This document shows, piece by piece, positions 1 through 64,000 of a DNA stretch of 64,000 nt. Below the pieces are notes generated by a model. That model made no database searches and had not been told where the DNA came from. It worked only from the letters and a program-made list of their open reading frames with translations. Both the position numbers and the translations under genes were made by a program. The DNA is from Candidatus Aminicenantales bacterium (GTDB lineage: Bacteria > Acidobacteriota > Aminicenantia > Aminicenantales > UBA4085). Positions within the stretch are counted from its first letter, which is position 1. Each line of letters starts with the position of its first letter. Location: assembly GCA_049515535.1 (NCBI GenBank), contig JBEKTZ010000010.1, forward strand, positions 1 through 64,000, given 5' to 3'.

Positions 1-322
1 GAACGCCGGAGTACATGAGCCCGGAGCAGGTCGAGGGGAAGGACATTGACCAGAGGTCGGATATCTATTCGCTGGGGGTCATTCTCTATGAGATGGTCAC
101 GGGGAGGCTTCCTTTTGCCGGCGATACACCACTCAGCGTCGCCCATAAGCACAAGTATGAAGCGCCAGAGGATCCGAAGAAACTCAACGCTCAGCTTCCC
201 GATGACCTTGCCCGGGTCATTCTCAAATGCCTGGCTAAGGATAGAGACAAGAGGTTTCAGAGTGCGGCCGAGCTCGGGACCGAACTTGGAAGAATAGAAC
301 AGGGCCTTCCCACGACGGACCG
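1..322 (+). repeat. Near-identical kinase-domain segment, copy 1 (copy 2 at 3083-3404)
   Basis: Manual comparison gives about 9 mismatches in about 322 nt at offset 3082. Confidence 0.9.
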
Positions 323-2426
323 AATCATCGGCAAGAGAAAAGCCCTGACGTCGAAGGAAATTACTGTAAAGTTCCGCCTCACGAAGGTCCTAGTTCCGGT
401 TTCGGCCTTCATAGTTCTTGTCCTCGCCGGCTTCGTCCTCTGGCGGGTCGTCCAGTCGAGAAAGCCCGCGCTGTCTCCGTCTGCCTCCGGGCAGCCTACC
501 CTCGCCGTCCTTTATTTCGAGAACAAATCAGGAGACCCGAAGTTAGATAACTGGCGCGATGGCCTGACCGAGCTGCTTATTGAAGCCCTTAGCCAGTCGA
601 GGTATATCCGTGTTGTCTCGAGCGACCAATTGTACACGATCCTCAAGAGACTCGGCTTGGCCGATGCCCGGAAATATTCGTCCGAGGACATCGAAAAGAT
701 TGCCGCCCAAACCCGGGCCACACATGTCCTCAGGGGCAGCTATATCAAAGCCGGGGAGAGTTTCATCATCACGGCCGGCCTGCAGAAGCCGGGCACGGGC
801 GAAAGCCCGATCGCGCTCCGGCTTGAAGCCCGCGACGAGAAAGATATTATCCCCAAGATAGATGAGTTGACGCGGCAGGTCAAAGAAGGGCTTAACCTGA
901 CCTCGGCTCAGATTGCCGGCGAAATTGAAAAAGAGGCTGGCAAGATCACAACCTCCTCTCCCGAAGCCCTCAAATATTATATCGAGGGCCGGAGACTCCA
1001 AGAGAATTATGAAAATGAAAAATCCATCGCCCACATGGAGAAAGCGGTAGCAATAGACCCCGAATTCGCCATGGCTTATCGATCCTTGGGCGTTGCGCAC
1101 CAGACGCTTGGGCATATGGATGAGGCGCGAAATTACTACAAGAAGGCCTTTGATCTGAGCGACCGTCTTCCTGAAAATGAGCGGTTGCTCCTCGAAGCTA
1201 TCTGGCATGATGTTGGGGAGGAAAACTTTGCGAAAGCCATCGAGGTCTTAGAAAGATTAGTGAAGATCTACCCCGGCCATATGCTGGGACATAGCTGGCT
1301 GGCCTGGAGTTATTATCATGCGGGCAACCTTGACAAAGCCATCGAACATCAGGAGTTCGTCGTCCAAAACGAAAAAACGGCAGACCAGGTAGCTGGCCTT
1401 GCTCAATATTATATGGCCAAAGGGCTTTATCAGAAAGTAGAAGACCTCTGCCGGTCCTTCCTCAAGGATGTCGAGGATAGTGCTCAAATTCACTTTTGCT
1501 TAGGCTATAGCTACCTTTGCCGGAGGCAGTTTGACCTGGCTATTGCCGAGCAGGAAAAAGCCTATCTCCTTAACCCTACATTGAAGGTTTGGATGGGCGT
1601 CTTCCTTCTCTGCAAAGACGATCTCGCCGGGGCGGACAAATACTCGGATGGCATCTCCCTCTTAACTCGAGGAAAATTCACCGAGAACATTAGCCTTAGC
1701 CAGCGGGACCTCGAGAAATCGAAAGGGGACAAAGAAAAGGAGAGAGACGCATACCGGGGATTGGCGGGTGCGCTGGAAAAAGCCGGTCGCTATGAAGAAG
1801 CCTATCAGGCGTTTGGTCAGTATCTGAGGCTCTCAGCCGAGTGTCGAAAATCGGCAGGCGAATCCGGCCTGCCTTATTTGCCAAGTCAGCAAAAGTCCGA
1901 CCTTTTCACCAAGGGACGTATTCAGGCGGAAGTGAAATTGTTCGATGAAGCCCTCAAGACTGCCGAGGAGCTAAAGTCTTTGATCGAGAAGGGCATCAAT
2001 ACGAAAGAGTTGCGGTGGTATGAATCCATCCTCGGGCTGATTGAACTTGGGAAGAAGAACTATCGTCAGGCCGCGGATCTCTTTAGCAGAGCATGCGGCC
2101 GGTTGGATTTCGAAAATTATAGTGAGGATGCTTTCGAGCAAGCCCCATACTTTGATGCCCTAGCCCGAGCCCTCTACGAATCTGGCGACTTGGACAAAGC
2201 TCGCAAAACATACGAGAAGATTACGCTTCTCACATTGGGCCGAATTAATGACGGCGATATCTACGCCAAGGCATACTACATGCTGGGAAAGATCGCCGAG
2301 CAGCAAGGGGATAAGGCCCGGGCCCGCGAGAACCATAACAAATTCCTCGATCTCTGGAAAGACGCCGACCCGGGCCTGCCCGAGGTTGCGGATGCTAAGC
2401 GGAGGCTATCGAATCTAGGAACATGA
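1..2426 (+). CDS. Membrane Ser/Thr protein kinase with extracellular TolB-N-like and TPR domains (5' truncated by window edge)
   Basis: Begins inside the kinase domain (TPEYMSPEQ, DQRSDIYSLG), then a TM helix (VLVPVSAFIVLVLAGFVLW), LAVLYFEN domain and TPR repeats; paralogue of the next gene. Confidence 0.9.
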   Translation, partial: TPEYMSPEQVEGKDIDQRSDIYSLGVILYEMVTGRLPFAGDTPLSVAHKHKYEAPEDPKKLNAQLPDDLARVILKCLAKDRDKRFQSAAELGTELGRIEQGLPTTDRIIGKRKALTSKEITVKFRLTKVLVPVSAFIVLVLAGFVLWRVVQSRKPALSPSASGQPTLAVLYFENKSGDPKLDNWRDGLTELLIEALSQSRYIRVVSSDQLYTILKRLGLADARKYSSEDIEKIAAQTRATHVLRGSYIKAGESFIITAGLQKPGTGESPIALRLEARDEKDIIPKIDELTRQVKEGLNLTSAQIAGEIEKEAGKITTSSPEALKYYIEGRRLQENYENEKSIAHMEKAVAIDPEFAMAYRSLGVAHQTLGHMDEARNYYKKAFDLSDRLPENERLLLEAIWHDVGEENFAKAIEVLERLVKIYPGHMLGHSWLAWSYYHAGNLDKAIEHQEFVVQNEKTADQVAGLAQYYMAKGLYQKVEDLCRSFLKDVEDSAQIHFCLGYSYLCRRQFDLAIAEQEKAYLLNPTLKVWMGVFLLCKDDLAGADKYSDGISLLTRGKFTENISLSQRDLEKSKGDKEKERDAYRGLAGALEKAGRYEEAYQAFGQYLRLSAECRKSAGESGLPYLPSQQKSDLFTKGRIQAEVKLFDEALKTAEELKSLIEKGINTKELRWYESILGLIELGKKNYRQAADLFSRACGRLDFENYSEDAFEQAPYFDALARALYESGDLDKARKTYEKITLLTLGRINDGDIYAKAYYMLGKIAEQQGDKARARENHNKFLDLWKDADPGLPEVADAKRRLSNLGT

Positions 2427-2436
2427 ACGGGATATC

Positions 2437-5400
2437 ATGAAATGCCCTAAGTGCCAAGCCGAGAATTCCGAGACCAAGCAGTTCTGCGGAGATTGCGGCA
2501 CCCCGCTTCCTTCCTCCAAGGTCATCCGCCCCGAAGTCACGGAAACCATTCAAACTCCTATCAAAGAGCTTACGACAGGCTCGACCTTCGCCAGCCGCTA
2601 TCAGATCATCGAAGAACTGGGCAAAGGCGGAATGGGCCGGGTTTACAAAGTCCAGGACACGGACATCAAGGAGAAAGTCGCCCTCAAGCTCCTCCGGCCC
2701 GAGATCACCCTGGACAAGGAAACGATCGAGCGGTTCTCGAACGAATTGAAACTCGCCCGCAGGATCAGCCACAGGAATGTCTGCCGTATGTTCGACCTGG
2801 GCAGGGCCGAGGGCACGACTTTCATCACCATGGAATTCGTCCCGGGAGAGGACCTGAAGAGCTTTATCCATAGATCAAAACATCTCAGCATAGGAACCGC
2901 AATATCCATTGCCAAGCAAGTGTGCGAGGGGTTGGAGGAGGCACACAGGCTGGGGGTTGTTCACCGAGATCTGAAGCCCGGCAATATCATGATCGACAAG
3001 GACGGGGATGCCAAGATCATGGACTTCGGAATCGCCCGGTCACTCTCGGGGAGAGGCATCACGGGCGCCGGGGTGCTGATCGGAACGCCGGAGTACATGA
3101 GCCCGGAGCAGGTCGAGGGGAAGGACATTGACCAGAGGTCGGATATCTATTCGCTGGGGGTCATTCTCTATGAGATGGTCACGGGGAGGCTTCCTTTTGC
3201 CGGCGATACGCCACTCAGCGTCGCCCACAAGCAAAAATACGACGCGCCAGAGGATCCGAAGAAGCTCAACGCTCAGCTTCCCGATGACCTTGCCCGGGTC
3301 ATCCTTAAATGCCTGGCTAAGGATAGAGACAAGAGGTTTCAGAGTGCGGCCGAGCTCGGGACCGAACTTGGAAGAATAGAACAGGGCCTTCCCACGACGG
3401 ACCGCGTCGTTCCCGTCCGAAAAACTCTAACCTCACGCGAGATCACGGTCAAGTTCACCTTGCGAAAGCTCGCCGTCCCGGTTTCCATTATCGTTGCGGT
3501 CGCGGCCGTCGCCGTCATCGTCTGGCGGATTCTGCCCCAAAAAAGGACTGCTCTGCCGGCCGGGGGCAAGCCTGTCCTGGCCGTGATGTACTTCAAGAAC
3601 AGCACCGGGAACAAAGCCTTCGACGTCTGGAGGGACGGGCTTTCTACGGCCCTCATCAGCGGTCTGTCCCAATCGAAATACATCAGCGTTTTGCCGGCCA
3701 ACGATGTTTACGGCATCCTGAAAAGGCTGAACCTCCTGGACGCCGCTAGCTACACCACCGAGGACCTCAAGAAAGCCGCGGCCGCGGGAAAAGCGAATCA
3801 CGTCGTGTCCGGGAGCTTGTCCAAGGCGGGAGACGCGTTCCGCATCGACTATTCGCTTCAGGATCTCACTCGGGAAAAGACGCTCGGCTCTGGCAGCGTT
3901 ACGGGGACCGGGGAAAACAGCATCCTGACCTCGCTGGTCGATGAGCTGACCCGGAAAATCAAGGTGGATCTCAATCTTTCATCACAAGAGATCGCCGCTG
4001 ATATCCATAACGGCACCGCAAAAATGACGACGAGTTCGGCTGAAGCCTTCAAATTTTATATCGAAGCCGGGCGGTTCCATCGGAATGGGCAATATCATGA
4101 AAGCATTGCCTTGATGGAAAAAGCCATCGCCTTGGACCCCGAGTTTGCCATGGCCTATCGAGAGATTGCAGTCTGCTATGGGAATATGGGATTCAGCGCC
4201 CGCAGGCGGGAATATATGGAAAAAGCCCTCAAATATGCCGACCGCCTGGGCGATTATGAAAAGTATATGATTCAGGCTCAGTATGCTCAAGCCTTGGGAA
4301 AGACGGCCGAGGCCATCGAAGCGTTTAAAAAAGGACTGGAGCTATATCCGAATGACGATGTTTTTTCGATAAACTTAGGGGGCCAGTATAACGATCTCGA
4401 AGAATTCGCGAAGGGCGTTGAAATTCTCGAGGTCTGTCGAAAAAATCGAAGTTCGAATTATTTAGTTTACCTCAATCTTGCGTTTTCCTATGCGGGTACG
4501 AATGATTATGGCCAAGCCGTGGACGTAATTAAAGAATATATTAATAACTTCGGAGATCTCGCTGCCGCCCACGTGGACCTCTTTGACTGTTACACTCAAT
4601 GGGGGAAATTGGACCTCGCTTTCGCCGAGGCCGATAAGGCCTTTTCCCTGGATCCAAATAACAAGCTCTCTATTCTAGCCAAAGGCGATATTCTCTATTA
4701 TCAAAACGATCTCGCGGCTGCAGAAAAAGAATATCGGCCGCTTCTCGAGGCCGCCGAGCCTGAAATCAAGGGGCAAACTATGTTCCGGTTCGCTTGTCTC
4801 CATCTTACCCGGGGCAAATTCCATAAAGCGATCGAACAGCTCGAGCAAGCAATCGCTTTGGCAGAAAAGGTCGGGGAAAAAACCTGGGTGGCTCAATTAC
4901 GTAGTTATCTGAGTGATTACTTCATTTGTCTAAAGGATTATCAAAAGGCCCTTGCATATAACAACGAAGTCTTGAAATATGCCGCGGAGAATAAAAGCCT
5001 CGACTGGAACCGGAATGGAATGTTCGTCCGATCCTGGTTTCTTGCCGAGATGCGGTCCATTCCTGAAGCCTTGAAAACCGCCGAAGAGCTCAAAAAACTC
5101 TACGAAGGCGACCTCAACAAGAAGCTCATCAGGAATTATTATGAGGTTATGAGCAAAATTGAGCTCGAGCGGAATGATTACGCTAAAGCGATCCGCTATG
5201 GCGAAGACTGCCTGGCTTTATATTCTTACGGAGAGCTCACATGGCCGGTTTATATTTATGATTTTTTGGGCCAGGCACACTACCGGAAAGGCGACATGGA
5301 AAAAGCCCGGGACGTTTATGAGAAAATCCCGACACTGACGACGGGCCGTCTCGATTTCGGGGATATATACGCCCGGAGCTTCTACTGGCTCGGGAAGATC

Positions 5401-5535
5401 TACGAGCGGCTGGGGAACAAGACGAAGGCCCTCGAGAATTACCGCAAATTCCTCGATCTCTGGAAGGGCGCCGACCCGGGCCTGCCCGAAGTCGAGGATG
5501 CCAGGGCGAGGCTGGCGGGGCTGAAAACGCCGTAA
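2437..5535 (+). CDS. Zinc-ribbon/Ser/Thr protein kinase/TM/TPR receptor kinase
   Basis: N-terminal CPKC...CGDC; LGKGGMGRV, VALK, HRDLKPGN, DFG, GTPEYMSPE motifs; TM helix; TPRs. Confidence 0.93.
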   Translation: MKCPKCQAENSETKQFCGDCGTPLPSSKVIRPEVTETIQTPIKELTTGSTFASRYQIIEELGKGGMGRVYKVQDTDIKEKVALKLLRPEITLDKETIERFSNELKLARRISHRNVCRMFDLGRAEGTTFITMEFVPGEDLKSFIHRSKHLSIGTAISIAKQVCEGLEEAHRLGVVHRDLKPGNIMIDKDGDAKIMDFGIARSLSGRGITGAGVLIGTPEYMSPEQVEGKDIDQRSDIYSLGVILYEMVTGRLPFAGDTPLSVAHKQKYDAPEDPKKLNAQLPDDLARVILKCLAKDRDKRFQSAAELGTELGRIEQGLPTTDRVVPVRKTLTSREITVKFTLRKLAVPVSIIVAVAAVAVIVWRILPQKRTALPAGGKPVLAVMYFKNSTGNKAFDVWRDGLSTALISGLSQSKYISVLPANDVYGILKRLNLLDAASYTTEDLKKAAAAGKANHVVSGSLSKAGDAFRIDYSLQDLTREKTLGSGSVTGTGENSILTSLVDELTRKIKVDLNLSSQEIAADIHNGTAKMTTSSAEAFKFYIEAGRFHRNGQYHESIALMEKAIALDPEFAMAYREIAVCYGNMGFSARRREYMEKALKYADRLGDYEKYMIQAQYAQALGKTAEAIEAFKKGLELYPNDDVFSINLGGQYNDLEEFAKGVEILEVCRKNRSSNYLVYLNLAFSYAGTNDYGQAVDVIKEYINNFGDLAAAHVDLFDCYTQWGKLDLAFAEADKAFSLDPNNKLSILAKGDILYYQNDLAAAEKEYRPLLEAAEPEIKGQTMFRFACLHLTRGKFHKAIEQLEQAIALAEKVGEKTWVAQLRSYLSDYFICLKDYQKALAYNNEVLKYAAENKSLDWNRNGMFVRSWFLAEMRSIPEALKTAEELKKLYEGDLNKKLIRNYYEVMSKIELERNDYAKAIRYGEDCLALYSYGELTWPVYIYDFLGQAHYRKGDMEKARDVYEKIPTLTTGRLDFGDIYARSFYWLGKIYERLGNKTKALENYRKFLDLWKGADPGLPEVEDARARLAGLKTP
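3083..3404 (+). repeat. Near-identical kinase-domain segment, copy 2
   Basis: Matches 1-322. Confidence 0.9.
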
Positions 5536-5611
5536 AGCCCCTAAATATCTTCTCTTTTGTATTTCAGAATTATTTCAATGTCCAAGACGCCGCCGGGCTT
5601 TTGATGCGAAT

Positions 5612-6166
5612 CTATCGATAGACCATGAATCCCAGCGCGGCGGCTCCCAGGATGACGAACACCGGGTTGATCCGGGTCAAAACGAGGATGGCGAAAACCA
5701 CGACGACGATGAGGACCTTGTCCCAGCCGCCGGCGAACGCCGCGATCCAGCCGTGTTTGTCCACGGAGAAGACGCTGTAGGCCATGGCATAGGCCGTCCA
5801 GAGCAAAAACCCGACCACTACGGGCCGCACGGCCTGGAGCATGGACTTCACCGCGGGGCTGTCCTTGACGCCGAAGAAATACACGATCATGATCATCATC
5901 AGGATCGTCGTGGGAAGGACCGTCCCCGAGACGGCGGCGATGGCGCCGGGAAGGCCGGCGAGCTTGTAACCGATATAGGCCGAAACTTGAGGCGCGATGG
6001 GGCCCGGCAGGGCGTTGCTGATGGCGACGGCGTCGGCGAATTCGGCCGATGTCGACCAACCGGCCATCGTCACTTCACGCTGCATCAGGGCCAGCGAAGC
6101 CGGCCCTCCGCCCCAGGAAAAAAGCGCCACGCGGGTGAAAAGGGCGAATATTTTAAGGATTAACAC
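5612..6166 (-). CDS. Chromate transporter (CHR family, short chain)
   Basis: FSWGGGPA and SNALPGP motifs, hydrophobic; GTG start at 6166 follows the RBS GAAAGGAGG. Confidence 0.85.
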   Translation of the reverse strand: MLILKIFALFTRVALFSWGGGPASLALMQREVTMAGWSTSAEFADAVAISNALPGPIAPQVSAYIGYKLAGLPGAIAAVSGTVLPTTILMMIMIVYFFGVKDSPAVKSMLQAVRPVVVGFLLWTAYAMAYSVFSVDKHGWIAAFAGGWDKVLIVVVVFAILVLTRINPVFVILGAAALGFMVYR

Positions 6167-6319
6167 GGGCCCTCCTTTCGATGAACCGTTTTCATGGAAA
6201 ATTATAGCATGAGCCGGAGAGATGCGGAAACCGGCCGGGACAAATCCCCGTGAAATCAACGAAATGGGCCGTTGTCAAAAGCCCGCCGAACGGGTTAGCA
6301 TAAGGAGAGAATACGATCC

Positions 6320-6428
6320 GTCAAGGGACGAGCCTTCGCGGCTCGCCACTCGCCCGTGGCTTATATCGACAGGCGAGTACGGCGGAAATGGACCCCCGGG
6401 CAAAGCCCGGGGCCCCGCCTGCCGTCGA
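6320..6428 (+). repeat. Modular palindromic repeat, copy A (intergenic)
   Basis: GTCAAGGGACGAGCCTTCGCGG, hairpin ACTCGCC...GGCGAGT, GGCGGAA, hairpin CCCCGGGC-AAA-GCCCGGGG. Confidence 0.85.
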
Positions 6429-6450
6429 TATCGAACGAGAAGGAGGAGCG

Positions 6451-7233
6451 ATGAAGATTCCCATGTACCAGGTGGACGCTTTCACGGAGAAAATTTTCGG
6501 CGGCAATCCGGCCGCTGTCTGCCCTCTGGCGACGTGGCTTCCGACCGAAACCATGCAGGCGATCGCCGCCGAAAACAATCTGGCGGAGACCGCTTTTTAT
6601 GTCAAAGACAAAAATCGTTTCGAGATCCGCTGGTTCACGCCCGCGATCGAAATTAACCTGTGCGGCCACGCGACGCTCGCTTCGGCCCATGTCATCTTCA
6701 ATCACCAGGGCCATGCGGGACCCCGGATTTCCTTTTCATCCAAAAGCGGGGAACTGCGAGCGATAAAACAAGACGATCTGATCCACCTCGATTTTCCGGC
6801 GTACGACGCCGTTCCCGTCGCTGATGTCCCGGGCGCGCTCATCAGAGGCCTGGGGAAAAAACCGCGGGAGCTTTTCAAGGGCCGCGATTTTATGGCCGTG
6901 TTCGAGAAGGAAGAGGATATCCTTTCGCTCGCGCCGGACTTCGCCGAGCTCGCCGCGCTCGACTGCCTGGGGATCATCGCCACGGCAAAGGGCGAGCGCT
7001 GCGATTTCGTGTCCCGCTTCTTCGCTCCGCGGGCCGGCGTCCCCGAAGATCCGGTCACCGGCTCGTCCCACACGATGCTCATTCCCTTCTGGGCGAAGAG
7101 GCTCGGAAAAAACATTTTGCGAGCCGTCCAGCTTTCCAAGCGGCGGGGCGAATTGTTCTGCGAATATCGCGGGGAACGCGTCTTCATCGGCGGTCGCGCC
7201 GTGACGTTTTTCCAAGGTACGATCGAGATCTGA
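6451..7233 (+). CDS. PhzF family epimerase/isomerase
   Basis: YQVDAFT, GGNPAAV, ETAF, LCGHATLA, EDPVTGS motifs; RBS AGGAGG at 6441. Confidence 0.92.
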   Translation: MKIPMYQVDAFTEKIFGGNPAAVCPLATWLPTETMQAIAAENNLAETAFYVKDKNRFEIRWFTPAIEINLCGHATLASAHVIFNHQGHAGPRISFSSKSGELRAIKQDDLIHLDFPAYDAVPVADVPGALIRGLGKKPRELFKGRDFMAVFEKEEDILSLAPDFAELAALDCLGIIATAKGERCDFVSRFFAPRAGVPEDPVTGSSHTMLIPFWAKRLGKNILRAVQLSKRRGELFCEYRGERVFIGGRAVTFFQGTIEI

Positions 7234-7245
7234 CGCCGAGCGGCA

Positions 7246-7929
7246 TCAGGCGAAGACGATGTCTTCGATCTCTTCGGGCGAATCCACGAGGTAAGTCGGG
7301 TTCTTTTTCCGGAGAACCTCTTTGCGATGAAAGCCCCAGCTCACCGCGATGACGGCGATGTTCGCTTTCTGGCAGGCTTCGATGTCGCGGGCTTCGTCGC
7401 CGACGTAAACGACCTCGTCTTTCTTGAGGTCGTGTTCTTTCATCAAGTGGATCAGCGCCCGGTTCTTGCCGAAGAGACTGGATTCGGTATGGATGAAATC
7501 GAAGAGGTCCAGGTTTTTGGCCTGGAGAAATTTATGGACGTTCTCTTGGGAGTTCGAAGTGAGAATTCCGAGCCGCAGTCCGAAACGCTTCAGGCCCAGG
7601 ATCAAGTCCCGGATCCCGGGAAAGAGAAGGACCTGGTCGATCTTCTGATAAAGCTCTTTTTGCGATTTCAGGACCAGGCGCGGCACCTTGACGAGAGGAA
7701 TCCGGAACTTTTTGATGATGTCCAGGTTGGACATGCCCCTGAGTTCCTCGACGTCTTTTTCGGCCAGAGGCTTGATCTTCAGCTCGTCCGCGTGCTCGTT
7801 GACCATGCGGATGATCGCGGAGAGCGTGTCGGCGATCGTGCCGTCGAAATCAAAAATCAGGGTAAAATAGAGCGGCTGTTTTAAGGCGGAAGCGCCTATC
7901 GTCATTAGTTGAGGCTTCTTCTCGGGCAT
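7246..7929 (-). CDS. HAD-superfamily hydrolase (phosphoglycolate phosphatase-like)
   Basis: FDFDGTIADT, LTSN, YVGDEARD motifs; start uncertain (7929 or 7905). Confidence 0.85.
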   Translation of the reverse strand: MPEKKPQLMTIGASALKQPLYFTLIFDFDGTIADTLSAIIRMVNEHADELKIKPLAEKDVEELRGMSNLDIIKKFRIPLVKVPRLVLKSQKELYQKIDQVLLFPGIRDLILGLKRFGLRLGILTSNSQENVHKFLQAKNLDLFDFIHTESSLFGKNRALIHLMKEHDLKKDEVVYVGDEARDIEACQKANIAVIAVSWGFHRKEVLRKKNPTYLVDSPEEIEDIVFA

Positions 7930-8065
7930 ATCAGCATGATCCACTCGATAGTTTACCGCCGATCTCCCGCCTGAGTCAATCAGAATTAGCGCTGACCGTT
8001 TTATGAGCAAATTGCACTCTAGCGCCTTAACGTGCAATAATAAGCCGGGTTGAAAAAATAAATCC

Positions 8066-10933
8066 TTGACCGCGCCCAAAGAAATCCTCCGCCTCGTCGC
8101 CCAGTTCGAACAGAATCTCGATTCCTATAAATCCGGCCGCTATAACGAAGCCCAGCTTCGCCAAGAGTTTCTCGACCCCTTCTTCAAAGCGCTCGGCTGG
8201 GACATGGATAACACCCAGGGCCATGCCGAAGCCTATAAAGACGTCATCCATGAGGACGCCATCCGCATCGGCGGCGCGGTCAAAGCGCCCGATTATTGCT
8301 TTCGCATCGGAGGAACGCGCAAGTTTTTCCTCGAAGCGAAAAAACCGAGCGTCGACATCGGCGAAGAGGTATCGGCGGCCTATCAGCTTCGCCGCTATGC
8401 CTGGAGCGCCAAGCTCCCGCTCAGCATCCTGAGCGATTTCCGGGAATTAGCCGTCTACGATTGCCGGATCAAGCCGAATAAGACTGAATCGGCGGCGACG
8501 GCGCGGATTTTCTATTGCCGCTTTCAAGACTATCTCGAGAAATGGGACTGGATTTCGTCCATCTTTTCCAAAGACGCCGTCTTAAAAGGATCCTTCGACA
8601 AGTTCGCCGAAACAAGCAAAGCGAAGCGCGGCACGGCCGAAGTGGACGATGATATTTTAGCGACCATCGAAAGTTGGCGGAACGAGCTGGCCCGAAATAT
8701 CGCCATGCGCAATTCCCGCCTCAGCCAGCGCGAGCTCAACTTCGCCGTCCAGCGCATCATCGACCGGATCATCTTCCTCCGGATCTGCGAAGATCGGGGG
8801 ATTGAGCTCTACGGCAGGCTTCTCAGCCTTACGAACGGACCGGGCATCTATCGCCGGCTTGGCGAGGTTTTCCAGGACGCCGACGCCAAATTCAACTCCG
8901 GGCTATTTTATTTCAGCGCTGAAAAAGGCCGCCATGAGCCTCCCGACGAGATCACGCTCGATCTCGACGTGGACGACAAGATTCTCCGCGATTTGCTCCA
9001 CGGACTCTACTATCCCGATAGCCCTTATGAATTCACCGTTCTCTCAGCCGATATCCTCGGCCAGGTCTATGAGCAATTTCTCGGAAAGGTGATTCGGCTC
9101 ACGGAGGGCCATCACGCCGTCGTCGAGGACAAGCCTGAAGTCAAGAAAGCGGGCGGCGTCTATTACACGCCCGCGTACATCGTGGATTACATCGTCCGTC
9201 AGACGGTCGGAAAGCTCAGTGAAGGAAAAACACCGAAACAGATCGCGAATCTCCGCGTGCTCGATCCCGCCTGCGGTTCCGGATCGTTCCTCATCAATGC
9301 TTATCAATTCCTGCTCGACTGGCACCGCGATTGGTACGTGGCCAATAAGCCCGAACAATGGGCAAAGGGCCGCGCTCAGGCTCTTGTTGAGACGACAAAA
9401 GGCTGGAAACTGACCATCGCCGCCCGAAAGCGGATTCTGCTGGACAATATCTACGGCGTGGACATCGACCCCCAGGCCGTCGAAGTCACCAAGCTCTCGC
9501 TCTTGCTCAAAGTGCTTGAAGGAGAGAGCGAACAGACCATTCAGCCTTATTTACGCCTCTTCCACGAGCGAGCCCTTCCGGATTTAGGGAATAATATCAA
9601 ATGCGGGAATTCGCTCATCGGTCCGGATTTTTATCAGCAGAAAGAGCTGCCGTTTTTGACGGACGACGAGCGCCTCCGCATCAACGTCTTCGATTGGGAC
9701 GCCGAATTCCCCAATATCATGAAAGCCGGCGGCTTCGACGCCGTCATAGGAAATCCACCGTATGGGATGGTCGCTGAAATAAATATTAAACGCTATTATG
9801 AAAACGTTTTCAACACCACTGAAGGGCGTTTTGATAATTATGAAATTTTCATAGAAAAAGGAATCTGTTTATGCAAGAAACATGGTTTGTTAGGATTGAT
9901 TGTTCCCAGTCCATTGCTAAGTAATTTATATACAAGAAAGCTACGTAAGTGGATCTTAGAAAATTGCTTAATCAACGAAATTGCAAATATTGGTTTTAAT
10001 GTATTCGCTGACCCGACTATTCATACTTGTATAATTGTCTTATCGCCAGGTACTTCAACCAAACAAATCGTACGAATCAAAAAACAAGTTTTAACAATAA
10101 AACAACTTAATGAAGATTACGATTACCGATTGAATCAAAATCGGCTAGGAAAAAATCAAAATTATACTTTTGATATTTTTATTGATCCCAAGGTAAGCAG
10201 CTTATTAAATAAATTGAAATGTAACTCTAAAGAATTAGGCAATATATACTTTATTCGGCAATGCATTAAAACAGGGAACGACAAAGACTACGTCCGATCA
10301 TCCGATATCATTCTTGGCATTCCATGGAAGCCATCTTTACGAGGAAAATCAATCAACCGATACGAGACCATCGATAAAAATCTCTATATAAAATATGGTC
10401 CATGGCTAGCAAGGAACTGGAAAAACATTTCTTTCTATGAAACACATAAAATTGCGATTCGCGAAACTGGCCGCAGAATTATTGCCACTCTGGATTTAGA
10501 AAACCGCTATTTCCTCAGCTCACTTTATGCAATATATCCAAAATCCAAAGATGAACGACATTCATTGAAATATATTTTAGGAATTCTAAATTCTACAGTT
10601 TCTACCTATTTTCTAAAAAAAATAGCATTAGACCTAACTTGTGGAGCTTTTACAAAAATTCGGACAAATCAGCTTGCACGCTTTCCAATCCGATTAATCA
10701 ATTTTACTGATCATTCTGATATAAATATGCATGATTTCCTGGTGAAACAGGTAGATCAAATTTTAGGTCTTAATAAACGAATAGTCCAAGCCAAAACTCC
10801 TCACGAAAAAGAATCCCTCCAACGCCAGATCGCTGAGACCGACAAACAGATCGATCAGCTCGTCTATGAACTCTATGGCTTAACCGAGGACGAAATCAAA
10901 ATCGTCGAAGAGGCTTATCAGACTATTGTCTAG
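8066..10933 (+). CDS. Type IIG-like restriction-modification fusion (nuclease, N6-adenine MTase, TRD)
   Basis: PDY...LEAKK nuclease motif, GVYYTP, VLDPACGSGSFL, IGNPPY, TaqI-like C-terminal region. Confidence 0.9.
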   Translation: MTAPKEILRLVAQFEQNLDSYKSGRYNEAQLRQEFLDPFFKALGWDMDNTQGHAEAYKDVIHEDAIRIGGAVKAPDYCFRIGGTRKFFLEAKKPSVDIGEEVSAAYQLRRYAWSAKLPLSILSDFRELAVYDCRIKPNKTESAATARIFYCRFQDYLEKWDWISSIFSKDAVLKGSFDKFAETSKAKRGTAEVDDDILATIESWRNELARNIAMRNSRLSQRELNFAVQRIIDRIIFLRICEDRGIELYGRLLSLTNGPGIYRRLGEVFQDADAKFNSGLFYFSAEKGRHEPPDEITLDLDVDDKILRDLLHGLYYPDSPYEFTVLSADILGQVYEQFLGKVIRLTEGHHAVVEDKPEVKKAGGVYYTPAYIVDYIVRQTVGKLSEGKTPKQIANLRVLDPACGSGSFLINAYQFLLDWHRDWYVANKPEQWAKGRAQALVETTKGWKLTIAARKRILLDNIYGVDIDPQAVEVTKLSLLLKVLEGESEQTIQPYLRLFHERALPDLGNNIKCGNSLIGPDFYQQKELPFLTDDERLRINVFDWDAEFPNIMKAGGFDAVIGNPPYGMVAEINIKRYYENVFNTTEGRFDNYEIFIEKGICLCKKHGLLGLIVPSPLLSNLYTRKLRKWILENCLINEIANIGFNVFADPTIHTCIIVLSPGTSTKQIVRIKKQVLTIKQLNEDYDYRLNQNRLGKNQNYTFDIFIDPKVSSLLNKLKCNSKELGNIYFIRQCIKTGNDKDYVRSSDIILGIPWKPSLRGKSINRYETIDKNLYIKYGPWLARNWKNISFYETHKIAIRETGRRIIATLDLENRYFLSSLYAIYPKSKDERHSLKYILGILNSTVSTYFLKKIALDLTCGAFTKIRTNQLARFPIRLINFTDHSDINMHDFLVKQVDQILGLNKRIVQAKTPHEKESLQRQIAETDKQIDQLVYELYGLTEDEIKIVEEAYQTIV

Positions 10934-10964
10934 TCTTCTATACTAGACAATTATACACCTTTTA

Positions 10965-10992
10965 TTGACTTTCATAGAAGACAATATATAAT
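10965..10992 (+). promoter_or_regulatory. Putative sigma70 promoter, leaderless-type
   Basis: TTGACT-16 nt-TATAAT, 7 nt before ATG 11000, no SD. Confidence 0.55.
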
Positions 10993-10999
10993 AATCAGC

Positions 11000-12304
11000 A
11001 TGGAAGGCAAAAAAGCGGTTTTTAAACTTCTCATCAAGGAATTTCATGAATTCGATTTTCCCGAAGTCTTGAAGAGAGATCTTCAACTTCCCGCCGCGGA
11101 CGCGATTCCCTCTCGTAAGGTCGTTACCATCACGGGACCTCGAAGGACCGGAAAAACGTACCTTTTTTATCAGATCATTCAAGGTCTGGAAAAAACGATC
11201 GGCCGCCAGAGGATTCTTCTGGTCAATTTTGAGGACGACCGGATCATGCCTCTCTCGTTGAAAGATATGGATGATCTTTTAGAGGCTTACTTCGAACTGT
11301 ATCCCGGCAATAAAGAACATCAAATATTTCTCTTTTTCGATGAAATTCAAAACGTCGCCGGATGGGAAACATACGTCCGCCGAATTCTGGATAAGGAGAA
11401 TGTCCGGATATACATCACGGGATCATCGGCGAAGCTCTTGGCCCGGGAGCTGTCCACGGCGATGCGCGGCCGAACGATTTCTTATGCCCTCCATCCGCTG
11501 AGTTTCCGGGAATATCTGAGATTTCGCGGCCTGGAGCCGGAATCCGATATCGAATATGCCAAGGAGCGCTTTCTCGTCAAAAAACTCCTGATGGAATATC
11601 TCGTCATGGGAGGATTTCCCGAAATCGCCCGAGCCGGAGAGAACATCAGGGAAAAAATCCTCCAGGAATATTTGGATCTTTTGATCTATCGAGATCTCGT
11701 CGAGCGTTTCGGCATTCGCAATATCGCTTTTTTACGAATGCTCATGAAATACCTGATCACGAACGTCTCGAATGTGTTTTCCGTCCACAACTATTATCAG
11801 ACGATCCGGAAAGAGACGCCCATTTCGAGGGATACCCTTATGGAATACGTGGGACATCTTGAAGAAATCGGGCTCCTCTCTCTCCTCCCGGTCTTTTCTC
11901 ATTCCCTGAAAATCCAGCAAGTCAACCCGCGGAAAATCCAGGTTATGGATAACGGATTGAGAAACGCGGTCGCCTTCCGCTTTTCGCCGGATGAGGGCCG
12001 CCTCGCTGAAAACCTCGTTTTCTGCGACCTCCAACGGGATGGAGCGGAGTGTTTCTATTGGAAAGGGAAAAGAGAGGTCGATTTCGTCGTTCGCCGTCCT
12101 AAAGGCCTCGAAGGAATCAACGTGACCTTCGGCGAAGAAATCACGAAGAGAGAAAAAGAAGCGCTCGAAGAATTCAAAAAGACCTGCGGAGAACGAATTT
12201 CAGGATTGACGATCATCACCAAAGATATCGATAAGACGGAAAGTGGAATTCGATTCGTGCCTTTATGGAAATGGCTGCTGGAAAAGCATGAATTGATGCC
12301 GTGA
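11000..12304 (+). CDS. AAA+ ATPase (AAA_14 with DUF4143-type C-terminus)
   Basis: Walker A GPRRTGKT, Walker B FFDEIQ, ITGSS, GGFPE, EVDFV. Confidence 0.88.
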   Translation: MEGKKAVFKLLIKEFHEFDFPEVLKRDLQLPAADAIPSRKVVTITGPRRTGKTYLFYQIIQGLEKTIGRQRILLVNFEDDRIMPLSLKDMDDLLEAYFELYPGNKEHQIFLFFDEIQNVAGWETYVRRILDKENVRIYITGSSAKLLARELSTAMRGRTISYALHPLSFREYLRFRGLEPESDIEYAKERFLVKKLLMEYLVMGGFPEIARAGENIREKILQEYLDLLIYRDLVERFGIRNIAFLRMLMKYLITNVSNVFSVHNYYQTIRKETPISRDTLMEYVGHLEEIGLLSLLPVFSHSLKIQQVNPRKIQVMDNGLRNAVAFRFSPDEGRLAENLVFCDLQRDGAECFYWKGKREVDFVVRRPKGLEGINVTFGEEITKREKEALEEFKKTCGERISGLTIITKDIDKTESGIRFVPLWKWLLEKHELMP

Positions 12305-12354
12305 CTCTCGGCAAGCTCCGGCTTCGTGATAGACAGATGTGGCAAACTTCGGGA

Positions 12355-12990
12355 TTAAGGCGCACCAAAGGTTCGAACGCTCTCTATGAAAAAGCGTTTC
12401 GTAACGGTCCAGGAAAAATCGACAAGCATTTCCGGCTCGGGTTCTTTGTCGGCATCTTCGAAATAGACGAGGCTTTTAAGGACATGATGACGGTTGAAAC
12501 CGTCCGGACCGAACTTCCGTTCAAAATACCCAAAAAACGCTTTCAGGTCGACCCCAAGGTTCTTGAGGATGAAAAAGAGGTCCACGAAGTCGCGTTTGGT
12601 CCCTCGCGAGGAGATCGCATCGATTTTCATGCAGCCAATGTCCACGAGCGAGGCCACGCGCACACCCAGGTCATCGACCGTCTCTTCGATCAGAGGATAG
12701 GCATAATGGAACAGGCTGATTTTCGTTCCGTTGAATCTCCCGACCAGAGTGTTCGAGTTTCCCAGGATAAGGGTCCAGTAATGGGAGCTCTTTCGGGAGA
12801 TGTTTCTGCTCTTTCGGAGGGCCTTTTTGATGTCGCTCCGGGTGTAGTTCGAAAAAAGCCAACTCACGGCCTTTTCATCTCCCAGCTCCAAGGCTCGTTC
12901 GATGATATATTGTTTGTTTTCTTGAAGATCGAGGCGGGTAACGTCGGTATCCCAGAACAGCTCCCGAGGGATATCTTCTTCCTTCCTCAT
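12355..12990 (-). pseudogene. Apparent fusion of a DUF6922-like small protein to the C-terminal half of an AbiEii-type nucleotidyltransferase
   Basis: N-terminus LFWD...YIIERALELG...YW; C-terminus DIGCMKIDAISSRGTKRDFVDL; no GG(T/S)A or DxD catalytic N-half. Confidence 0.55.
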
Positions 12991-13475
12991 GAGTAATATT
13001 ATATCACAGTTCGAGAATTGCGATTTCCTTTTTCGTGTCGTACGGAACCCCGCCTCTCAAAATAACTTGCTCAAGAACTTTTTTAGAATATTTAGGGGCA
13101 GCCCAAGGTAATTTATTCAATATTCACAAGATCGTCCATCTTAAGCCTCCTTTTTCTTTCTTAGAAACCCATTTTTTCGTGCAATATTGCGGTAATAAGG
13201 TCTCCTCTTCTCGCGGAGAATCCAAATCCCCGTTTTCTGAAGACCGCGAGAATAGCGTGTATTAGCTCTGGGCATGAAATGTCTCTCTGCTTAGCGAGAC
13301 GTTTTCATCAATCGTTATTAATGGATAAGCCGTTATCCTTTAATAAGAACTGCGATAACTAAAATTTCTTTAATAAAAAAAGGCTTTCCGGCTTGAAATA
13401 CCTCTTGATAGATGTTACAATTAGTCGGCACATGTTGATAAATGTCAATATTAAGCAACGTTAGGGCGATGGACC

Positions 13476-14072
13476 ATGACTCAAGAAGATAAAATCCTGG
13501 AGCTCCTGAAAGTTAGCGCGTTTCTTCGCTCCCGCGACCTGAAGAAGTATGGCCTGTCAAGGACGGCGCTGAGCCGGCTTTTTCGGAAAGGACGGGTCGT
13601 CCGAACCGAGCGCGGTCTCTACATGAAACCGGGAGAGGTAGAGACTGAACATTTCAGCCTCCTGGAAGTGACAAAAAAAGTCCCCGGCGGAGTGATTTGT
13701 CTTCTGTCCGCCCTCTCCTTTCATAGGATCGGGACTCAGAATCCTCATCAGGTCTGGATCGCGATCGACAGGAAATCTGCAAAACCTAGAATCAGAAACA
13801 CGGGGATGAGAATTGTCTGGTTTTCGGAAGCGTCTCTTCATTATGGCGTGGAGCAACATAACATCCTGGGAATTGCCCTCAAAGTAACCGGCCCGGCCAA
13901 AACGGTGGCCGATTGTTTCAAATACAGGAATAAAATTGGACTGGACGTGGCTATCGAAGCGCTAAGGGAAGGCCTGCGCGGCCGGCGATTCACGGCGGAT
14001 GACCTCTACCGCGCTGCCCTTGTTTGCCGGATCTGGAACGTCATCAGGCCGTATGCCGAGGCTATGGTGTGA
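13476..14072 (+). CDS. abiEi: AbiEi-type type IV toxin-antitoxin antitoxin
   Basis: N-terminal wHTH (RGLY), GVICLLSALSFH, KTVADCFKYRNKIGLDVAIEAL. Confidence 0.88.
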   Translation: MTQEDKILELLKVSAFLRSRDLKKYGLSRTALSRLFRKGRVVRTERGLYMKPGEVETEHFSLLEVTKKVPGGVICLLSALSFHRIGTQNPHQVWIAIDRKSAKPRIRNTGMRIVWFSEASLHYGVEQHNILGIALKVTGPAKTVADCFKYRNKIGLDVAIEALREGLRGRRFTADDLYRAALVCRIWNVIRPYAEAMV

Positions 14073-15010
14073 AACACGAAATTACTGATCTTGCCGCCTC
14101 CGTCAATCAACGCCTGCTTAATCTGAGGGATTTGCGGAAAGAGGATTTTCAAATCATTCTAAATCGTTTTGGACTGGAGCGATTTCTTTTCAGAATATCA
14201 AGAAGTTCGTTCATCGATCAGTTGATACTTAAGGGAGCATTTTCTTTCGAGCTCTGGGGAAAAGATCTCTATAGGCCGACCCGTGATGCGGATTTTCTCT
14301 GCTTTTTTGAACCGTCCGTTGAAGAAATTCGACGCGTTTTTGCCCTGATATGTCAGCAAGATGTCGAACCCGACGGGCTCGTTTTCGATCCTGAATCCGT
14401 ATCGGTATCGGTCATACGAGAGCCGAATATGTTCAGAGGCTTCCGCGTCCGTTTGACGGCCTACCTGCAGCGAATTCGGATTCACTTGCAATTCGACGTG
14501 TGTGCCGGGGAACGGATAAAACTGAAGCCCGGAGTAGCTGAATTCCCAACGATTCTGCCTTTCCCTGCCCCACGTATCTTGGTTTATCCGAAGGAGTTTA
14601 CGATCGCGGATAAATTCCACGCCATGTGCAAATTGGGGATGCTGAACAGCCGGGTCAAAGACTATTATGATATTTTTCAGCTTTCCCGCCATTTTCCTTT
14701 CATGGGGATAGCGCTGAAAAGAGGGATTAGCGTGATATTCGTACAGGAAAGAGCCATTATTCCGTCCGGAATCCCAGACGCCTTGACCGACACCTTCGGT
14801 CAAATATCTGAGAAACGGACCATTTGGAAACGATTCCTGGTCAGGATCGAAAAAGAGTCCCTAGATTTAGCTTTCGATCAAGTGATTGAATCCATAAGAG
14901 AATTCATCCTTCCGCCGGCTAAATCTGCCGCGGAAAAGAAACGGTTTGATCTCTATTGGCCACCCGGAGGGCCGTGGAGGAATAAAAGTGGAAGCGATGG
15001 AAATCTCTGA
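14069..15010 (+). CDS. abiEii: AbiEii-type nucleotidyltransferase toxin
   Basis: LKGA, RPTRDAD, NSRVKDYYD motifs; GTGA overlap with the antitoxin stop. Confidence 0.88.
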   Translation: MKHEITDLAASVNQRLLNLRDLRKEDFQIILNRFGLERFLFRISRSSFIDQLILKGAFSFELWGKDLYRPTRDADFLCFFEPSVEEIRRVFALICQQDVEPDGLVFDPESVSVSVIREPNMFRGFRVRLTAYLQRIRIHLQFDVCAGERIKLKPGVAEFPTILPFPAPRILVYPKEFTIADKFHAMCKLGMLNSRVKDYYDIFQLSRHFPFMGIALKRGISVIFVQERAIIPSGIPDALTDTFGQISEKRTIWKRFLVRIEKESLDLAFDQVIESIREFILPPAKSAAEKKRFDLYWPPGGPWRNKSGSDGNL

Positions 15011-15170
15011 GCGAAGTTTCGAAAAGACGATCGAGCGTGGGCTACTCCGCCTCTAAGACGAAGAGAGCCTCGCTGGAGAACTTTTTTCGCTTTTTTTCGT
15101 TTATAATAATGAAGGACGTGCTGTATACCTCCCTCTTTCCAGGGGGAAGAACGTCGTTTGGAGGTCCATT

Positions 15171-15704
15171 ATGAGCGCATCGGAAGGAAAAGTTTTGGGA
15201 ATCATCATCCTCATTTTTCTCATTTTCATCCTCGCCTTTCCCGTAAGGCTGCTCTTTTTCGCGCCTTCGGCTTCTCTCTCGGGGATCTTTCACCATTGGC
15301 CGCGGCCTTTCGATCACATCAGTTTCGACCATTGGGGCGTCGTCGGCATCGCCGGACTTTCGCTCATCGGGTTCGCCTTGTTGGCCCTTTGGATCGCCGT
15401 CCTCGTCTGGGTTTATCGCGACGCGGAGAAACGCGGCATGAGCGGCGTTCTCTGGGCCTTGATCGTGTTCATCGGCCATCTCGTCGGACTCCTGATTTAT
15501 CTGATCGTCCGCTCAAGCCATCCGCTCGTGACGTCCGATATTCACGACTCGACGCCCAACTGCCCAAAGTGCGGCAAGATCGTGGGAGCGAATCACATGT
15601 TTTGCCCGTATTGCGGCGAGCGAATGAAGGAGATCTGCCCGAAATGCGCCAAACCCATGGGTAAAGGTTGGAGCGTCTGCCCGCACTGCGGCGAGAAATT
15701 ATAG
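15171..15704 (+). CDS. Membrane protein with C-terminal double zinc ribbon
   Basis: TM helices, WVYRDAEKRGM, four CPxC motifs; RBS GGAGG. Confidence 0.8.
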   Translation: MSASEGKVLGIIILIFLIFILAFPVRLLFFAPSASLSGIFHHWPRPFDHISFDHWGVVGIAGLSLIGFALLALWIAVLVWVYRDAEKRGMSGVLWALIVFIGHLVGLLIYLIVRSSHPLVTSDIHDSTPNCPKCGKIVGANHMFCPYCGERMKEICPKCAKPMGKGWSVCPHCGEKL

Positions 15705-15735
15705 CCCGGATGTCGCGCCCGCCCCGGACGCGCTT

Positions 15736-18700
15736 TTATGAGAGAGTTCTAAGGTTGGCCTCGATCAGATCGATCTGGGCCTTCAGGTCCCTCAGTTTCT
15801 GTTTTTCTTTATCGACGACCTCGGCGGGAGCGCGACTGACGAAGCCTTCGTTGCCGAGCTTGGCCTCCGCCCTATGAATGTCTTCCAGTAATTTCTTGCG
15901 CTTTCCCTCCATGCGCTCCCGTTCTTTGACGGGATCGACCACCCCCGCCAGATAGACTTCCATATCGCCGATGACCTGGCCGACGGCCGTCGCCGGGCGC
16001 ACGACGGCAGCGCCGATTTCGAGCGATTGGAGGACGCCGAGATGCGCGACGAGATCCCGCATGCGACGCAGGATGTCCGCGGACCGGCCGTCGGTCTTGA
16101 TCAGCCCGTCGACTTTTTTTCCGGGAGGGATATTGTGGATCGCCCGGATTTCGCGGATTCCCCGGATGACATTTTGAACGGCCGCGAATTCCGCTTCGAT
16201 GTCCTCGTCTTCCCATTCGGGCCGGGGCACGGGCCAGGCCGCTGAGATCAATAGCTCCGACGGCGGAATCGGTCGTTCGATGCCGCGCGCCGGGCATTGG
16301 GCGTTGAGTCTCTCCCAGAGCGCTTCGGTGATGAACGGCACGAAGGGGTGGAACAGGCGCAAGACCTGATCGAGAGCGAAGGCCAGGACCGACCGGGCGG
16401 CCGGCGCCGAGGTCTCGTTCTTGAGCCGCGGTTTGATGATCTCCAGGTACCAGTCGCAGAGCTCGCTCCAGAAGAATTCCCGGGCCGCGCCGATAGCCGC
16501 CGACGGATTATAAGCCCGGAGCTCTTCCGTGACCCGGGCGATGACTTTTGATAGCCGCGAGAGGATCCAAGCATCCTCAGCCGCTACCTGGGCAGACCCA
16601 GGCAACCGCGAGAGGATCCAGGCATCCTCGGCGGCCGCCTTGGCTGGCGCGACCGGGATAAACGCATGCTCTCCCAGATTCAGGAGCGCGAACCGGGCCG
16701 CGTTCCAGAGTTTCGTGCAGAACGCGCGGCCCACTTCAAAACGATCGCTGATGATCTTGGCCATGGGGATGTCGGGCATGGTCCCGAGGACATCGAATTC
16801 CTTGCCGGTTTTGGGGCAGAGATACGTGAAAACGCTGCGGCCGTGCTTGGCCGTCGCCAAATCGACGACCTCCCCCGTAAAGGGAGAAACGGCCTGCACG
16901 GGCAGCCGGATATCCTGAGTGCCGGTCTGCATATCGCAGATGACGTAGCGCATCGCGTCGGCGCCGTACTTGTCGATGATGTCCTGGGGGTCGATACCGT
17001 TGCCCTTGCTCTTGCTCATCCGCTCACCCTTGCCGTCCTGGATATTGGCGTGGATGAAGCAGTCGGTGAAGGGCACGTCGCCCAGAAGGTACAGCCCCAT
17101 GAGCTGCATGCGGGCCACCCACAAAGTGATGATGTCGCGCGCCGTGACGAGGCACGAGCCGGGATAGTAATAGCTCAGGCAATCTTCGCGGCCGTCGGCG
17201 ACGCCGAGCGGACGCTGGCCGGGATCGAGCTTGGCCGTCGCGGGATCGGGCCAGCCGAGCGTGCTGAACGGCCAGAGGGCGGAGCTGAACCAGGTGTCGA
17301 GGACGTCGGGATCCTGTTTAAACCCGGCCGCGTCGAGCCTGGCCGCGTATTCGTCCTCGGCCGCCGCGTCCCGCAGCGAGACGAGGATATCGTATCGGCT
17401 TCGCGGATCGAGGGCCCGCATTTGATCCGTCCGATAGAGCCGGCCGTCGCCGTCGGCGATCCAGAGACAAAGCTCGGCGTCGGGAGCTTTGGGGACGGAA
17501 GCGACGGCCGCGGCCAGATCCGCGCCGGTGAAACCGGCCTGCCAAATGGGGATGCGGTGGCCCCACCAGAGCTGGCGGCTGATGCACCAGTCCCTTTTCT
17601 CGGCCAGCCAATTCGAGTAGGTTCCGCCGTAGCGTTCGTGATCGGGATGAAACGTCAAGCGCCGGCCGGTCGGCGATTCGAAGCGGCCGCCCGCCGCGTC
17701 GATGGCGACCTGGGCCAGCCCGGACGCGTGGAATTCCTTGTTCGTCCCGGCCCCGCAGACAATGCCTCCCTCGATATCGCCCATCCGGACAAACCATTGT
17801 TTGGAGATATAGGGCTCGATCGGCGTCTTGGACCGGTCGGAATGGCCGATTTCGATCTCGCGGTCCTCGATGTCGGCGATCAGGCCGCGCGCTTTGAGAT
17901 CGGCGACGACCCGCTTCCGCGCTTCGAAGCGGTCGAGGCCGGCATAAGGCCCGGCATTGGCGTTGAGCGTGCCGTCCGGGTTGAGAATATTGACGATCCC
18001 GATCTTGTCCTTGTGACGGCCCCAGACCTCGTAGTCGTTGGGATCGTGGCCGGGCGTGATCTTGACGCACCCGGAGCCGAGCGAGGGATCGGCCCACGCG
18101 TCCAGGATGATCGGAATCGCGCGATCGAGAAGAGGAAGACGGGCTTTTCTCCCCTGCTCGGCCATCGCCTTGAGCTTCAAGAGATGGGCGAGCTGAGTCG
18201 CTTTCCGTTCTTCGACGCGCTCCAATGTCGTCTCCATCTCGGCCCGCTCTTTTTTCGACGCGCTCCCCGTGCGTTCCCTCAGGTCCCGCGCCTGCTTGTC
18301 GAGCTCGCCGGCCGGATCGGGATGACAGGCGACGGCCGTGTCGCCGAGCATGGTTTCTGGGCGCGTCGTGGCCACGATCAGGAATTCCGGCTCCCCCGGC
18401 TTCGGATCGACGATCGGATATTTGATGTGCCAGAAATGCCCTTGGATCTTCTCATAGACGATTTCGTCGTCGGAGACGGCTGTTTGGAGCTGGCAATCCC
18501 AATTGACCATGCGATTGCCGCGGAAAATCAGGCCGTCGCGAAAAAGGCGGAAGAACGCTTCGCGCACGGCCCGGGCGCAGATGGCGTCCATGGTGAAGCG
18601 CTGGCGCTGCCAATCGCAGGAGCAACCCATGCTCTGCTGCTGCCGGATGATGCGCTCCCGGTATTCGTCCTTCCAGGCCTGGATCTTCGCCACAAGGCCG

Positions 18701-19035
18701 TCCCGGCCGATGTCGTTCCGGGTCTTTCCTTCGAGCTCGAAGAGCCGCTTCTCGATGACCGCCTGCGTCCCGATTCCCGCGTGATCCGTGCCCGGCATCC
18801 AGAGGGTGTTGTCGCCCATCATCCGGTGCCACCGGGTGAGCAAGTCCTGCATGACGTTGTCCATGGCATGGCCCATGTGCAGGGCGCCGGTGACGTTGGG
18901 CAGCGGCATCATGATGACGTAGCGGTTCGTCCGGCCGTCGGGGAGGGCCGCGAAAGCGTCGGCCTCGAGCCAGCGGGCGCAGATTTCGGCCTCGGTTTTC
19001 CGGGGTTCGTAGAGCTTCGGGATCTCTTCCGGCAT
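15736..19035 (-). CDS. valS: Valine--tRNA ligase
   Basis: PNVTGALHMGH, DWCISRQLWWGH, DTWFSS, RMSKSKGN, C-terminal coiled coil. Confidence 0.97.
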   Translation of the reverse strand: MPEEIPKLYEPRKTEAEICARWLEADAFAALPDGRTNRYVIMMPLPNVTGALHMGHAMDNVMQDLLTRWHRMMGDNTLWMPGTDHAGIGTQAVIEKRLFELEGKTRNDIGRDGLVAKIQAWKDEYRERIIRQQQSMGCSCDWQRQRFTMDAICARAVREAFFRLFRDGLIFRGNRMVNWDCQLQTAVSDDEIVYEKIQGHFWHIKYPIVDPKPGEPEFLIVATTRPETMLGDTAVACHPDPAGELDKQARDLRERTGSASKKERAEMETTLERVEERKATQLAHLLKLKAMAEQGRKARLPLLDRAIPIILDAWADPSLGSGCVKITPGHDPNDYEVWGRHKDKIGIVNILNPDGTLNANAGPYAGLDRFEARKRVVADLKARGLIADIEDREIEIGHSDRSKTPIEPYISKQWFVRMGDIEGGIVCGAGTNKEFHASGLAQVAIDAAGGRFESPTGRRLTFHPDHERYGGTYSNWLAEKRDWCISRQLWWGHRIPIWQAGFTGADLAAAVASVPKAPDAELCLWIADGDGRLYRTDQMRALDPRSRYDILVSLRDAAAEDEYAARLDAAGFKQDPDVLDTWFSSALWPFSTLGWPDPATAKLDPGQRPLGVADGREDCLSYYYPGSCLVTARDIITLWVARMQLMGLYLLGDVPFTDCFIHANIQDGKGERMSKSKGNGIDPQDIIDKYGADAMRYVICDMQTGTQDIRLPVQAVSPFTGEVVDLATAKHGRSVFTYLCPKTGKEFDVLGTMPDIPMAKIISDRFEVGRAFCTKLWNAARFALLNLGEHAFIPVAPAKAAAEDAWILSRLPGSAQVAAEDAWILSRLSKVIARVTEELRAYNPSAAIGAAREFFWSELCDWYLEIIKPRLKNETSAPAARSVLAFALDQVLRLFHPFVPFITEALWERLNAQCPARGIERPIPPSELLISAAWPVPRPEWEDEDIEAEFAAVQNVIRGIREIRAIHNIPPGKKVDGLIKTDGRSADILRRMRDLVAHLGVLQSLEIGAAVVRPATAVGQVIGDMEVYLAGVVDPVKERERMEGKRKKLLEDIHRAEAKLGNEGFVSRAPAEVVDKEKQKLRDLKAQIDLIEANLRTLS

Positions 19036-19212
19036 AAGCTAAATCCTTTAAAAAGTTCCTATTACTTTTACCATATCGGGGGGCGCCAGGCAAACGGGAC
19101 GTCAGCAGCCATCGGCAATTTCGGGTCCGAGGGGACTTTTCAGACTCTTATTTCTCTGAGATCGATCTTCGTCAAATCGTCCGTACCGAGCCCTTTTTTC
19201 GCGCATCGGCAC

Positions 19213-19280
19213 GTCAAGGGACGAGCCTTCACGGCGGAAGTGGACCCCCGGGCAAAGCCCGGGGCCCCGGCCGCCGTCGA
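19213..19280 (+). repeat. Modular palindromic repeat, copy B (short, intergenic)
   Basis: GTCAAGGGACGAGCCTTCACGGCGGAAGTGGACCCCCGGGCAAAGCCCGGGGCCCC...GCCGTCGA. Confidence 0.85.
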
Positions 19281-19289
19281 CGGACTCGG

Positions 19290-20192
19290 TCAATGCCTCA
19301 TGAAGCGCAGCGGCTTGCCCGGCTCGACGTCGATCGGCTTCTCGGTCGACGGGTTACGCTGGGCCTTCCATTCCCAGACGATGTCCTTTCCTCCGGACTG
19401 GAACTTGATCATTCCGCTTATGGAATATCCCCCGGCTTTGCCTTCGAAGACCAGAGGGACGATTTTCCCTTCGACCGGCCGCTCCATGGTGAATCGGATC
19501 TGGTCGCCTTTGAGCGTCAGGTCTTTGATCTCGGCCGCCGTGCCGCCGATTTTCGCGCTGCCGGCCGGGACCTGGAAAACCTGGGTGAGCGCCATCTCGC
19601 ATTTGACGGCAGGCTTATCCATGGTCCACGTCCACGTCCCGCTGACGTTGGCTGGAATGATCCACAAATAGACATCATGGGAAATGTCGTCGACCATGAC
19701 CTCCGACGTCTCGTCCGCTTTCCATTCGCCCATGCCGAAATTGTGCGAGACGATGCGCGTCCCGGGCCGCAGATCCCGGAGCAGCTTCGGCCGGAGTTTG
19801 AGGTTGACGCTCGTCAGCAGATAGAGGGTCATGACCGTGGCTTCGTGAAAATCGGCCTGAAAGAGATCCTGTTCATAGAATTTGACGAGGTTCGTGACGC
19901 CGGCTTTGACGGCATTGTCCTGGCTTTCCTGGATGCGCTCGGGATCGATATCGAAGCCGACGCCGCGGGCGCCGTATTTTTGCGCGGCGCCGATGACGAG
20001 GCGGCCGTCGCCGCAGCCGAGATCATAAACGAAATCCGTTTTCTGGATATTGGCCATTTTCAGCATTTCATCGACGACGGGAAACTTGGTCGGAACGAAA
20101 GGGACGTCCAGCTGTTTTTGCTGAGCGGCCTCGCCGGCCGGACCCAGGATCAAGGCCAAAAGGACGAACGCCGGAATCATCGATTTGATCAT
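19290..20192 (-). CDS. Class I SAM-dependent methyltransferase with N-terminal signal peptide
   Basis: DVPFVPT, YDLGCGDGR, RIVSHNF; hydrophobic leader ending in AxA-like residues. Confidence 0.85.
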   Translation of the reverse strand: MIKSMIPAFVLLALILGPAGEAAQQKQLDVPFVPTKFPVVDEMLKMANIQKTDFVYDLGCGDGRLVIGAAQKYGARGVGFDIDPERIQESQDNAVKAGVTNLVKFYEQDLFQADFHEATVMTLYLLTSVNLKLRPKLLRDLRPGTRIVSHNFGMGEWKADETSEVMVDDISHDVYLWIIPANVSGTWTWTMDKPAVKCEMALTQVFQVPAGSAKIGGTAAEIKDLTLKGDQIRFTMERPVEGKIVPLVFEGKAGGYSISGMIKFQSGGKDIVWEWKAQRNPSTEKPIDVEPGKPLRFMRH

Positions 20193-20323
20193 GATCTTAC
20201 CCTCTCTCAATGAAATTCGCTCATCCTAATATTTATTGCCAATCGGCGAAGATGTCAAGCCTCTCGAAAAGCGGCGCCGCCTTTATGGAAGGAACGGAAT
20301 CCGGTAGAATAGACGGCGCCCAA

Positions 20324-21058
20324 ATGAGCGCCCATGCTTCTCTCCTGCCGATCCTTCTGATCGTGTTTCTGGCGACTCTCGTCCGGTCGACATTCGGCTT
20401 TGGCGACGCGCTCATCGGCATGCCGCTTCTCGCCCTCGTCACCTCGCTCCGCGTCGCCATTCCGCTCATGGCCTTCGTCGGACCGACGATCGCGATCGGT
20501 CTGCTGGCCAGGGAATGGCGGCGCATCGATTGGAAAAGCGCCGTGGGATTGATCATCTCCACGCTGGCCGGCATCCCGTTCGGCATCTTCTTGCTCAAGC
20601 GCGTCGACGAGAACATCGTGAATCTGGCCCTGGCCGCCGTCATCATCGCCTTTTCGCTTTATAGTCTAATCAAGCCGGGGCTTCTCAGATTGACGAGCGA
20701 CCGGCCGGCCGTACTTTTCGGGTTCCTGGCGGGGATTCTGGGCGCGGCGTACAACACCAACGGACCGCCCGTCATTCTCTACGGAGCCCTGCGCGGCTGG
20801 AAACCGGAATCGTTCCGCGCCACGCTGCAGGGCTATTTCCTGCCGACGGGCGGCGCCATTCTCATCGGGCAGGGGCTGGCAGGAATGTGGACCAGGACCG
20901 TCGTGACGACTTATCTCTATGCTCTGCCCCTCATCGCCCTCGGGGTCGTCGCGGGATTGGCCTTGGGAAGGAAGATCCCCGCGAACAGGTTCAACCGCTT
21001 CATCTACGGGATGCTGCTCGTCCTCGGAATCGTCCTGTTGATCAAATCCATTTCCTGA
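20324..21058 (+). CDS. TauE/SafE family sulfite exporter
   Basis: TFGFGDAL and AYNTNGPP motifs, about 8 TM helices. Confidence 0.85.
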   Translation: MSAHASLLPILLIVFLATLVRSTFGFGDALIGMPLLALVTSLRVAIPLMAFVGPTIAIGLLAREWRRIDWKSAVGLIISTLAGIPFGIFLLKRVDENIVNLALAAVIIAFSLYSLIKPGLLRLTSDRPAVLFGFLAGILGAAYNTNGPPVILYGALRGWKPESFRATLQGYFLPTGGAILIGQGLAGMWTRTVVTTYLYALPLIALGVVAGLALGRKIPANRFNRFIYGMLLVLGIVLLIKSIS

Positions 21059-21154
21059 AAAAGAAAAGCGGCCCCGGACGGAGGGAGATCATTCGGTCCA
21101 GTAACCCTCGAGTCCGGTCTTGACGCGGACGGACTTCTTGATAAAATGAATCCC

Positions 21155-21676
21155 ATGAACGCAGTCAAGGGACGAGCCTTCGCGGCGGAAGTGGACCCCC
21201 GGGCAAAGCCCGGGGCGCTTACCCGCGATGTAAATACGCGGCTGAGTGCGGCGGAAGCGGATCCCCAGACAAAGCCTGGGGCCCCTACCGCCGCCCCGTC
21301 CGCCGGCGATGAACGGCGGGCGGAAACGCTGAAAGCCATTTTCTTCTGGGGCGCGCTCTGGGGAATCTGGGAAGCGACCGCCGGGCATGCCGCGCATTTC
21401 ATCCGCGTTCCTGGCCTTCCCGGTTTCATCATGTTTCCCGCCGCGTTCTTTTTCATGAGCCGGGCGTTCCTCCAGAGCGGCAAACTGACGTCCATCTTCG
21501 TGGCGGCCTGTATCGCGGCGAGCATCAAGCTTTTGGATTTTTTTATCCCAGCGCAGAATATCCAGGCCGTCGTCAATCCGGCCCAGGCCATCCTGCTCGA
21601 ATCCCTGGCCGTGACCGGATTTTACGCCTGTCTCGGCCGCCTTGCGGAAACGCGCCCGCAGAAGATCAAAAGATGA
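21155..21676 (+). CDS. Membrane protein with repeat-derived N-terminal 46-aa segment
   Basis: WGALWGIWEAT TM domain; TTGACG-16-TAAAAT promoter 7 nt before ATG 21155; stop overlaps the dmsA start. Confidence 0.7.
   Translation: MNAVKGRAFAAEVDPRAKPGALTRDVNTRLSAAEADPQTKPGAPTAAPSAGDERRAETLKAIFFWGALWGIWEATAGHAAHFIRVPGLPGFIMFPAAFFFMSRAFLQSGKLTSIFVAACIAASIKLLDFFIPAQNIQAVVNPAQAILLESLAVTGFYACLGRLAETRPQKIKR
21164..21305 (+). repeat. Modular palindromic repeat, copy C (in frame within CDS)
   Basis: Three hairpins; about 92% identical to copy D. Confidence 0.9.
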
Positions 21677-24090
21677 GCAAGCGAGGCCTCATCAAGAAAA
21701 AGATCGAATCCACGCCCATGAAACGGCGCAGCTTCCTCGGTTGGAGCTCGTTTTTCGGCGGCTCGGCCCTGGCCACCAAGCTGACGAAAAAATTCAAGCT
21801 CGCGGCGCCTCCGAAATCGGCGCCCGCGATCCAGGGCGCCTCTTCCGAACTCAAAATGATCCGGACCGGATGCCCTTCGCATAACTGCGGCGGGCGGTGC
21901 CTGCTCAAGGTCTATGTCATGGACGGTCGCATCGTCCGGATCGAAGGCGACGACCGGCCCACCGACGCGATCGAAGATCCCCAGCTCCGGCCGTGCGTCC
22001 GCGGCCGCTCCTACCGCCGGCGCCAATATCATCCCGACCGTCTTCAATTCCCGATGAAACGAACGGGCCGGCGCGGCGAGGGCAAATTCGTCCGCATCTC
22101 CTGGAACGAAGCGCTGGATAAGGTCGCCTCGGAAATGGAGAGGATCAAGAAAGCCTACGGCAACGCGGCCATCTATGTCCCCTACGGCACGGGAAGCTAC
22201 AACCAGATCAACGGCCGCCAGACCGCGCAAAGATTATTGAATCTTTTCGGCGGCTCTCTCGGTTTTTACAACAGCTATTCCTGGGCCGCGATTTCCTGCG
22301 CGACGCCCTTCGTCTACGGCACGAACGTGACGGGCAACCAGCGCCAGGACTGGCTGAATTCCAAATATATCCTGATGTGGAGCTGGAATCCGTGCGAGAT
22401 GCGCGACGGGACGAACTCCGAATACATCCTGAAAAAAGCGAGGGAGAAAGGGGCGAAGCTCGTCTGCGTCGACCCTCGCATGACGCTCAGCGCCGTGGCC
22501 CTCGCGGACGAATGGGTCCCCATCCGGCCGGGGACGGACGCGGCCATGATGTCGGCCATGGCCCACGTCATGATCAGCGAAAAGCTCTATGACACCGGCT
22601 TCGTCAAGACGCACTGCGTCGGTTTCGACGAAACGCAGATGCCCCCCGGAGCCGAAGGCGCGGAAAGCTACAAAGATTACATTTTAGGGACCCGCGACGG
22701 CATCCCCAAAACGCCCGAATGGGCGGAAGCCATTTGCGGCGTCCCGAAAAGCACGATTGCCCGAATCGCCCGCGAATACGCCACGTCGAAGCCGGCCGTC
22801 CTCTATCAAGGTTACGGTATGCAGCGCCGCGCCTACGGCGAGCAGGTCGTCCGCGCCGGCTGCGTCCTGGCCGCCATCACCGGCAACGTTGGCGTCCCCG
22901 GAGGATGGGCGGGCGGCATCGCCCTCCAGGCTCCCGCCGGCGGCGCGGCCTGGATCGTCTTCCCGACCGGCGAGAATCCAGTCAAGGCCCAAATTCCCTC
23001 TTTCCTGTGGTCGGAGGCGGTTGTCCGCGGCAAGGACATGGGGCCGGCCGACGGCGTGGTCGGCGCGCCGAAGCTCGGCACGAACATCAAGATGATCTAC
23101 GCCGTGGCCTGCAACGCGCTCATCAACCAGCACGCCAATATCAACCGGACGGCCCGCATCCTCCAGGACGAAAGCCTCGTGGAATCGCTGATCGTCCAGG
23201 ACAATTTTTTGACGCCGACCGGCCGCTTCGCCGATATTCTTCTTCCCGCCTGCACCCAGTTCGAGACCTGGGGAATCACCGACGGCTGGAAGTACGGCGA
23301 CGAAGTCATCCTCATGCCGAAGATCGTGGAGCCTCCGTTCGAGACGAAGAGCGACTACCAAATTTGCGCGGAGATCGCCCGGCGGCTGGGGTTATTCGAG
23401 GCTTACACCGAGGGCCGGAGCGAGCGCGATTGGGTCGCCTGGGCCGTGGAATATTTTCGCAAAACGCGGTTCCCGGACATCCCGGCGCTCAACGAGTTCG
23501 AGACATCGAACATCGGCGTGTACTCCGTCCCCGTGACCAAGCCGGCCGTGGCCTTCACCGATTTTCGCGAGGATCCCGAAAAGAACCCCCTCCCCACTCC
23601 GTCCGGAAAGATCGAGATTTTTTCCCAACGCCTCCATGACCTCCATAAACCCGACGCCATTCCGGCCGTGCCGAAATACATCAGGGAATGGGAAAGCCCG
23701 TTCGGTCCGGAAGCGAAGACATATCCGCTCCAGGTCATCGGCCATCATTACCTCGCCACCGTCCACTCGACGCTCGACAACGTCGACTGGCTCCGCGAAG
23801 CGTGGCCGCAGCGCCTCTTCATCAATCCGATCGACGCCGCGGCGCGCGGCATCGTCAACGGCAATCGGGTCAAGATCTTCAACGACCGGGGCGCGACGAT
23901 GGTCCGTTGCCGGGTGACGAAGCGGATCATGCCGGGCGTCGTCGCCCTTCCGCAGGGCGCCTGGTGGGACCCCGACGAAAAAGGCGTGGACCGGAGAGGC
24001 TCGGTCAACGTCCTGACGTCCGAGCGCTGGACGCCTCTCGCTTTCGGCAACGCCCAGCATACGATCATGGCCCAAGTAGAGAAAGCCTGA
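21673..24090 (+). CDS. dmsA: Anaerobic DMSO/selenate reductase family molybdopterin subunit A
   Basis: Tat motif KRRSFL, CPSHNCGGRC Fe-S motif, SYSW (Ser ligand), TPSGKIEI, molydopterin-binding C-terminus. Confidence 0.9.
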   Translation: MSKRGLIKKKIESTPMKRRSFLGWSSFFGGSALATKLTKKFKLAAPPKSAPAIQGASSELKMIRTGCPSHNCGGRCLLKVYVMDGRIVRIEGDDRPTDAIEDPQLRPCVRGRSYRRRQYHPDRLQFPMKRTGRRGEGKFVRISWNEALDKVASEMERIKKAYGNAAIYVPYGTGSYNQINGRQTAQRLLNLFGGSLGFYNSYSWAAISCATPFVYGTNVTGNQRQDWLNSKYILMWSWNPCEMRDGTNSEYILKKAREKGAKLVCVDPRMTLSAVALADEWVPIRPGTDAAMMSAMAHVMISEKLYDTGFVKTHCVGFDETQMPPGAEGAESYKDYILGTRDGIPKTPEWAEAICGVPKSTIARIAREYATSKPAVLYQGYGMQRRAYGEQVVRAGCVLAAITGNVGVPGGWAGGIALQAPAGGAAWIVFPTGENPVKAQIPSFLWSEAVVRGKDMGPADGVVGAPKLGTNIKMIYAVACNALINQHANINRTARILQDESLVESLIVQDNFLTPTGRFADILLPACTQFETWGITDGWKYGDEVILMPKIVEPPFETKSDYQICAEIARRLGLFEAYTEGRSERDWVAWAVEYFRKTRFPDIPALNEFETSNIGVYSVPVTKPAVAFTDFREDPEKNPLPTPSGKIEIFSQRLHDLHKPDAIPAVPKYIREWESPFGPEAKTYPLQVIGHHYLATVHSTLDNVDWLREAWPQRLFINPIDAAARGIVNGNRVKIFNDRGATMVRCRVTKRIMPGVVALPQGAWWDPDEKGVDRRGSVNVLTSERWTPLAFGNAQHTIMAQVEKA

Positions 24091-24719
24091 TGCCGAACCC
24101 TTATATCCATCAGTACGCGTTTTTCTTCGACGCGAGCGCCTGCTCCGGCTGCAAGGCCTGTCAGGGCGCCTGCAAGGACAAACACGATCTCCCGGTCGGC
24201 GTCCTCTGGCGGCGCGTCTACGAAGTGGCCGGCGGCGGCTGGAAAAAGGCGGGCGGAGTCTGGGTTCCCGATGTCTTCTCCTACAATCTGTCCATGGCCT
24301 GCCATCATTGCGCGAACCCGATCTGCGGCGACGCTTGTCCGACCAAGGCCATATTCAAGCGCGACGATGGGATCGTCATCCTCGATACGCAGGCTTGCAT
24401 CGGATGCCGCTACTGCGAGTGGGCCTGCCCCTATGGCGCGACGCAGTTCGACGCGGCCAAGCGGATCATGTCGAAATGCCACTTCTGCTACGACTATGTC
24501 GATGAGGGCAAGCCGCCGGCCTGCGTGGCCGCGTGTCCGATGCGGGCTCTCGATTTTGGCGAGCTCTCAGATCTGAAGCAAAAATACGGCGGGACGGCCG
24601 AGATCTTTCCCCTCCCGGACGCCAAGATCACCGAGCCGGCCCTCCTGATCAAGTTGCACAAGGACGCGCCGCGCGCCGGCAAGGACACCGCCGAAGTCGC
24701 GAACTGGGAAGAAATCTGA
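24090..24719 (+). CDS. dmsB: DMSO reductase iron-sulfur subunit B
   Basis: CSGCKACQGAC, CHHCANPIC, CIGCRYCEWACP, KCHFC...PACV; ATG overlaps the dmsA stop. Confidence 0.92.
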   Translation: MPNPYIHQYAFFFDASACSGCKACQGACKDKHDLPVGVLWRRVYEVAGGGWKKAGGVWVPDVFSYNLSMACHHCANPICGDACPTKAIFKRDDGIVILDTQACIGCRYCEWACPYGATQFDAAKRIMSKCHFCYDYVDEGKPPACVAACPMRALDFGELSDLKQKYGGTAEIFPLPDAKITEPALLIKLHKDAPRAGKDTAEVANWEEI

Positions 24720-24720
24720 A

Positions 24721-25590
24721 ATGTCCGGAACCGGGGGGAAAGAATGGCCGCTGATCTGTTTCACCCTCCTCTCCCAGACCGCGGTCGGGGCCTTTTGGAC
24801 ATGGGCGGCTTTTTTTCTCGTCATGGGAAACACCGGCGGAGGGGGAGAGTTCGGATTTTTAACCATCCCGGTCCTAACGGCCCTCGGGGCCGTGCTCGGC
24901 CTCGCCGCCGCGATCTCATTCTTCCATCTCGGAAAACTGTGGCGGGCCGTTTTTGTCCTGAATAACCTCCGGCGGTCTTGGTTGAGCCGCGAGATCCTCT
25001 TCGAGCTGGCTTTTCTCTTCATGATCGCGCTCTTGGCCTTTTTAGAATGGCACGGCGTCGGCCTTCCCTTCGTTATCGGCGGCCTCGTCGCACTCGCGGC
25101 CGTCATCGGCTTTTGCTTTCTTTTCAGCATGGCCAAGATCTATATGTTGACCACGGTGCCCGTCTGGCGCGGCCCACACACGATCGCGTCCTTTTTCCTC
25201 TCGGCCCTGCTCCTCGGGCCGCTGGCAGCCGCCGCCGGACAAGGCTCGCTCTACAAATATTCGGACAGGACGCATTCCTTTCAGGACATCGCGGCTTTCG
25301 TCTCCCTCTCGGCCGTCGTCCTCATCGTTCTGATGATTTTGTTCCTCACTCCCCGCGTCGGTTTTCTCGGCGCCCGAAAGACCACGCTTCTCGAATATCC
25401 CGCCGACCGGATGTATCCGTATCTCGCCTTCAGGATCCTGTTCCTTGGAGCGGCCACGCTCTTTCTTGTTGCGTTCCATAAAAAACAGGAAATCGGCCGG
25501 CTGATAAGCTTCGCCCTCGCCAGCGCGGTCGCGGCCGAGGTGTTGGGCCGCCGTCTTTTTTACGCGATCTACAGCCGGGTCGGGGTTTGA
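24721..25590 (+). CDS. dmsC: DMSO reductase membrane anchor subunit C
   Basis: EWPLICFTLLSQ, SFFHLG, SWLSRE, EVLGRRLFY motifs. Confidence 0.9.
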   Translation: MSGTGGKEWPLICFTLLSQTAVGAFWTWAAFFLVMGNTGGGGEFGFLTIPVLTALGAVLGLAAAISFFHLGKLWRAVFVLNNLRRSWLSREILFELAFLFMIALLAFLEWHGVGLPFVIGGLVALAAVIGFCFLFSMAKIYMLTTVPVWRGPHTIASFFLSALLLGPLAAAAGQGSLYKYSDRTHSFQDIAAFVSLSAVVLIVLMILFLTPRVGFLGARKTTLLEYPADRMYPYLAFRILFLGAATLFLVAFHKKQEIGRLISFALASAVAAEVLGRRLFYAIYSRVGV

Positions 25591-25593
25591 AAG

Positions 25594-26640
25594 ATGGCCA
25601 AAGTCGGAGCCGTGAACGTCATCAGCGATGTCAACGCCCGTTTTCCCGGCCTGACGGCGAAAATTAAAGGCTTCATCGAAAAAGCGGAGCGGGAGTTCTC
25701 CGGAAAGCCGGAGCCGCAGAAAAGCTTTCTCTGGGAACATACGACCCATGTCGCCTCGATCTGTCACGGGCTGGCGCGCGCCGAAGGACGGGATCCCGTG
25801 ATTCCGGCCGTCGCCGCCCTTTTCCACGATGCCGGGAAATTCGCCGGCGGCGGATATCACGAAGGCCATCGGACGGAAGAGGAAGAGGCGGCGAAGATCG
25901 CAGAGAGAATTCTGCGCGACTCCGGGATGACGGCCAAGGACAGGCAACGGGTCACGGCCGGGCTTCGCCGGCTCTATCATCCGGGCGCGCGGAAAAATTT
26001 CATCGCCGACGCCGTCCACGACGCCGATTTCCTCTCGAAATTCGGAGCCCTCGGCATCGCCAATTTTTTCATCAAGTCCACGCTCCGCGGCAAAACCCTC
26101 CGGGACGCGATCATGAATCAACTGAGCAAGGAGCTCACGTACGCGGTCTGCCTGCCTTTCAATATGCGAACCCTCGCCGGCCGACGCCTGGCCGGGAAAA
26201 AAGCCAAGGATACGATGACGTTTTTTCGTTCGCTGCTGGGAGAACTCAAGCAAGCGGGGATCGCCGACTTCACGATCAAGAAGCTTCAAATCAAGGGACG
26301 AGCCTTCGCGGCGGAACTTGATCCCCGGGCAAAGCCCGGGGCACTCACCCGCGAGGTAAATACGCGGCTTAGTGCGGCGGAAGCTGATCCCCAGACAAAA
26401 CCTGGGGCCCCAGCCGCCGCCCCGTCCGCCGTCGCGACGACCTCTCCTCCCCGTCGATCCGTCGGGATCCGGCTGGCCGTCCCCCGCTTTTGCGGAGTCT
26501 GCGGCGGCCGATGGAAGATCTCGATCAAAACGGAGCCGGGAATCAAATGCGAAAAGCTCGAGGCCGGCATCGTTTGCGCCCGTTGCGGCGCCGCTTCGAG
26601 CTTCTCCTTTTGTCTTCCGGAAATTCGGGGAATGCAATGA
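25594..26640 (+). CDS. HD-domain protein with C-terminal Cys-rich domain and in-frame repeat insertion
   Basis: EHT...LFHDAGK...HDADFL; C-terminal CGVC...CARC. Confidence 0.8.
   Translation: MAKVGAVNVISDVNARFPGLTAKIKGFIEKAEREFSGKPEPQKSFLWEHTTHVASICHGLARAEGRDPVIPAVAALFHDAGKFAGGGYHEGHRTEEEEAAKIAERILRDSGMTAKDRQRVTAGLRRLYHPGARKNFIADAVHDADFLSKFGALGIANFFIKSTLRGKTLRDAIMNQLSKELTYAVCLPFNMRTLAGRRLAGKKAKDTMTFFRSLLGELKQAGIADFTIKKLQIKGRAFAAELDPRAKPGALTREVNTRLSAAEADPQTKPGAPAAAPSAVATTSPPRRSVGIRLAVPRFCGVCGGRWKISIKTEPGIKCEKLEAGIVCARCGAASSFSFCLPEIRGMQ
26291..26431 (+). repeat. Modular palindromic repeat, copy D (in frame within HD protein)
   Basis: Matches copy C over 138 nt. Confidence 0.9.
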
Positions 26641-26724
26641 AGGATGGGGCTTGTGTCTCCCTTTTTCATTATTTATAATCGTGGTTCGCGCGGGAGCGAA
26701 TTCTCCCCTTAAAGGAGGTCCTTC

Positions 26725-27321
26725 ATGAATCTCGACGCCGACGAAAAAATCCTGGCCTTGTTCAAAGACTCCGACTCCCTGCTCCAGGGACATTTCAAAC
26801 TGACATCGGGCAAGCACTCGGAATGGTATTTCGAGAAGATCCGCCTCATTGAAAAACCCGCCGCCCTCGAAAAGATCGTCGACCGGCTCGTCGAAAAGAT
26901 CCGCGCGGAAAAGACGAATTTCGACTACGTGGTCTCACCGGCCTACGGGGCCATCGCTATCGGCTTCCTGGCCGCGCTCAAGCTCGGAAAAAAGTTCGCC
27001 TTCACCCAGCGCGTGGACGAAAAAATGTCGTTTCGCTCGGGATTCACGGACATCGACGGCTCCCGGGCGATCATCGTCGAGGATATCCTGACGACCGGCG
27101 GTTCGCTCAACGAAGTCGTGGACTGCTTGAAACGGCACAACGTGGGGGTGGCCGGGATCGCTGTGCTCGTGGACCGGACCGCGGGCGAAGTTCTCATCGA
27201 AGGCCGGCCGGTGAGCAGTCTCCTGGCCTTGAAGGTCGAGGCGTTCGACGCCGAGGCCTGTCCCCTCTGCAAAAAAGGCATTCCCCTGACGAAGCCGGGC
27301 GCCTCGGATAAAAAAGTCTGA
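26725..27321 (+). CDS. pyrE: Orotate phosphoribosyltransferase
   Basis: GHFKLTSGKHS, IIVEDILTTGGS PRPP loop, CPLC...KPG tail; RBS AGGAGG. Confidence 0.92.
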   Translation: MNLDADEKILALFKDSDSLLQGHFKLTSGKHSEWYFEKIRLIEKPAALEKIVDRLVEKIRAEKTNFDYVVSPAYGAIAIGFLAALKLGKKFAFTQRVDEKMSFRSGFTDIDGSRAIIVEDILTTGGSLNEVVDCLKRHNVGVAGIAVLVDRTAGEVLIEGRPVSSLLALKVEAFDAEACPLCKKGIPLTKPGASDKKV

Positions 27322-27365
27322 TCCGGCGCGCCGAGAGCCACTCTTCAGAAAGATCGGAGGACGAT

Positions 27366-28430
27366 ATGATCAAGATCAAACGTCATCGGCCCGGTCGCAT
27401 AGCGATCGTCGCGGCCTCCTTATTCGTTTTTTGGGCCACGGTTCCCCTGCGCGGGCAATTGATCGAAGACGAGCGGAACACGATCGACATCGTCAAGCGG
27501 ACGAAGAACAGCGTCGTGTTCATCACGAACATCCAACTGGTCCGGGACTGGTACTTCAATGAAACGAAGGTCCCCAAGGGCAGCGGTTCGGGATTCATCT
27601 GGGACGATCAGGGCCGCATCGTGACGAATTTTCACGTCATCGCGGACGGCATCGAGTTCAGCGTCACGCTGCCCAACCATGAACAGCGCTCGGCCAAGGT
27701 GGTCGGCAAGGACGAAAAAAAGGACATCGCCGTTCTCCAGATCCAGGGGGACCTGAAGAGCCTTTCCCCGATCACAGTCGGCGTCTCCAAGGACCTCGAG
27801 GTCGGCCAGAAGGTCATCGCCATCGGCAATCCATTCGGTTTCGATCACACCGTCACTGTGGGCATCGTCAGCGCCCTGGGCCGGCAGATCGTCGGCGCGG
27901 GCGACGTCACCATCCGCGACATGATCCAGACCGATGCTTCGATCAACCCCGGCAATTCAGGCGGCCCGCTGCTGAATTCGAGCGGCGAGCTCATCGGCAT
28001 GAACACCATGCTCGTCTCTCCTTCGGGAGCCTCGAGCGGCGTCGGGTTCGCCGTTCCCGTGGACGCGATCAAGAAGATCGTGCCCGAAATCATCCGCTAC
28101 GGCAAGGTCATCCGGCCGGACCTGCCCATGACCTTGCTTTCGGATGCCTACGCCCGGCGATTCAATATCGAGGGCAACGGCGTGGTTATCGTCGAAGTTC
28201 AGACCGGAAGCGAGGCCGCCAGGGCGGGTTTGAACGGGCTCAGCCGGGACCGCCGCAACAATCTGTATCTCGTCGACGTCATCACCGCCGTCGACCTCAT
28301 CAAGGTCAAGTCTTACGACGATCTCTACAATACTCTGGAAAATTATAAGATCGGCGACGTCGTCACGCTGACCGTCAAGCGGGACGGCAATGAACGCAAG
28401 GTCCGCATCACGCTCATCAAGAGCGACTGA
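27366..28430 (+). CDS. HtrA/DegP-like serine protease with one PDZ domain
   Basis: GSGSGFI, TNFHV, DIAVL, IQTDASINPGNSGGPL. Confidence 0.93.
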   Translation: MIKIKRHRPGRIAIVAASLFVFWATVPLRGQLIEDERNTIDIVKRTKNSVVFITNIQLVRDWYFNETKVPKGSGSGFIWDDQGRIVTNFHVIADGIEFSVTLPNHEQRSAKVVGKDEKKDIAVLQIQGDLKSLSPITVGVSKDLEVGQKVIAIGNPFGFDHTVTVGIVSALGRQIVGAGDVTIRDMIQTDASINPGNSGGPLLNSSGELIGMNTMLVSPSGASSGVGFAVPVDAIKKIVPEIIRYGKVIRPDLPMTLLSDAYARRFNIEGNGVVIVEVQTGSEAARAGLNGLSRDRRNNLYLVDVITAVDLIKVKSYDDLYNTLENYKIGDVVTLTVKRDGNERKVRITLIKSD

Positions 28431-28473
28431 ACACAGCGCCTATCAAAATCTCTCACGAAGGAGGAACGCTCAT

Positions 28474-29265
28474 TTGAACGCAAATCCGAGTCCGGGGACG
28501 GCCCTGATCACCGGCGCGTCGAGCGGCCTGGGAGAGTCATTCGCGCGCCGGTTGGCGAAACAAGGGAACAATCTGATCCTCGTCGCCCGCCGGGAAGACC
28601 GATTGCGGGCCCTGGCGGACGCATTGCGGAAGGAGCACCACATTCAGGCGGAGGTCCTGTCCGCCGATCTTTCCGACGACGCCGGAATCAAGCGGGTCGA
28701 GGAATGGATCCGGTCCCGGACCGATCTGACGCTCCTCGTCAACAACGCCGGATTCGGGGCCTGCGGCAGGTTCGACCGCGTCGATATCGAAAAACAGACG
28801 GCCATGATCCACGTCCACATCATCGCCACGGCCCGGCTGATCCGGGTCGCCCTCCCCTCCATGGTCGAGAGGAAAAAGGGCGCGATCATCAACGTCGCCT
28901 CCGTCGCCGCTTTCGCCATAGCGCCGCGCAGCGCCATGTACGGATCGACGAAAGCCTGGGAGGTCGCCTTTTCAAGAGCCCTCGCCCAAGACCTGCGGGG
29001 GACGGGCATCCGCGTCCAGGTCCTTTGCCCCGGCTTCACGGTCACCGAATTTCACGACGCGCCCGATATGAAGGATTTCGAGCGCTCGTCGATTCCGAAG
29101 TTCATGTGGATGTCGGCGGACGACGTTGTCGCCGTCTCGTTGAACGCGTTGAAACGAAAGAAGGTCGTGATCATCCCGGGTTTCGGGAATAAAATTCTCG
29201 CGGCCGCGGCCCGATTGCCCTTTGCCGCGGCTTTTTCCGGCTTTTTCCTCCGAAAGCGCCGATAA
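28474..29265 (+). CDS. Short-chain dehydrogenase/reductase
   Basis: TGASSGLG, NNAGFG, YGSTK; TTG start after AGGAGG. Confidence 0.9.
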   Translation: MNANPSPGTALITGASSGLGESFARRLAKQGNNLILVARREDRLRALADALRKEHHIQAEVLSADLSDDAGIKRVEEWIRSRTDLTLLVNNAGFGACGRFDRVDIEKQTAMIHVHIIATARLIRVALPSMVERKKGAIINVASVAAFAIAPRSAMYGSTKAWEVAFSRALAQDLRGTGIRVQVLCPGFTVTEFHDAPDMKDFERSSIPKFMWMSADDVVAVSLNALKRKKVVIIPGFGNKILAAAARLPFAAAFSGFFLRKRR

Positions 29266-29324
29266 ACGGCAAATTAACCCAAGGGGAGACGCCCTCGCGG
29301 GTCTCTCTTCCATTGACGAATTTC

Positions 29325-29353
29325 TTGACTTCCCCCTGTGGAAATCTTATAGT
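29325..29353 (+). promoter_or_regulatory. Putative sigma70 promoter, leaderless-type
   Basis: TTGACT-17 nt-TATAGT, 6 nt before ATG 29360, no SD. Confidence 0.6.
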
Positions 29354-29359
29354 CCGAAT

Positions 29360-30871
29360 ATGAAAAAATTCCTCACCCTGGCCTTCGTTCTTGCGCTCGC
29401 TTGCGCGGCTTCGGCCCAGACATGGTTCAAGGGAACCCTGGACCAAGCGGCGTCCAAAGCCAAAAGCGATCACAAGCTGGTCCTCGTCGATTTTTACTCC
29501 TACACCTGAGGGAGCTGCAAACTGCTGGGTCAGCAGTTTTACGAAAATCCCAAGTTCAGAGACTTCCTCGAAAAGAATTTCGTCCTCTTCCGGGCCATTG
29601 TCCAAGAGCCGGCCGGCGACGCCGTCTTCAAGAAATTCGGCATTCGCGCCACGCCGACGATCATGCTTCTCGACGGGGACGGCGCCGAAGTCGATTGGGT
29701 CGTCGGCTACGCTCCTCCCCCCGAGAAATTCGAGGACAAGCTCGGGCAGATGGTGGCCGGCAACGAGACGTTCAAGTCCCTGTCCGCCGCTTATGCCAAG
29801 AATCCCAAGGACGTCCCGACCGTCTTCAAGCTGGCGCGGAAATGGAGCGACCGTTACGACGAAGCCAAAGCCGCGGTGAAATATAAAGAGGTTCTCGCCC
29901 TCGATCCCCTGGGCCAAGCCGGCACCTACACCCAGGAATATTCGAAGATCACCGCGTCTTACACCGAGTTTGCCGAATTCTCGATCGCGACGGCCAATCT
30001 GAACGGGCAGAAGCCGGACATGGCTCCGGTCAAGGCCTTCATCGTGAAACACGCGAACAGCAAGCTGGTGAAACAGGCCTATAGTCGGATGAGTTATTAT
30101 TACGGCTATCAGGCGCCCAAAGATGAGGCCGCCAAATTTTTCGAGGAATACGCGGGGAAATATCCGAACGATCCGATGGTCCTGTTTAGCTGGTTGTCCC
30201 GCATCGTCAGGGACAAGGAACCTCTCGACAAGGGCATCCAGCTCGCCGAGAAGATCGAGGAGATGACGGATTTCAACCCCAGCGCGAGCATCAACAATCT
30301 CCTGGCTCAGATCTACAACCTCAAAGGCGATAAAGCCAAGGTCGAAGAGCTCTACGGCAAGAGCTTCATGGAGAACGAGCTCTCCAGCATGGGCTACAGT
30401 CTCGTCGCCTATGCCAATTACTGGCTGGGGCAGAACGCCAACCAGGACAGCGCCGTGGCCATGGCCGAGACGGCCCTGAAACTCGAACCCGAAAACTCCT
30501 ACTTCCTCCAGCAGGCCGCCAACGCCTACATCAAGACGGGCAAAGAGGAGAAGGCCCTGGTCGTCTTCGGCCCGGCCTATGCCAGGAAGAACGCGTCGGA
30601 CGGCACCGCCCTCTACAGCTACGCCGGCTTCTGGTCCAGGCAAGGCAAGAACCTGGACGACGCTCTCGCCGCGGCCAAAAAGGCCGTCGAGATGATGCCT
30701 CAAACTTATTACATGTGGTCCACGCTCGCGGACGTCCATCTGAAAATGAAGAATTATCCCGAGGCTATCAAGGCCGCGGAAAAAGCGGTCGAGGTCGCCG
30801 AAGGGACGGCCAAGGACGCGATGAAGAAAAAAGTCGACCAGATCAAAGCCGCGGAGAAAGAGAAGAAATAG
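29360..30871 (+). CDS. Secreted thioredoxin-fold (UGSC) + TPR selenoprotein 1, 503 aa, Sec at UGA 29507-29509
   Basis: Signal peptide, then KLVLVDFYSYT-UGA-GSCK; frame continues into the ORF at 29663; cis-Pro-like ATPT; TPRs. Confidence 0.85.
29510..29539 (+). promoter_or_regulatory. Putative bacterial SECIS hairpin 1
   Basis: AAACTGCTG-GGT-CAGCAGTTT, a perfect 9-bp stem with a G-starting loop 18 nt after the UGA. Confidence 0.75.
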
Positions 30872-30893
30872 AGAAGAAATAGCCTATATCGCG

Positions 30894-31637
30894 GTGCTTC
30901 TCTCGCGTTCATTTCGCAAAAGGGAAATAAGAGCCTCCCGCCGTGACGGGAGAAGGGAAATTTTGCCGGGCTATTATAGTCAACATCTGGCGGCTGAACG
31001 TCTCAAGGCCTGTTATGATCTGGCTCCGCCAAGAACAAAACAATACCTCGAGGCCGAGATTTCCCATGTTCTCGGCAAAGTCTCGAGCGAACATGTCGTG
31101 CTGGAAATGGGCTGCGGCTATGGAAGGATCATCGACAGACTCAAAGGCGCGGTGAAAGCCGTCGCGGGCATAGACACTTCGTCCGAAAGCTTGCTCATGG
31201 CGAGGGATTTCCTTGGCTCCGCCGCTTCCATCCGGCTGGCCAGAATGAATGCCGTTTGCCTGGGCTTTCATGACCGGGTTTTCGACGTCACGCTCTGCCT
31301 TCAGAATGGCATATCGGCTTTCGCGGTCGACAAGGCGCGACTGTTTCAAGAAGCCATTCGAGCGACAAAACCGGGCGGCCTCGTCCTCTTTTCGAGCTAC
31401 TCCGCCCGATTCTGGCCCCACCGATTGGAATGGTTCGAGGCGCAGTCCGCGCACGGCCTTATCGGTCCGATCGATTATGAGAGGACAAAAGACGGCCAGA
31501 TCGTATGCAAAGACGGTTTCAGCGCCACGACGCTTTCGGCCGGGGACTTTCAGTCGCTGGCGGCTCAGGCCGGGCAAGTGCCGACCATCGTCGAAGTCGA
31601 CGGTTCAAGCCTCTTTTGCGAGATGAGGGTGAAATGA
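30894..31637 (+). CDS. Class I SAM-dependent methyltransferase
   Basis: VLEMGCGYGR, GID, KPGG motifs; true start may be TTG 30963. Confidence 0.85.
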   Translation: MLLSRSFRKREIRASRRDGRREILPGYYSQHLAAERLKACYDLAPPRTKQYLEAEISHVLGKVSSEHVVLEMGCGYGRIIDRLKGAVKAVAGIDTSSESLLMARDFLGSAASIRLARMNAVCLGFHDRVFDVTLCLQNGISAFAVDKARLFQEAIRATKPGGLVLFSSYSARFWPHRLEWFEAQSAHGLIGPIDYERTKDGQIVCKDGFSATTLSAGDFQSLAAQAGQVPTIVEVDGSSLFCEMRVK

Positions 31638-31776
31638 ATCGAGCCCGACGCTCAAATATCAATGGGCAAAAAACTATGACCCTCTTTGACTTCGACGACA
31701 AAAACAAACAGATGGTCATGGTTTTTTCCATTGACAGCGGCGGGGACGAAAGATTATATTTCCCCTAGAGGTGCGC

Positions 31777-33225
31777 ATGAAAAAAATTCTCACCCTGTCT
31801 TTCGTGCTTGCGCTCGCCTCCTTGGCCTCGGCCCAGAACTGGTTCAAGGGAACGCTGGATGAGGCGACGGCCAAGGCCAAGGGCGATCACAAGCTGGTCC
31901 TTCTCGACTTCAACTCCTATACCTGAGGGGGCTGCAAACTGCTCGGTGAGCAGTTCCTCGAAAACCCCAAATTCCAAGATTTCTTAACCAAGAATTTCGT
32001 CCTTTACCAGGCCACCATCCAAGAGCCGGCCGGCGACGCGATCTTCAAGAAGTTCGCCATCCGCGCCACACCGACGGTCATGGTCCTCGATGGGGACGGG
32101 TCCGAGGTCGACTGGGTCGTCGGCTACGACCCTCCGGCCGAGAAATTCCAGGAGAGGATCGGACAAATGACGGCCGGCGTAGACACCTTCAAGTCCCTGT
32201 CCGCCGCCTATGCCAAGAACCCCAAGGACGAGGCGACCATTTTCAAGCTGGCCCAAAAATGGAGTGACCGCTACAACGACGCGAAATCCCAGGAAAAATA
32301 CAAAGAGATCCTGGCGCTCGATCCCGATGGAAAGCTGGGCACGACGGAATTCCAAAAAGAGAAAGTTTCCTATACCGAATATGCCGAATATAATTTGGGC
32401 CTCGGCACCCTGCGCGCTCGGCCGCCCGTTCCCGCGTCGATCCTGGCCTTCATCAAGAAATACCCCGAGAGCTCCATGGTCAAGGAGGCCTTTCGGAACC
32501 TGGCCTCCGCCTATTTCGGCCGCACGGCGCCGAAGGACGAAGCCGTCAAATTCTTCGAGGAATACACGGCCCGCTACGCTCAGGATCCCCTGGTCCTCGG
32601 TGCCTACGTGAGACGCATCATCCAGGACAAGGACAACCTGGATAAAGGCCTCGTGCTCGCGCAGAAAGCCGTCGATCTCGCCCAGGGCGGCGCAAAGATC
32701 CCCATGCTCCAGAGCCTGGCCCAGGTCCATCTCCTCAAGGGAGACAAGGCCAAAGCCGCGGAAACAGCTGAGAAGATCGTGGCGTTGGACGCTGAGGGAA
32801 TAAGCGCCATGATGACGATGGCGCCGGAAGGAGCGCCTTCCGGACCTGTTTTCGCGAATCTCATGAACGCCGCCCGGATCTTCGTCGAAGCCGACAAGCT
32901 TGACCGGGCTCTCGCGGTCTTCGGCCCGGATTTCCTGAAGAAGAACCTGGCCAAAGCCGACGCGGTTTCCAGGTATGCCTCGTTCTGGTCGAGCCAAAAC
33001 AAGAACCTGGAGAGCGCCCTGGAAGCGGCAAAGAAAGCCGTCGAGTTGACACCGGACGCCTTTGCCGTCTGGAACACGCTGAGCCAGGTCCATCTAAAAA
33101 TGAAAAACTACGACGAGGCGATCAAAGCGGCCCAGAAGGCCGTCGACGTCGCTCCCACGGAACAACTGAAGGAAAGGTTCAGAAAGCAGATCGAGCAGAT
33201 CAAGGCGGAGAAGGAAAAAAAGTAA
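31777..33225 (+). CDS. Secreted thioredoxin-fold (UGGC) + TPR selenoprotein 2, 482 aa, Sec at UGA 31924-31926
   Basis: RBS GAGGTG; signal peptide; KLVLLDFNSYT-UGA-GGCK; frame continues into the ORF at 32080; UGA at the same codon 50 as the paralogue. Confidence 0.85.
31927..31955 (+). promoter_or_regulatory. Putative bacterial SECIS hairpin 2
   Basis: AACTGCTC-GGT-GAGCAGTT, an 8-bp stem whose closing pair is swapped (C-G vs G-C) relative to SECIS 1. Confidence 0.75.
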
Positions 33226-33238
33226 GCGATTTTTGATG

Positions 33239-33270
33239 AAGGGGACAATCTGGGGTGTCCCCTTTTTTTT
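33239..33270 (+). terminator. Intrinsic terminator
   Basis: GGGGACA-loop-TGTCCCC followed by T8, between convergent genes. Confidence 0.75.
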
Positions 33271-33312
33271 GCCTTTTTTCCCTTTTTAAAATGGGAAAGA
33301 GGGGGATTTCAT

Positions 33313-34143
33313 TCAGCGCGAAAGCGTGATCGAGCCGTTGGTCGTTCTGAGATTGATCTCCGGCCCGCCGCTCCCGAGCGTGCCTTCCACCGTTTTACGC
33401 GATTGGATGAGGCCCTTGATCGTGATCGGGAAATCCGTCTGGATATGACCGTTGGTCGAATGCGCCTTCAAAACGGCATTCAGATCTCCCGAGATCTTCA
33501 ACGTGATCGAGCCGTTGGTCGTCCTGGCCATGATGCCGGCTTCGAACGCCCGGACATCGATATGAATGCTCCCGTTGGTCGTCCCCGCGTCGATGGGACC
33601 TTTGGCGTTCACGACATGGACATCGCCGTTGGTCGTATGAGCCGTGCATCGGCCGGATGTGGTTTCGAGCTTGATGTCGCCGTTCGTGGTCCCGGCGCTG
33701 GCCTCGCCGTAACGGCCCGTGATCTCGACGTCGCCGTTGGTCGAGCGGACATTCTCCAACCGGACGCCCTCTGGGACCTTGATCTCGTAGTTGACATCGA
33801 CTCGGATATCCCGGAAAAGGGACCAATCATAGATCGTATCCACCGCGACGGCGTCGCCGGAGGCCGTGACCTCGATCTTGACCCGGTCAAGATCCTCTTT
33901 GCGCCGTTTGGCGATTTTCACGGCTTTGATCTCGACCTCGCTCCGCGTCCATGTGGAGACGATGACGATGCCGTTCGTGTTCTTTAGGCTGAAACGCCCG
34001 GCGGCCGAAAGAGGAAGCGTTTTCTCGAATTTTTCCTGATCTTCGCCGGCGGCGAGACCGGCCGCGCCGACCGTCAAGACGGCCGCTCCGGCCATGAGGG
34101 CCAAGAATAAAAGCAACGCGGATAAGGATTTTTTCATTTTCAT
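33313..34143 (-). CDS. Secreted DUF4097 beta-strand-repeat protein
   Basis: Signal peptide; repeated (T/S)TNG(D/S)(I/V) motifs; RBS GGAGG. Confidence 0.85.
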   Translation of the reverse strand: MKMKKSLSALLLFLALMAGAAVLTVGAAGLAAGEDQEKFEKTLPLSAAGRFSLKNTNGIVIVSTWTRSEVEIKAVKIAKRRKEDLDRVKIEVTASGDAVAVDTIYDWSLFRDIRVDVNYEIKVPEGVRLENVRSTNGDVEITGRYGEASAGTTNGDIKLETTSGRCTAHTTNGDVHVVNAKGPIDAGTTNGSIHIDVRAFEAGIMARTTNGSITLKISGDLNAVLKAHSTNGHIQTDFPITIKGLIQSRKTVEGTLGSGGPEINLRTTNGSITLSR

Positions 34144-34215
34144 CTTCTCCTCCATCATTGGCATTCAATCCTAAAGACGATGAGGAGACGGAAAAGGTTG
34201 CCTGGTTCGGGCCGT

Positions 34216-34878
34216 TTAAAGCGTCCAGCTTATGCCCGCGCCAATGCTTCCGCCGAATGAGGCCCGTCCATATTCGATGGTGATCGTGATAAAACCGGCT
34301 TTTTCATCGCAAAAAAAGCCGACGGCCAACGGTCCTCCATAATTCCACAAAATCTCTTTGCTGAGAATGAGGCTCATCGCTTTCAACATGGGAGAATCCT
34401 GGGACGGTTGGTCCTTGAAGATCTCGAGCCTGAACTTGTAGGTCTTCTCCTTGTCGTTGATCTCGACCGGGGCCACAAAAATCGAGTATTCCTTCCCGTT
34501 CAGCTTTATCGTGCAAGAGGTCTTCGGCTGGCTTTGTTTCAGCTCATTCCAATTTTCAGCGGCCATCCTGACCTCACCGGCTTCCTTTTCGGCGGTGAGC
34601 GACGGGAGCCTGAAGAATTTTCTGAGGTTCTCGAGCTGCCGGGCGGCCGTTTTTCCCAGTCCGTCGTCTCCGTTTCGGGCGAACAGAACGATCTCCGGTT
34701 CGCCGCTCTTTCCCGGGACGCTTTCGCCCGCGGCCGGCGTCATGAAAAGACGGGTCTTGAATTGAAGCGAAATTTCGCTTTTCCCCTCGGACGGCGGATT
34801 TTGCCCGATCAATGAACCTGCCCCGAAGGCGAGGCCGGTTAGCCACGCTAAAACCAGGATTTTTTTGCTCGCTCTCAT
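34216..34878 (-). CDS. Hypothetical exported protein
   Basis: 220-aa ORF with signal-like N-terminus and RBS GGAGG. Confidence 0.65.
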   Translation of the reverse strand: MRASKKILVLAWLTGLAFGAGSLIGQNPPSEGKSEISLQFKTRLFMTPAAGESVPGKSGEPEIVLFARNGDDGLGKTAARQLENLRKFFRLPSLTAEKEAGEVRMAAENWNELKQSQPKTSCTIKLNGKEYSIFVAPVEINDKEKTYKFRLEIFKDQPSQDSPMLKAMSLILSKEILWNYGGPLAVGFFCDEKAGFITITIEYGRASFGGSIGAGISWTL

Positions 34879-35001
34879 GTTTGTCCTCCCGCTTGATATA
34901 CAAATGAGAGCGAGAATTATTCCCGGGACCGGAATGAAAGCCTATAAATTCTCGAAGATTTCTTTACGCGTTCGCCTCCGCTAAGCCCCGACTTAAAAGG
35001 C

Positions 35002-35145
35002 AGGGACGAGAAGCGAGGCTCAGGGTTAACCCCGACAAGCCCCGGCATTCATGCCGGGGGCACTCACCCGCGGTGTAAATACGCGGCTGAGTGCGGCGGA
35101 AGCGGATCCCCAGACAAAGCCTGGGGCCCCTGCCGCCGTCAAGGG
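35002..35145 (+). repeat. Modular palindromic repeat, copy E, with extra hairpin CCCCGGCAT-TC-ATGCCGGGG
   Basis: GCACTCACCCGCGGTGTAAATACGCGGCTGAGTGCGGCGGAAGCGGATCCCCAGACAAAGCCTGGGG shared with copies C and D. Confidence 0.85.
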
Positions 35146-35147
35146 GT

Positions 35148-36548
35148 TTACTTCGATTCTTCCTTGATCACTTCGCCGTAGACCGCGACCTGGTCCTTGA
35201 TCTTCTCGTAGTCGCCGACGATAAAGATCGTCATGTCCCCGCCGCGCAGGCGATCGGCGACGATTTTCTGGATTTCGGCCGGCGTGACCTTGAAGACGTT
35301 CCGGATATAGGTGCTCAGATAGTCCTTGCCCAACTCGTTCAGTCTCAGGTAATTCAGGATGCCGATGATTCCGTTCGGCGTCGAGTTTTGCAGGATGAAC
35401 GTTCCTGAAAACAGGTTCTTGATGCCCTTGAGCTCGGCCTCGGCAGGGGCCTCGTTCTTCAGACGGTCGATCTCGAAAAAGATTTCCTTTAGCGCGGCGC
35501 CCGTGACGTTCGTCGCGACGTCGGCCTGTTCGTACCAGCAGGCGTCCTTGTAGCGCCGGATGATGGCGCTGGTGGGCGAATAGGTGTAGCCCTTGTTCTC
35601 ACGGATGTTGCTCGTGATGCGCGAGGCAAAAGCTCCGCCGAGAAGCGTATCCGCCACTTCGAGGGCGATGAAATCCTCGTGGGCCGGCGGGATGACCGGC
35701 AGGCCGAGGAGGATGGTCGACTGCACCGAGCCCGGCCTGTCGAGGACATGGACTTTTCGGGCCGACTTCGGCGCCGGGACATTCGTCACCATCTCATTTC
35801 CCGCTTTCCAGTCTTTCAATGCCTCCCGGATCGCCTGTTCCGCTTTCCGCTCGTCGAAGACGCCCGCGATATAGAGATGGGTCCGCCGGGCGCCGTAGTT
35901 TTCCGCGTAAAATTTCTTGATCGTCGCGATCGTATAGCTCTGGATCCGGCTTTCCGACGGAAACGTCCGGCCGTAGGGATGGTCGCCGTAAAGGACGTGG
36001 AAAAAGCCGTCGCTGGCCAGCGAGGAGGGCTCGGATTTCGCGAGCGCGAGCCGGCGGAGATAGTTCGCCCGGATGCGCCCGAGCTCGGACTCCGGGAATT
36101 TGGGATTCTTCAGCATGTCCGCCAGCAGGCTCAGAAAATCCGGCACGAATTCGGAAAGCACGGTGCCGCTGAGACTGGACGTGTCGCTGCCCGCGCCCGC
36201 CGAAATCTCGCCGCCCATCGAGGCGGACGCCTCGGCGATTTCTTTCGCCGTGCGGGCCACGGTCCCTTCCTTGAGGAAATCAGCCGCCATGTCGGCGATC
36301 CAGACTTGGTCCGGGGCCTCATTGATGCTTCCGGCCCGGATGACAAACCTAATGCTCGCTTTGGGCACGCTCCCGTACCGGATCATGGAAACGCCCAGGC
36401 CATTCTCGAGGGTGAACGTTTTGACTTCAGGGATCTTGAAATCTCTGGGCTTTCCCCCTTCGGGCGGCGCGGCCTTGCGGGGCGAACAAGCGAACAGCGT
36501 CAAGGCCATGACGATCACGGCCCCTCCGGCGATGCGATGGATTTTCAT
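35148..36548 (-). CDS. M16 peptidase, non-catalytic subunit (lipoprotein)
   Basis: LENGL, HPYG, IRENKGYTY; no HxxEH; LFAC lipobox. Confidence 0.88.
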   Translation of the reverse strand: MKIHRIAGGAVIVMALTLFACSPRKAAPPEGGKPRDFKIPEVKTFTLENGLGVSMIRYGSVPKASIRFVIRAGSINEAPDQVWIADMAADFLKEGTVARTAKEIAEASASMGGEISAGAGSDTSSLSGTVLSEFVPDFLSLLADMLKNPKFPESELGRIRANYLRRLALAKSEPSSLASDGFFHVLYGDHPYGRTFPSESRIQSYTIATIKKFYAENYGARRTHLYIAGVFDERKAEQAIREALKDWKAGNEMVTNVPAPKSARKVHVLDRPGSVQSTILLGLPVIPPAHEDFIALEVADTLLGGAFASRITSNIRENKGYTYSPTSAIIRRYKDACWYEQADVATNVTGAALKEIFFEIDRLKNEAPAEAELKGIKNLFSGTFILQNSTPNGIIGILNYLRLNELGKDYLSTYIRNVFKVTPAEIQKIVADRLRGGDMTIFIVGDYEKIKDQVAVYGEVIKEESK

Positions 36549-36559
36549 GGTTGCCTTCC

Positions 36560-37933
36560 TCACTTTCCCGCCGCCTTCGTCTTCAGAATGACGACCGTCC
36601 TGTTCGAAGGCCGCAAATACTCCCGGGCCGTGCTTTGGATCAGCTCGGGCGTGACTTTTTTGAATTCGCCTTCGAGGGAATTCATCGTCTCCGGCTTGTC
36701 GTCGAACAAGGCGTAGCTGGCCAGCAGGTTGACCCGGCCTAAGCCGAAGGACCCGCCCAGCGCGTCATAGAAACCGGACCTGAATTTGATGAGGGCCCTG
36801 TCCAGGACGGCCTTGTCCACCGGCCTGGAGCGGAGCGATTCGATCTCGCCCTCGACCAGGGCGATGATCGCCTCGGGCGTGACGCCCGCATCGTGAATCA
36901 GGGAGGCCGACCAGAGCATGGGACCGTTATAATCGAACATATCGCCGAGATCTGCGTTGACCCCGCCGGAGACGGAATCCGTGATTCCTTTCTCCTGGAC
37001 GAGCTTCTGGTGGAACCGGCTGTCTTCCCCCTGGAGCAGGATCTGGTCGATCAGCCCCATGGCGAAGTAGGCGGGCGTGCCCCGCTCGGGCATATGATAG
37101 CCGAAAGCCAGGGCCGGCTTATTGGCCAGCGGATCGACACGCTCTTTTCGTTTCTCCTGTTCCTGCCGCGGTTCCCTGATGTCCGGAAGCGGAGGGAGCG
37201 CGGAGGCCGGGATCTTCGCGAAATATTTTTTGATCAGGACCAAAGCCCCGGCCGGCTCAAAGTCGCCCGCCACGATCAGGACGGCGTTGTTCGGGGCGTA
37301 ATAAGTCTTGAAGAAATTCCGGACATCGGCCAAATTGGCCGCCTCGATGTCCTTCACGTCGCCGTAGAAATTATGGGCGTTGAACCAATTCACGTTGGCC
37401 GCCTGCGGCAGGTCGAGCCAGGGGAATCCTCCATAGGGCTGGTTCTGGACGTTGACCTTGACCTCGTTGACGACGACGCCTTGCTGGTTCTTCAGGTTCT
37501 CTTCGGTGATGGCCAGGCCCCGCATCCGGTCGGCCTCGGCCCAGAGAACGGTCTCCAGGAAGTGGGCGGGGACGATCTCGTAGTAGTCCGTGAAATCGAA
37601 GCGCGTCGAGCCGTTGAGCGTCCCTCCGTTCCCTTCGATGAGCTTGATGAACTCCATCTTTCCCAGGTTCTCGGAGCCCTGGAACATCATATGCTCGAAA
37701 AGATGGGCGAACCCCGTCCGGTCCCTGGGTTCGATCCGGAACCCGATTTTATAATAGACGGCCACCGTGACGATGGGCGCGGTCTTGTCCACGGACAGGA
37801 CGACTTTCAGGCCGTTGTCGAGCTTGTGGTATTCGACGGGATAATCAAGGGCGGACACCCCGGCCGCGAGAGCCGTCAAGGCCAGGAAAACCGAAAGGAT
37901 CCGGAAAACGACAAATCGGCGGTGAATGGTCAA
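36560..37933 (-). CDS. M16 zinc peptidase, catalytic subunit
   Basis: GFAHLFEHMMF (HxxEH), YYAPNNA; signal peptide. Confidence 0.92.
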   Translation of the reverse strand: MTIHRRFVVFRILSVFLALTALAAGVSALDYPVEYHKLDNGLKVVLSVDKTAPIVTVAVYYKIGFRIEPRDRTGFAHLFEHMMFQGSENLGKMEFIKLIEGNGGTLNGSTRFDFTDYYEIVPAHFLETVLWAEADRMRGLAITEENLKNQQGVVVNEVKVNVQNQPYGGFPWLDLPQAANVNWFNAHNFYGDVKDIEAANLADVRNFFKTYYAPNNAVLIVAGDFEPAGALVLIKKYFAKIPASALPPLPDIREPRQEQEKRKERVDPLANKPALAFGYHMPERGTPAYFAMGLIDQILLQGEDSRFHQKLVQEKGITDSVSGGVNADLGDMFDYNGPMLWSASLIHDAGVTPEAIIALVEGEIESLRSRPVDKAVLDRALIKFRSGFYDALGGSFGLGRVNLLASYALFDDKPETMNSLEGEFKKVTPELIQSTAREYLRPSNRTVVILKTKAAGK

Positions 37934-38001
37934 AGGGACCTCCTTTCTGCCACCTGGATTTTTCTCCCGCCCATTATATAATAGGAATAAAGTTATCTCT
38001 A

Positions 38002-38697
38002 ATGCGCGAACGATTACGGCCGGAAAAACGGACTTCCCCGAAAAAAAGAATTTCGACCGCCGCGCTTTTCGATGACGTCAGGAAAGAAGCCCGGAATTAT
38101 TTTCCCGCCGCGCGGGGAAGCCACGACTGGGACCATACCGAGCGGGTCTTGCGCCTTTGCCTCAGGATCGGGAAAAAAGAAAACGCGGACCTCGAAATTC
38201 TGGAACTCGCCGCGGTCCTCCACGACATCGGCCGCCCGGAAGAAGACCGGACGAGCGGAAAAGTCTGCCATTCGGAAGCCGGCGCGGCCCTGGCCAGGAA
38301 AATCCTCGCGGCGCACGGCGTCGAAGATGAAAAAATCGCCCGAGTCGTCCACTGCATCGAAACCCACCGGTTCCGCAAAAAAACCGTCCCCGCGACCAAA
38401 GAGGCCAAGATCCTATTCGACGCCGACAAGTTGGATTCCATCGGCGCCGTGGGTATCGGACGAGCCTTCCTTTTCGCCGGAGAGGTCGGCGCCCGTCTCC
38501 ACAACAAGGATCGCGACCTTTCGAAAACGCTGCCCTATACCAGGGAGGACACGGCGTTCCGGGAATTTATGGTCAAGCTGCGCTGGATCAAAGACAGGAT
38601 GCACACGGCCGAAGGCCGGCGCATCGCCGCGGAGCGCCACAAGTTCATGGTCGATTTTTTCGATCGGCTGAACAAAGAGACCGACGGCGCGCTATAA
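38002..38697 (+). CDS. HD-domain phosphohydrolase (YedJ-like)
   Basis: SHDWDHTERV, LHDIG, FDADKLDSIGA motifs. Confidence 0.88.
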   Translation: MRERLRPEKRTSPKKRISTAALFDDVRKEARNYFPAARGSHDWDHTERVLRLCLRIGKKENADLEILELAAVLHDIGRPEEDRTSGKVCHSEAGAALARKILAAHGVEDEKIARVVHCIETHRFRKKTVPATKEAKILFDADKLDSIGAVGIGRAFLFAGEVGARLHNKDRDLSKTLPYTREDTAFREFMVKLRWIKDRMHTAEGRRIAAERHKFMVDFFDRLNKETDGAL

Positions 38698-38721
38698 GAC
38701 GGGATACCGGAAGGCCGGCCT

Positions 38722-39492
38722 TCACGTCCTATGAACGAGCGACGTCGCGGCCTGTGCCTGGGGCATGACGATCATTTCGCTGATGTTGACGTGGGCCGGC
38801 CGCGTGGCGCAGAAAACGACGGCGTCGGCGACATCGTCGGGCGTCAGGGGCTGGAAGCCCTGATATGTTTTGGCCGCCCGCTCGCCATCGCCGTGGAAGC
38901 GGACGAGGCTGAATTCCGTCGAAACCATGCCGGGGTCCACCGTGCTCACGCGCAGGGGCGTCCCCGACAGATCCAGCCGCAGTCCCCGGGACAGGGCGTT
39001 CACGGCGAATTTCGTGGCGCAATAGACGTTCCCGCCGGGATAGACTTCGTGCCCGGCAATGGACCCGATGTTGATGACGTGGCCGCCGCCGCGCTTGACC
39101 ATCCCGGGAATGACCGCCCGGCTCACGTAGAGAAGCCCCTTGACGTTCGTGTCGATCATCTCTTCCCAGTCGCCAATCTTCCCTTCATGCAGCTTATCCA
39201 GTCCCCGGCTCAGGCCGGCGTTGTTAATCAGGACATCGACGGCGGTCCACTCCGCGGGAAGGCCGGTAAATGCGCGCTCCACCGCGGCCTGGTCCCGGAC
39301 GTCGAGCTGAATGACGCGCGACGGAACGCCGTGATCGGACGTGAGCTCCGCGGACAGCTTTTTCAGGCGCTCCAGCCGGCGGGCCGCCATGAGGATTTTG
39401 GCGCCCTCGCGGGCGAAAGCGCGGGCGCAGGCCTGCCCGATGCCCGAGCTCGCGCCGGTGATGAAGACGATATTATCGCGAAGAGAAAGCAT
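38722..39492 (-). CDS. SDR oxidoreductase (YdfG-like)
   Basis: TGASSGIG, NNAG, YCATK motifs; RBS AGGAGG. Confidence 0.9.
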   Translation of the reverse strand: MLSLRDNIVFITGASSGIGQACARAFAREGAKILMAARRLERLKKLSAELTSDHGVPSRVIQLDVRDQAAVERAFTGLPAEWTAVDVLINNAGLSRGLDKLHEGKIGDWEEMIDTNVKGLLYVSRAVIPGMVKRGGGHVINIGSIAGHEVYPGGNVYCATKFAVNALSRGLRLDLSGTPLRVSTVDPGMVSTEFSLVRFHGDGERAAKTYQGFQPLTPDDVADAVVFCATRPAHVNISEMIVMPQAQAATSLVHRT

Positions 39493-39563
39493 GTTCGGCC
39501 TCCTTGAATTCGTCCATGAAGGGAAGTCACAGGATAGAATGAGGCGGGAGCCAAGTCAAGGCT

Positions 39564-39740
39564 CGGGGCAGAGAGCCGTCGGCACGCCGGTTTCCCCGGC
39601 GAGGAAACCGGCTCTGGCGTCGGCTCGCTCCCCGCTGCGCTCGCGCAGCGGGACCATGCCCGCTCGCCTCCTTATGGCCTCCTCGCCCTCTGCCCCTTCG
39701 CCATAAATAATAAAGCGGGTCCGTGCCCGCTCGCCGCGGC
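39564..39740. other. Dense cluster of intergenic hairpins
   Basis: GCCGGTTTCC...GGAAACCGGC and CCCGCTGCGC-TC-GCGCAGCGGG enclosed by GGGGCAGAG...CTCTGCCCC. Confidence 0.55.
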
Positions 39741-39746
39741 CTCTTA

Positions 39747-39839
39747 GGCCCCGGGTTTTGCCTGGGGATCCAATTCCGCCGTACTCGCTCGTGGATATAA
39801 GCTACGGGCGAGTGGCAAGCTCTTGGCTCATCCCTTGAC
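39747..39839 (-). repeat. Modular palindromic repeat, copy F (inverted, A-type)
   Basis: Reverse complement GTCAAGGGATGAGCC...CCACTCGCCCGTAGCTTATATCCACGAGCGAGTACGGCGGAATTGGATCCCCAGGCAAAACCCGGGGCC aligns to copy A. Confidence 0.85.
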
Positions 39840-39891
39840 TCCGCGTTCGCGCGCGCTTGACTCCAGTTCCTAAGAGATATATTTTTCCCCT

Positions 39892-41076
39892 ATGAATCTC
39901 CGAATGCGCCGTTTCAGCCTCCTCTGTTCTCTTTTTCTTTTGGCCGGGACCCTCGCTCCGGCGCCTGCCGAGCGCCAATCTCAATCGTCTCCGCCGAAGG
40001 AAAGCCGGAAAAGCGAAGCGCTCGCGCCGGGCATCGAGCATCTTGAAATTCTCCGGGGCGACTTCGCCTCGGAGCCAGGGACCGACCGCTGGATCATCAA
40101 CGTCCTCGTTGTCGAGCCGAAGAGCGGCCGGCTGACTCTGGCGCGGGCGTTGGATGAAGTCGTGGGCGCGGAGACGACGAGCTCGCTCGCGATCCGCCAC
40201 GGCGCCCTCGCCGCCGTGAACGGCGGCTATTTTCGGACGACCGGGACCTACCGCGGCGAGCCGGTCGGGATGCTCGAGCTCGACGGAAAAGTCCTGAGCG
40301 AGCCGAGCCTCCCCCGCTCGGAGCTCGCCATCACGAACGCGGGAGGCGCCGTCCGCATCGCCGTCGCGCAAATCGGCGTCAAGACCGAGATCGTCGCGGA
40401 CGGCCGGGAGACGCACGCGGCGGACGGCATCAACCGCCCCCGCGAAGAAAACGAGATGATCCTCTTCACGCCGGAATTCCATCGCACGACGCTGACCGAT
40501 CCCGGCGGCATCGAGATCATCGTCGAGCGCGGACGGGTGACCGCCGCGTTCGACGGCGAGGGCAGCCGGCCGATCCCTTCCGAAGGCTACGTTCTCTCAG
40601 CCGCGGGAGCGGCCGGCCGATGGGCGCGAGAACATCTTCGCTTCGGCGCCCGCGTCGAGGTCCGGACCGAAATCACGTCCCATCCTCCGCTGCCGTTCGC
40701 TCCCGAATTCATCATCGGAGGAGGGCCGCTCCTCGTGGCGGCGGGGCGGTCCCTGGCTGCGGCCGCGGCGAACGCCGAACAATTCAAGGCTGATTTCAGC
40801 CGGGCCCGCCATCCGCGGACGGCGGTCGGGGTCCGGGCGGAAGGTTCCCTGGTCTTCGTCACGGTCGATGGCCGCCAGCCGAAGAAGAGCGTCGGGATGA
40901 CCGTCGACGAGCTCGCGGGCCTGATGCTCGAGCTCGGCTGCGTCGACGCCATCAACCTCGACGGCGGCGGTTCGACGACGATGGTCGTCAAAGGCAGAGT
41001 CGTCAACAACCCCTCCGACACGACGGGCGAGCGGCCGGTGAGCGACGCCTTGCTTATTTTCCGGCGATGGACGTGA
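39892..41076 (+). CDS. Secreted phosphodiester glycosidase (NAGPA) family protein
   Basis: AVNGGYF, HPRTAVG, VDGRQ, NLDGGGST motifs. Confidence 0.88.
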   Translation: MNLRMRRFSLLCSLFLLAGTLAPAPAERQSQSSPPKESRKSEALAPGIEHLEILRGDFASEPGTDRWIINVLVVEPKSGRLTLARALDEVVGAETTSSLAIRHGALAAVNGGYFRTTGTYRGEPVGMLELDGKVLSEPSLPRSELAITNAGGAVRIAVAQIGVKTEIVADGRETHAADGINRPREENEMILFTPEFHRTTLTDPGGIEIIVERGRVTAAFDGEGSRPIPSEGYVLSAAGAAGRWAREHLRFGARVEVRTEITSHPPLPFAPEFIIGGGPLLVAAGRSLAAAAANAEQFKADFSRARHPRTAVGVRAEGSLVFVTVDGRQPKKSVGMTVDELAGLMLELGCVDAINLDGGGSTTMVVKGRVVNNPSDTTGERPVSDALLIFRRWT

Positions 41077-41135
41077 GGATTTGGCCCAATCCGGTCTAGC
41101 CCTAGGCCGCCGGGCTCAGGCCGGTCAGCCCCCTT

Positions 41136-43691
41136 TTAGGGGTTCTCGGTCGCGGCCCGTTGTCCCATTTCTTGGAGGGTCTTGGAGATTTCGATGAAAT
41201 GCTCGATCACTTCCGGGTCGAACTGCGTCCCGGAACAGCGGATAATCTCCTTGACCGCGGCGTTGTGGGTTTCCGCGTTCCGGTAGGGCCGATCCGAGGT
41301 GATGGCGTCATAGGTATCCGCGACGGCCATGATCCGGTCCCCGACCGGTATTTCCTGCCCCTTCAGCTTGTCCGGATATCCGCTGCCGTCGTAGCGTTCG
41401 TGGTGGTGGCGGACCAGCGTCATGATCTGCTGCAATTCGACGACGGGCTTGAGGATCGTCGCGCCGACGACCGGATGGTTGCGGATCTGAGCGAACTCCT
41501 CGTCGGTCAGCTTGGCCTTTTTGTTGAGAATCCGCTCCGAGATGGCAATTTTCCCGACATCGTGAAGGACCGCCGCCAGCTCCAGATCTTCGAGCTCCCG
41601 CTCTTGGAGCCCCATTTTCTTGGCGATCTTGAGGGAAATCTCCGTCACCCGGGAGGAATGGTCGCGCGTGTACTTGTCCTTGGCATCGAGCGCCGAGACC
41701 AGCGACTTGACCATCGACAGAAACAGTGTCCTCTGCCGTTCCACGAGGTCCTGGGTCCGCATCTTGAGATTCTGGTTGACGAGGGCGAGATCCGCCTCCG
41801 CTTTACGCATGCGCAGAAGCGACCGGATCCTTGCCTTCAACTCGACGGAATCGAAGGGCTTGGGAAGATAATCGTCCGCCCCGGACTCGATCCCCTCGGC
41901 GAGCATTTCGGCGCCGGACCTGGCTGTGACCAGGATGACGGGAATGTGCTTCAGCGCGTCATCTTCCTTGACCCTCCGGCAGAACGCATGACCGTCCATG
42001 CCGGGCATCATCACGTCGCTGAGGACGAGATCCGGCATGTTCTTCCTCATCAAGGTCAACCCTTCTTCCCCGGACGAGGCGATATCGAGATCGAACTCTT
42101 CGCTGAGCAACAGCTTCATCAATTTGAGGATTTCGGGATTGTCGTCGATGACCAGCACGCTGTATTCGTGAGTCCGGTCGCGGAACAGGGTCTCGGGACC
42201 GATCTCGATGCGCTCCAGGTCCACGAGCTGGAGCTTTCGGTAATCCGAAACGATGTCCTGGACCCGGGGAGGCTCCGCGTCGGAGACCCTTTTCTTGAAT
42301 GTGACGGGCATATCGGCCACGCGCCGGTCGAGGACGTCTTCCGAATAATGATCGTCGCCTTTGTGGATCTCCACCAGGAAGCGCGAGCCTTTCCCCATTT
42401 CGCTCTCGACGCGGATGACGCCGCCGTGGAGCTTGACGATTTCGCGGGCCAGGGAGAGACCGATGCCCGTCCCTTCATGGGCTCGGGAGAGGGAGCCGTC
42501 GACCTGGGAAAAGCGGTCGAAAATTGATTCTAGCATGTTTTGCGGAATGCCGATGCCGGTGTCTTCGACGGTCAGCAGGACGGTCGTTTTCTTCTCCTCG
42601 AGGTAGACCGTGATGCGTCCGTTTTCCGGCGTGAATTTCAGCGCGTTGGACAAGAGATTGAGGACGACCTTCTCGAAATTGTCGGGATCGAAGGTCAAGG
42701 GCACCTCATGGGGCGGGTGCTGAAAAAAGAGTTTGATGTCCTTGCGGTCGGCCAGCGGCCGGACCGAGGACAGGAGGGTGCTGAGGTACTCGGTGAAATC
42801 CAAAGTCCTGACCTTGAGCCTCATCTTCCCCTCCTCGAGCTTGGTCAGGTCGAGGAGGTTGTTGATGAGCTTCAAGAGTTTCAGACCGTTATGGCGGATG
42901 GTCTCGAGCGTGTCTTTCATCTTGGCCGAGACTCGTCCCATCTGCCCTTCGATCATGGGACCCAGGGGGGCCAGCATGAGGGTCAGCGGCGTCCTCAATT
43001 CGTGATTGACGTTGGCAAAGAATTGCGTTTTGAGCTCATCGAGGCTTTTCAGCTTGGCGTTCGATTTCTGCAACTGTTCCGTCGTCTCTTCGAGCTGGAT
43101 GCGGCTGCGGAGCTCGCGGCGGCGGATGTTGTCCATGACATAGGAGCCGGCGGCGCCGACGAGGATGATCGACGTCAGGAAAAAGAGGTTATTGACGACG
43201 AATCGCCATTCGCTGCCTTGAGGAATGCCGAGGGTGCCGCTGCGGCTCAGGTTGATGAAGCTGGGAATGGCGTAGCTGGTCCAAGTCAGAGCGAAGAGAA
43301 TGATGGATTCGCGGAAGGCCAGGGGGATGACGACGACCATGCCCATGACGATGATATTCAATCCCTGGTAATAACTGGTCAGGAATCCGCCCATGATCTG
43401 GATCATGATGGCGATGCCGATCGCATCAAAAACCACCATGGCCATGCCCAAGTTGATGTAACCGCGGTTGGTTTTAGTCCGGGTATATAAGAACAAAAGA
43501 AGGAAATGGAGTGCAACGACGACAAGGCGAATGATAAGGAAGAGCCGGAAGAACTGCGGCGTATAAACCCAATCCAGGATCAGGAAGGAAGGATAGAGGA
43601 CCATGCTGATATAGATGGCCAGCCTGGCCCTCCCTTTCATGTCATTCTCTTTATAAAGCCTTTCCTCAAAAACTTTTTTTTGGCTATCCAT
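41136..43691 (-). CDS. Membrane hybrid sensor: about 6 TM-HisKA-HATPase-REC-HD-GYP
   Basis: NHELRTPL, NLLSNALKFT, DTGIG, GTGIGL, SDVMMPGMDG, HDVGK, HHERYDGSGYP motifs. Confidence 0.92.
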   Translation of the reverse strand: MDSQKKVFEERLYKENDMKGRARLAIYISMVLYPSFLILDWVYTPQFFRLFLIIRLVVVALHFLLLFLYTRTKTNRGYINLGMAMVVFDAIGIAIMIQIMGGFLTSYYQGLNIIVMGMVVVIPLAFRESIILFALTWTSYAIPSFINLSRSGTLGIPQGSEWRFVVNNLFFLTSIILVGAAGSYVMDNIRRRELRSRIQLEETTEQLQKSNAKLKSLDELKTQFFANVNHELRTPLTLMLAPLGPMIEGQMGRVSAKMKDTLETIRHNGLKLLKLINNLLDLTKLEEGKMRLKVRTLDFTEYLSTLLSSVRPLADRKDIKLFFQHPPHEVPLTFDPDNFEKVVLNLLSNALKFTPENGRITVYLEEKKTTVLLTVEDTGIGIPQNMLESIFDRFSQVDGSLSRAHEGTGIGLSLAREIVKLHGGVIRVESEMGKGSRFLVEIHKGDDHYSEDVLDRRVADMPVTFKKRVSDAEPPRVQDIVSDYRKLQLVDLERIEIGPETLFRDRTHEYSVLVIDDNPEILKLMKLLLSEEFDLDIASSGEEGLTLMRKNMPDLVLSDVMMPGMDGHAFCRRVKEDDALKHIPVILVTARSGAEMLAEGIESGADDYLPKPFDSVELKARIRSLLRMRKAEADLALVNQNLKMRTQDLVERQRTLFLSMVKSLVSALDAKDKYTRDHSSRVTEISLKIAKKMGLQERELEDLELAAVLHDVGKIAISERILNKKAKLTDEEFAQIRNHPVVGATILKPVVELQQIMTLVRHHHERYDGSGYPDKLKGQEIPVGDRIMAVADTYDAITSDRPYRNAETHNAAVKEIIRCSGTQFDPEVIEHFIEISKTLQEMGQRAATENP

Positions 43692-46600
43692 GAATTTCCC
43701 TGACCTTCGCCACGACGATGTAGCCCTGCGGAGGATCGCCGAAAGAAGGAATCGTCTGGAGGGTTTCCCAGCCCGCTTCCTCCATCAGACCGCCCAGTTT
43801 CTCCGGGTCGAAAAAGTCGAAGGTCCCGGCCTCTTCCATCTCCACGAGGGCCTGGGCGTCGTTGAGGAAGGAACGGATGGATTCGAGGAGGATCTGTTTG
43901 GGCCGTTCCGGCGGAAGGTCCTCGGCGGGCGTGGCCTCGATCTTATCCACGAGCCGCGTGAAAAGACCCGAGGCGTCGGCGTCCGGACGCATGCTTGAAA
44001 GGACTAGCCGGCCGCCCGGGGCAATCATCCGCCTGATCTCAAGAAGCGTCTCGACGGGGTTGAAAATATAGGATAGAACCAGGCTCATCAGAATTTTATT
44101 ATAATGGCCGGCTTTGATCGGAAGATAGAGATTCTTCTCCAGGTCGTCCGAAAACACCAATTGACGGTAGGCGGGCGTCATCCGTTCGAGCCCCTGGACG
44201 AAGCGGGCAGCCAGATTGAAATCGAGGATCGTCCGAATCTCGGGGAGGTCGAAAGTCCGTTTCAGCCATTCCATGTGCTGGGGCGTGATTGCTTCGCCCC
44301 GCAGGATCCTGTGCAGCCGAGCCGAGTACAATTCCTCGATCCGGGCGGCGGTCTGGAAGGTCAAGTTTTCGATCCGATCCACGAGCTCCTTGAAGCCGGC
44401 CACTTCGCCGCGAAGGAATCGCCGGACCGGGAGGTACCGGTTCATCTCCACGTCGCCGGCCAAGGAATCAAAGAGGACCTTCGGCCCGGCCTTCCCGAAG
44501 AGCGGCCTCAACTTTCCCACGGCTTTGGCGATGCCTTCGGGCACGAGATCGGCGATCGTGATATGACCGGGCAGCGGAAGGCCGTTTTTGAGGAGATGTT
44601 CGATGAAGTTGCCGGTGCCGCCGCCGAGGTCCAAGAACCGGTCCGCGGGCTTGAGATCGAGGGCCAGGAGCTGGTCTTGCATGAGCTGTTGATAATCGTC
44701 CGACAAGGCCATGACGTCGAAGCCGATGAGTCTGTCCTCGCCGACGAGGTAGCGCTGCCAATAGTCCTGGCGATTCTTGATTTTTCGCGGCGGAATCCTG
44801 TCTTTCTCGACGCGGCGCATGACCTCCATGTCTTTTTTATTGGGAAGGACCGGCATGATCATGTCTTTATAGAGGAAGCGATGGATCAAAGACGTGATCG
44901 TCCCGAACAAGCGGAGCGCGTCTTCGGATGTCCGGGCGTTGTGGCCGATGGGAACCGGGATGACGTCGCGGGGAGCATCGGCCTGGATGCTCATGATATC
45001 CCGGATGAATTCGGCTTTGACCCAGTGATCGTGCTCGCCGAAGATCCACGTGACCGGGATGTCGATATGGCGCATGTCTTCTCTCGCCTGGTCCAAGGTC
45101 GCGACGGCATTGGCCACGCCGTCGGCAACGTAGGCGTCCACGTTGACGAGATTGCCCAGGACCGGCATGACGCCGAGCTTGATGCCGAGCTGGTATTGCT
45201 CCAGGAAGTCCAAGCCGCAGTTGATGCGGGTCATGAGATGGCGGAATTCCGGCGTGCCCATGCAGGAAATCCAGTAACCTATCCGGCGGCGATAGGCATC
45301 GTCCCTCAAGAGCAGCCGAGCGTCCAGGGCCGAGAGCGAAAAGCTGATGAGAATGACCGCGCTCGCCTTGAGCAGGGGATTGAGTTCGAGCCAATCCAGC
45401 ACGGCTTTGATATCCTCGGCGCCCTGAGTGAACGTGGAATTGATCATTTCATAGGGCGGGAACGACGCCTCGGGGTCCCTGTAGCTTTCTCCTTTACGCC
45501 TGATGCCGTCATAGCGGATGACCGCGATGGGCTTGCCTCGAGTATAAAAATTTTCGACGATCGTCTGGGCCAAAGCGAACAGGGTCTCCTTGGTTTTGCC
45601 GAAAGCGGGGGGGACGATGACGACGGGGATCGGGTCCTGATCCAACGGAAGGGAGAAATTCAAAAGGCCCGTGATCTCTTCGCCTTTTTTGTTTTCCAGG
45701 TGGATGACTTGAGGGGGCCTTTTCGCCAAAGCGCCGAGGTCGGACTGCCGCCTCGGCCCGGTCCGGAATTTTTCCGTGTCCTTCGTCTTGGGCTTTTCCG
45801 TTTGCGCGTCGAATTTCGGCATTTCCGAAGTATTGATCGTCAGGCGTCCCATGCCGAATTGCACGCCATATCTCAGGCGACCCGTCCCTTCTCTGTCGAT
45901 TTTAAAAATGTTCCGGATCTCTCCCCGGACTTCGCGGATAAGCTTCGCTTTGTGAAAAATCCGGATGGAATCCAGCGGCGTGCCGATCAGGAGAGCGATG
46001 TTCCTTGCCTCCGTGACGAAACTCACGCCCCCTTCGCTGATATCCGTAATCGTGCCCCGGATGGTCGCGCCGAAAGGATCGGGAAGGGAAATCTCCACGT
46101 CGAGGCGGCCGTCAGACTCCGCTCTCTTGAAAGACCGTTTCTCCGAGTAAAAGAGAATTCGCGGGTACAGGCATTCGAGGCTGCGCCCGTCGTCGCTGAT
46201 GCGATAGACGATCGTCTCGAAGGTATACGTGGCGTACCCGATTTGGAAGGAAATGAACAGGCTGTCCGACGTTTTGAACTTCGTGTCCAAGTCCTCGCCG
46301 GCCAAGCGGCAGAAATGCCAGGGCTCGACGGCCTCGAGTCGCAGCGTCGCGTGCGTTTTCTGCCGGGAATGAATGGCCGTGATCTCCGTTTGGGACCGCA
46401 GCGCTTCCGCGATCAATTCCACGATTTTAGCTTTGTCCGTAAAGTCGACGATCTTATCGACGCGAAGGAAAGGATACTTCTCCTTCAGCTCGGAAAGGCT
46501 GCTTTTCATGTACTGATCGGACAGAAACCGGACCAGGGCGCGGCGGCCGTCATCCTCGATCAGGAGAAATTTTACGCCGACCCCGCCGATCTCTTCATCG

Positions 46601-47277
46601 ACGCGGACGACGCGTCCGGTCGCAAGCAACGGAGGTCCCTCCGGCAGGAAGATCTTGAACGGCAGGATGTAATTCTTGGGCAGGATCGTCCTGACGAACA
46701 TCCCGCTCTCGCTCAGATTTTCCACGGAGGCCTTCCCGTGCCCGCCCATGTCGACTTCGATGTCGTAATCGCCGTTAATCGCCGCCCGCATGATCCGGCG
46801 CTTCTCCCTGGACTTTTGGGCGATCAGCGAGCCCATGAGCTGTTTGAGCTTGGCCGGATCGAACGGCCGATCGTAGTGATAATCGATCCGCCCCAGGAAC
46901 GGATCGCCAAGCTCCGTTTCCGGAGCGCCGGGCTCCGAAATCAGGATCTTCACGATCTGTTCGGGTTTCTCCACCATTTCGTTGACATAACGGAACAGAA
47001 GCGCGCCGCCGTTTCCCGTGACCGATTGGTCGACAAGAAGGGCATCGATCGATCCGAGATTTTTCAGGAGCTGGATGGCCTCTCGCCCGCCGTTCGCCGT
47101 TTGAACCGCATAATCCGGTTCCATGACGGATTTCAAGGCCGCGAGCCACGAAGGATTGTCGGTGACGGCCAGAACGACCGGTTTGGAGGAGACCACGGGA
47201 TCGAGGTTTTTCACGGCCTTCTTTTCGTCAAGAAACGAATGGTCAAAACTCGCCACTTCCTTTATAAGATGCTCCAT
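43684..47277 (-). CDS. Multidomain REC-PilZ-PilZ-LuxD-like alpha/beta hydrolase-SAM methyltransferase
   Basis: LLVDQ REC; RRIMR...NLSESG and RSFKR...DISEGG PilZ motifs; VIRYD, SFSLSA, DHWVK, GH hydrolase; LDLGGGTG MTase; start uncertain (47277 or 47409). Confidence 0.8.
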   Translation of the reverse strand: MEHLIKEVASFDHSFLDEKKAVKNLDPVVSSKPVVLAVTDNPSWLAALKSVMEPDYAVQTANGGREAIQLLKNLGSIDALLVDQSVTGNGGALLFRYVNEMVEKPEQIVKILISEPGAPETELGDPFLGRIDYHYDRPFDPAKLKQLMGSLIAQKSREKRRIMRAAINGDYDIEVDMGGHGKASVENLSESGMFVRTILPKNYILPFKIFLPEGPPLLATGRVVRVDEEIGGVGVKFLLIEDDGRRALVRFLSDQYMKSSLSELKEKYPFLRVDKIVDFTDKAKIVELIAEALRSQTEITAIHSRQKTHATLRLEAVEPWHFCRLAGEDLDTKFKTSDSLFISFQIGYATYTFETIVYRISDDGRSLECLYPRILFYSEKRSFKRAESDGRLDVEISLPDPFGATIRGTITDISEGGVSFVTEARNIALLIGTPLDSIRIFHKAKLIREVRGEIRNIFKIDREGTGRLRYGVQFGMGRLTINTSEMPKFDAQTEKPKTKDTEKFRTGPRRQSDLGALAKRPPQVIHLENKKGEEITGLLNFSLPLDQDPIPVVIVPPAFGKTKETLFALAQTIVENFYTRGKPIAVIRYDGIRRKGESYRDPEASFPPYEMINSTFTQGAEDIKAVLDWLELNPLLKASAVILISFSLSALDARLLLRDDAYRRRIGYWISCMGTPEFRHLMTRINCGLDFLEQYQLGIKLGVMPVLGNLVNVDAYVADGVANAVATLDQAREDMRHIDIPVTWIFGEHDHWVKAEFIRDIMSIQADAPRDVIPVPIGHNARTSEDALRLFGTITSLIHRFLYKDMIMPVLPNKKDMEVMRRVEKDRIPPRKIKNRQDYWQRYLVGEDRLIGFDVMALSDDYQQLMQDQLLALDLKPADRFLDLGGGTGNFIEHLLKNGLPLPGHITIADLVPEGIAKAVGKLRPLFGKAGPKVLFDSLAGDVEMNRYLPVRRFLRGEVAGFKELVDRIENLTFQTAARIEELYSARLHRILRGEAITPQHMEWLKRTFDLPEIRTILDFNLAARFVQGLERMTPAYRQLVFSDDLEKNLYLPIKAGHYNKILMSLVLSYIFNPVETLLEIRRMIAPGGRLVLSSMRPDADASGLFTRLVDKIEATPAEDLPPERPKQILLESIRSFLNDAQALVEMEEAGTFDFFDPEKLGGLMEEAGWETLQTIPSFGDPPQGYIVVAKVREIHG

Positions 47278-47589
47278 CGGTATAGTCGAGGAGCCTGCGC
47301 CCAAATTGACACGACATCTAAATATAAGACCCTGGCATCTATCCAATACTATATATGGTGGGTACCCTTTTGTCAAATATATCAGACGCTTTTTCCGGTT
47401 TCCGGCCATGCCTGGCCCCTGAGCCCAAAGCTTGTTCGCGGAGACGAATGTTCATATAATTCATAAAAGAATGAAATCTCTCCGGATATCCTTCATCCTC
47501 GGCCTCTTGATCGGGAAAATTTCTTCTGAAAAATCTGACCTTGGGCAATATCAGGGGAGAAAAGATTCGGAGAGAGAGAAATCCTTCCT

Positions 47590-48798
47590 ATGACGATCGA
47601 CGGTTATAAATCGAGAGCACGCGCCGCTCCCGACATCATCGTGGACCCGAGCACCCTCTTTCCTCCGCTCAGCGGGGTGGGATATTACACCCGGGAGATT
47701 CTCAAGGCCTATTGCGGACTCCCGGGACATTTTCCGGTCAAGCTCCTTTCCTTTCGGTTTTTTTTGAAGTCCGGGCGCCGTCCCCCGGAAGCCGATATCG
47801 AACGTCTGGCCGAAAGCTGGGGAGGATCGCTCGACGTTCGATTCCGGCCCGTTCCCAGCCTGGTCTACGGCTGGCTCCGACGCCGCGGCTTGCGGCCGCC
47901 GTTCCCCCTGGATATGTTCGAGTCCAGCGCGCAAAAAATATATTTTTTCCCGAACTTCGTGGGAGAGCCCCTGCTTCGCGCCCGTTATGTCCCGGTCGTC
48001 TTCGATGTCGGTTTCCTCCGCCATCCCGGCAGCCAGCAGAACCGTGACCACCTCTATTTGAAAAGATATTTGCCGAGGGCTTTGAGACGAGCGAGCCGGG
48101 TCGTCGTGATCTCGGAATGCGTCAAGTGGGAGCTCCAGAAGGCGTACGATGTCCCGGCCGATAAAATCGCGGTCATCACCCCCGCCGTCGATCATGCCGC
48201 TTTCCGTCCGGATATCCCCGCTGAAGTCCGGGCCGCCGTCCGGGAGAAATACGGCCTCGGCGGCGGCTATATCTTTTCTTTGAGCACTCTCGAGCCCAGA
48301 AAAAATTTTCCCCGGCTGATCGAGGCCTATTCCTTGTTGCCCGGCGACGCCCAGACGCGCCTGCCTCTTGTGGTCGCGGGCGGGAGCGGATGGAAGAACG
48401 AAGAAATCTACGCGACGATCCGGCGCCTCGGCCTGGAAAAAAAGATCAAATTCCTCGGCTATATTTCCGAAATGGACCGCGCTCCCTTGATGAGGGAAGC
48501 CGCGCTTTTCGTCCTGCCTTCGCTCTATGAAGGATTCGGCATGCCCGTCCTGGAGGCGATGGCCTGCGGAACTCCGGTCGTGACATCGGCGCGCGGGGCG
48601 ATCCCGGAGATCGGAGGCGACGCCGTCGTCTATGCCGATCCCCTCCGCGCCGAAAGCATCGCCCGGAGCATCACAACCGTGCTTGAAGATCGGGATCTGA
48701 GAACGAGGCTCTCGGCTTCAGGTATTTCCCGGGCGGCTTCTTTTCGATGGCTGGAAAGCGCCCGCGGCCTCGCGGACGTTTTTGAACGCGTCGCGTAA
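47590..48798 (+). CDS. Glycosyltransferase family 4
   Basis: LEPRKN, PSLYEGFGMPVLEAMACG motifs. Confidence 0.92.
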   Translation: MTIDGYKSRARAAPDIIVDPSTLFPPLSGVGYYTREILKAYCGLPGHFPVKLLSFRFFLKSGRRPPEADIERLAESWGGSLDVRFRPVPSLVYGWLRRRGLRPPFPLDMFESSAQKIYFFPNFVGEPLLRARYVPVVFDVGFLRHPGSQQNRDHLYLKRYLPRALRRASRVVVISECVKWELQKAYDVPADKIAVITPAVDHAAFRPDIPAEVRAAVREKYGLGGGYIFSLSTLEPRKNFPRLIEAYSLLPGDAQTRLPLVVAGGSGWKNEEIYATIRRLGLEKKIKFLGYISEMDRAPLMREAALFVLPSLYEGFGMPVLEAMACGTPVVTSARGAIPEIGGDAVVYADPLRAESIARSITTVLEDRDLRTRLSASGISRAASFRWLESARGLADVFERVA

Positions 48799-48889
48799 AG
48801 CCCGCGGCAGCCGGACGCGGCTTCAGCGGGCAGCTTCGCCCCTATCGCGAAATTCCGATAATATTCTCCGCGGCCTCTGGTTTCCTAAC

Positions 48890-51850
48890 TTATTTTTTCT
48901 CCGGAGCAGGAGCAGGCGCGGGAACGGGAGCGGGATTCAGATTCTTGAAATTCAGCATGGCGTTGAAAACAAGGAAAAACGATCCATGCGTCTCATGACG
49001 CCACATGGGATTGAAGCTGAACATGATCACGTGACCCGCCCCGAGCGGCGCGTCCACGAGAGCCGGCGCGCCGGCCAGCTCCTGGCCTCCGTCCAATCCG
49101 CCGCTGATGAGGAGTTCGGCGGCATTGCCGGTGAATCTGAGAATCGTCCTCGCTCTCGAAGCCGCGGCGGGCGGGCCCGGCCGGCCTTCGGCCTGAGCGC
49201 CTTGCGGCTGAGTCTTCCGGAATTCCTCGACGGACGCCTTCCCGATATCCCGGGGCCGGCCTTGCGGAATGTCGGGGTCATTGGCGCTGCCGCGGCCCGA
49301 CGGACGGCCGGCGGGGCCGCTCTCGAGCATCATTCCTCCCCGGCCTCCGCCGAAACCTCCGCCCGCGCCGAATACCGGCGCCTGGCTGAAATAAACGCCC
49401 AGGGAATCGTCATATCCGTAGACGATGGGGCTTGTTTTATCGAATACATCGGCTTTGTATATGCTTCCGCGCGCCCAGAGGTTCTGGGTCTGGCGGATGG
49501 AAATCCCTCCGGCCAGGCCGAACTGGATGGGAAGCGCCGAGCTATTGCCGAGCGTGATGAACAAGCCGCCGTCTCTGATGAAATCACGCAAATGGAGCAC
49601 GCCCTCCAGCTCGATCCCGCCGCGCATATCGTCGGTGGAATCCTCGGAGCCGATATTGGGAGTGAGCGGCGTCTTCTTCCAGGGGATCGGCTGGGCGCCG
49701 GTGACGCCCGTGACGACGCTCAGGGCGTCCCCCGAGGACGGCCCGAAAAGAATCACGTCATATTTATCGCGGAGCCGCGCGTTGTCGCGGACGGAATGAA
49801 CCGAAATGTATTCATAGGGAATCTCAAGCTCGTCGAGCGCGATGCGCACCCAGCCCTCGGTCTGCGTGTTCTGCCAGGTGTGCATGACGGCGATGCGCGG
49901 CACGGCCACCTCGTGGACGGCGACGGCCGGAACGGCCGGAACCGCGAAAATGGAGAGGCCGTATTTCTTCCCGCTCTCGTCCAGCAGGCTTTCGATGTTC
50001 CCCCCGTTATCGACGATTTTAATGATGAACGTCCCGGCGTTGAACGATTTGCCGTTCGATTCGAAACTTTTTTCCGCGGCCAGGATCTTCAGGTCTTTAT
50101 ATTTGAACCGGAAGGAGGCGATGGCGTTGTCCGCGTTGTGGTTAATCAGGAAGACCTGCGCGGCGCCGGCGCCCAGGTGCGTCACGCCGCCGGGTGAGCG
50201 GACTTCGCCCTTGACCTGCGTCATCGGAGCGGAGAGCACGGAGACATCGTCCACGCGCACCGTTTTCACATTGAAGAGCGGCCCCAGCGTCCAGCCAACA
50301 TCATCGTAAGGAGAAGGATCCTTGACGTTGAAATATTGCTTGTCGAGAAGCATGTCCGCCATCCGGCAAAACGGTTGGTCCATGCGGATGACATAGCTCG
50401 CGGCGGGATATTCGACGTCGCCGACTTTGAAAGCCTTGTCGGCCTTGTGCACTTCCACGCCCTGGCCCTGCAGGAGCCGCAAAAGGCGCGCCTGTTGTCC
50501 GAGGCGCGGGTCATTGCCGGGAAAGACATAGGCGGCCGGGCCTTCATTCCTGGGCTTGGCCACGGAGCGCTTGCTTTTCAGGTAGAAATTTTCCAGGTAT
50601 TTTTCGCGGTTCACGGCGATATAGTTCATGCCCATGAGAAGGGCGCTCTGCTGCATATTGACGTTGTTGCGGATCGACCAGACCGTGGACGCCACGGGCG
50701 GGTTCGGACGGTACCAGGCCCGGTCCGTGCTGTTGGTGATCACCCGCGTGCTCCCGTCGCCCGCGCCCTGCGTCTCATAGAACCGGCCGATAGCGTTGTG
50801 TCCGTTGGCCGCGTAGAACGCATAGTTGGGCGCCCAGCCGTCGTAGAACGCGTGGGTCCAGACGCCGGGAACGCCTTCCCGGGTCATGCCGTCCACTTCC
50901 TGGTAGGCCAGTTGGTGCCACTCGTCGACGACGATCGGGTCCAGCCAGGCGTTGTAGGGGCCCGAACCCGTCGAGATGTAAAGGTGCGAGGCGGATTCGT
51001 GGAGGTCATGCATCACCTGGGGATGATAATCGAGCTCGACCTTCATGATGTTCCGGCTGAGCGCCAGGGCGAGGACGATGCCGTCCCGGTTGTTGTCGTG
51101 GGCGACGTATTTTCCCCACCAGAGAGCGTTCCGCGGCACGTTGGCCTTGGGGTCCTTGCGCGGGGCCATGGCCAAATCGACGTATTTATCGCGTCCGTCC
51201 ACCTCGAGGATGGGCGTGATCAGGACGATGGAGTTTTCGCGGATGGTCTTGATGAACGGAGAGTCGTCCACCGCCAGGCGGTACGCGAGTTCCATCAGCA
51301 TCTCGACCGAGCCGGTCTCGGAGGAATGCATGCCTCCCGTCGCCCAGTAGATGGGCTTGCCCTGCTTGATCAAGGTCTGCGCCTCGGCATCGCTGATCTT
51401 CCGCGGATCGCTCAGCTTAGCGATGATTTGCTTGAATTGGCTCAGGTTCTTTATGGTCCCCTCATCGGCGACGACGACTAGGATCCAATCCCTCCCCTCC
51501 TCGGTCTTGCCGATCGTGAAGACCTTGACTCTCGGCGACGCCGCGGCGAGGGCCCGGAAATATTTATAGACGTCGCTGGAATAGCTCAGGATGTTGGGCG
51601 CTCCCACGATATGCCCGAGGACTTCAAGCGGCGAGGGAATCCCCTCTTTATAGGGAAGATAGTTCACGTATTTCGTGGAGAAATGAGGATCGGTCGTATA
51701 CTCCCGGATCTTCTTCGTATAGTCCTCATGGATCTTCTGAGGGAAAGCGACGGAAAAGACAAGCAGCAACGCCAGGCCGAGGGCCAGGGGCGCTTTGACG
51801 GCCCTCGTTCGACGTACGAAACAAATGACGGCTTTGGGAAATGATGTCAT
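48890..51850 (-). CDS. Secreted M14 family zinc carboxypeptidase
   Basis: HSSE, DNNRD, DLHE motifs; signal peptide; RBS AGGAGG. Confidence 0.85.
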   Translation of the reverse strand: MTSFPKAVICFVRRTRAVKAPLALGLALLLVFSVAFPQKIHEDYTKKIREYTTDPHFSTKYVNYLPYKEGIPSPLEVLGHIVGAPNILSYSSDVYKYFRALAAASPRVKVFTIGKTEEGRDWILVVVADEGTIKNLSQFKQIIAKLSDPRKISDAEAQTLIKQGKPIYWATGGMHSSETGSVEMLMELAYRLAVDDSPFIKTIRENSIVLITPILEVDGRDKYVDLAMAPRKDPKANVPRNALWWGKYVAHDNNRDGIVLALALSRNIMKVELDYHPQVMHDLHESASHLYISTGSGPYNAWLDPIVVDEWHQLAYQEVDGMTREGVPGVWTHAFYDGWAPNYAFYAANGHNAIGRFYETQGAGDGSTRVITNSTDRAWYRPNPPVASTVWSIRNNVNMQQSALLMGMNYIAVNREKYLENFYLKSKRSVAKPRNEGPAAYVFPGNDPRLGQQARLLRLLQGQGVEVHKADKAFKVGDVEYPAASYVIRMDQPFCRMADMLLDKQYFNVKDPSPYDDVGWTLGPLFNVKTVRVDDVSVLSAPMTQVKGEVRSPGGVTHLGAGAAQVFLINHNADNAIASFRFKYKDLKILAAEKSFESNGKSFNAGTFIIKIVDNGGNIESLLDESGKKYGLSIFAVPAVPAVAVHEVAVPRIAVMHTWQNTQTEGWVRIALDELEIPYEYISVHSVRDNARLRDKYDVILFGPSSGDALSVVTGVTGAQPIPWKKTPLTPNIGSEDSTDDMRGGIELEGVLHLRDFIRDGGLFITLGNSSALPIQFGLAGGISIRQTQNLWARGSIYKADVFDKTSPIVYGYDDSLGVYFSQAPVFGAGGGFGGGRGGMMLESGPAGRPSGRGSANDPDIPQGRPRDIGKASVEEFRKTQPQGAQAEGRPGPPAAASRARTILRFTGNAAELLISGGLDGGQELAGAPALVDAPLGAGHVIMFSFNPMWRHETHGSFFLVFNAMLNFKNLNPAPVPAPAPAPEKK

Positions 51851-51891
51851 GACTCTCCTCCTTCCAGGATGATGAAAACCGTAGGCCTAGA

Positions 51892-51991
51892 AACTTATCA
51901 CCTGTAATGAAACCCTGTCAATAGCGGATTCGCTGACCGTACTGCGGTCAGCGTATTCGCATTGACAGCGATGAAGGGCGGGGGGTATAGT
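51892..51991. promoter_or_regulatory. Back-to-back sigma70-like promoters around a long palindrome
   Basis: TTGACA on both strands (51916-21 minus, 51962-67 plus), each 18 nt from a -10 box, flanking CGCTGACCG-TACTG-CGGTCAGCG. Confidence 0.55.
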
Positions 51992-52106
51992 TTCTCCTCA
52001 TCAGAATGGATTTCTTGGCCCGATGAAAAAACTCCTATCACTTGCAACCTAAAGGTATCTCGTTCCGTATTATAAGATGGATGATTTTAAGTTCCGGGAG
52101 GTATTC

Positions 52107-55100
52107 ATGAAATCCACCGCGGCTCGCATCAGCCAAAGTCTTTTTGTCTTTTCCGTCCTGACCGCTATCCTGCTCTGCTCGTCCCCCCTTCAGGCCCAGG
52201 AAACACCGCTCTGGCTTCGTTATCCGGCCATTTCTCCCGACGCCCAAACGATCCTTTTTTGTTACAAAGGCGATATCTATAAGGTCCCGGCTTCGGGCGG
52301 GCAGGCCGTTCCCCTGACGATCAGCGACGCTTACGATTACGCTCCCGTCTGGAGCCACGACGGCCATTCCATCGCCTTCGCTTCAGACCGCTACGGCAAT
52401 TTCGACGTGTTCGTCATGCCCGCCTCCGGCGGCGAAGCGAAGCGCCTGACCTGCCATTCGGCCGCCGATATTCCCAGCAGTTTCACCGCGGACGACCAGC
52501 GCGTTCTTTTCACTTCGACCCGCCAGGACTTGGTGACGAACGCGCAGTTCCCGATGTCCGTCTTCCCGGAACTTTACAGCGTTTCCGTGAACGGCGGCGA
52601 GGCCGCCCTGGTCCTGACCCAACCGGCCATCGCGGCGACGGTGAATCCGGCCGGGGACAAGATCATTTATCACGACCAGAAAGGATACGAAAGTGAATGG
52701 CGTAAGCACCATACGTCCTCTGTGACCCGGGACATCTGGGTCTATGACCAGAAAACGAAGAAGAACACCCAACTCACGACGTTCAAGGGTGAAGACAGAA
52801 ACCCTGTCTTCGACGTCAACGGCGACGATTATTATTATTTGAGCGAACAGAACGGCTCGTTCAACGTCACCAAAAGCTCCCTGAGCCGTCCGGCGTCCTC
52901 GACCGCCCTGACCGGCTTCGCCAAACACCCCGTCCGTTTCCTGACGCGCTCCAACGGCGGCGTTTTTTGCTTCGGCTTCGACGGCGAAGTGTACACGAAA
53001 TCCGGGAACGCGGCCCCGCGGAAAATCGACATCCGCATCGCCCAGGACGGGCGTCGGGTCTTGGAGCGGACCGTGCCCGTCAGCGGCGGCATCACGGAAA
53101 TGCGACTAGCGCCGAACGGCAAGGAGATCGCCTTCGTCTTCCGCGGCGAGATTTTCGTGAGCAGCGTCGAGGGCGGCGTCACCAAGCGCATCACCGATAC
53201 GCCCTGGCAGGAGCGGAGCGTGAGTTTCAGCCCCGACGGCCGGACCCTTGTCTACGCCGCGGAAAAAGACAACAACTGGAACGTGTACACCGCCTCGATC
53301 GTGCGGAAGGAGGAACCCTATTTCTACGCCTCGACGGTCTTAAAGACCGACACGGTCGTGGCCACGCCGGCCGAGGAATTCCAGCCGGAGTTCTCGCCGG
53401 ACGGAAAAGAAGTGGCCTACCTGGAAAACCGCGTCGTGCTGAAGGTGGCGAACCTGGCCACCAAGCAGACCCGGACGATCCTGCCCGCGGAATGCAATTA
53501 TTCCTATTCGGACGGAGACCAGAGCTACCAATGGAGCCCCGATGGGAAATGGTTCCTGGTCCAATATGGCTATGTCCGGCTGTTTACACCGGAGATCGGG
53601 CTGGTTTCGAGCGACGGCAAAGGCAAGGTGATCAACCTGACCCAGAGCGGCTTCGATAATTTCAACCCCCGTTGGGGCATGGACGGCAAGATGTTGTATT
53701 GGGGATGCACCCGGGACGGCTCGGTCGGCGTGGCCGGCAACCCTTCGACGTTCGACATCTTCGGCATGTTCTTCACCAAGGACGCGTACGACCGGTTCAA
53801 ATTGTCCAAAGAGGATTTTGCTCTGCTGAAGGAACAGGAGGACAAGGCCAAGGAAGACAAAGATAAGGCCGAAAAAGAAAAAGCCAAGGAGGCCAAACCC
53901 AAGGACGCGAAGGACGCGGCCGTCAAGAAAGCCGAAGACGCTTTCAAGGACATCGTCATCGAATGGGACGGCCTCAACGAGCGGAAGGCCAAGTTGACCA
54001 TCCATTCCGCCGATATTTCCGACCAGGTGATCACCAAGAACGGCGAAAAACTCTTCTACCTGGCCCGCTTCGAAAAAGGCTACGACCTGTGGGTCACCGA
54101 ACTGCGGACGAGGGATACCAAGCTCTTCAGCAAGCTGGGGGCCTCGAACGCCGGGCTGGAGCTTTCGGCCGACGGGAAGAGCCTCTTTGTGCTGGCCGAC
54201 GGCCGGGTCACGAAAATCGACCCGGAGAGCGGGAAGACGGACGCCGTCGCGATCAACGGGGAAATGGCCCTCGACCAAACCGCCGAAAAAGCCTACATGT
54301 TCGATCATATGTGGCGCGAGCTCAAGCAGAAGTTTTACCTGGCCGACCTGCACGGAGTGGACTGGGACTTCTATTACGCGGCCTACAAAAAATTCCTGCC
54401 CTCCATCGCCAACAATTATGATTACGCGGAGATGGTCAGCGAGCTTCTGGGCGAGTTGAACGCGTCGCACACCGGCTGCTATTATTCCGGGTCGCGGACG
54501 CCCACGTCCGATCGGACGGATTCCCTGGGCCTGTTCATCGACTACGACTACGCCGGCCCCGGCTTGAAGGTCGCCGAGATTCTTGCCAGCGGCCCGCTGG
54601 ATAAAGCGAATCTTAAGATCCGCGCCGGCCACGTCATCGAGAAAATCGACGGCCGGGCGATCGTCGGATCGTTCGATCATTACGCGCTGCTGAACCGGAA
54701 AGCGGGAAAGTTGATTCTGCTTTCGGTTTATGATCCCGCCTCCCAGACGCGCTGGGAAGAGACCGTCAAGCCGTTCACCGGAGGGGAGGAAAACCTCTGT
54801 CTGTACCTGAGATGGGTCCGCAACCGCCGCGCCGAAGTCGACCGCTTGTCCGGCGGGCGGCTCGGCTATGTCCATGTCCAAAGCATGGACGATGCCAGCC
54901 TTCGCGTGGTGATCGAGGAAGCCCTGGGCAAGGGCATCGATAAAGACGCCCTGATCGTGGACACCCGCTTCAACGGCGGCGGCAATACGCATGAGCAGCT
55001 GTCGGATTTCCTGAGCGGAAAAAAGTCGTTCGAGATCCTGCCGCGGGGGCAGAGCGTCGGATACGAGCCGTATAACAAGTGGATCAAGCCGTCCATCGTC

Positions 55101-55406
55101 TTGATGGGCGAATGCGATTACTCTGACGCCCATCTGTTCCCGGTGCTCTACAAGATCAAGAGTCTGGGGAAAACGCTGGGCATGCCCGTGCCCGGAACCG
55201 GGACGTTCGTCTGGTGGGAGATGCAGATCGACCCGACCCTGCGGTTCGGGATTCCCCAGGGCGGCTGGCGGGCGCCGGAGGGCTGGCTCTGCGAAAACCA
55301 TCAGTTGGAGCCGGACATCCTCGTCAAGAACGATCCGGATGTCATGTCGACCGGCCGCGACCAGCAGATCGAAGCGGCGGTGAAGGAGTTGATGAAGAAG
55401 AAGTAG
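52107..55406 (+). CDS. Tricorn-like S41 protease
   Basis: LRYPAISPD, PD40 propellers, ELNASH, PDZ, DTRFNGGG, YSDA motifs. Confidence 0.92.
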   Translation: MKSTAARISQSLFVFSVLTAILLCSSPLQAQETPLWLRYPAISPDAQTILFCYKGDIYKVPASGGQAVPLTISDAYDYAPVWSHDGHSIAFASDRYGNFDVFVMPASGGEAKRLTCHSAADIPSSFTADDQRVLFTSTRQDLVTNAQFPMSVFPELYSVSVNGGEAALVLTQPAIAATVNPAGDKIIYHDQKGYESEWRKHHTSSVTRDIWVYDQKTKKNTQLTTFKGEDRNPVFDVNGDDYYYLSEQNGSFNVTKSSLSRPASSTALTGFAKHPVRFLTRSNGGVFCFGFDGEVYTKSGNAAPRKIDIRIAQDGRRVLERTVPVSGGITEMRLAPNGKEIAFVFRGEIFVSSVEGGVTKRITDTPWQERSVSFSPDGRTLVYAAEKDNNWNVYTASIVRKEEPYFYASTVLKTDTVVATPAEEFQPEFSPDGKEVAYLENRVVLKVANLATKQTRTILPAECNYSYSDGDQSYQWSPDGKWFLVQYGYVRLFTPEIGLVSSDGKGKVINLTQSGFDNFNPRWGMDGKMLYWGCTRDGSVGVAGNPSTFDIFGMFFTKDAYDRFKLSKEDFALLKEQEDKAKEDKDKAEKEKAKEAKPKDAKDAAVKKAEDAFKDIVIEWDGLNERKAKLTIHSADISDQVITKNGEKLFYLARFEKGYDLWVTELRTRDTKLFSKLGASNAGLELSADGKSLFVLADGRVTKIDPESGKTDAVAINGEMALDQTAEKAYMFDHMWRELKQKFYLADLHGVDWDFYYAAYKKFLPSIANNYDYAEMVSELLGELNASHTGCYYSGSRTPTSDRTDSLGLFIDYDYAGPGLKVAEILASGPLDKANLKIRAGHVIEKIDGRAIVGSFDHYALLNRKAGKLILLSVYDPASQTRWEETVKPFTGGEENLCLYLRWVRNRRAEVDRLSGGRLGYVHVQSMDDASLRVVIEEALGKGIDKDALIVDTRFNGGGNTHEQLSDFLSGKKSFEILPRGQSVGYEPYNKWIKPSIVLMGECDYSDAHLFPVLYKIKSLGKTLGMPVPGTGTFVWWEMQIDPTLRFGIPQGGWRAPEGWLCENHQLEPDILVKNDPDVMSTGRDQQIEAAVKELMKKK

Positions 55407-55428
55407 GCCGGTGTCGCGAGGAGAAAAT

Positions 55429-56841
55429 ATGAGAAAGTTTTTCAGTCGGTGGGTATTGATGATGCTCGTTACGTCCGGCATCGGCGTGGGCTGTGCGATC
55501 GTCGTTCCTGGCGGCGGGAACGCCGAGGCAGCGGCGGGAACGCCGCGAATCCTCCTAGAGAATGTCCGCGTCTTCGACGTCTCCACGGGTCGGATGAGTG
55601 AGCCGCAGAGCATTCTGATCATGGGAACCCGCATCTCAGCCGTCGGACATATCCAGGATCCCGGCAAGAAGGTCCAGCGGATTGACTGCGCGGGAAAATT
55701 CGCCGTGCCCGGTCTCTTCGATTGTCACACCCACTTGATTGAATTAACGGCCAAGGGAGATGACGGCTTAAAAGCCGGTCTGGCGGAATTCGTTTCCCGA
55801 GGCGTCACCCAAGTGCGCGATGTCGGCGGCCCCATTGACGTGCTCAGCCGGACGAGCCGGCGGATCGCAGAAGGAGAGCTTACGGGACCTGAAATCTTCT
55901 ACACGGGCCCCATGCTCGAGCACACCCCTCTTACATGGGGACACTTGAACAAGCAATTCCCGGGATTCACGGTGGCGCTCGATTCCAACGCCGATGTCGA
56001 TTCGGTTCTTCCCGAACTGGGCCGCAAAGGCGCGACCATCATCAAGACATTCAACAATATCGACCCCGGGGTGTACCGTCATATCGTTGAAGTGGCCAAG
56101 CGTTGCGGGCTCAAGATCGTCCATGACCCGGGGGCTCCTCTGTTCCACTGGATCCCGATGGATCAAGCGCTCGACCTGGGGGTGACCAGCATCGAGCATG
56201 CCAAGTCGCCCTGGCCTGTGGTCCTGAAGGACCCCCTCAAGCAGGAGCACGATCGGCTGGTCGGTCCTGGAGCAAACCAAATGGCCCAAATGGCTTTCCT
56301 GATGAAAGCCGCCGGATTGGGCGTTGCGTCGGTTTCGGAAGATCGTCTCAAGAAGCTGGCTGAGAAGATGAATGAGAAGGGCGCTTTTCTCTGTGCGACC
56401 CTGCAAGTGCTGACCAGCAACAGCATGGAAAAGGAAGCTATTGAAGAGACCAAGAGGCAAATGAAGGTTGATACTCTGCCGGCGCCGGTGCTGGAAATGA
56501 TCCGTAAAGTAGTGGACGGCATGAAGGCCGTAAGCCGGCACTTCGTCCGCGAATTCGCCGGTTACGGCGTGAAGATGCTGGTCGGCCAGGACGGGTGCGA
56601 TGCCGCCGCGACGTTTTCCGAGATGCGCACTCTGAAAGAAGGCGGAGTTCGGGAGTCTGAGATCATCAAAGGCGCCACGATCTATCCGGCCCAATGGCTG
56701 GGCGTGGACGACCGCCTGGGCTCCATCGCCCCGGGCAAACAGGCCAACATCCTGGTTGTCAACGGGGATCCCCTTTCCGATATCGCTCAGCTGGAGGCAA
56801 CCTTTATGGTGATCCGGAATGGAAAACCGGTTTCACGATGA
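55429..56841 (+). CDS. Amidohydrolase family protein
   Basis: PGLFDCHTH, GVTQVRDVG, SIEH, GSIAPGKQAN motifs. Confidence 0.88.
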   Translation: MRKFFSRWVLMMLVTSGIGVGCAIVVPGGGNAEAAAGTPRILLENVRVFDVSTGRMSEPQSILIMGTRISAVGHIQDPGKKVQRIDCAGKFAVPGLFDCHTHLIELTAKGDDGLKAGLAEFVSRGVTQVRDVGGPIDVLSRTSRRIAEGELTGPEIFYTGPMLEHTPLTWGHLNKQFPGFTVALDSNADVDSVLPELGRKGATIIKTFNNIDPGVYRHIVEVAKRCGLKIVHDPGAPLFHWIPMDQALDLGVTSIEHAKSPWPVVLKDPLKQEHDRLVGPGANQMAQMAFLMKAAGLGVASVSEDRLKKLAEKMNEKGAFLCATLQVLTSNSMEKEAIEETKRQMKVDTLPAPVLEMIRKVVDGMKAVSRHFVREFAGYGVKMLVGQDGCDAAATFSEMRTLKEGGVRESEIIKGATIYPAQWLGVDDRLGSIAPGKQANILVVNGDPLSDIAQLEATFMVIRNGKPVSR

Positions 56842-56916
56842 TTCACGCCCCCGCCCGGTCAAGTCAAACGAGCTTACTCTTTGGAAGACGCTCGGCTCAT
56901 ACACCCCGCCCGCGGT

Positions 56917-58404
56917 CTATTTTTCGCTGTAGTAATCGATCATTCGGGCGATGGCCCGCCGGCAGACGGAGCAGAAGAACTCGCCCTTCCGGCTATCGAG
57001 CATGATGCAGGAGACCTGGGACCGGTAAAGGCCTTTGGAAGCGTAGCCCGCGCCCTCGAAGACCCCGACCTTGTCCTCCAGCCCCGCGTACTGGGCCCGC
57101 ACGTCCTCGATCTTCTTGGCGACGGCCTGGTCCGCCTCCCGATATTTATCCTGGATCTTTTTAATCCGGTCGTCGGGCAGCCCTTTCTTCCTGGCCTCCT
57201 CGATCTCGCCCGTTTGTGCTTGGCGGTTTTTCTGCCGTTCCGCTTGAAGCGCCTCGATCTTGTCCTTACCGTATTCGGTCGGGACGCCGATGCCCGGCGC
57301 CAAGAGGTCCTTCCATTTCACCCGCTCCGGATCGAGCAGGGCGGTGATGTTCGGCTCGAGCGGCTCGACGCCCTTGGGATAAAAATCATTGTATGAGACC
57401 TCCGAGGCGTAATATTCGTCGGCGAGATAAGCGAAGGAATGGCCGAGCTCGTGGACAAAGACCTGCCGGCTCGAAGCGTGGTCCGTCGTCGAGACGCAGT
57501 AATCGAGGGCGATGCTTCCGCCGCCGTAGCGGCTGCTGTTGACGAGGACGATGATCGCGTCATACGGCACTTGGGCCGCGATTTCGTGCAGCCGATGGTC
57601 TTTTTCGATCAACATGTAGCGGTCCAGGTCAAAGGCGTTGAACGAGGCGTTGAGGACGGTTTTTTTATAAACGCGCTGACGCGGTTCGTCCATCGCCCGT
57701 TCGGGAGAAGGCCGGAAGACGCCCCAGATATTGAACTTGCTTTTGGCGCTCTTGTACGGCTCGACGCTGAAGAGATAAGCCGAGAATTTGTCCACGTCGG
57801 CCTTGAATTTGTCCTTGTCCTCGGCTGCATAGCCCTCGGCGACAAAGACGAAATCTACTTTCTCGTGCGGATCGCCGCTTTTCTGGGCCTCATAGATGAA
57901 GTCCCCGGCCGCGGTCGTTTCCTTGATGATATGGTAGTCCGCGGGGTCGATCGTCTCGCAGAACAGAGGATGGAGGATGTTCTTCTTGTCCCGCGATTCG
58001 ATCACGACGAGGGCGGGCCGCTTGGGATATGGGATCCGCACGGAGCGCTCGAACGCGCGCTTGACGCCGTTGATCGCCGGGGCGGTGGTTTTGTATTCGT
58101 TGAACATGCCGTCGCAACCGTGGGAATAGAGCAGCCGGTTCGAGGCGATATCGTAAACCTTGATCACCATGCGCCCATAGTCGAAGGGGTCGATAAGATG
58201 GGTGAACGTCTCGGGCCATATCCCTTCCTGGTAGATGTGGTCGAGGGTGATGAACTCGTCCTTGGCGTCCCCCACATAGAACAAATCGAGCCGCATGGCC
58301 TTGTCGACGAAGTCATCGGCGAATTTGGCCTGAGACATCTGGGCGAACCCGATCAGCGCGGACGCGCCGAATAAAAACAAAATCGGCCATAAACGTTTCT
58401 TCAT
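56917..58404 (-). CDS. M64 family (IgA peptidase-like) metallopeptidase
   Basis: AEGY, YGGG, VHELGHSFAYLADEY, C-terminal CIM...FCSVC; signal peptide. Confidence 0.88.
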   Translation of the reverse strand: MKKRLWPILFLFGASALIGFAQMSQAKFADDFVDKAMRLDLFYVGDAKDEFITLDHIYQEGIWPETFTHLIDPFDYGRMVIKVYDIASNRLLYSHGCDGMFNEYKTTAPAINGVKRAFERSVRIPYPKRPALVVIESRDKKNILHPLFCETIDPADYHIIKETTAAGDFIYEAQKSGDPHEKVDFVFVAEGYAAEDKDKFKADVDKFSAYLFSVEPYKSAKSKFNIWGVFRPSPERAMDEPRQRVYKKTVLNASFNAFDLDRYMLIEKDHRLHEIAAQVPYDAIIVLVNSSRYGGGSIALDYCVSTTDHASSRQVFVHELGHSFAYLADEYYASEVSYNDFYPKGVEPLEPNITALLDPERVKWKDLLAPGIGVPTEYGKDKIEALQAERQKNRQAQTGEIEEARKKGLPDDRIKKIQDKYREADQAVAKKIEDVRAQYAGLEDKVGVFEGAGYASKGLYRSQVSCIMLDSRKGEFFCSVCRRAIARMIDYYSEK

Positions 58405-58541
58405 TTTGACCTCCGCGATACCCGGGGGAATTATAAAAGCGTTCAACGTCATTAGCAAGGCTCGCCCGAAGAATTCAAAACTCTCCTGTTTTTAAACCCT
58501 TCGGATCATCTTCCGTATCATAGAGTGAAGGAGGTTGTTTC

Positions 58542-58925
58542 ATGCCTGTTCCAACTCGGACAAAGCCTTATCTTATTTTGACGTCGGCCTTTCTTGTTCC
58601 CGGTCTCGGGCATTTCCTCCAGAAAAAGCCATGGAAGGGAGCGATTTTCTTCGGCGGAATCTTAGCCTTGCTCGTCCTCGGCTTGGCCATGGAGGGCGGA
58701 TTCGCCACGCTTTCCGGATTCGAGCCGCTGACGATCCTGACGTTCCTCGGCGACATCGGCAGCGGGATCTTTTATGCGGCGGCCAAGCTGGCCGGCTTGG
58801 GCGCCGGGAACCTCAAGGCCTACACGTTTCAATACGGATCGATGTACATCGCCGCGGCTGGGTTCATGAACGGCCTGGTCGTCCTCAACGCTTGGAAGAC
58901 CGCGAAGGAGGCGCGCCGTGTTTAA
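58542..58925 (+). CDS. Small membrane protein (DUF6677-like)
   Basis: LVPGLGH motif and TM helices; RBS AGGAGG. Confidence 0.75.
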   Translation: MPVPTRTKPYLILTSAFLVPGLGHFLQKKPWKGAIFFGGILALLVLGLAMEGGFATLSGFEPLTILTFLGDIGSGIFYAAAKLAGLGAGNLKAYTFQYGSMYIAAAGFMNGLVVLNAWKTAKEARRV

Positions 58926-59088
58926 GAGCCACCTCATCTCCATGGTTGTGTTCGCCGGGATCGTATCCGTCATGCTCGCTTGCCTGAAACGGGATCGGGC
59001 GAGGGACATCATCCTCTTCTCCGCGAAAAATTTTCTTTTTATGACCGGCGGCGTCATTCTCGCCGGCTGGCTCATTCACTTCCTTTAA
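58918..59088 (+). CDS. 56-aa two-TM membrane protein (not in the ORF track)
   Basis: GTG after AGGAGG; MFKSHLISMVVFAGIVSVMLA...GGVILAGWLIHFL; fills the gap before lepB. Confidence 0.65.
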   Translation: MFKSHLISMVVFAGIVSVMLACLKRDRARDIILFSAKNFLFMTGGVILAGWLIHFL

Positions 59089-59115
59089 TTCCGGGATGCA
59101 CTGAACGAGGATCTC

Positions 59116-59892
59116 ATGAAAGAACCCAAACCCCGAAAAGCGGACAAGCCGTCGCTCGGCAAGGCGATCGAGGAAAATCTGGAGATGCTGCTCGAAGTCC
59201 TGGTTCTCGTGTTTTTCGTCAACGCCTTTCTCCTCCAGGCTTTCGCCATCCCCACGCCCTCCATGGAGAACAATCTTCTCGTCGGCGATCACATGCTCGT
59301 GGACCGGATCGCTTATTCTCAATCCTTATCCAAGATCGACGCCGCGATCCTTCCCCAGGTCAAAATCCGGCGCGGCATGATGGTCGCCTTCAAATCGCCG
59401 CCGGAGATCGACGCCCGGAACATGGGCCGGCTGTTCTATGTCAAGCGCGTCATTGGCCTTCCCGGGGAAATGATCAAAATCATCGGGAATAAAGTGCATA
59501 TCAACGGGCGGCCGATCGATGAGCCTTATGTGAACCTGTCGGCCCCCCTCACGGTTTCGCCCGACTTCCCGCCCGCATCTCCGGACGCCTGGCCGGCGGA
59601 ATTTCCCCGCGAGTTCCGGAATTTCGTGGTCACGACCGAGCTTGGGCCGGCTTATAAGGTGCCGGACGGCCACTATTTCTGCTTAGGCGACAACCGCAAC
59701 CTGAGCGCCGATTCGAGAATCTGGGGGCCGCTGCCGGCCGACTATGTCATCGGCAAGCCCTGGCGGAACTACTGGTCCACGAAGACGACGACGGACGCCA
59801 TGCTCGGCAAGAGCGCGCCGGCCCGGTTGAAGGACTTCGTCCTCGGCTTTTTCACCAAGACGCGTTGGAACCGGATTTTAAAGAGATTTTAA
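59116..59892 (+). CDS. lepB: Signal peptidase I
   Basis: IPTPSMEN, YVKRVIGLPG, GDNRNLSADSR motifs. Confidence 0.93.
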   Translation: MKEPKPRKADKPSLGKAIEENLEMLLEVLVLVFFVNAFLLQAFAIPTPSMENNLLVGDHMLVDRIAYSQSLSKIDAAILPQVKIRRGMMVAFKSPPEIDARNMGRLFYVKRVIGLPGEMIKIIGNKVHINGRPIDEPYVNLSAPLTVSPDFPPASPDAWPAEFPREFRNFVVTTELGPAYKVPDGHYFCLGDNRNLSADSRIWGPLPADYVIGKPWRNYWSTKTTTDAMLGKSAPARLKDFVLGFFTKTRWNRILKRF

Positions 59893-60004
59893 TTTCGGCC
59901 TCCAGAAGATATTTGACAGGAGAGGAATTGAACCATACAATTCCTTTCCTATGCCAAATAACGATAACCATCCACCAATCTCACGAAAACTCGGAGGCTG
60001 TCTC

Positions 60005-62698
60005 ATGGAAAGAAGATCATGTCTTGGCCCGCGATTCGCCGCCATTGCCATTATTTTGTTAATTAACGCTTCAACAGCGTGTTCCAAGGAACAAAAAAAA
60101 GCCGAAAGCGCCGATCCCGGCCCTCGGATCCAGCTCCCGGTGAATCAAATCGCGACGCCCATCGGCCTCCAGGTCGAGTTGCCCGGCCTACGGCCGCAGG
60201 TCTTGGCCCTCAGCCCCGATGGACGCCTGCTCGTCGTCTCGGGCAAGACCCACGAGCTGGTCGTCGTCGATCCGGCAACGGGACAGATCAAACAACGCGT
60301 CCCGCTTCCGCCCGAGCCGGCCGATAAAAGCAAGCCCAAGGGCGTCTCGGACAGCATTCTCAAACCCGACGATAAAGGCCAGGTGAGTTATACCGGACTG
60401 GCTTTTTCTCCCGACGGAAAAAGGCTCTTCATGAGCAACGTCGACGGCAGTATCAAGGTCTTCGGTGTGGACGCGAACGGCGCGATCTCGGCGCTGGTTT
60501 CGCTGCCGCTGCCTCCCGCCGGCGCGCCGCGCCGCAAGGAAGAAATCCCGGCCGGGATCGCCGTCTCCCCCGACGGGTCGCGCCTCTTCGTGGCGTTGAA
60601 TCTTTCCAACCGCCTGGGCGAGTTCGACGCCGCCGAAGGGAAACTACTCCGATCTTTCGACGTCGGCGTCGCGCCCTACGACGTCGTGCTCGTCGGCAAG
60701 AAAGCCTACGTGAGCAACTGGGGCGGCCGCCGTCCGGTCCCGGGCGACATGACCGGTCCGGCCGGCCGCGGAACGCTGGTCAAAGTCGACCCCGAAACAT
60801 ATATCGCCAACGAAGGGTCGGTCAGCGTGATCGACCTCGAAGCCGGCAAAAACATGGATGAGATCCCGGTCCATCTCCACGCCTCGGCGTTGGCCGTTTC
60901 GCCCGACGGCCGCTATGTCGTCTGCGCCAACGCCGCGAGCGACAACCTCAGCGTCATTGACGCGCGCACCGACAAGGTCATCGAGACCGTCTGGGCCAAG
61001 CCCGACCCGGCCGACCTCTTCGGAGCGTCGCCGAACGCCTTGGCCTTCGACCGTAAAGGGGAATTCCTCTACGTCGCCAATGGAACCCAGAACGCCGTGG
61101 CGGTCGTCCAATTCAAGCCGGCACGGCGCGCCTCGCAATTCCTCGGGCTGATCCCGGTCGGCTGGTTTCCCGGCGCGATCGTTCACGATCCCGAGCGCCG
61201 ACAACTCTGCGTAGCGAACATCAAAGGGATCGAGACGGTCAAGGGACAGGACGAGCGCAGCGGCGGCTCCGGATACAACACCCATCAATATCACGGGTCT
61301 CTCTCCCTCGTGCCCATCCCGAGTTTATCCGAACTGCCGCGGCTTTCCGCCGTCGTCTGGGAGAACTACCATCGGGAGCGCATCACTGAGAGCCTGCTTC
61401 CGCCCCGGCCGGCCCGACCCGTCCGGCCCGTGCCCGAGCGAAGCGGCGAGCCGAGCGTGTTCAAGCACGTCGTTTACATCATCAAAGAGAACCGCTCCTA
61501 TGACCAAGTTCTGGGAGATATCGGCAGAGGCAACAGCGATCCGTCGCTCTGCATTTTCGGGGATCGGATCACGCCGAACTTGCACGCCCTGGCGCGTTCA
61601 TTCGTCCTGCTCGACAACACGTTCTGTTGCAGCATCCTCAGCGCCGACGGCCATAATTGGTCCACCACGGCCTTCGGCACGGATTACCTCGAAAAATCGT
61701 TCGCGGGGTGGCCCCGGAGCTACCCGGACGGGATGGGAAAGGACGAAATCGACGCCTTGGCCTATGCCCCGACGGGATTCATTTGGGACAACGCCCTCCG
61801 CCACGGAAAGACGCTCAGGGACTACGGCGAATTCGCCATGTCCACGGTCCATTGGGCCGACCCCAAGCGCAAGGGGACTCCGGACTGGCCGTCCAGTTGG
61901 CGCGAATTCCAGCATCCGAAGGGAGACATCATCTTCGGCTCCGAGCCGGGCATCGAATCGCTGCGACCGTATCTCGCGGCCAAGACGGTCGGCTGGAATA
62001 TGGATGTGCCGGACGCGTTCCGGGCCAGCTATTTCATCCAGGAGCTCAAGGAATTCGAAAAAACGGGCGACTTTCCCAACCTCATCCTCATCTGCCTGCC
62101 GGACGATCATACGAGCGGGACCAAGGAAGGGCTGCCGACGCCGGCGGCCTTCGTCGCGGACAACGACCTCGCCTTCGGCCGGATCGTGGAGGCGATCAGC
62201 AACAGCCGATTCTGGAAGGACACCGTGATCTTCGGCATCGAGGACGATCCCCAGAACGGCTGGGACCATGTCAGCGGATACCGGACGACCGCCTACGTCA
62301 TCAGCCCTTATACGAAACGGGGCCAGATCATCAGCGCGCCGTACAACACCATCAGCATCCTGAGGACGATCGAGCAGATCCTCGGCCTCCCGCCGATGAA
62401 TCAATTCGACGCGGCGGCCGCGCCGATGATCGAATGTTTCACGGAAACGCCGGATTTCGCGCCGTTCAAGGCCCTGCCCAACCGCGTGCCTCTCGATGAA
62501 ATGAATCCCCCGAAGAAAAAGATCGCCGATCCCCTGCTTCGCAAGCAGGCCGCCCTCTCGGCGCGGCTCGACTTCACGCGGGTGGACGCCTGCCCTGAGG
62601 ACGTCCTTAACCGGATCCTCTGGCACGCCATGAAAGGGAGCACCGCCCCGTATCCGGAATGGGCCGTCTCCTTAAAATCGAGAGACATCGACGATTAG
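60005..62698 (+). CDS. YVTN beta-propeller + phosphoesterase-family lipoprotein
   Basis: STAC lipobox-like, SPDG propeller repeats, KENRSYD, SADGH, LPDDHT, EDD motifs. Confidence 0.85.
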   Translation: MERRSCLGPRFAAIAIILLINASTACSKEQKKAESADPGPRIQLPVNQIATPIGLQVELPGLRPQVLALSPDGRLLVVSGKTHELVVVDPATGQIKQRVPLPPEPADKSKPKGVSDSILKPDDKGQVSYTGLAFSPDGKRLFMSNVDGSIKVFGVDANGAISALVSLPLPPAGAPRRKEEIPAGIAVSPDGSRLFVALNLSNRLGEFDAAEGKLLRSFDVGVAPYDVVLVGKKAYVSNWGGRRPVPGDMTGPAGRGTLVKVDPETYIANEGSVSVIDLEAGKNMDEIPVHLHASALAVSPDGRYVVCANAASDNLSVIDARTDKVIETVWAKPDPADLFGASPNALAFDRKGEFLYVANGTQNAVAVVQFKPARRASQFLGLIPVGWFPGAIVHDPERRQLCVANIKGIETVKGQDERSGGSGYNTHQYHGSLSLVPIPSLSELPRLSAVVWENYHRERITESLLPPRPARPVRPVPERSGEPSVFKHVVYIIKENRSYDQVLGDIGRGNSDPSLCIFGDRITPNLHALARSFVLLDNTFCCSILSADGHNWSTTAFGTDYLEKSFAGWPRSYPDGMGKDEIDALAYAPTGFIWDNALRHGKTLRDYGEFAMSTVHWADPKRKGTPDWPSSWREFQHPKGDIIFGSEPGIESLRPYLAAKTVGWNMDVPDAFRASYFIQELKEFEKTGDFPNLILICLPDDHTSGTKEGLPTPAAFVADNDLAFGRIVEAISNSRFWKDTVIFGIEDDPQNGWDHVSGYRTTAYVISPYTKRGQIISAPYNTISILRTIEQILGLPPMNQFDAAAAPMIECFTETPDFAPFKALPNRVPLDEMNPPKKKIADPLLRKQAALSARLDFTRVDACPEDVLNRILWHAMKGSTAPYPEWAVSLKSRDIDD

Positions 62699-62807
62699 GG
62701 GCTTGAGACTCCATCCTGGATATTTTTATTCTTGCAAGCGGGAATCCGCGGCCTTTTCTCTTGAACGAAAATAGAATAGAATGCTTTTTCCTCGTTAGAA
62801 CTTTCAC

Positions 62808-64000
62808 ATGGAAAGCCAAAATTCCGTTCCCTGTAACAACGACGAACCGGTCATCCTGACCAATTCCGGCCATCCCATCACGCGGAAGGCCATCGACGCG
62901 GACGCCCTCAAGATCCTTTACCGCCTCGACCGGCTCGGATTCATCGCCTGCCTGTGCGGAGGAGCGGTCCGGGACCTGATGCTGCGAAAGAAACCGAAGG
63001 ATTTCGACATCGTCACCGACGCCAGGCCCGGACAGATCAAGAAACGCTTCGCGAACGTCTATATCATCGGGAGGCGTTTCCGTCTGGCCCACGTCCATTT
63101 CGAGGGAGGAAAGATCATCGAAGTCGCGACGTTCAGAAAGGACCTCAAGCCCGTCGAAGAGGCCGGCGCGGAGGCCGCGCCCGATCCGAAAGACATCTAC
63201 GGGACGCCCCGCGAGGACGCCTTCCGGAGGGATATCACGATCAACGCCCTCCTTTACGATTTCGCGACCGACTCCATCATCGACTATGTCGGCGGTCTCG
63301 AGGACCTGGCCCGGCGAATGATCCGAATCATCGGCGATCCCGAAGAACGTCTCGCCGAGGACCCCGTCCGCGTCTGGCGGGCCATAAGGCACGCCGCCCG
63401 CCTCGGCTTCGACATCGAAGAGACGACCGAGCGGGCGATCCAGTCGCACGGCCATTTGCTCGCCGCATGTCCCGGGTCCCGCCTCTATGAAGAGTTCAAC
63501 AAGGACCTCGCCTACGAGACCAGGCCGGTCATCGAAGCCCTCCGGAACCGCGGCATTCTACGGCACATCCTCGGCCGCGTCGGCGAAGATTACGAAGCCG
63601 ACGCCGGCCTTTTCTGTCGGCTCGAGACGCTCCTAGACATCATCGATCGGACGAGCTCGGCGACGTTCCATTTATCGTTGGAGGAAATGTACGCTCTCTT
63701 CTTCTGGCCCTGGATGGAACCGCTGTTCGCCGACGCGACGGGAGACATGACCAAGATCCTGGCGGACGCTTTCGTGAATGCCCGGACGCAGATGATTGTG
63801 CCCAAAAATCTTCGGGCCAACGTCATCCAGATCATGATCATCGTCGGCGGCATGCGCCGCGCGCTCTGCACGGGCCACATGCGCTGGGCTTTGAAGAGAC
63901 GGACGCATTACGCGCAGGCTTCTAAGATGTGCTTCATGATCGAGAAGGGCCGCCCGCCCGAAGGCGAGGAATCCTTCGAGAGCCTGCTCCAGGCGGCTTT
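62808..64000 (+). CDS. pcnB: Poly(A) polymerase (3' truncated by window edge)
   Basis: GGAVRD, KDFD, PAP signature IIGRRFRLAHV, EVATFR, RRDITINAL, EDPVR; absent from the ORF track because it runs off the window. Confidence 0.88.
   Translation, partial: MESQNSVPCNNDEPVILTNSGHPITRKAIDADALKILYRLDRLGFIACLCGGAVRDLMLRKKPKDFDIVTDARPGQIKKRFANVYIIGRRFRLAHVHFEGGKIIEVATFRKDLKPVEEAGAEAAPDPKDIYGTPREDAFRRDITINALLYDFATDSIIDYVGGLEDLARRMIRIIGDPEERLAEDPVRVWRAIRHAARLGFDIEETTERAIQSHGHLLAACPGSRLYEEFNKDLAYETRPVIEALRNRGILRHILGRVGEDYEADAGLFCRLETLLDIIDRTSSATFHLSLEEMYALFFWPWMEPLFADATGDMTKILADAFVNARTQMIVPKNLRANVIQIMIIVGGMRRALCTGHMRWALKRRTHYAQASKMCFMIEKGRPPEGEESFESLLQAA

Follow-up and report, generated by a model that had tools for sequence, protein, structure and literature searches.

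Two neighbouring genes for predicted exported thioredoxin-TPR selenoproteins in an Aminicenantales genome and their link to the selenocysteine machinery of the order

Two genes in the window (the whole 64,000-nucleotide stretch of DNA analysed here) almost certainly read an in-frame UGA at codon 50 as selenocysteine (Sec), as judged from sequence and its conservation. Both gene products, A and B, have the same layout of a signal peptide, a thioredoxin fold with a UxxC motif and a TPR solenoid. Both are predicted to be exported, and fold and gene neighbours suggest that they are most likely disulfide reductases or isomerases of the cell envelope (a probability of roughly 60%). The protein class is already known; what is new is the lineage pattern of the gene and the sel machinery.

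Gene layout

The UGA contexts given for both genes in the initial annotation are correct. Codon 50 is the only in-frame TGA in each gene. The frames are open past it to their full 503 and 482 aa, and each closes at its own stop codon, which is not TGA. The standard ORF track breaks both genes, as had been claimed. The description of the pair as tandem holds only in part: the genes are neighbours on the same strand, but a methyltransferase ORF lies in between (Table 1). This ORF is absent from every fetched locus of other genomes and is a passenger, not conserved next to the selenoprotein family. The two products share 55% identity, and the TPR part of B is shorter. A sigma70-like site is present separately for each gene. 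For gene A, 6 nt separate the end of the -10 box from the ATG and no Shine-Dalgarno sequence is present, so that its mRNA is probably leaderless; among 97 homologous starts, six appear leaderless and an SD-like motif accompanies 84.

Table 1. Features of the two selenoprotein loci in the window
Feature	Position	Strand	Remarks
Sigma70-like promoter, gene A	29325..29353	+	10/12 consensus; consensus match only
Gene A, selenoprotein precursor with U50	29360..30871	+	503 aa
Predicted signal peptide of A, 19 aa, cleavage after A-S-A	29360..29416	+	hydrophobicity and AxA heuristic
Thioredoxin-fold domain of A, DsbH/cDsbD-like, U50-G-S-C53 and invariant Pro99	29417..29764	+	PF13098, model
Sec UGA codon, gene A	29507..29509	+	read-through frame
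bSECIS-type hairpin A, 9-bp stem, 3-nt loop, first nt G	29519..29539	+	-9.9 kcal/mol
TPR/alpha-solenoid of A	29765..30868	+	Pfam TPR matches; predicted model
Intervening class I SAM methyltransferase ORF	30894..31637	+	Pfam; start probably more internal
Sigma70-like promoter, gene B, then SD-like GAGG	31731..31760	+	11/12 consensus; consensus match only
Gene B, paralogue with U50-G-G-C53	31777..33225	+	482 aa
Sec UGA codon, gene B	31924..31926	+	read-through frame
bSECIS-type hairpin B, 8-bp stem	31937..31955	+	-9.3 kcal/mol
Terminator-like hairpin 3' of gene B	33238..33265	+	consensus match only

Predicted selenocysteine at codon 50

The genome has the machinery that the selenoprotein claim implies: selA, selB and selD, all above their profile cut-offs, and a tRNA-Sec(UCA) on contig C11. 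In alignments U50 falls on the first Cys of the thioredoxin CxxC, for example in the genome's own cDsbD and TrxA. This column holds TGA in all 99 distinct close homologues, a conservation not due to chance, in agreement with the initial annotation, which had judged independent nonsense mutations unlikely. The column holds Cys in a 45%-identical homologue (P0124) and in eight distant loci. P0124 is nested among Sec forms in a quick family tree, which carries long-branch warnings. The resolving Cys is present in 99/99 close homologues, and no stop occurs in the 100 codons 3' of the TGA in any of them. Exclusive use of a downstream start is not supported, with the next Met 3' of the UGA existing in just 42 of the 99 genes. 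In the stretch from TGA to that Met, differences at the three codon positions are 0.238, 0.233 and 0.485, mostly third position.

Genome-wide reassignment of UGA (to Trp or Gly), or its reading as Cys, would leave the frames open just as well. This is exceedingly improbable: TGA terminates 648 of 1240 long genes, the sole UCA-anticodon tRNA is identified as tRNA-Sec, and the homologue column shows Cys, neither Trp nor Gly.

The bSECIS-type hairpin

The hairpin is spaced 18 nt from the UGA, and its closing pair is C-G in B and G-C in A. The published bSECIS model has a loop of 3–9 nt, a G at loop position 1 or 2, a spacing of 16–37 nt and an MFE of -7.5 or lower (PMC13188914); the hairpins agree with it on all four points, with a 3-nt loop, G first, the 18-nt spacing and the energies in Table 1. 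The loop-first G is kept in 99/99 homologues, and compensatory changes keep a SECIS-type hairpin in every one. The first paired codons covary as CTG/CAG (93) and TTG/CAA (6), the second as CTG/CAG (73), CTC/GAG (25) and TTG/CAG (1). Third-position differences fall to 0.093 inside the hairpin, versus 0.389 upstream and 0.485 downstream. The SECIS constrains the protein sequence too, a Gln/Glu swap being coupled to a silent Leu codon.

A loose genome-wide scan matches 3374 of 20319 TGA sites, 423 of them in the same register, and is too unspecific; the hairpin alone is therefore weak evidence and we rely on covariation. Folded windows of 56–100 nt give unremarkable z-scores (0.09 to -1.44), and the strong z-scores come from a hairpin excised after being seen and are not independent. 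A TGA in an HdrA match was first taken as Sec, and it turned out to be the stop codon of that gene, leaving the genome without an internal positive control for SECIS. A U-Y-I-C site on contig C7 was also rejected: the DNA around it is non-coding and precedes another gene.

The UGA could instead be a true stop, the genes being pseudogenes or encoding a short secreted peptide and a separately started TPR protein. Database annotation would fit this, since all 120 listed homologues appear as downstream fragments of 363–452 aa without CxxC. TGA is also the commonest stop in the genome, and a kinase gene of the same genome has a TGA resembling an ordinary nonsense change. However, the TGA stays at the same codon throughout the 99 homologues with post-TGA codons varying mostly at the third position, the annotated starts of the fragments disagree between records, the hairpin shows covariation, and the presence of the gene follows that of the sel genes. 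A hairpin of at least seven Watson-Crick pairs is found at just 8 of the 648 TGA stops of long genes, 2 in the same register. We consider a true stop very improbable and already largely refuted.

Domains, export and predicted fold

The N-terminus is hydrophobic in all 97 homologues for which a start was found, and 82 of them have an AxA-type site. The earlier claim of export stands in this heuristic form, and the N-terminal peptide very probably takes the protein out of the cytoplasm. PF13098 is the top Pfam match for both genes (52.1 and 49.8 bits against a gathering cut-off of 27). In a fold prediction of high confidence, the thioredoxin domain is joined to a long TPR solenoid. The nearest solved folds to the thioredoxin domain of A are Chlamydia DsbH (2ju5, Z 15.7, rmsd 1.9, 113 aligned) and cDsbD (1vrs, Z 13.9). 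The top matches are bunched between these two Z values, and fold likeness by itself shows no function. DsbH and cDsbD have no TPR and carry Cys where A and B have Sec. The residue before U50 is Thr or Gly in 97/99 homologues instead of the usual Trp, so classic thioredoxins are no guide to the redox behaviour.

The C-terminal part of the A model is helical throughout except for one short hairpin, and its structural matches are generic TPR alone (Foldseek TM at most 0.33). The TPR part makes up about three quarters of the protein. Its length varies among paralogues, with downstream frames of 415–679 aa. A genome holds up to six family matches, and in the quick tree gene B belongs to a separate subclade common to other genomes.

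Proposed mechanism and gene neighbours

A and B are almost certainly intact selenoprotein genes, in which SelB on the downstream hairpin lets the ribosome decode UGA50 as selenocysteine. In the mature protein Sec would be the attacking residue and Cys53 the resolving residue of the DsbH/cDsbD-like domain. The TPR arm would bind a client, the selenolate would attack a disulfide that is wrong or oxidised, and regeneration of the selenoprotein would come from DsbD or CcdA via an nDsbD domain. The top fold match and the nDsbD neighbour genes support such a reductive route; DsbH is described as a reducing periplasmic oxidoreductase (PMC5193440, in part). A stand-alone exported nDsbD gene adjoins downstream in loci L105, L106, L109, L111 and L140, and follows with one ORF between in L117 and L139. 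In several genomes where the selenoprotein gene is placed between selD and selB, a stand-alone nDsbD gene is often nearby. Among unselected loci it is a neighbour in just 5 of 71, and none is in the window. Genome G000 encodes full-length DsbD. There is no such tracking for DsbD_TM: the gene-less genomes G004, G007 and G017 carry it, whereas several gene-carrying genomes, among them G203, G233, G406, G498 and G500, gave no match to it at E 1e-12.

An unlikely alternative makes the protein an exported chaperedoxin like CnoX, a TPR holdase whose Sec shields client thiols by mixed bonds under oxidant or oxygen, with net electron transfer secondary. CnoX/YbbN of E. coli and Caulobacter also has an N-terminal thioredoxin followed by a C-terminal TPR (PMC8129009, in part), and the large share and variable length of the TPR part in A/B would suit a holdase. 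Genes for HtrA protease, OsmC, a TrxB-like protein and cytochrome bd turn up repeatedly near some loci, but these neighbours are rare, at no more than 10 of 71 loci. CnoX, with a shorter TPR and SxxC in E. coli, passes its clients to cytoplasmic GroEL/DnaK (same source), which is impossible for an exported protein, and the hydrophobic N-termini of the A/B family point away from a cytoplasmic location. YbbN 3qdn aligns with the A model at Z 12.6, but with an rmsd of 20 over 182 residues, in a model of more than 400. The invariant resolving Cys is expected of a catalytic cycle.

Less probable still is a selenoprotein for a single pathway, for example CcmG/CcmH-like in cytochrome c maturation, or needed to assemble one complex, secreted or in the outer membrane, that the TPR arm recognises. 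The cDsbD-like domain and nDsbD neighbour are compatible with it, as are a weak TPR_CcmH_CycH match in the Pfam scan (under cut-off) and a Bacteroides cytochrome c biogenesis-related domain (3f9u, Z 14.1). However, no ccm gene was recognised in the 60 neighbour clusters of widest occurrence (13 representatives Pfam-scanned), and the number of matches per genome together with the variable TPR length suggests several clients. An envelope disulfide reductase or isomerase is the reading we prefer.

Comparison with known families

The initial annotation considered the family possibly undescribed, which holds only in part. No NCBIfam model reaches its cut-off for A or B, a catalogue of 119 selenoprotein families has no TPR entry, and literature searches turned up no account of this family or of the lineage. 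However, a relative is already predicted in the deep-Sep supplement (PMC12013277), filed under 'thiol:disulfide interchange protein': a 439-aa protein of candidate division LCP-89 with a signal peptide and thioredoxin-TPR layout. By eye it has the motifs of the A/B family and is close to P0176 (30% identity to gene A). Sec-SelD and Sec-Prx occur in the LCP-89 genome, whereas no other selenoprotein was found in the source genome. The 'Thiol:disulfide interchange protein' family (WP_011366075.1; PMC13188914, Table 1) shares PF13098, UxxC, a single Sec and a thioredoxin followed by helical repeats. By eye, WP_011366075.1 measures about 190 aa, lacks a signal peptide and ends in a short helical tail, whereas A and B have about 500 aa, are predicted to be exported and are multi-copy. 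The organisms listed for that family also have Sec-SelD and Sec-FdhA (PMC1794560, in part).

Among NCBIfam partial matches DsbD is the most frequent (43/45), and the DsbH model NF043050 gives 18.1 bits against a cut-off of 190. Trx7/PDZ (NF041199), TsoB (NF045694), VPGUxxT (NF041383) and the UGSC-containing family (NF041046) are likewise thioredoxin-like with Sec, but differ from A/B in architecture or motif. Scores are far under cut-off for the first three (14.5/300, 33.6/805 and 13.1/275), and NF041046 is not listed for A/B at E up to 1. The motif of gene A happens to spell UGSC. The families of Haft and Tolstoy 2025 were compared through NCBIfam and the review table.

Co-occurrence with sel genes across the order

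In 176 genomes of the order the gene and selA occur together in 69 and are both missing in 97; selA alone is found in seven and the gene alone in three. The Fisher value for this co-occurrence is overstated because the co-occurring genomes are related. In the family, selD and the gene are in the same 23 of 27 genomes, and in five distinct loci the gene is located between selD and selB. Genome G303 has the gene, and selA, selB and selD were not found in it. Six genomes have selD and no gene (completeness 85–91%, 140–510 contigs); in five of them a wider profile found only Cys thioredoxins, DsbD and generic TPRs, and these genomes remain exceptions.

FdhA or SelD is reported in every selenoproteome, and Sec decoders without FdhA carry Sec-SelD (PMC1794560, in part), an idea restated in a 2026 review. 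Sec-FdhA was not found in the genomes of the order that were searched, and 75 of 76 SelD matches spanning the Sec site are without TGA; for FdhA as for SelD, a Cys form or absence is the usual state. The lineage thus looks like an order-wide exception to the published rule. Two further searches weigh little here: PF00085 gave no TGA matches and did not list genes A and B themselves, and GrdB gave no match in any control genome. The BSepDB genome table has 190 Acidobacteriota rows, and in the part covered here the string 'Aminicen' was not found, so the order may not have been examined for selenoproteins before.

On balance, we lean towards the view that the Sec machinery in the order is kept essentially for one exported thioredoxin-TPR selenoprotein family, which in several of the genomes sits within the sel operon together with an nDsbD redox partner of its own. 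FdhA as sole selenoprotein by selA-selB-selC is likewise clustered with the Sec machinery and gained or lost with it (PMC1794560 and PMC5029168); unlike there, the anchor in the order would be an exported thioredoxin-TPR protein. If this is true, the rule that FdhA or SelD maintains the Sec trait is broken, and an envelope redox task is indicated in which selenium is hard to replace.

Reduction of the 120 listed database homologues to 'TPR protein' fragments, with signal peptide and active site lost, has hidden a widespread redox family. With one catalytic residue and one nested Cys variant (P0124), the family lends itself to a clean test of the reasons for retaining Sec. Its likely function is to reduce or isomerise disulfides in the envelope, with the TPR arm binding the client, and this gene family may be the main reason that the Sec machinery persists in these uncultured bacteria.

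Selenocysteine read-through of gene A and gene B

Gene A and gene B are both genuine selenoprotein genes that had been mis-annotated. Each has an in-frame TGA at codon 50, as the initial annotation had said, and reads through with a single U. The two products are 55% identical. Thioredoxin_2 scores above its Pfam cut-off at residues 34–128, with TPR matches beyond. A methyltransferase ORF sits between the two genes, and it is present in none of the loci fetched from other genomes.

Coordinates of the genes and associated features (L, loci of the genome collection)
Feature	Location	Strand	Description
Gene A	window 29360-30871	+	TGA read as Sec, 503 aa, one U at residue 50
Gene B	window 31777-33225	+	TGA read as Sec, 482 aa, one U at residue 50
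Gene A promoter	window 29325-29362		-35/-10, also in L010, L011, L013, L014 and L016
Oxidoreductase operon	window 21673-25590	+	4 kb upstream; molybdopterin oxidoreductase, 4Fe-4S and DmsC-type anchor genes
676-aa protein	L139:3206-5233	-	in sel operon
676-aa protein	L117:3808-5835	+	in sel operon
SelD, G000	L151:10766-11956		Cys-rich N-terminal extension
SelD	L142:10356-11558		Cys-rich N-terminal extension
SelD	L174:650-1891		Cys-rich N-terminal extension
Ser/Thr kinase	L153, G000:C6:76241	+	in-frame TGA, probably a nonsense change

We read the UGA as selenocysteine because five lines agree: the machinery, the conserved TGA, the Cys/Sec pairing, the hairpin and the unlikelihood of a downstream start. 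The initial annotation tied its reading to selA, selB, selC and selD; in the window's own genome (G000), selA, selB and selD are above cut-offs and tRNA-Sec lies on contig C11. TGA is the commonest stop there (648 of 1240 long genes), so the genetic code is standard. Close homologues were compared wherever the upstream DNA reached far enough, 99 distinct ones in all: every one keeps TGA at the Sec column and the second Cys of UxxC, and the 100 codons after the TGA are free of stops throughout; two sets overlapping these 99 give TGA in 40/40 and 86/86. The initial annotation had proposed looking for Cys at this column, and relatives do have it: it occurs in P0124, a full-length homologue 45% identical, and in 8 of 21 more distant loci of the phylum, the other 13 having TGA. 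A start used exclusively downstream of the UGA was a competing explanation. It is unlikely, since the next Met is present in only 42 of the 99 homologues and the codons between it and the TGA vary mainly at third positions.

The hairpin lies 18 nt past the UGA, has a 3-nt loop beginning with G and conforms to the published bSECIS model (PMC13188914, section 5). Across 40 sequences 98.4% of hairpin cells are paired, the helix closes with G-C in 21 sequences and with C-G in the other 19, never with a mismatch, and RNAalifold recovers the same helix unprompted. The first paired codon set is CTG/CAG in 93 of the 99 genes and TTG/CAA in 6, and the second is CTG/CAG in 73, CTC/GAG in 25 and TTG/CAG in 1; these sequences are related, so the covariation counts are not independent events.

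Structure prediction had been proposed for the read-through product. The AlphaFold2 model of the mature gene A product (45-row alignment; mean pLDDT 95.4, pTM 0.78) shows a thioredoxin fold, then a helical solenoid. U-x-x-C and Pro99 are conserved in the thioredoxin domain, and its computed fold resembles DsbH (described in the available text of PMC5193440) and cDsbD.

A sigma70-like site precedes each gene, which is weak evidence alone because two were found against 1.4 in shuffles. Gene A orthologues retain a -35/-10 promoter that stops some 6 nt short of the ATG, and they lack an SD, which suggests a conserved leaderless mRNA for the selenoprotein. The catalytic subunit of the upstream molybdopterin oxidoreductase has no internal TGA.

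Family tree and variants

Gene A and gene B fall in separate subclades of a quick tree, and each subclade also includes other genomes, so the two genes diverged before G000 arose. One clade (SH-aLRT 99) contains 102 rows with Sec, 20 fragments from databases that begin just past the motif, and a single row with Cys, on a long branch. A second subfamily, from another family of the order (L168–L172; genomes G458, G456, G444 and G454), shares the U-G-x-C site, which some 370 aa follow, but its signal peptides resemble those of lipoproteins; a 3-nt-loop hairpin in the same register is not always present. Cys-type relatives P0125, P0186, P0203 and P0232 have two or three tandem thioredoxin domains in a PDI-like layout, three of them with TPR matches.

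Coupling to the Sec machinery

In the family (27 genomes) the Trx-TPR selenoprotein gene and selD occur in the same 23. Across the order (176 genomes at least 85% complete) selA turned up in 76 genomes and the gene in 72; 69 have both, 97 have neither, 7 have selA alone and 3 the gene alone. Against selD, a hand count from lists gives both in 70, neither in 98, selD only in 6 and the gene only in 2. Among the three genomes with the gene and no selA found, G006 has selD, G448 has selB and tRNA-Sec no more than 5 kb from the gene, and only G303, where no selA, selB or selD was found, stands as an exception.

In L097, L111, L117, L139 and L140, loci picked for this test (L117 and L141 are apparently one locus), selD and selB flank the gene and share its strand; tRNA-Sec follows selB in L139 and L140. 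A sel gene falls inside the flank in 7 of 71 unselected loci; in G000 the sel cluster is on another contig than gene A and gene B. The 71 collection loci are labelled Candidatus Aminicenantes, Aminicenantales or Aminicenantia (54), 'uncultured Eubacteriales' (13) or other (4), and the oddly labelled ones present in the quick tree nest among Aminicenantes rows. The window therefore probably comes from this lineage.

In L139 and L117 an exported-looking protein without a Pfam match is encoded between the Trx-TPR and nDsbD genes. In L142, L143, L147 and L128 the sel and Trx-TPR genes have as neighbours genes for exported TlpA/AhpC-like proteins of the Cys type and for a membrane protein with 4Fe-4S.

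Other selenoproteins

In the available text of PMC1794560 and PMC5029168, an FdhA or SelD selenoprotein accompanies every selenoproteome and a sole selenoprotein gene clusters with sel genes. G000 SelD is the Cys form, and no TGA lies inside the genome's molybdopterin, MvhD, NiFe-hydrogenase or AhpC matches; a TGA at the HdrA match was rejected, being the HdrA stop codon. When this 94% complete genome was scanned de novo for TGA codons flanked by coding-like sequence on either side, only gene A and gene B were convincing candidates, judged by eye; of 3027 real Cys codons the filter lets 2590 through, and it covers short or terminal Sec sites less well. The Ser/Thr kinase TGA, coding-like on both sides and without a strong hairpin, resembles an ordinary nonsense change. 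No molybdopterin or MvhD match in the family genomes contains TGA. Across the order there are 35 Fdh-alpha matches (7 above cut-off, in 6 genomes, 3 with selA), all free of internal stops, and where a SelD match covers the catalytic site TGA is absent in 75 of 76 cases, the exception being in G444.

In this lineage SelD is extended at its N-terminus by roughly 70–90 aa rich in Cys. The G000 extension has several Cys and no Pfam match; the one in G444 is recognised as a ferredoxin-thioredoxin reductase beta-chain domain (PF02943, 56 bits) and is joined to Sec-type SelD.

Possible function

The Trx-TPR selenoprotein would be exported, with Sec as the attacking residue, and may be reduced via a Dsb route. 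It probably acts as a reductase or isomerase whose TPR arm binds clients. CnoX shares the order of thioredoxin then TPR (available text of PMC8129009); we consider a role as a CnoX-like holdase unlikely. Service to one dedicated pathway is more doubtful still. A stand-alone nDsbD gene (signal-like N-terminus, C-terminal Cys pair) follows the Trx-TPR gene in several loci, G000 encodes full DsbD, and nDsbD passes electrons to periplasmic thioredoxin-fold proteins. A fixed nDsbD partnership is disfavoured because no more than 5 of the 71 unselected loci have nDsbD, and because DsbD_TM, present in 78 of 129 genomes, is distributed independently of the gene.

Relation to known families and significance

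The family had been called possibly undescribed. This holds in that neither gene reaches any NCBIfam cut-off, and fails in that the available text of PMC12013277 (deep-Sep) already files a 439-aa signal-peptide Trx-TPR selenoprotein of LCP-89 under 'thiol:disulfide interchange protein'; compared by eye, that protein appears to belong to the gene A/B family. No Aminicenantes row is among those listed in the available part of BSepDB (PMC13326102), and our literature search found no matching paper for the Trx-TPR selenoprotein family or the lineage. Gene A and gene B are a new variant within a protein type already known.

By itself, a mis-annotated selenoprotein pair is ordinary. The finding gains weight because the gene is coupled to the Sec machinery across the order and is embedded in sel operons, and because Sec-FdhA and Sec-SelD are nearly absent. 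That the family is the sole selenoprotein is a hypothesis, because the one-by-one search covered a minority of the 119 catalogued families. With a probability of roughly 0.55, the order keeps its sel system essentially for one exported Trx-TPR selenoprotein family, which would break the rule that FdhA or SelD accompanies every selenoproteome.

Follow-up and report, generated by a model that had tools for sequence, protein, structure and literature searches.

The question raised by this locus is what product is made, and what signal is sensed, by two overlapping genes that bring together a hydrolase, a methyltransferase, c-di-GMP receptor domains, and a membrane kinase. These genes, named here A and B, lie on the reverse strand of a contig of Candidatus Aminicenantales bacterium (assembly GCA_049515535.1, contig JBEKTZ010000010.1), of which the first 64,000 nucleotides, called the window, were analyzed. 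In the original prediction, the pair was a new fatty-acid or methyl-ester signalling operon in which c-di-GMP gates signal synthesis and the signal controls c-di-GMP hydrolysis.

Domain architecture of genes A and B

The following features were found for gene A (residue numbers are those of the long frame):

43684..47277, reverse strand: gene A, 1197 aa from Met45; the longest ORF is 43684..47409
47348..47376, reverse strand: sigma-70-like promoter candidate, TTGACA-17-TATAGT, 11/12 matches
46810..47178, reverse strand: receiver-like domain, residues 78-200
46522..46803, reverse strand: PilZ domain 1, residues 203-296, Pfam 35.6 bits
46144..46521, reverse strand: conserved domain of helices and a beta barrel, located between PilZ domains 1 and 2, residues 297-422
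45856..46143, reverse strand: PilZ domain 2, residues 423-518, Pfam 30.2 bits
44830..45717, reverse strand: LuxD-type alpha/beta hydrolase domain, residues 565-860, with S691, D794, and H823 as putative triad
43687..44775, reverse strand: class I SAM methyltransferase domain, residues 879-1241; about 120 inserted residues follow motif I
43684..43691, reverse strand: 8-nt overlap of A and B, letters ATGGATAG; the ATG of B is at 43691 and the TAG of A at 43686-43684

Met45, at 47277, is the likelier start of gene A, because the database homologues are 1197 aa long, their alignments to A begin only near residue 48 of the long frame, and the promoter-like site lies within the longer frame, 71 nt upstream of 47277. 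The position of this site is a weak pointer to that start; the count of such sites in the region 40900-47700 (one, against a mean of 2.3 in shuffles) was not significant.

According to Pfam and a structural model, A consists of a REC-like domain, a PilZ domain, a beta-rich domain, a second PilZ domain, a LuxD-like hydrolase, and a class I SAM methyltransferase. The Response_reg score of the first domain is 19.8-24.1 bits, below the Pfam cut-off of 30.2, and its receiver fold is seen in the model (3nhm_B, Z 17.9, rmsd 1.6 A, 115 residues). The acceptor position is Asp in the window's copy (D127); among 121 homologues it is Asn in 60 and Asp in 39. Both PilZ domains score above the Pfam cut-off of 22.5 bits and were placed at identical coordinates by a genome-wide search. 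In PilZ domain 1, R204, R208, and G236 are present in all 121 homologues, S233 in 115, and N231 in 113; in PilZ domain 2, R425 and G461 are present in all 121, D456 and S458 in 119 each, and R429 in at least 98%. Residues 297-422 have no Pfam match at E up to 10 and are modelled as helices with a strand-rich part (pLDDT about 75-92).

The hydrolase domain matches the LuxD family Acyl_transf_2 at residues 628-807 (23.2 bits, Pfam cut-off 20.3). A profile comparison with the PDB recovered LuxD (1tht, E 1.4e-5), with S691 aligned to S114 and D794 to D211; S114, D211, and H241 form the LuxD triad. S691, D794, and H823 are each found in 121/121 homologues. LuxD is also the nearest solved fold, both in the VIA structural comparison (Z 28.4, rmsd 2.6 A, 274 residues; next entry 24.8) and as Foldseek rank 1 for the modelled hydrolase-methyltransferase unit. 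Feruloyl esterases, a PETase-type esterase, and monoacylglycerol lipases come next (Z 23-25), so an ester instead of a thioester substrate is possible. The methyltransferase domain matches Methyltransf_23 at residues 910-1218 (51.8 bits, split into 926-967 and 1091-1145). Six residues of motif I (DLGGGTG, 927-933) are found in 121/121 homologues and the seventh, G930, in 120/121; D954 is found in all 121. Its best VIA match is 6f5z_B (Z 20.7, model residues 315-677), and since only generic small-molecule class I enzymes were matched, the domain is compatible with O-, N-, or C-methylation. The two catalytic domains were modelled as one rigid unit (pLDDT 95.0, pTM 0.92).

Gene B contains the following features:

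41136..43691, reverse strand: gene B, 851 aa, with a membrane sensor, HisKA, HATPase, REC, and HD-GYP
43107..43691, reverse strand: membrane sensor, residues 1-195, about six TM segments with very short loops
42363..43031, reverse strand: HisKA and HATPase_c core, residues 221-443 (HisKA 221-288, HATPase_c 335-443), His H230
41823..42158, reverse strand: receiver, residues 512-623, Response_reg 97.8 bits, D559
41208..41702, reverse strand: HD-GYP domain, residues 664-828, HD_5 147 bits

The hydropathy scan showed about six hydrophobic segments in residues 24-187. Sensor residues D40, R55, G102, Y107, G110, and L111 do not vary among 38 sequences, including those of a divergent clade. MASE8 reached 13.1 bits at most, in one orthologue, and had no match in the window's copy of B. 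In the kinase core, H230 is invariant, and DTGIG and GTGIGL, the glycine motifs that bind ATP, are conserved. D517, D559, and K611 of the receiver are invariant, as are H710, D711, H763, E765, G769, G771, Y772, and P773 of the HD-GYP domain (HD and HHExxDGxGYP), whose location was the same in a genome-wide HD_5 search. In the host genome, 3 GGDEF and 9 HD_5 matches were found and no EAL match; its 5 PilZ domains are spread over 4 frames, and A accounts for two of them.

These data agree with the gene structure originally proposed. The 8-nt overlap is there (ORFs 41136..43691 and 43684..47409 share 43684-43691), Pfam and hydropathy support a multi-TM sensor kinase with REC and HD-GYP for B, and Pfam recovers two PilZ domains, an alpha/beta hydrolase, and a SAM methyltransferase in A, the REC domain being below the cut-off and recognized by its modelled fold. 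Across the 121 homologues, catalytic as well as c-di-GMP-binding residues of A are conserved.

Distribution of the pair and the wider family

Among 246 genomes of the host's order, 93 have A and 92 have B (E<=1e-120), with 89 having both; B is directly downstream of A in 76 of the 93. Of 80 additional loci, 71 have B after A, and the remaining 9 end at most 273 nt after A. The genes flanking the pair are not conserved. These counts overstate the number of independent events because related genomes are not independent. Linkage of A and B is near-obligate, and the pair recurs in other genomes.

Relatives of A are also found in longer clusters, which extend across phyla. The long form comprises an A-like enzyme, a fatty-acyl-AMP-ligase-like enzyme, an acyl carrier protein, a B12 radical SAM enzyme, and a membrane kinase, often with HD-GYP. 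In a divergent Aminicenantales clade and in a distant genome, A-like, AMP-binding, PP-binding carrier, B12 radical SAM, and TM-kinase genes occur together. The ligase is nearest to long-chain-fatty-acid-CoA ligase, with a score below the cut-off. For the radical SAM enzyme, the nearest families are HpnJ, also below the cut-off, and a lipid-biosynthesis B12 radical SAM family. Among 80 metagenome loci of relatives, the ligase was found in 36, 31 of which also have the carrier gene, and the TM-kinase in 36. Where 6 kb of downstream room was available, the TM-kinase was found in 20/32 loci and the full set with HD-GYP in 12/32; in 12/32, neither kinase nor ligase was found. The cluster looks like a pathway for an acyl small molecule with its own sensor, given this association with ligase, carrier, radical SAM enzyme, and kinase.

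From residue 11-23 onward, the membrane domain of B aligns at 33-34% identity with kinases that neighbour A-like genes in two distant genomes; in one of the two the output domain differs. The enzyme and kinase trees share sub-clades. Several parts are not always present: HD-GYP is absent from 5/20 kinase partners and from the partner in genome G872, PilZ was undetected in 13/36 family representatives (E<=0.001), REC was matched in only two of the 36, and the divergent clade has no receiver-like domain. B-like kinases without A were found in three genomes.

The window's cluster contains no ligase, carrier protein, or radical SAM enzyme, so the chemistry of the short form may differ from that of the long form. 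No carrier-like ORF was found in the 80 two-gene loci (0/80), and no close ligase homologue in the host genome. The claim of novelty in the original prediction calls for qualification, although literature searches found no description of this hydrolase-methyltransferase and kinase family.

A proposed c-di-GMP-controlled acyl enzyme and its sensor

As a whole explanation, to which we assign a probability of about 0.5, the pair would be a two-gene operon joining a c-di-GMP-controlled acyl enzyme and a sensor kinase in a loop, and a short form of the widespread cluster making an acyl-derived small molecule. In this scheme, in which we infer what A acts on and makes, whether c-di-GMP promotes or inhibits it, and what B responds to, A would be a soluble enzyme whose LuxD-type serine hydrolase most likely releases the acyl group of a thioester (acyl-ACP). 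The rigidly attached methyltransferase would most likely methylate the released product, giving in the simplest case a fatty acid methyl ester, and the two canonical PilZ domains would place this activity under c-di-GMP control. B would be a membrane-embedded hybrid sensor kinase that phosphorylates its own receiver on a signal. The phosphorylated receiver would switch the HD-GYP phosphodiesterase and thereby set the c-di-GMP level read by A. The likeliest input of the sensor would be the hydrophobic product of A or a close relative, giving a feedback loop like those of Rpf/DSF or Phc. We infer, with good support, an acyl-derived, methylated product under c-di-GMP control; sensing of that product by B is plausible.

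The original prediction is partly supported. Conservation of the PilZ and catalytic residues, linkage of the pair, and the clusters of relatives, with their one-by-one match to the Rpf roles, speak for it. Its closed loop is weakened by the loci without kinase (12/32), the partners without HD-GYP (5/20), the representatives in which PilZ was undetected (13/36), and the B-like kinases alone in three genomes.

Some of these observations suit homeostasis of the envelope or membrane lipids, with B sensing the membrane state or an outside lipid, A remodelling a retained lipid or acyl pool, and no message involved. The sensor of B, almost wholly membrane-embedded and with very short loops, suits bilayer sensing as well as a ligand; no exporter was found in the cluster; A-type enzymes occur without a kinase, and B-like kinases without A; and the nearest families of the radical SAM enzyme are lipid-tailoring. 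However, inheritance of the sensor with the enzyme across phyla while the output varies fits a cognate ligand-receptor pair better, and the private ligase and carrier suggest a dedicated small product and not a bulk lipid. We regard this reading as possible but doubtful.

BioC, a class I methyltransferase, has as its partner the esterase BioH, an alpha/beta hydrolase. A similar masking, in which both domains of A act on the same carboxyl at different steps and the end product is a tailored acid or diacid, is unlikely. It draws on the carrier protein of the long clusters, on esterases as second-best structural matches, on one source's automatic annotation of a relative as 'pimeloyl-ACP methyl ester ...', and on a faint NCBIfam BioC match, which at 16.1 bits is far under the cut-off of 185. 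The best sequence and fold match of the hydrolase is, however, a thioesterase, and the rigid fusion (pTM 0.92) fits consecutive steps on one molecule over steps separated in time.

With 9 HD_5 and 3 GGDEF matches in the genome, A might be one of several c-di-GMP outputs and B one of nine phosphodiesterases, acting on a shared pool and placed in an operon for co-expression only. This is very unlikely given the adjacency in 76/93 genomes and 71/80 loci while the flanks change, the congruent trees, and a linkage that extends to phyla whose kinase lacks HD-GYP. Methylation and demethylation of B or another protein, as by CheR/CheB, with the receiver of A phosphorylated by B, is hardly credible. 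In its favour, A unites a receiver-like domain with hydrolase and methyltransferase domains, has a kinase gene next to it, and keeps D127 in the window. Against it, no CheR/CheB family match was found by Pfam search at E<=0.1, the hydrolase folds like LuxD, most homologues lack the acceptor Asp and the divergent clade lacks the receiver-like domain itself, and a protein substrate would leave the ligase, carrier, and radical SAM enzyme without a purpose.

Comparison with known systems

The acyl-signalling reading finds a close functional parallel in the Rpf/DSF system of Xanthomonas (RpfF, RpfB, RpfC, and RpfG), whose roles match those of the A-B family. RpfC has an HPt domain; none was found in B. 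No crotonase domain, as in RpfF, was found in A. According to the cited sources, RpfF has acyl-ACP thioesterase activity (PMC13660987), RpfB is a fatty-acyl ligase in signal turnover (PMC9040794), the membrane hybrid kinase detects the fatty acid (bioRxiv 10.1101/2022.01.03.474871), and a REC-HD-GYP phosphodiesterase is activated by phosphorylation (bioRxiv 10.1101/2021.11.05.467447). In four loci (L162, L164, L170, and L177), kinase-REC and REC-HD-GYP are separate genes, as in RpfC/RpfG, whereas kinase and HD-GYP are fused in the window's B. Unlike the Rpf system, A carries PilZ and methyltransferase domains; a private carrier and a B12 radical SAM enzyme are extra components of the long form.

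In the Phc system of Ralstonia (phcBSRQ), the signal is a fatty acid methyl ester. It is the product of a SAM methyltransferase and is detected by a histidine kinase whose gene shares the operon; synthases and sensors fall into sequence groups that follow the type of signal (PMC8578825). The shared clades of the enzyme and kinase trees resemble this grouping. No PhcB-named family was among the NCBIfam matches at E<=0.1, and PhcB was compared by description. The accessible portions of the published descriptions of Phc mention no thioesterase domain, PilZ, or HD-GYP, whereas A has a LuxD-type hydrolase and PilZ domains and B has HD-GYP.

LuxD, a myristoyl-ACP thioesterase/acyl transferase (PDB 1THT; Acyl_transf_2), is the best PDB match to the hydrolase of A in both sequence and fold, with nucleophile elbow ASLSA against FSLSA in A, and D211 against D794. 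Identity is only 16-17%, however, the domain in A shares its polypeptide with a methyltransferase and with c-di-GMP receptors, and no lux genes were found near A.

PilZ-gated enzymes, namely the cellulose synthase BcsA, Alg44, and Myxococcus PixB (named in PMC8316039), have a canonical PilZ domain in or against the catalytic polypeptide, as does A. A hydrolase-methyltransferase output is not among the fusion architectures listed in the available portion of a review (bioRxiv 10.1101/814665). The same fusion order is found in proteins of about 580 aa annotated as 'bifunctional alpha/beta hydrolase / class I SAM-dependent methyltransferase' (Hydrolase_4 and Methyltransf_20, mostly Pseudomonadota), which an ESM Atlas feature search listed at scores of 0.91; a literature search on this name found no paper. 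Both of their halves belong to other Pfam families and they lack PilZ. The wider family around the A-B pair is a new result, and its layout parallels that of Rpf/DSF without homology to RpfF.

Gene Layout and Domain Content of the Pair

Two long minus-strand ORFs, herein referred to as A and B, were found in the window with the following surroundings:

39892-41076, plus strand: NAGPA-family gene, convergent downstream neighbour of B
41136-43691, minus strand: gene B, membrane sensor kinase with receiver and HD-GYP domains
43684-47409, minus strand: gene A in its longest frame, PilZ-hydrolase-methyltransferase
47590-48798, plus strand: GT4 glycosyltransferase gene, divergent upstream neighbour of A

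Because the upstream neighbour is divergent and the downstream one is convergent, A and B stand as one unit. The ORFs overlap by eight letters, ATGGATAG, with the ATG of B at 43691 and the TAG of A at 43686-43684; the length of this overlap is that given in the original prediction. The upper limit of 47277 in that prediction corresponds to Met45 of the longest A frame. This Met is a likelier start than that of the 47409 frame, since a public copy of the same protein has 1197 aa and homologues align only from approximately residue 48. A promoter-like site, TTGACA-17-TATAGT (47376..47348, minus strand), is located 71 nt upstream of 47277; no other such site was found and 2.3 are expected by chance, so it is a weak pointer to the start of A. 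Nothing in Rfam matched 40900-47800 at E ≤ 1, and thus no known riboswitch was found upstream. No RNA run was listed with the A-B stretch among the sequencing runs; 24 DNA runs contained part of it, and in two of them at least half of the words sampled were present.

The c-di-GMP-binding motifs of PilZ domains are RxxxR and (D/N)xSxxG. PilZ domains (PF07238) were found in A at residues 203-296 and 423-518 of the longest frame (35.6 and 30.2 bits with the domains scanned apart, cut-off 22.5). The first carries R204/R208 and N231/S233/G236, the second R425/R429 and D456/S458/G461, and both binding motifs are retained in 113-121 of 121 Aminicenantes homologues. By profile and motif, both domains are predicted c-di-GMP receptors. 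These PilZ domains, the alpha/beta hydrolase, and the SAM methyltransferase, all originally proposed for A, are found in it by Pfam. The REC domain proposed with them holds as a fold and fails as a Pfam match, which is below the cut-off. The receiver fold is clear in a model of the N-terminal 501 residues (mean pLDDT 78.5, pTM 0.53), aligning over 115 residues with 3nhm_B (Z 17.9, rmsd 1.6 Å). Its acceptor position is N in 60 and D in 39 of the 121 homologues, which suggests that this domain is mostly not phosphorylatable across them; the window copy has D127. In the same model, the receiver fold is followed by a PilZ barrel, a helix-plus-barrel domain, and the second PilZ. For the helix-plus-barrel domain (residues 297-422), for which the PilZN and YcgR families were considered, no Pfam match was found at E ≤ 10, and the fold search with the N-terminal model gave a match list filled by receiver domains, reaching neither the PilZ barrels nor this region.

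The hydrolase of A matches Acyl_transf_2 (PF02273, LuxD family) by a narrow margin (23.2 bits, cut-off 20.3). With the NCBIfam LuxD equivalog it scores 20.1 bits vs. 420, which rules A out as a LuxD equivalog. A sequence profile also finds LuxD (E 1.4e-5), placing S691 on S114 and D794 on D211, two catalytic residues of LuxD. The HMM alignment stops short of H823, a residue invariant among homologues; each member of the putative triad S691/D794/H823 is present in 121 of 121 Aminicenantes sequences. The last 677 residues were modeled from an alignment of 80 sequences with mean pLDDT 95.0 and pTM 0.92, values by which the hydrolase and methyltransferase are predicted to form a single rigid body. 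LuxD ranks first for the hydrolase in Foldseek (E 6.5e-14, TM 0.81 on target) and in VIA-align (Z 28.4, rmsd 2.6 Å, 274 of 293 residues; next entry Z 24.8). This closest solved structure is the Vibrio harveyi enzyme, a myristoyl-ACP thioesterase. A second tier (Z 23-25) is made up of feruloyl esterases, a PETase-type esterase, and monoacylglycerol lipases, so an ester substrate may be possible too. Taken by profile, Ser-Asp register, and fold, the hydrolase is a predicted LuxD-type domain.

A Rossmann-like fold and its motifs identify the C-terminal part of A as a class I SAM-dependent methyltransferase domain. Methyltransf_23 scores 51.8 bits, and the class I domain is interrupted by an insertion of approximately 120 residues. 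Each residue of the glycine-rich motif I (DLGGGTG) is retained in 120-121 of 121 homologues; the acidic residue that follows strand 2, D954, is retained in all 121. Structural matches by VIA-align to several small-molecule methyltransferases (Z 19-20.7) are generic and give no pointer to the methylated atom; the fold matches include Hvo_0019, OxaG, YcgJ, toxoflavin N-methyltransferase, phosphoethanolamine methyltransferase, and RebM. At one locus of a relative (L037, 5045-8369, genome G342), two ORFs overlapping by 50 nt take the place of a single A-like gene, one for the PilZ-hydrolase (662 aa) and one for the methyltransferase (461 aa); hence, the two halves can be separately encoded.

Protein B has about six hydrophobic segments with very short loops (residues 24-187), followed by HisKA, HATPase_c, a canonical receiver domain (Response_reg, 97.8 bits), and HD-GYP (HD_5, 147 bits), in agreement with the multi-TM kinase with REC and HD-GYP expected here. 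In 38 aligned sequences, H230, D559, H710, D711, H763, E765, G769, G771, Y772, and P773 are invariant, as are the HD and HHExxDGxGYP motifs and the membrane-domain residues D40, R55, G102, Y107, G110, and L111. No HPt family was found in B at E ≤ 0.1 in Pfam; HD-GYP occupies that place. Precomputed domain lists name MASE8 (PF20968) for most B orthologues; the B protein of the window has zero matches to it at E ≤ 10, and the orthologue P0138 scores 13.1 bits vs. 26.2. In a word-based search among shorter proteins, the membrane domain gave 14 matches, all of them fragments or cut genes, with no other architecture.

Two further features of the window were noted. Peptidase-rich regions surround the pair (35148-37933 and 48890-58458), with two M16, one M14, a tricorn-like S41 with PD40 repeats, one M64, and an amidohydrolase. 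A low-G+C stretch at 8066-15010 (0.41-0.48 at 10-14 kb) contains defence-type genes:

8066-10933: Eco57I/MmeI-like fused restriction-modification enzyme
11000-12304: AAA_14/DUF4143 ATPase
13476-14072 and 14024-15010: AbiEi/AbiEii toxin-antitoxin pair

Distribution and Inheritance of the Two-Gene and Longer Clusters

Of 401 genomes sampled from the phylum, 10 have gene A, and all 10 belong to the window's own order. Within this order, A is present in 93 and B (E ≤ 1e-120) in 92 of 246 genomes; both were found in 89 genomes, A alone in 4, and B alone in 3. In 76 of these 93 genomes with A, B follows A immediately, and in 5 it is farther away. In 12, a search past A along its own contig and strand gave no B, several of the A matches being partial or on short contigs. 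A further 80 species-genome loci, retained from 181 confirmed by an alignment-based contig scan and nearly all from Aminicenantes, have B after A in 71 cases; the remaining 9 end ≤273 nt past A. The neighbourhood check attached to the original prediction, that A and B co-occur elsewhere, thus came out in its favor. Flanking genes vary between the 80 loci, and a carrier-like ORF is absent from all 80 two-gene Aminicenantes loci. The contig scan recovered no relative when queried with a single A protein.

Longer clusters were found in a divergent clade of the same order (genomes G342, G432, G433, and G227), where A-like genes have 31-35% identity. Three genes intervene there between the A-like and the B-like gene: an AMP-binding enzyme whose nearest family is long-chain-fatty-acid-CoA ligase, a carrier protein of 87 aa (PP-binding, 47 bits), and a B12-binding radical SAM enzyme closest to HpnJ. 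More distant contexts were taken from a genome search around genome G630 and from a metagenome scan. In the distant genome G872, the same genes occur in a different order, and the kinase ends in a second HATPase domain, without HD-GYP; its membrane domain aligns with B from residue 11, and that of genome G711 also aligns. Among 80 distant metagenome loci, a ligase was found in 36, a membrane kinase in 36, and the carrier gene in 31 of the 36 with a ligase and in 0 of the 44 without one. Thirty-two of the 80 have 6 kb of room downstream. A ligase, radical SAM enzyme, kinase, and HD-GYP were found in 12 of these; a ligase, kinase, and HD-GYP in 2; a kinase and HD-GYP directly in 1; a kinase without HD-GYP in 5; and none of these genes in 12. 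In four metagenome loci, kinase-REC and REC-HD-GYP are on separate genes.

The 12 kinase-less loci (L134, L135, L143, L180, L187, L189, L194, L196, L197, L199, L202, and L207) also have no ligase or radical SAM gene ≤6 kb downstream. Their A-type enzymes are divided between two clades in the enzyme tree; nine of these enzymes have no match to the N-terminal region of the window's A.

The wider family is large: with the hydrolase-methyltransferase part of A as query, 741 matches at E ≤ 0.001 were found among 1.84 billion cluster representatives, and 331 clusters at 50% identity still matched at E ≤ 1e-30. In 36 scanned representatives, the methyltransferase was found in all 36 and PilZ in 23. 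The named family members come from metagenome-assembled genomes, under the labels Bradymonadales, Alkalispirochaeta, Myxococcota, and Nannocystis, with no cultured host among the named members of 20 representative clusters. Similar fusions were found in the ESM Atlas in Verrucomicrobiota, Omnitrophota, Nitrospirota, and Myxococcota. A tblastn search of a plasmid collection with the same part of A gave no match at E ≤ 1e-10.

Enzyme and kinase trees were built by quick IQ-TREE searches (LG+G4) and are unrooted, so the direction of gain or loss of the extra genes is not readable from them. The enzyme tree comprises 72 rows; of the 80 metagenome loci, 28 with a cut or overly short gene were omitted. 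The two-gene type, represented by only 13 hand-picked loci, forms a single clade in it (14 of 14 rows, support 100), and cluster type changes 9 times on this tree vs. 39.1 in shuffles. The kinase-core tree (41 rows; two picked loci without a single long frame omitted) has the same sub-clades, which indicates that enzyme and sensor were largely inherited together; locus L039 is placed differently in the enzyme and kinase trees, so some parts may have been exchanged.

At one locus labelled Myxococcota (L086, 8929-15026), a two-gene pair with 48 and 51% identity to A and B was found. Both trees place it as sister to the Aminicenantes clade, and it belongs to a 7-Mb genome under that other phylum label; this placement could reflect gene transfer or a matter of binning or labelling. 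Three lone B-like kinases with 36-37% identity (L212, 8262-10886, minus strand; L213, 7836-10481, plus strand; L214, 7843-10434, plus strand) have the membrane domain of B and HD-GYP. Their host genomes also have an A-B pair, and their neighbours are not conserved. In the kinase-core tree they form one clade, nested within the ligase-type kinases and adjoining those of the five-gene clusters.

A Possible c-di-GMP-Gated Lipid Signal

In the mechanism considered here, A would read c-di-GMP via its PilZ domains, cleave a carrier thioester to free its acyl group, and then methylate that group. The hydrophobic product may be what the membrane domain of B detects. By analogy with well-studied families, the kinase of B would phosphorylate B's own receiver; phosphorylated REC-HD-GYP proteins hydrolyse c-di-GMP, as stated in an excerpt of a preprint (bioRxiv 10.1101/2021.11.05.467447). 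If c-di-GMP activates A, the loop would be negative; if it inhibits A, the loop would be self-amplifying. A predicted complex of A residues 25-505 (counted from Met45) with B residues 495-851 scored 0.00 against a mark of 0.32, a result neutral on binding.

The genome of the window has 5 PilZ domains in 4 frames, 3 GGDEF matches, 9 HD_5 matches, and 0 EAL. Outside the window, a further compact c-di-GMP module was found in this genome (G000:C8:76186-79728), with GGDEF and PilZ in one 679-aa frame and an HD_5 gene approximately 2 kb downstream.

The boldest reading of these data adds to DSF and Phc a third class of fatty-acid-type signalling, cell-cell or autocrine, with a range across several phyla that are mostly uncultured. 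A c-di-GMP-gated line of ligase, private carrier, B12 radical SAM enzyme, LuxD-type release, and methylation would yield a volatile or membrane-soluble methyl ester, sensed by a co-inherited six-helix kinase that alters c-di-GMP in a closed loop, with the window pair as the minimal two-gene form. We consider this reading tentative, at roughly three chances in ten. The main rival of the mechanism set out above is a circuit for membrane-lipid homeostasis, in which the same genes would act without a diffusible signal. Less likely is masking chemistry of the BioC/BioH kind; A scores 16.1 bits with the BioC equivalog TIGR02072 against a cut-off of 185. Protein methylation of the CheR/CheB kind is also less likely, as no CheR or CheB methylesterase domains were found in A in Pfam at E ≤ 0.1.

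Established outputs of c-di-GMP are the control of polysaccharide secretion, motility, and adhesion; direct PilZ control of acyl or lipid chemistry by a conserved enzyme would be a new kind of output. The cluster is also a candidate for a new lipid signal together with its receptor. Aminicenantes and the other host phyla have been seen mainly in peat, sediment, and groundwater metagenomes, and we know of no signalling chemistry in them. In open-access papers and bioRxiv, nothing was found describing the PilZ-hydrolase-methyltransferase or its cluster.

Comparison With the Rpf/DSF and Phc Systems

Two known systems resemble the clusters in part. With Phc, the likeness is a methyltransferase coupled to a kinase within one operon; none of the NCBIfam matches listed for A is named PhcB, the comparison being by family name only. 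With Rpf/DSF, the likeness is role for role: a thioesterase-type synthase, an acyl ligase, a membrane hybrid kinase, and REC-HD-GYP. As an RpfF-type DSF synthase, A was rejected, no enoyl-CoA hydratase/crotonase domain being found in Pfam and NCBIfam at E ≤ 0.1. RpfC is a multi-pass membrane sensor with HisKA, HATPase, REC, and a C-terminal HPt, whereas B has HD-GYP instead of HPt. In RpfG, as in B, a receiver with an acceptor Asp is followed by HD-GYP; in B, however, this module is fused to the kinase rather than forming a separate protein.
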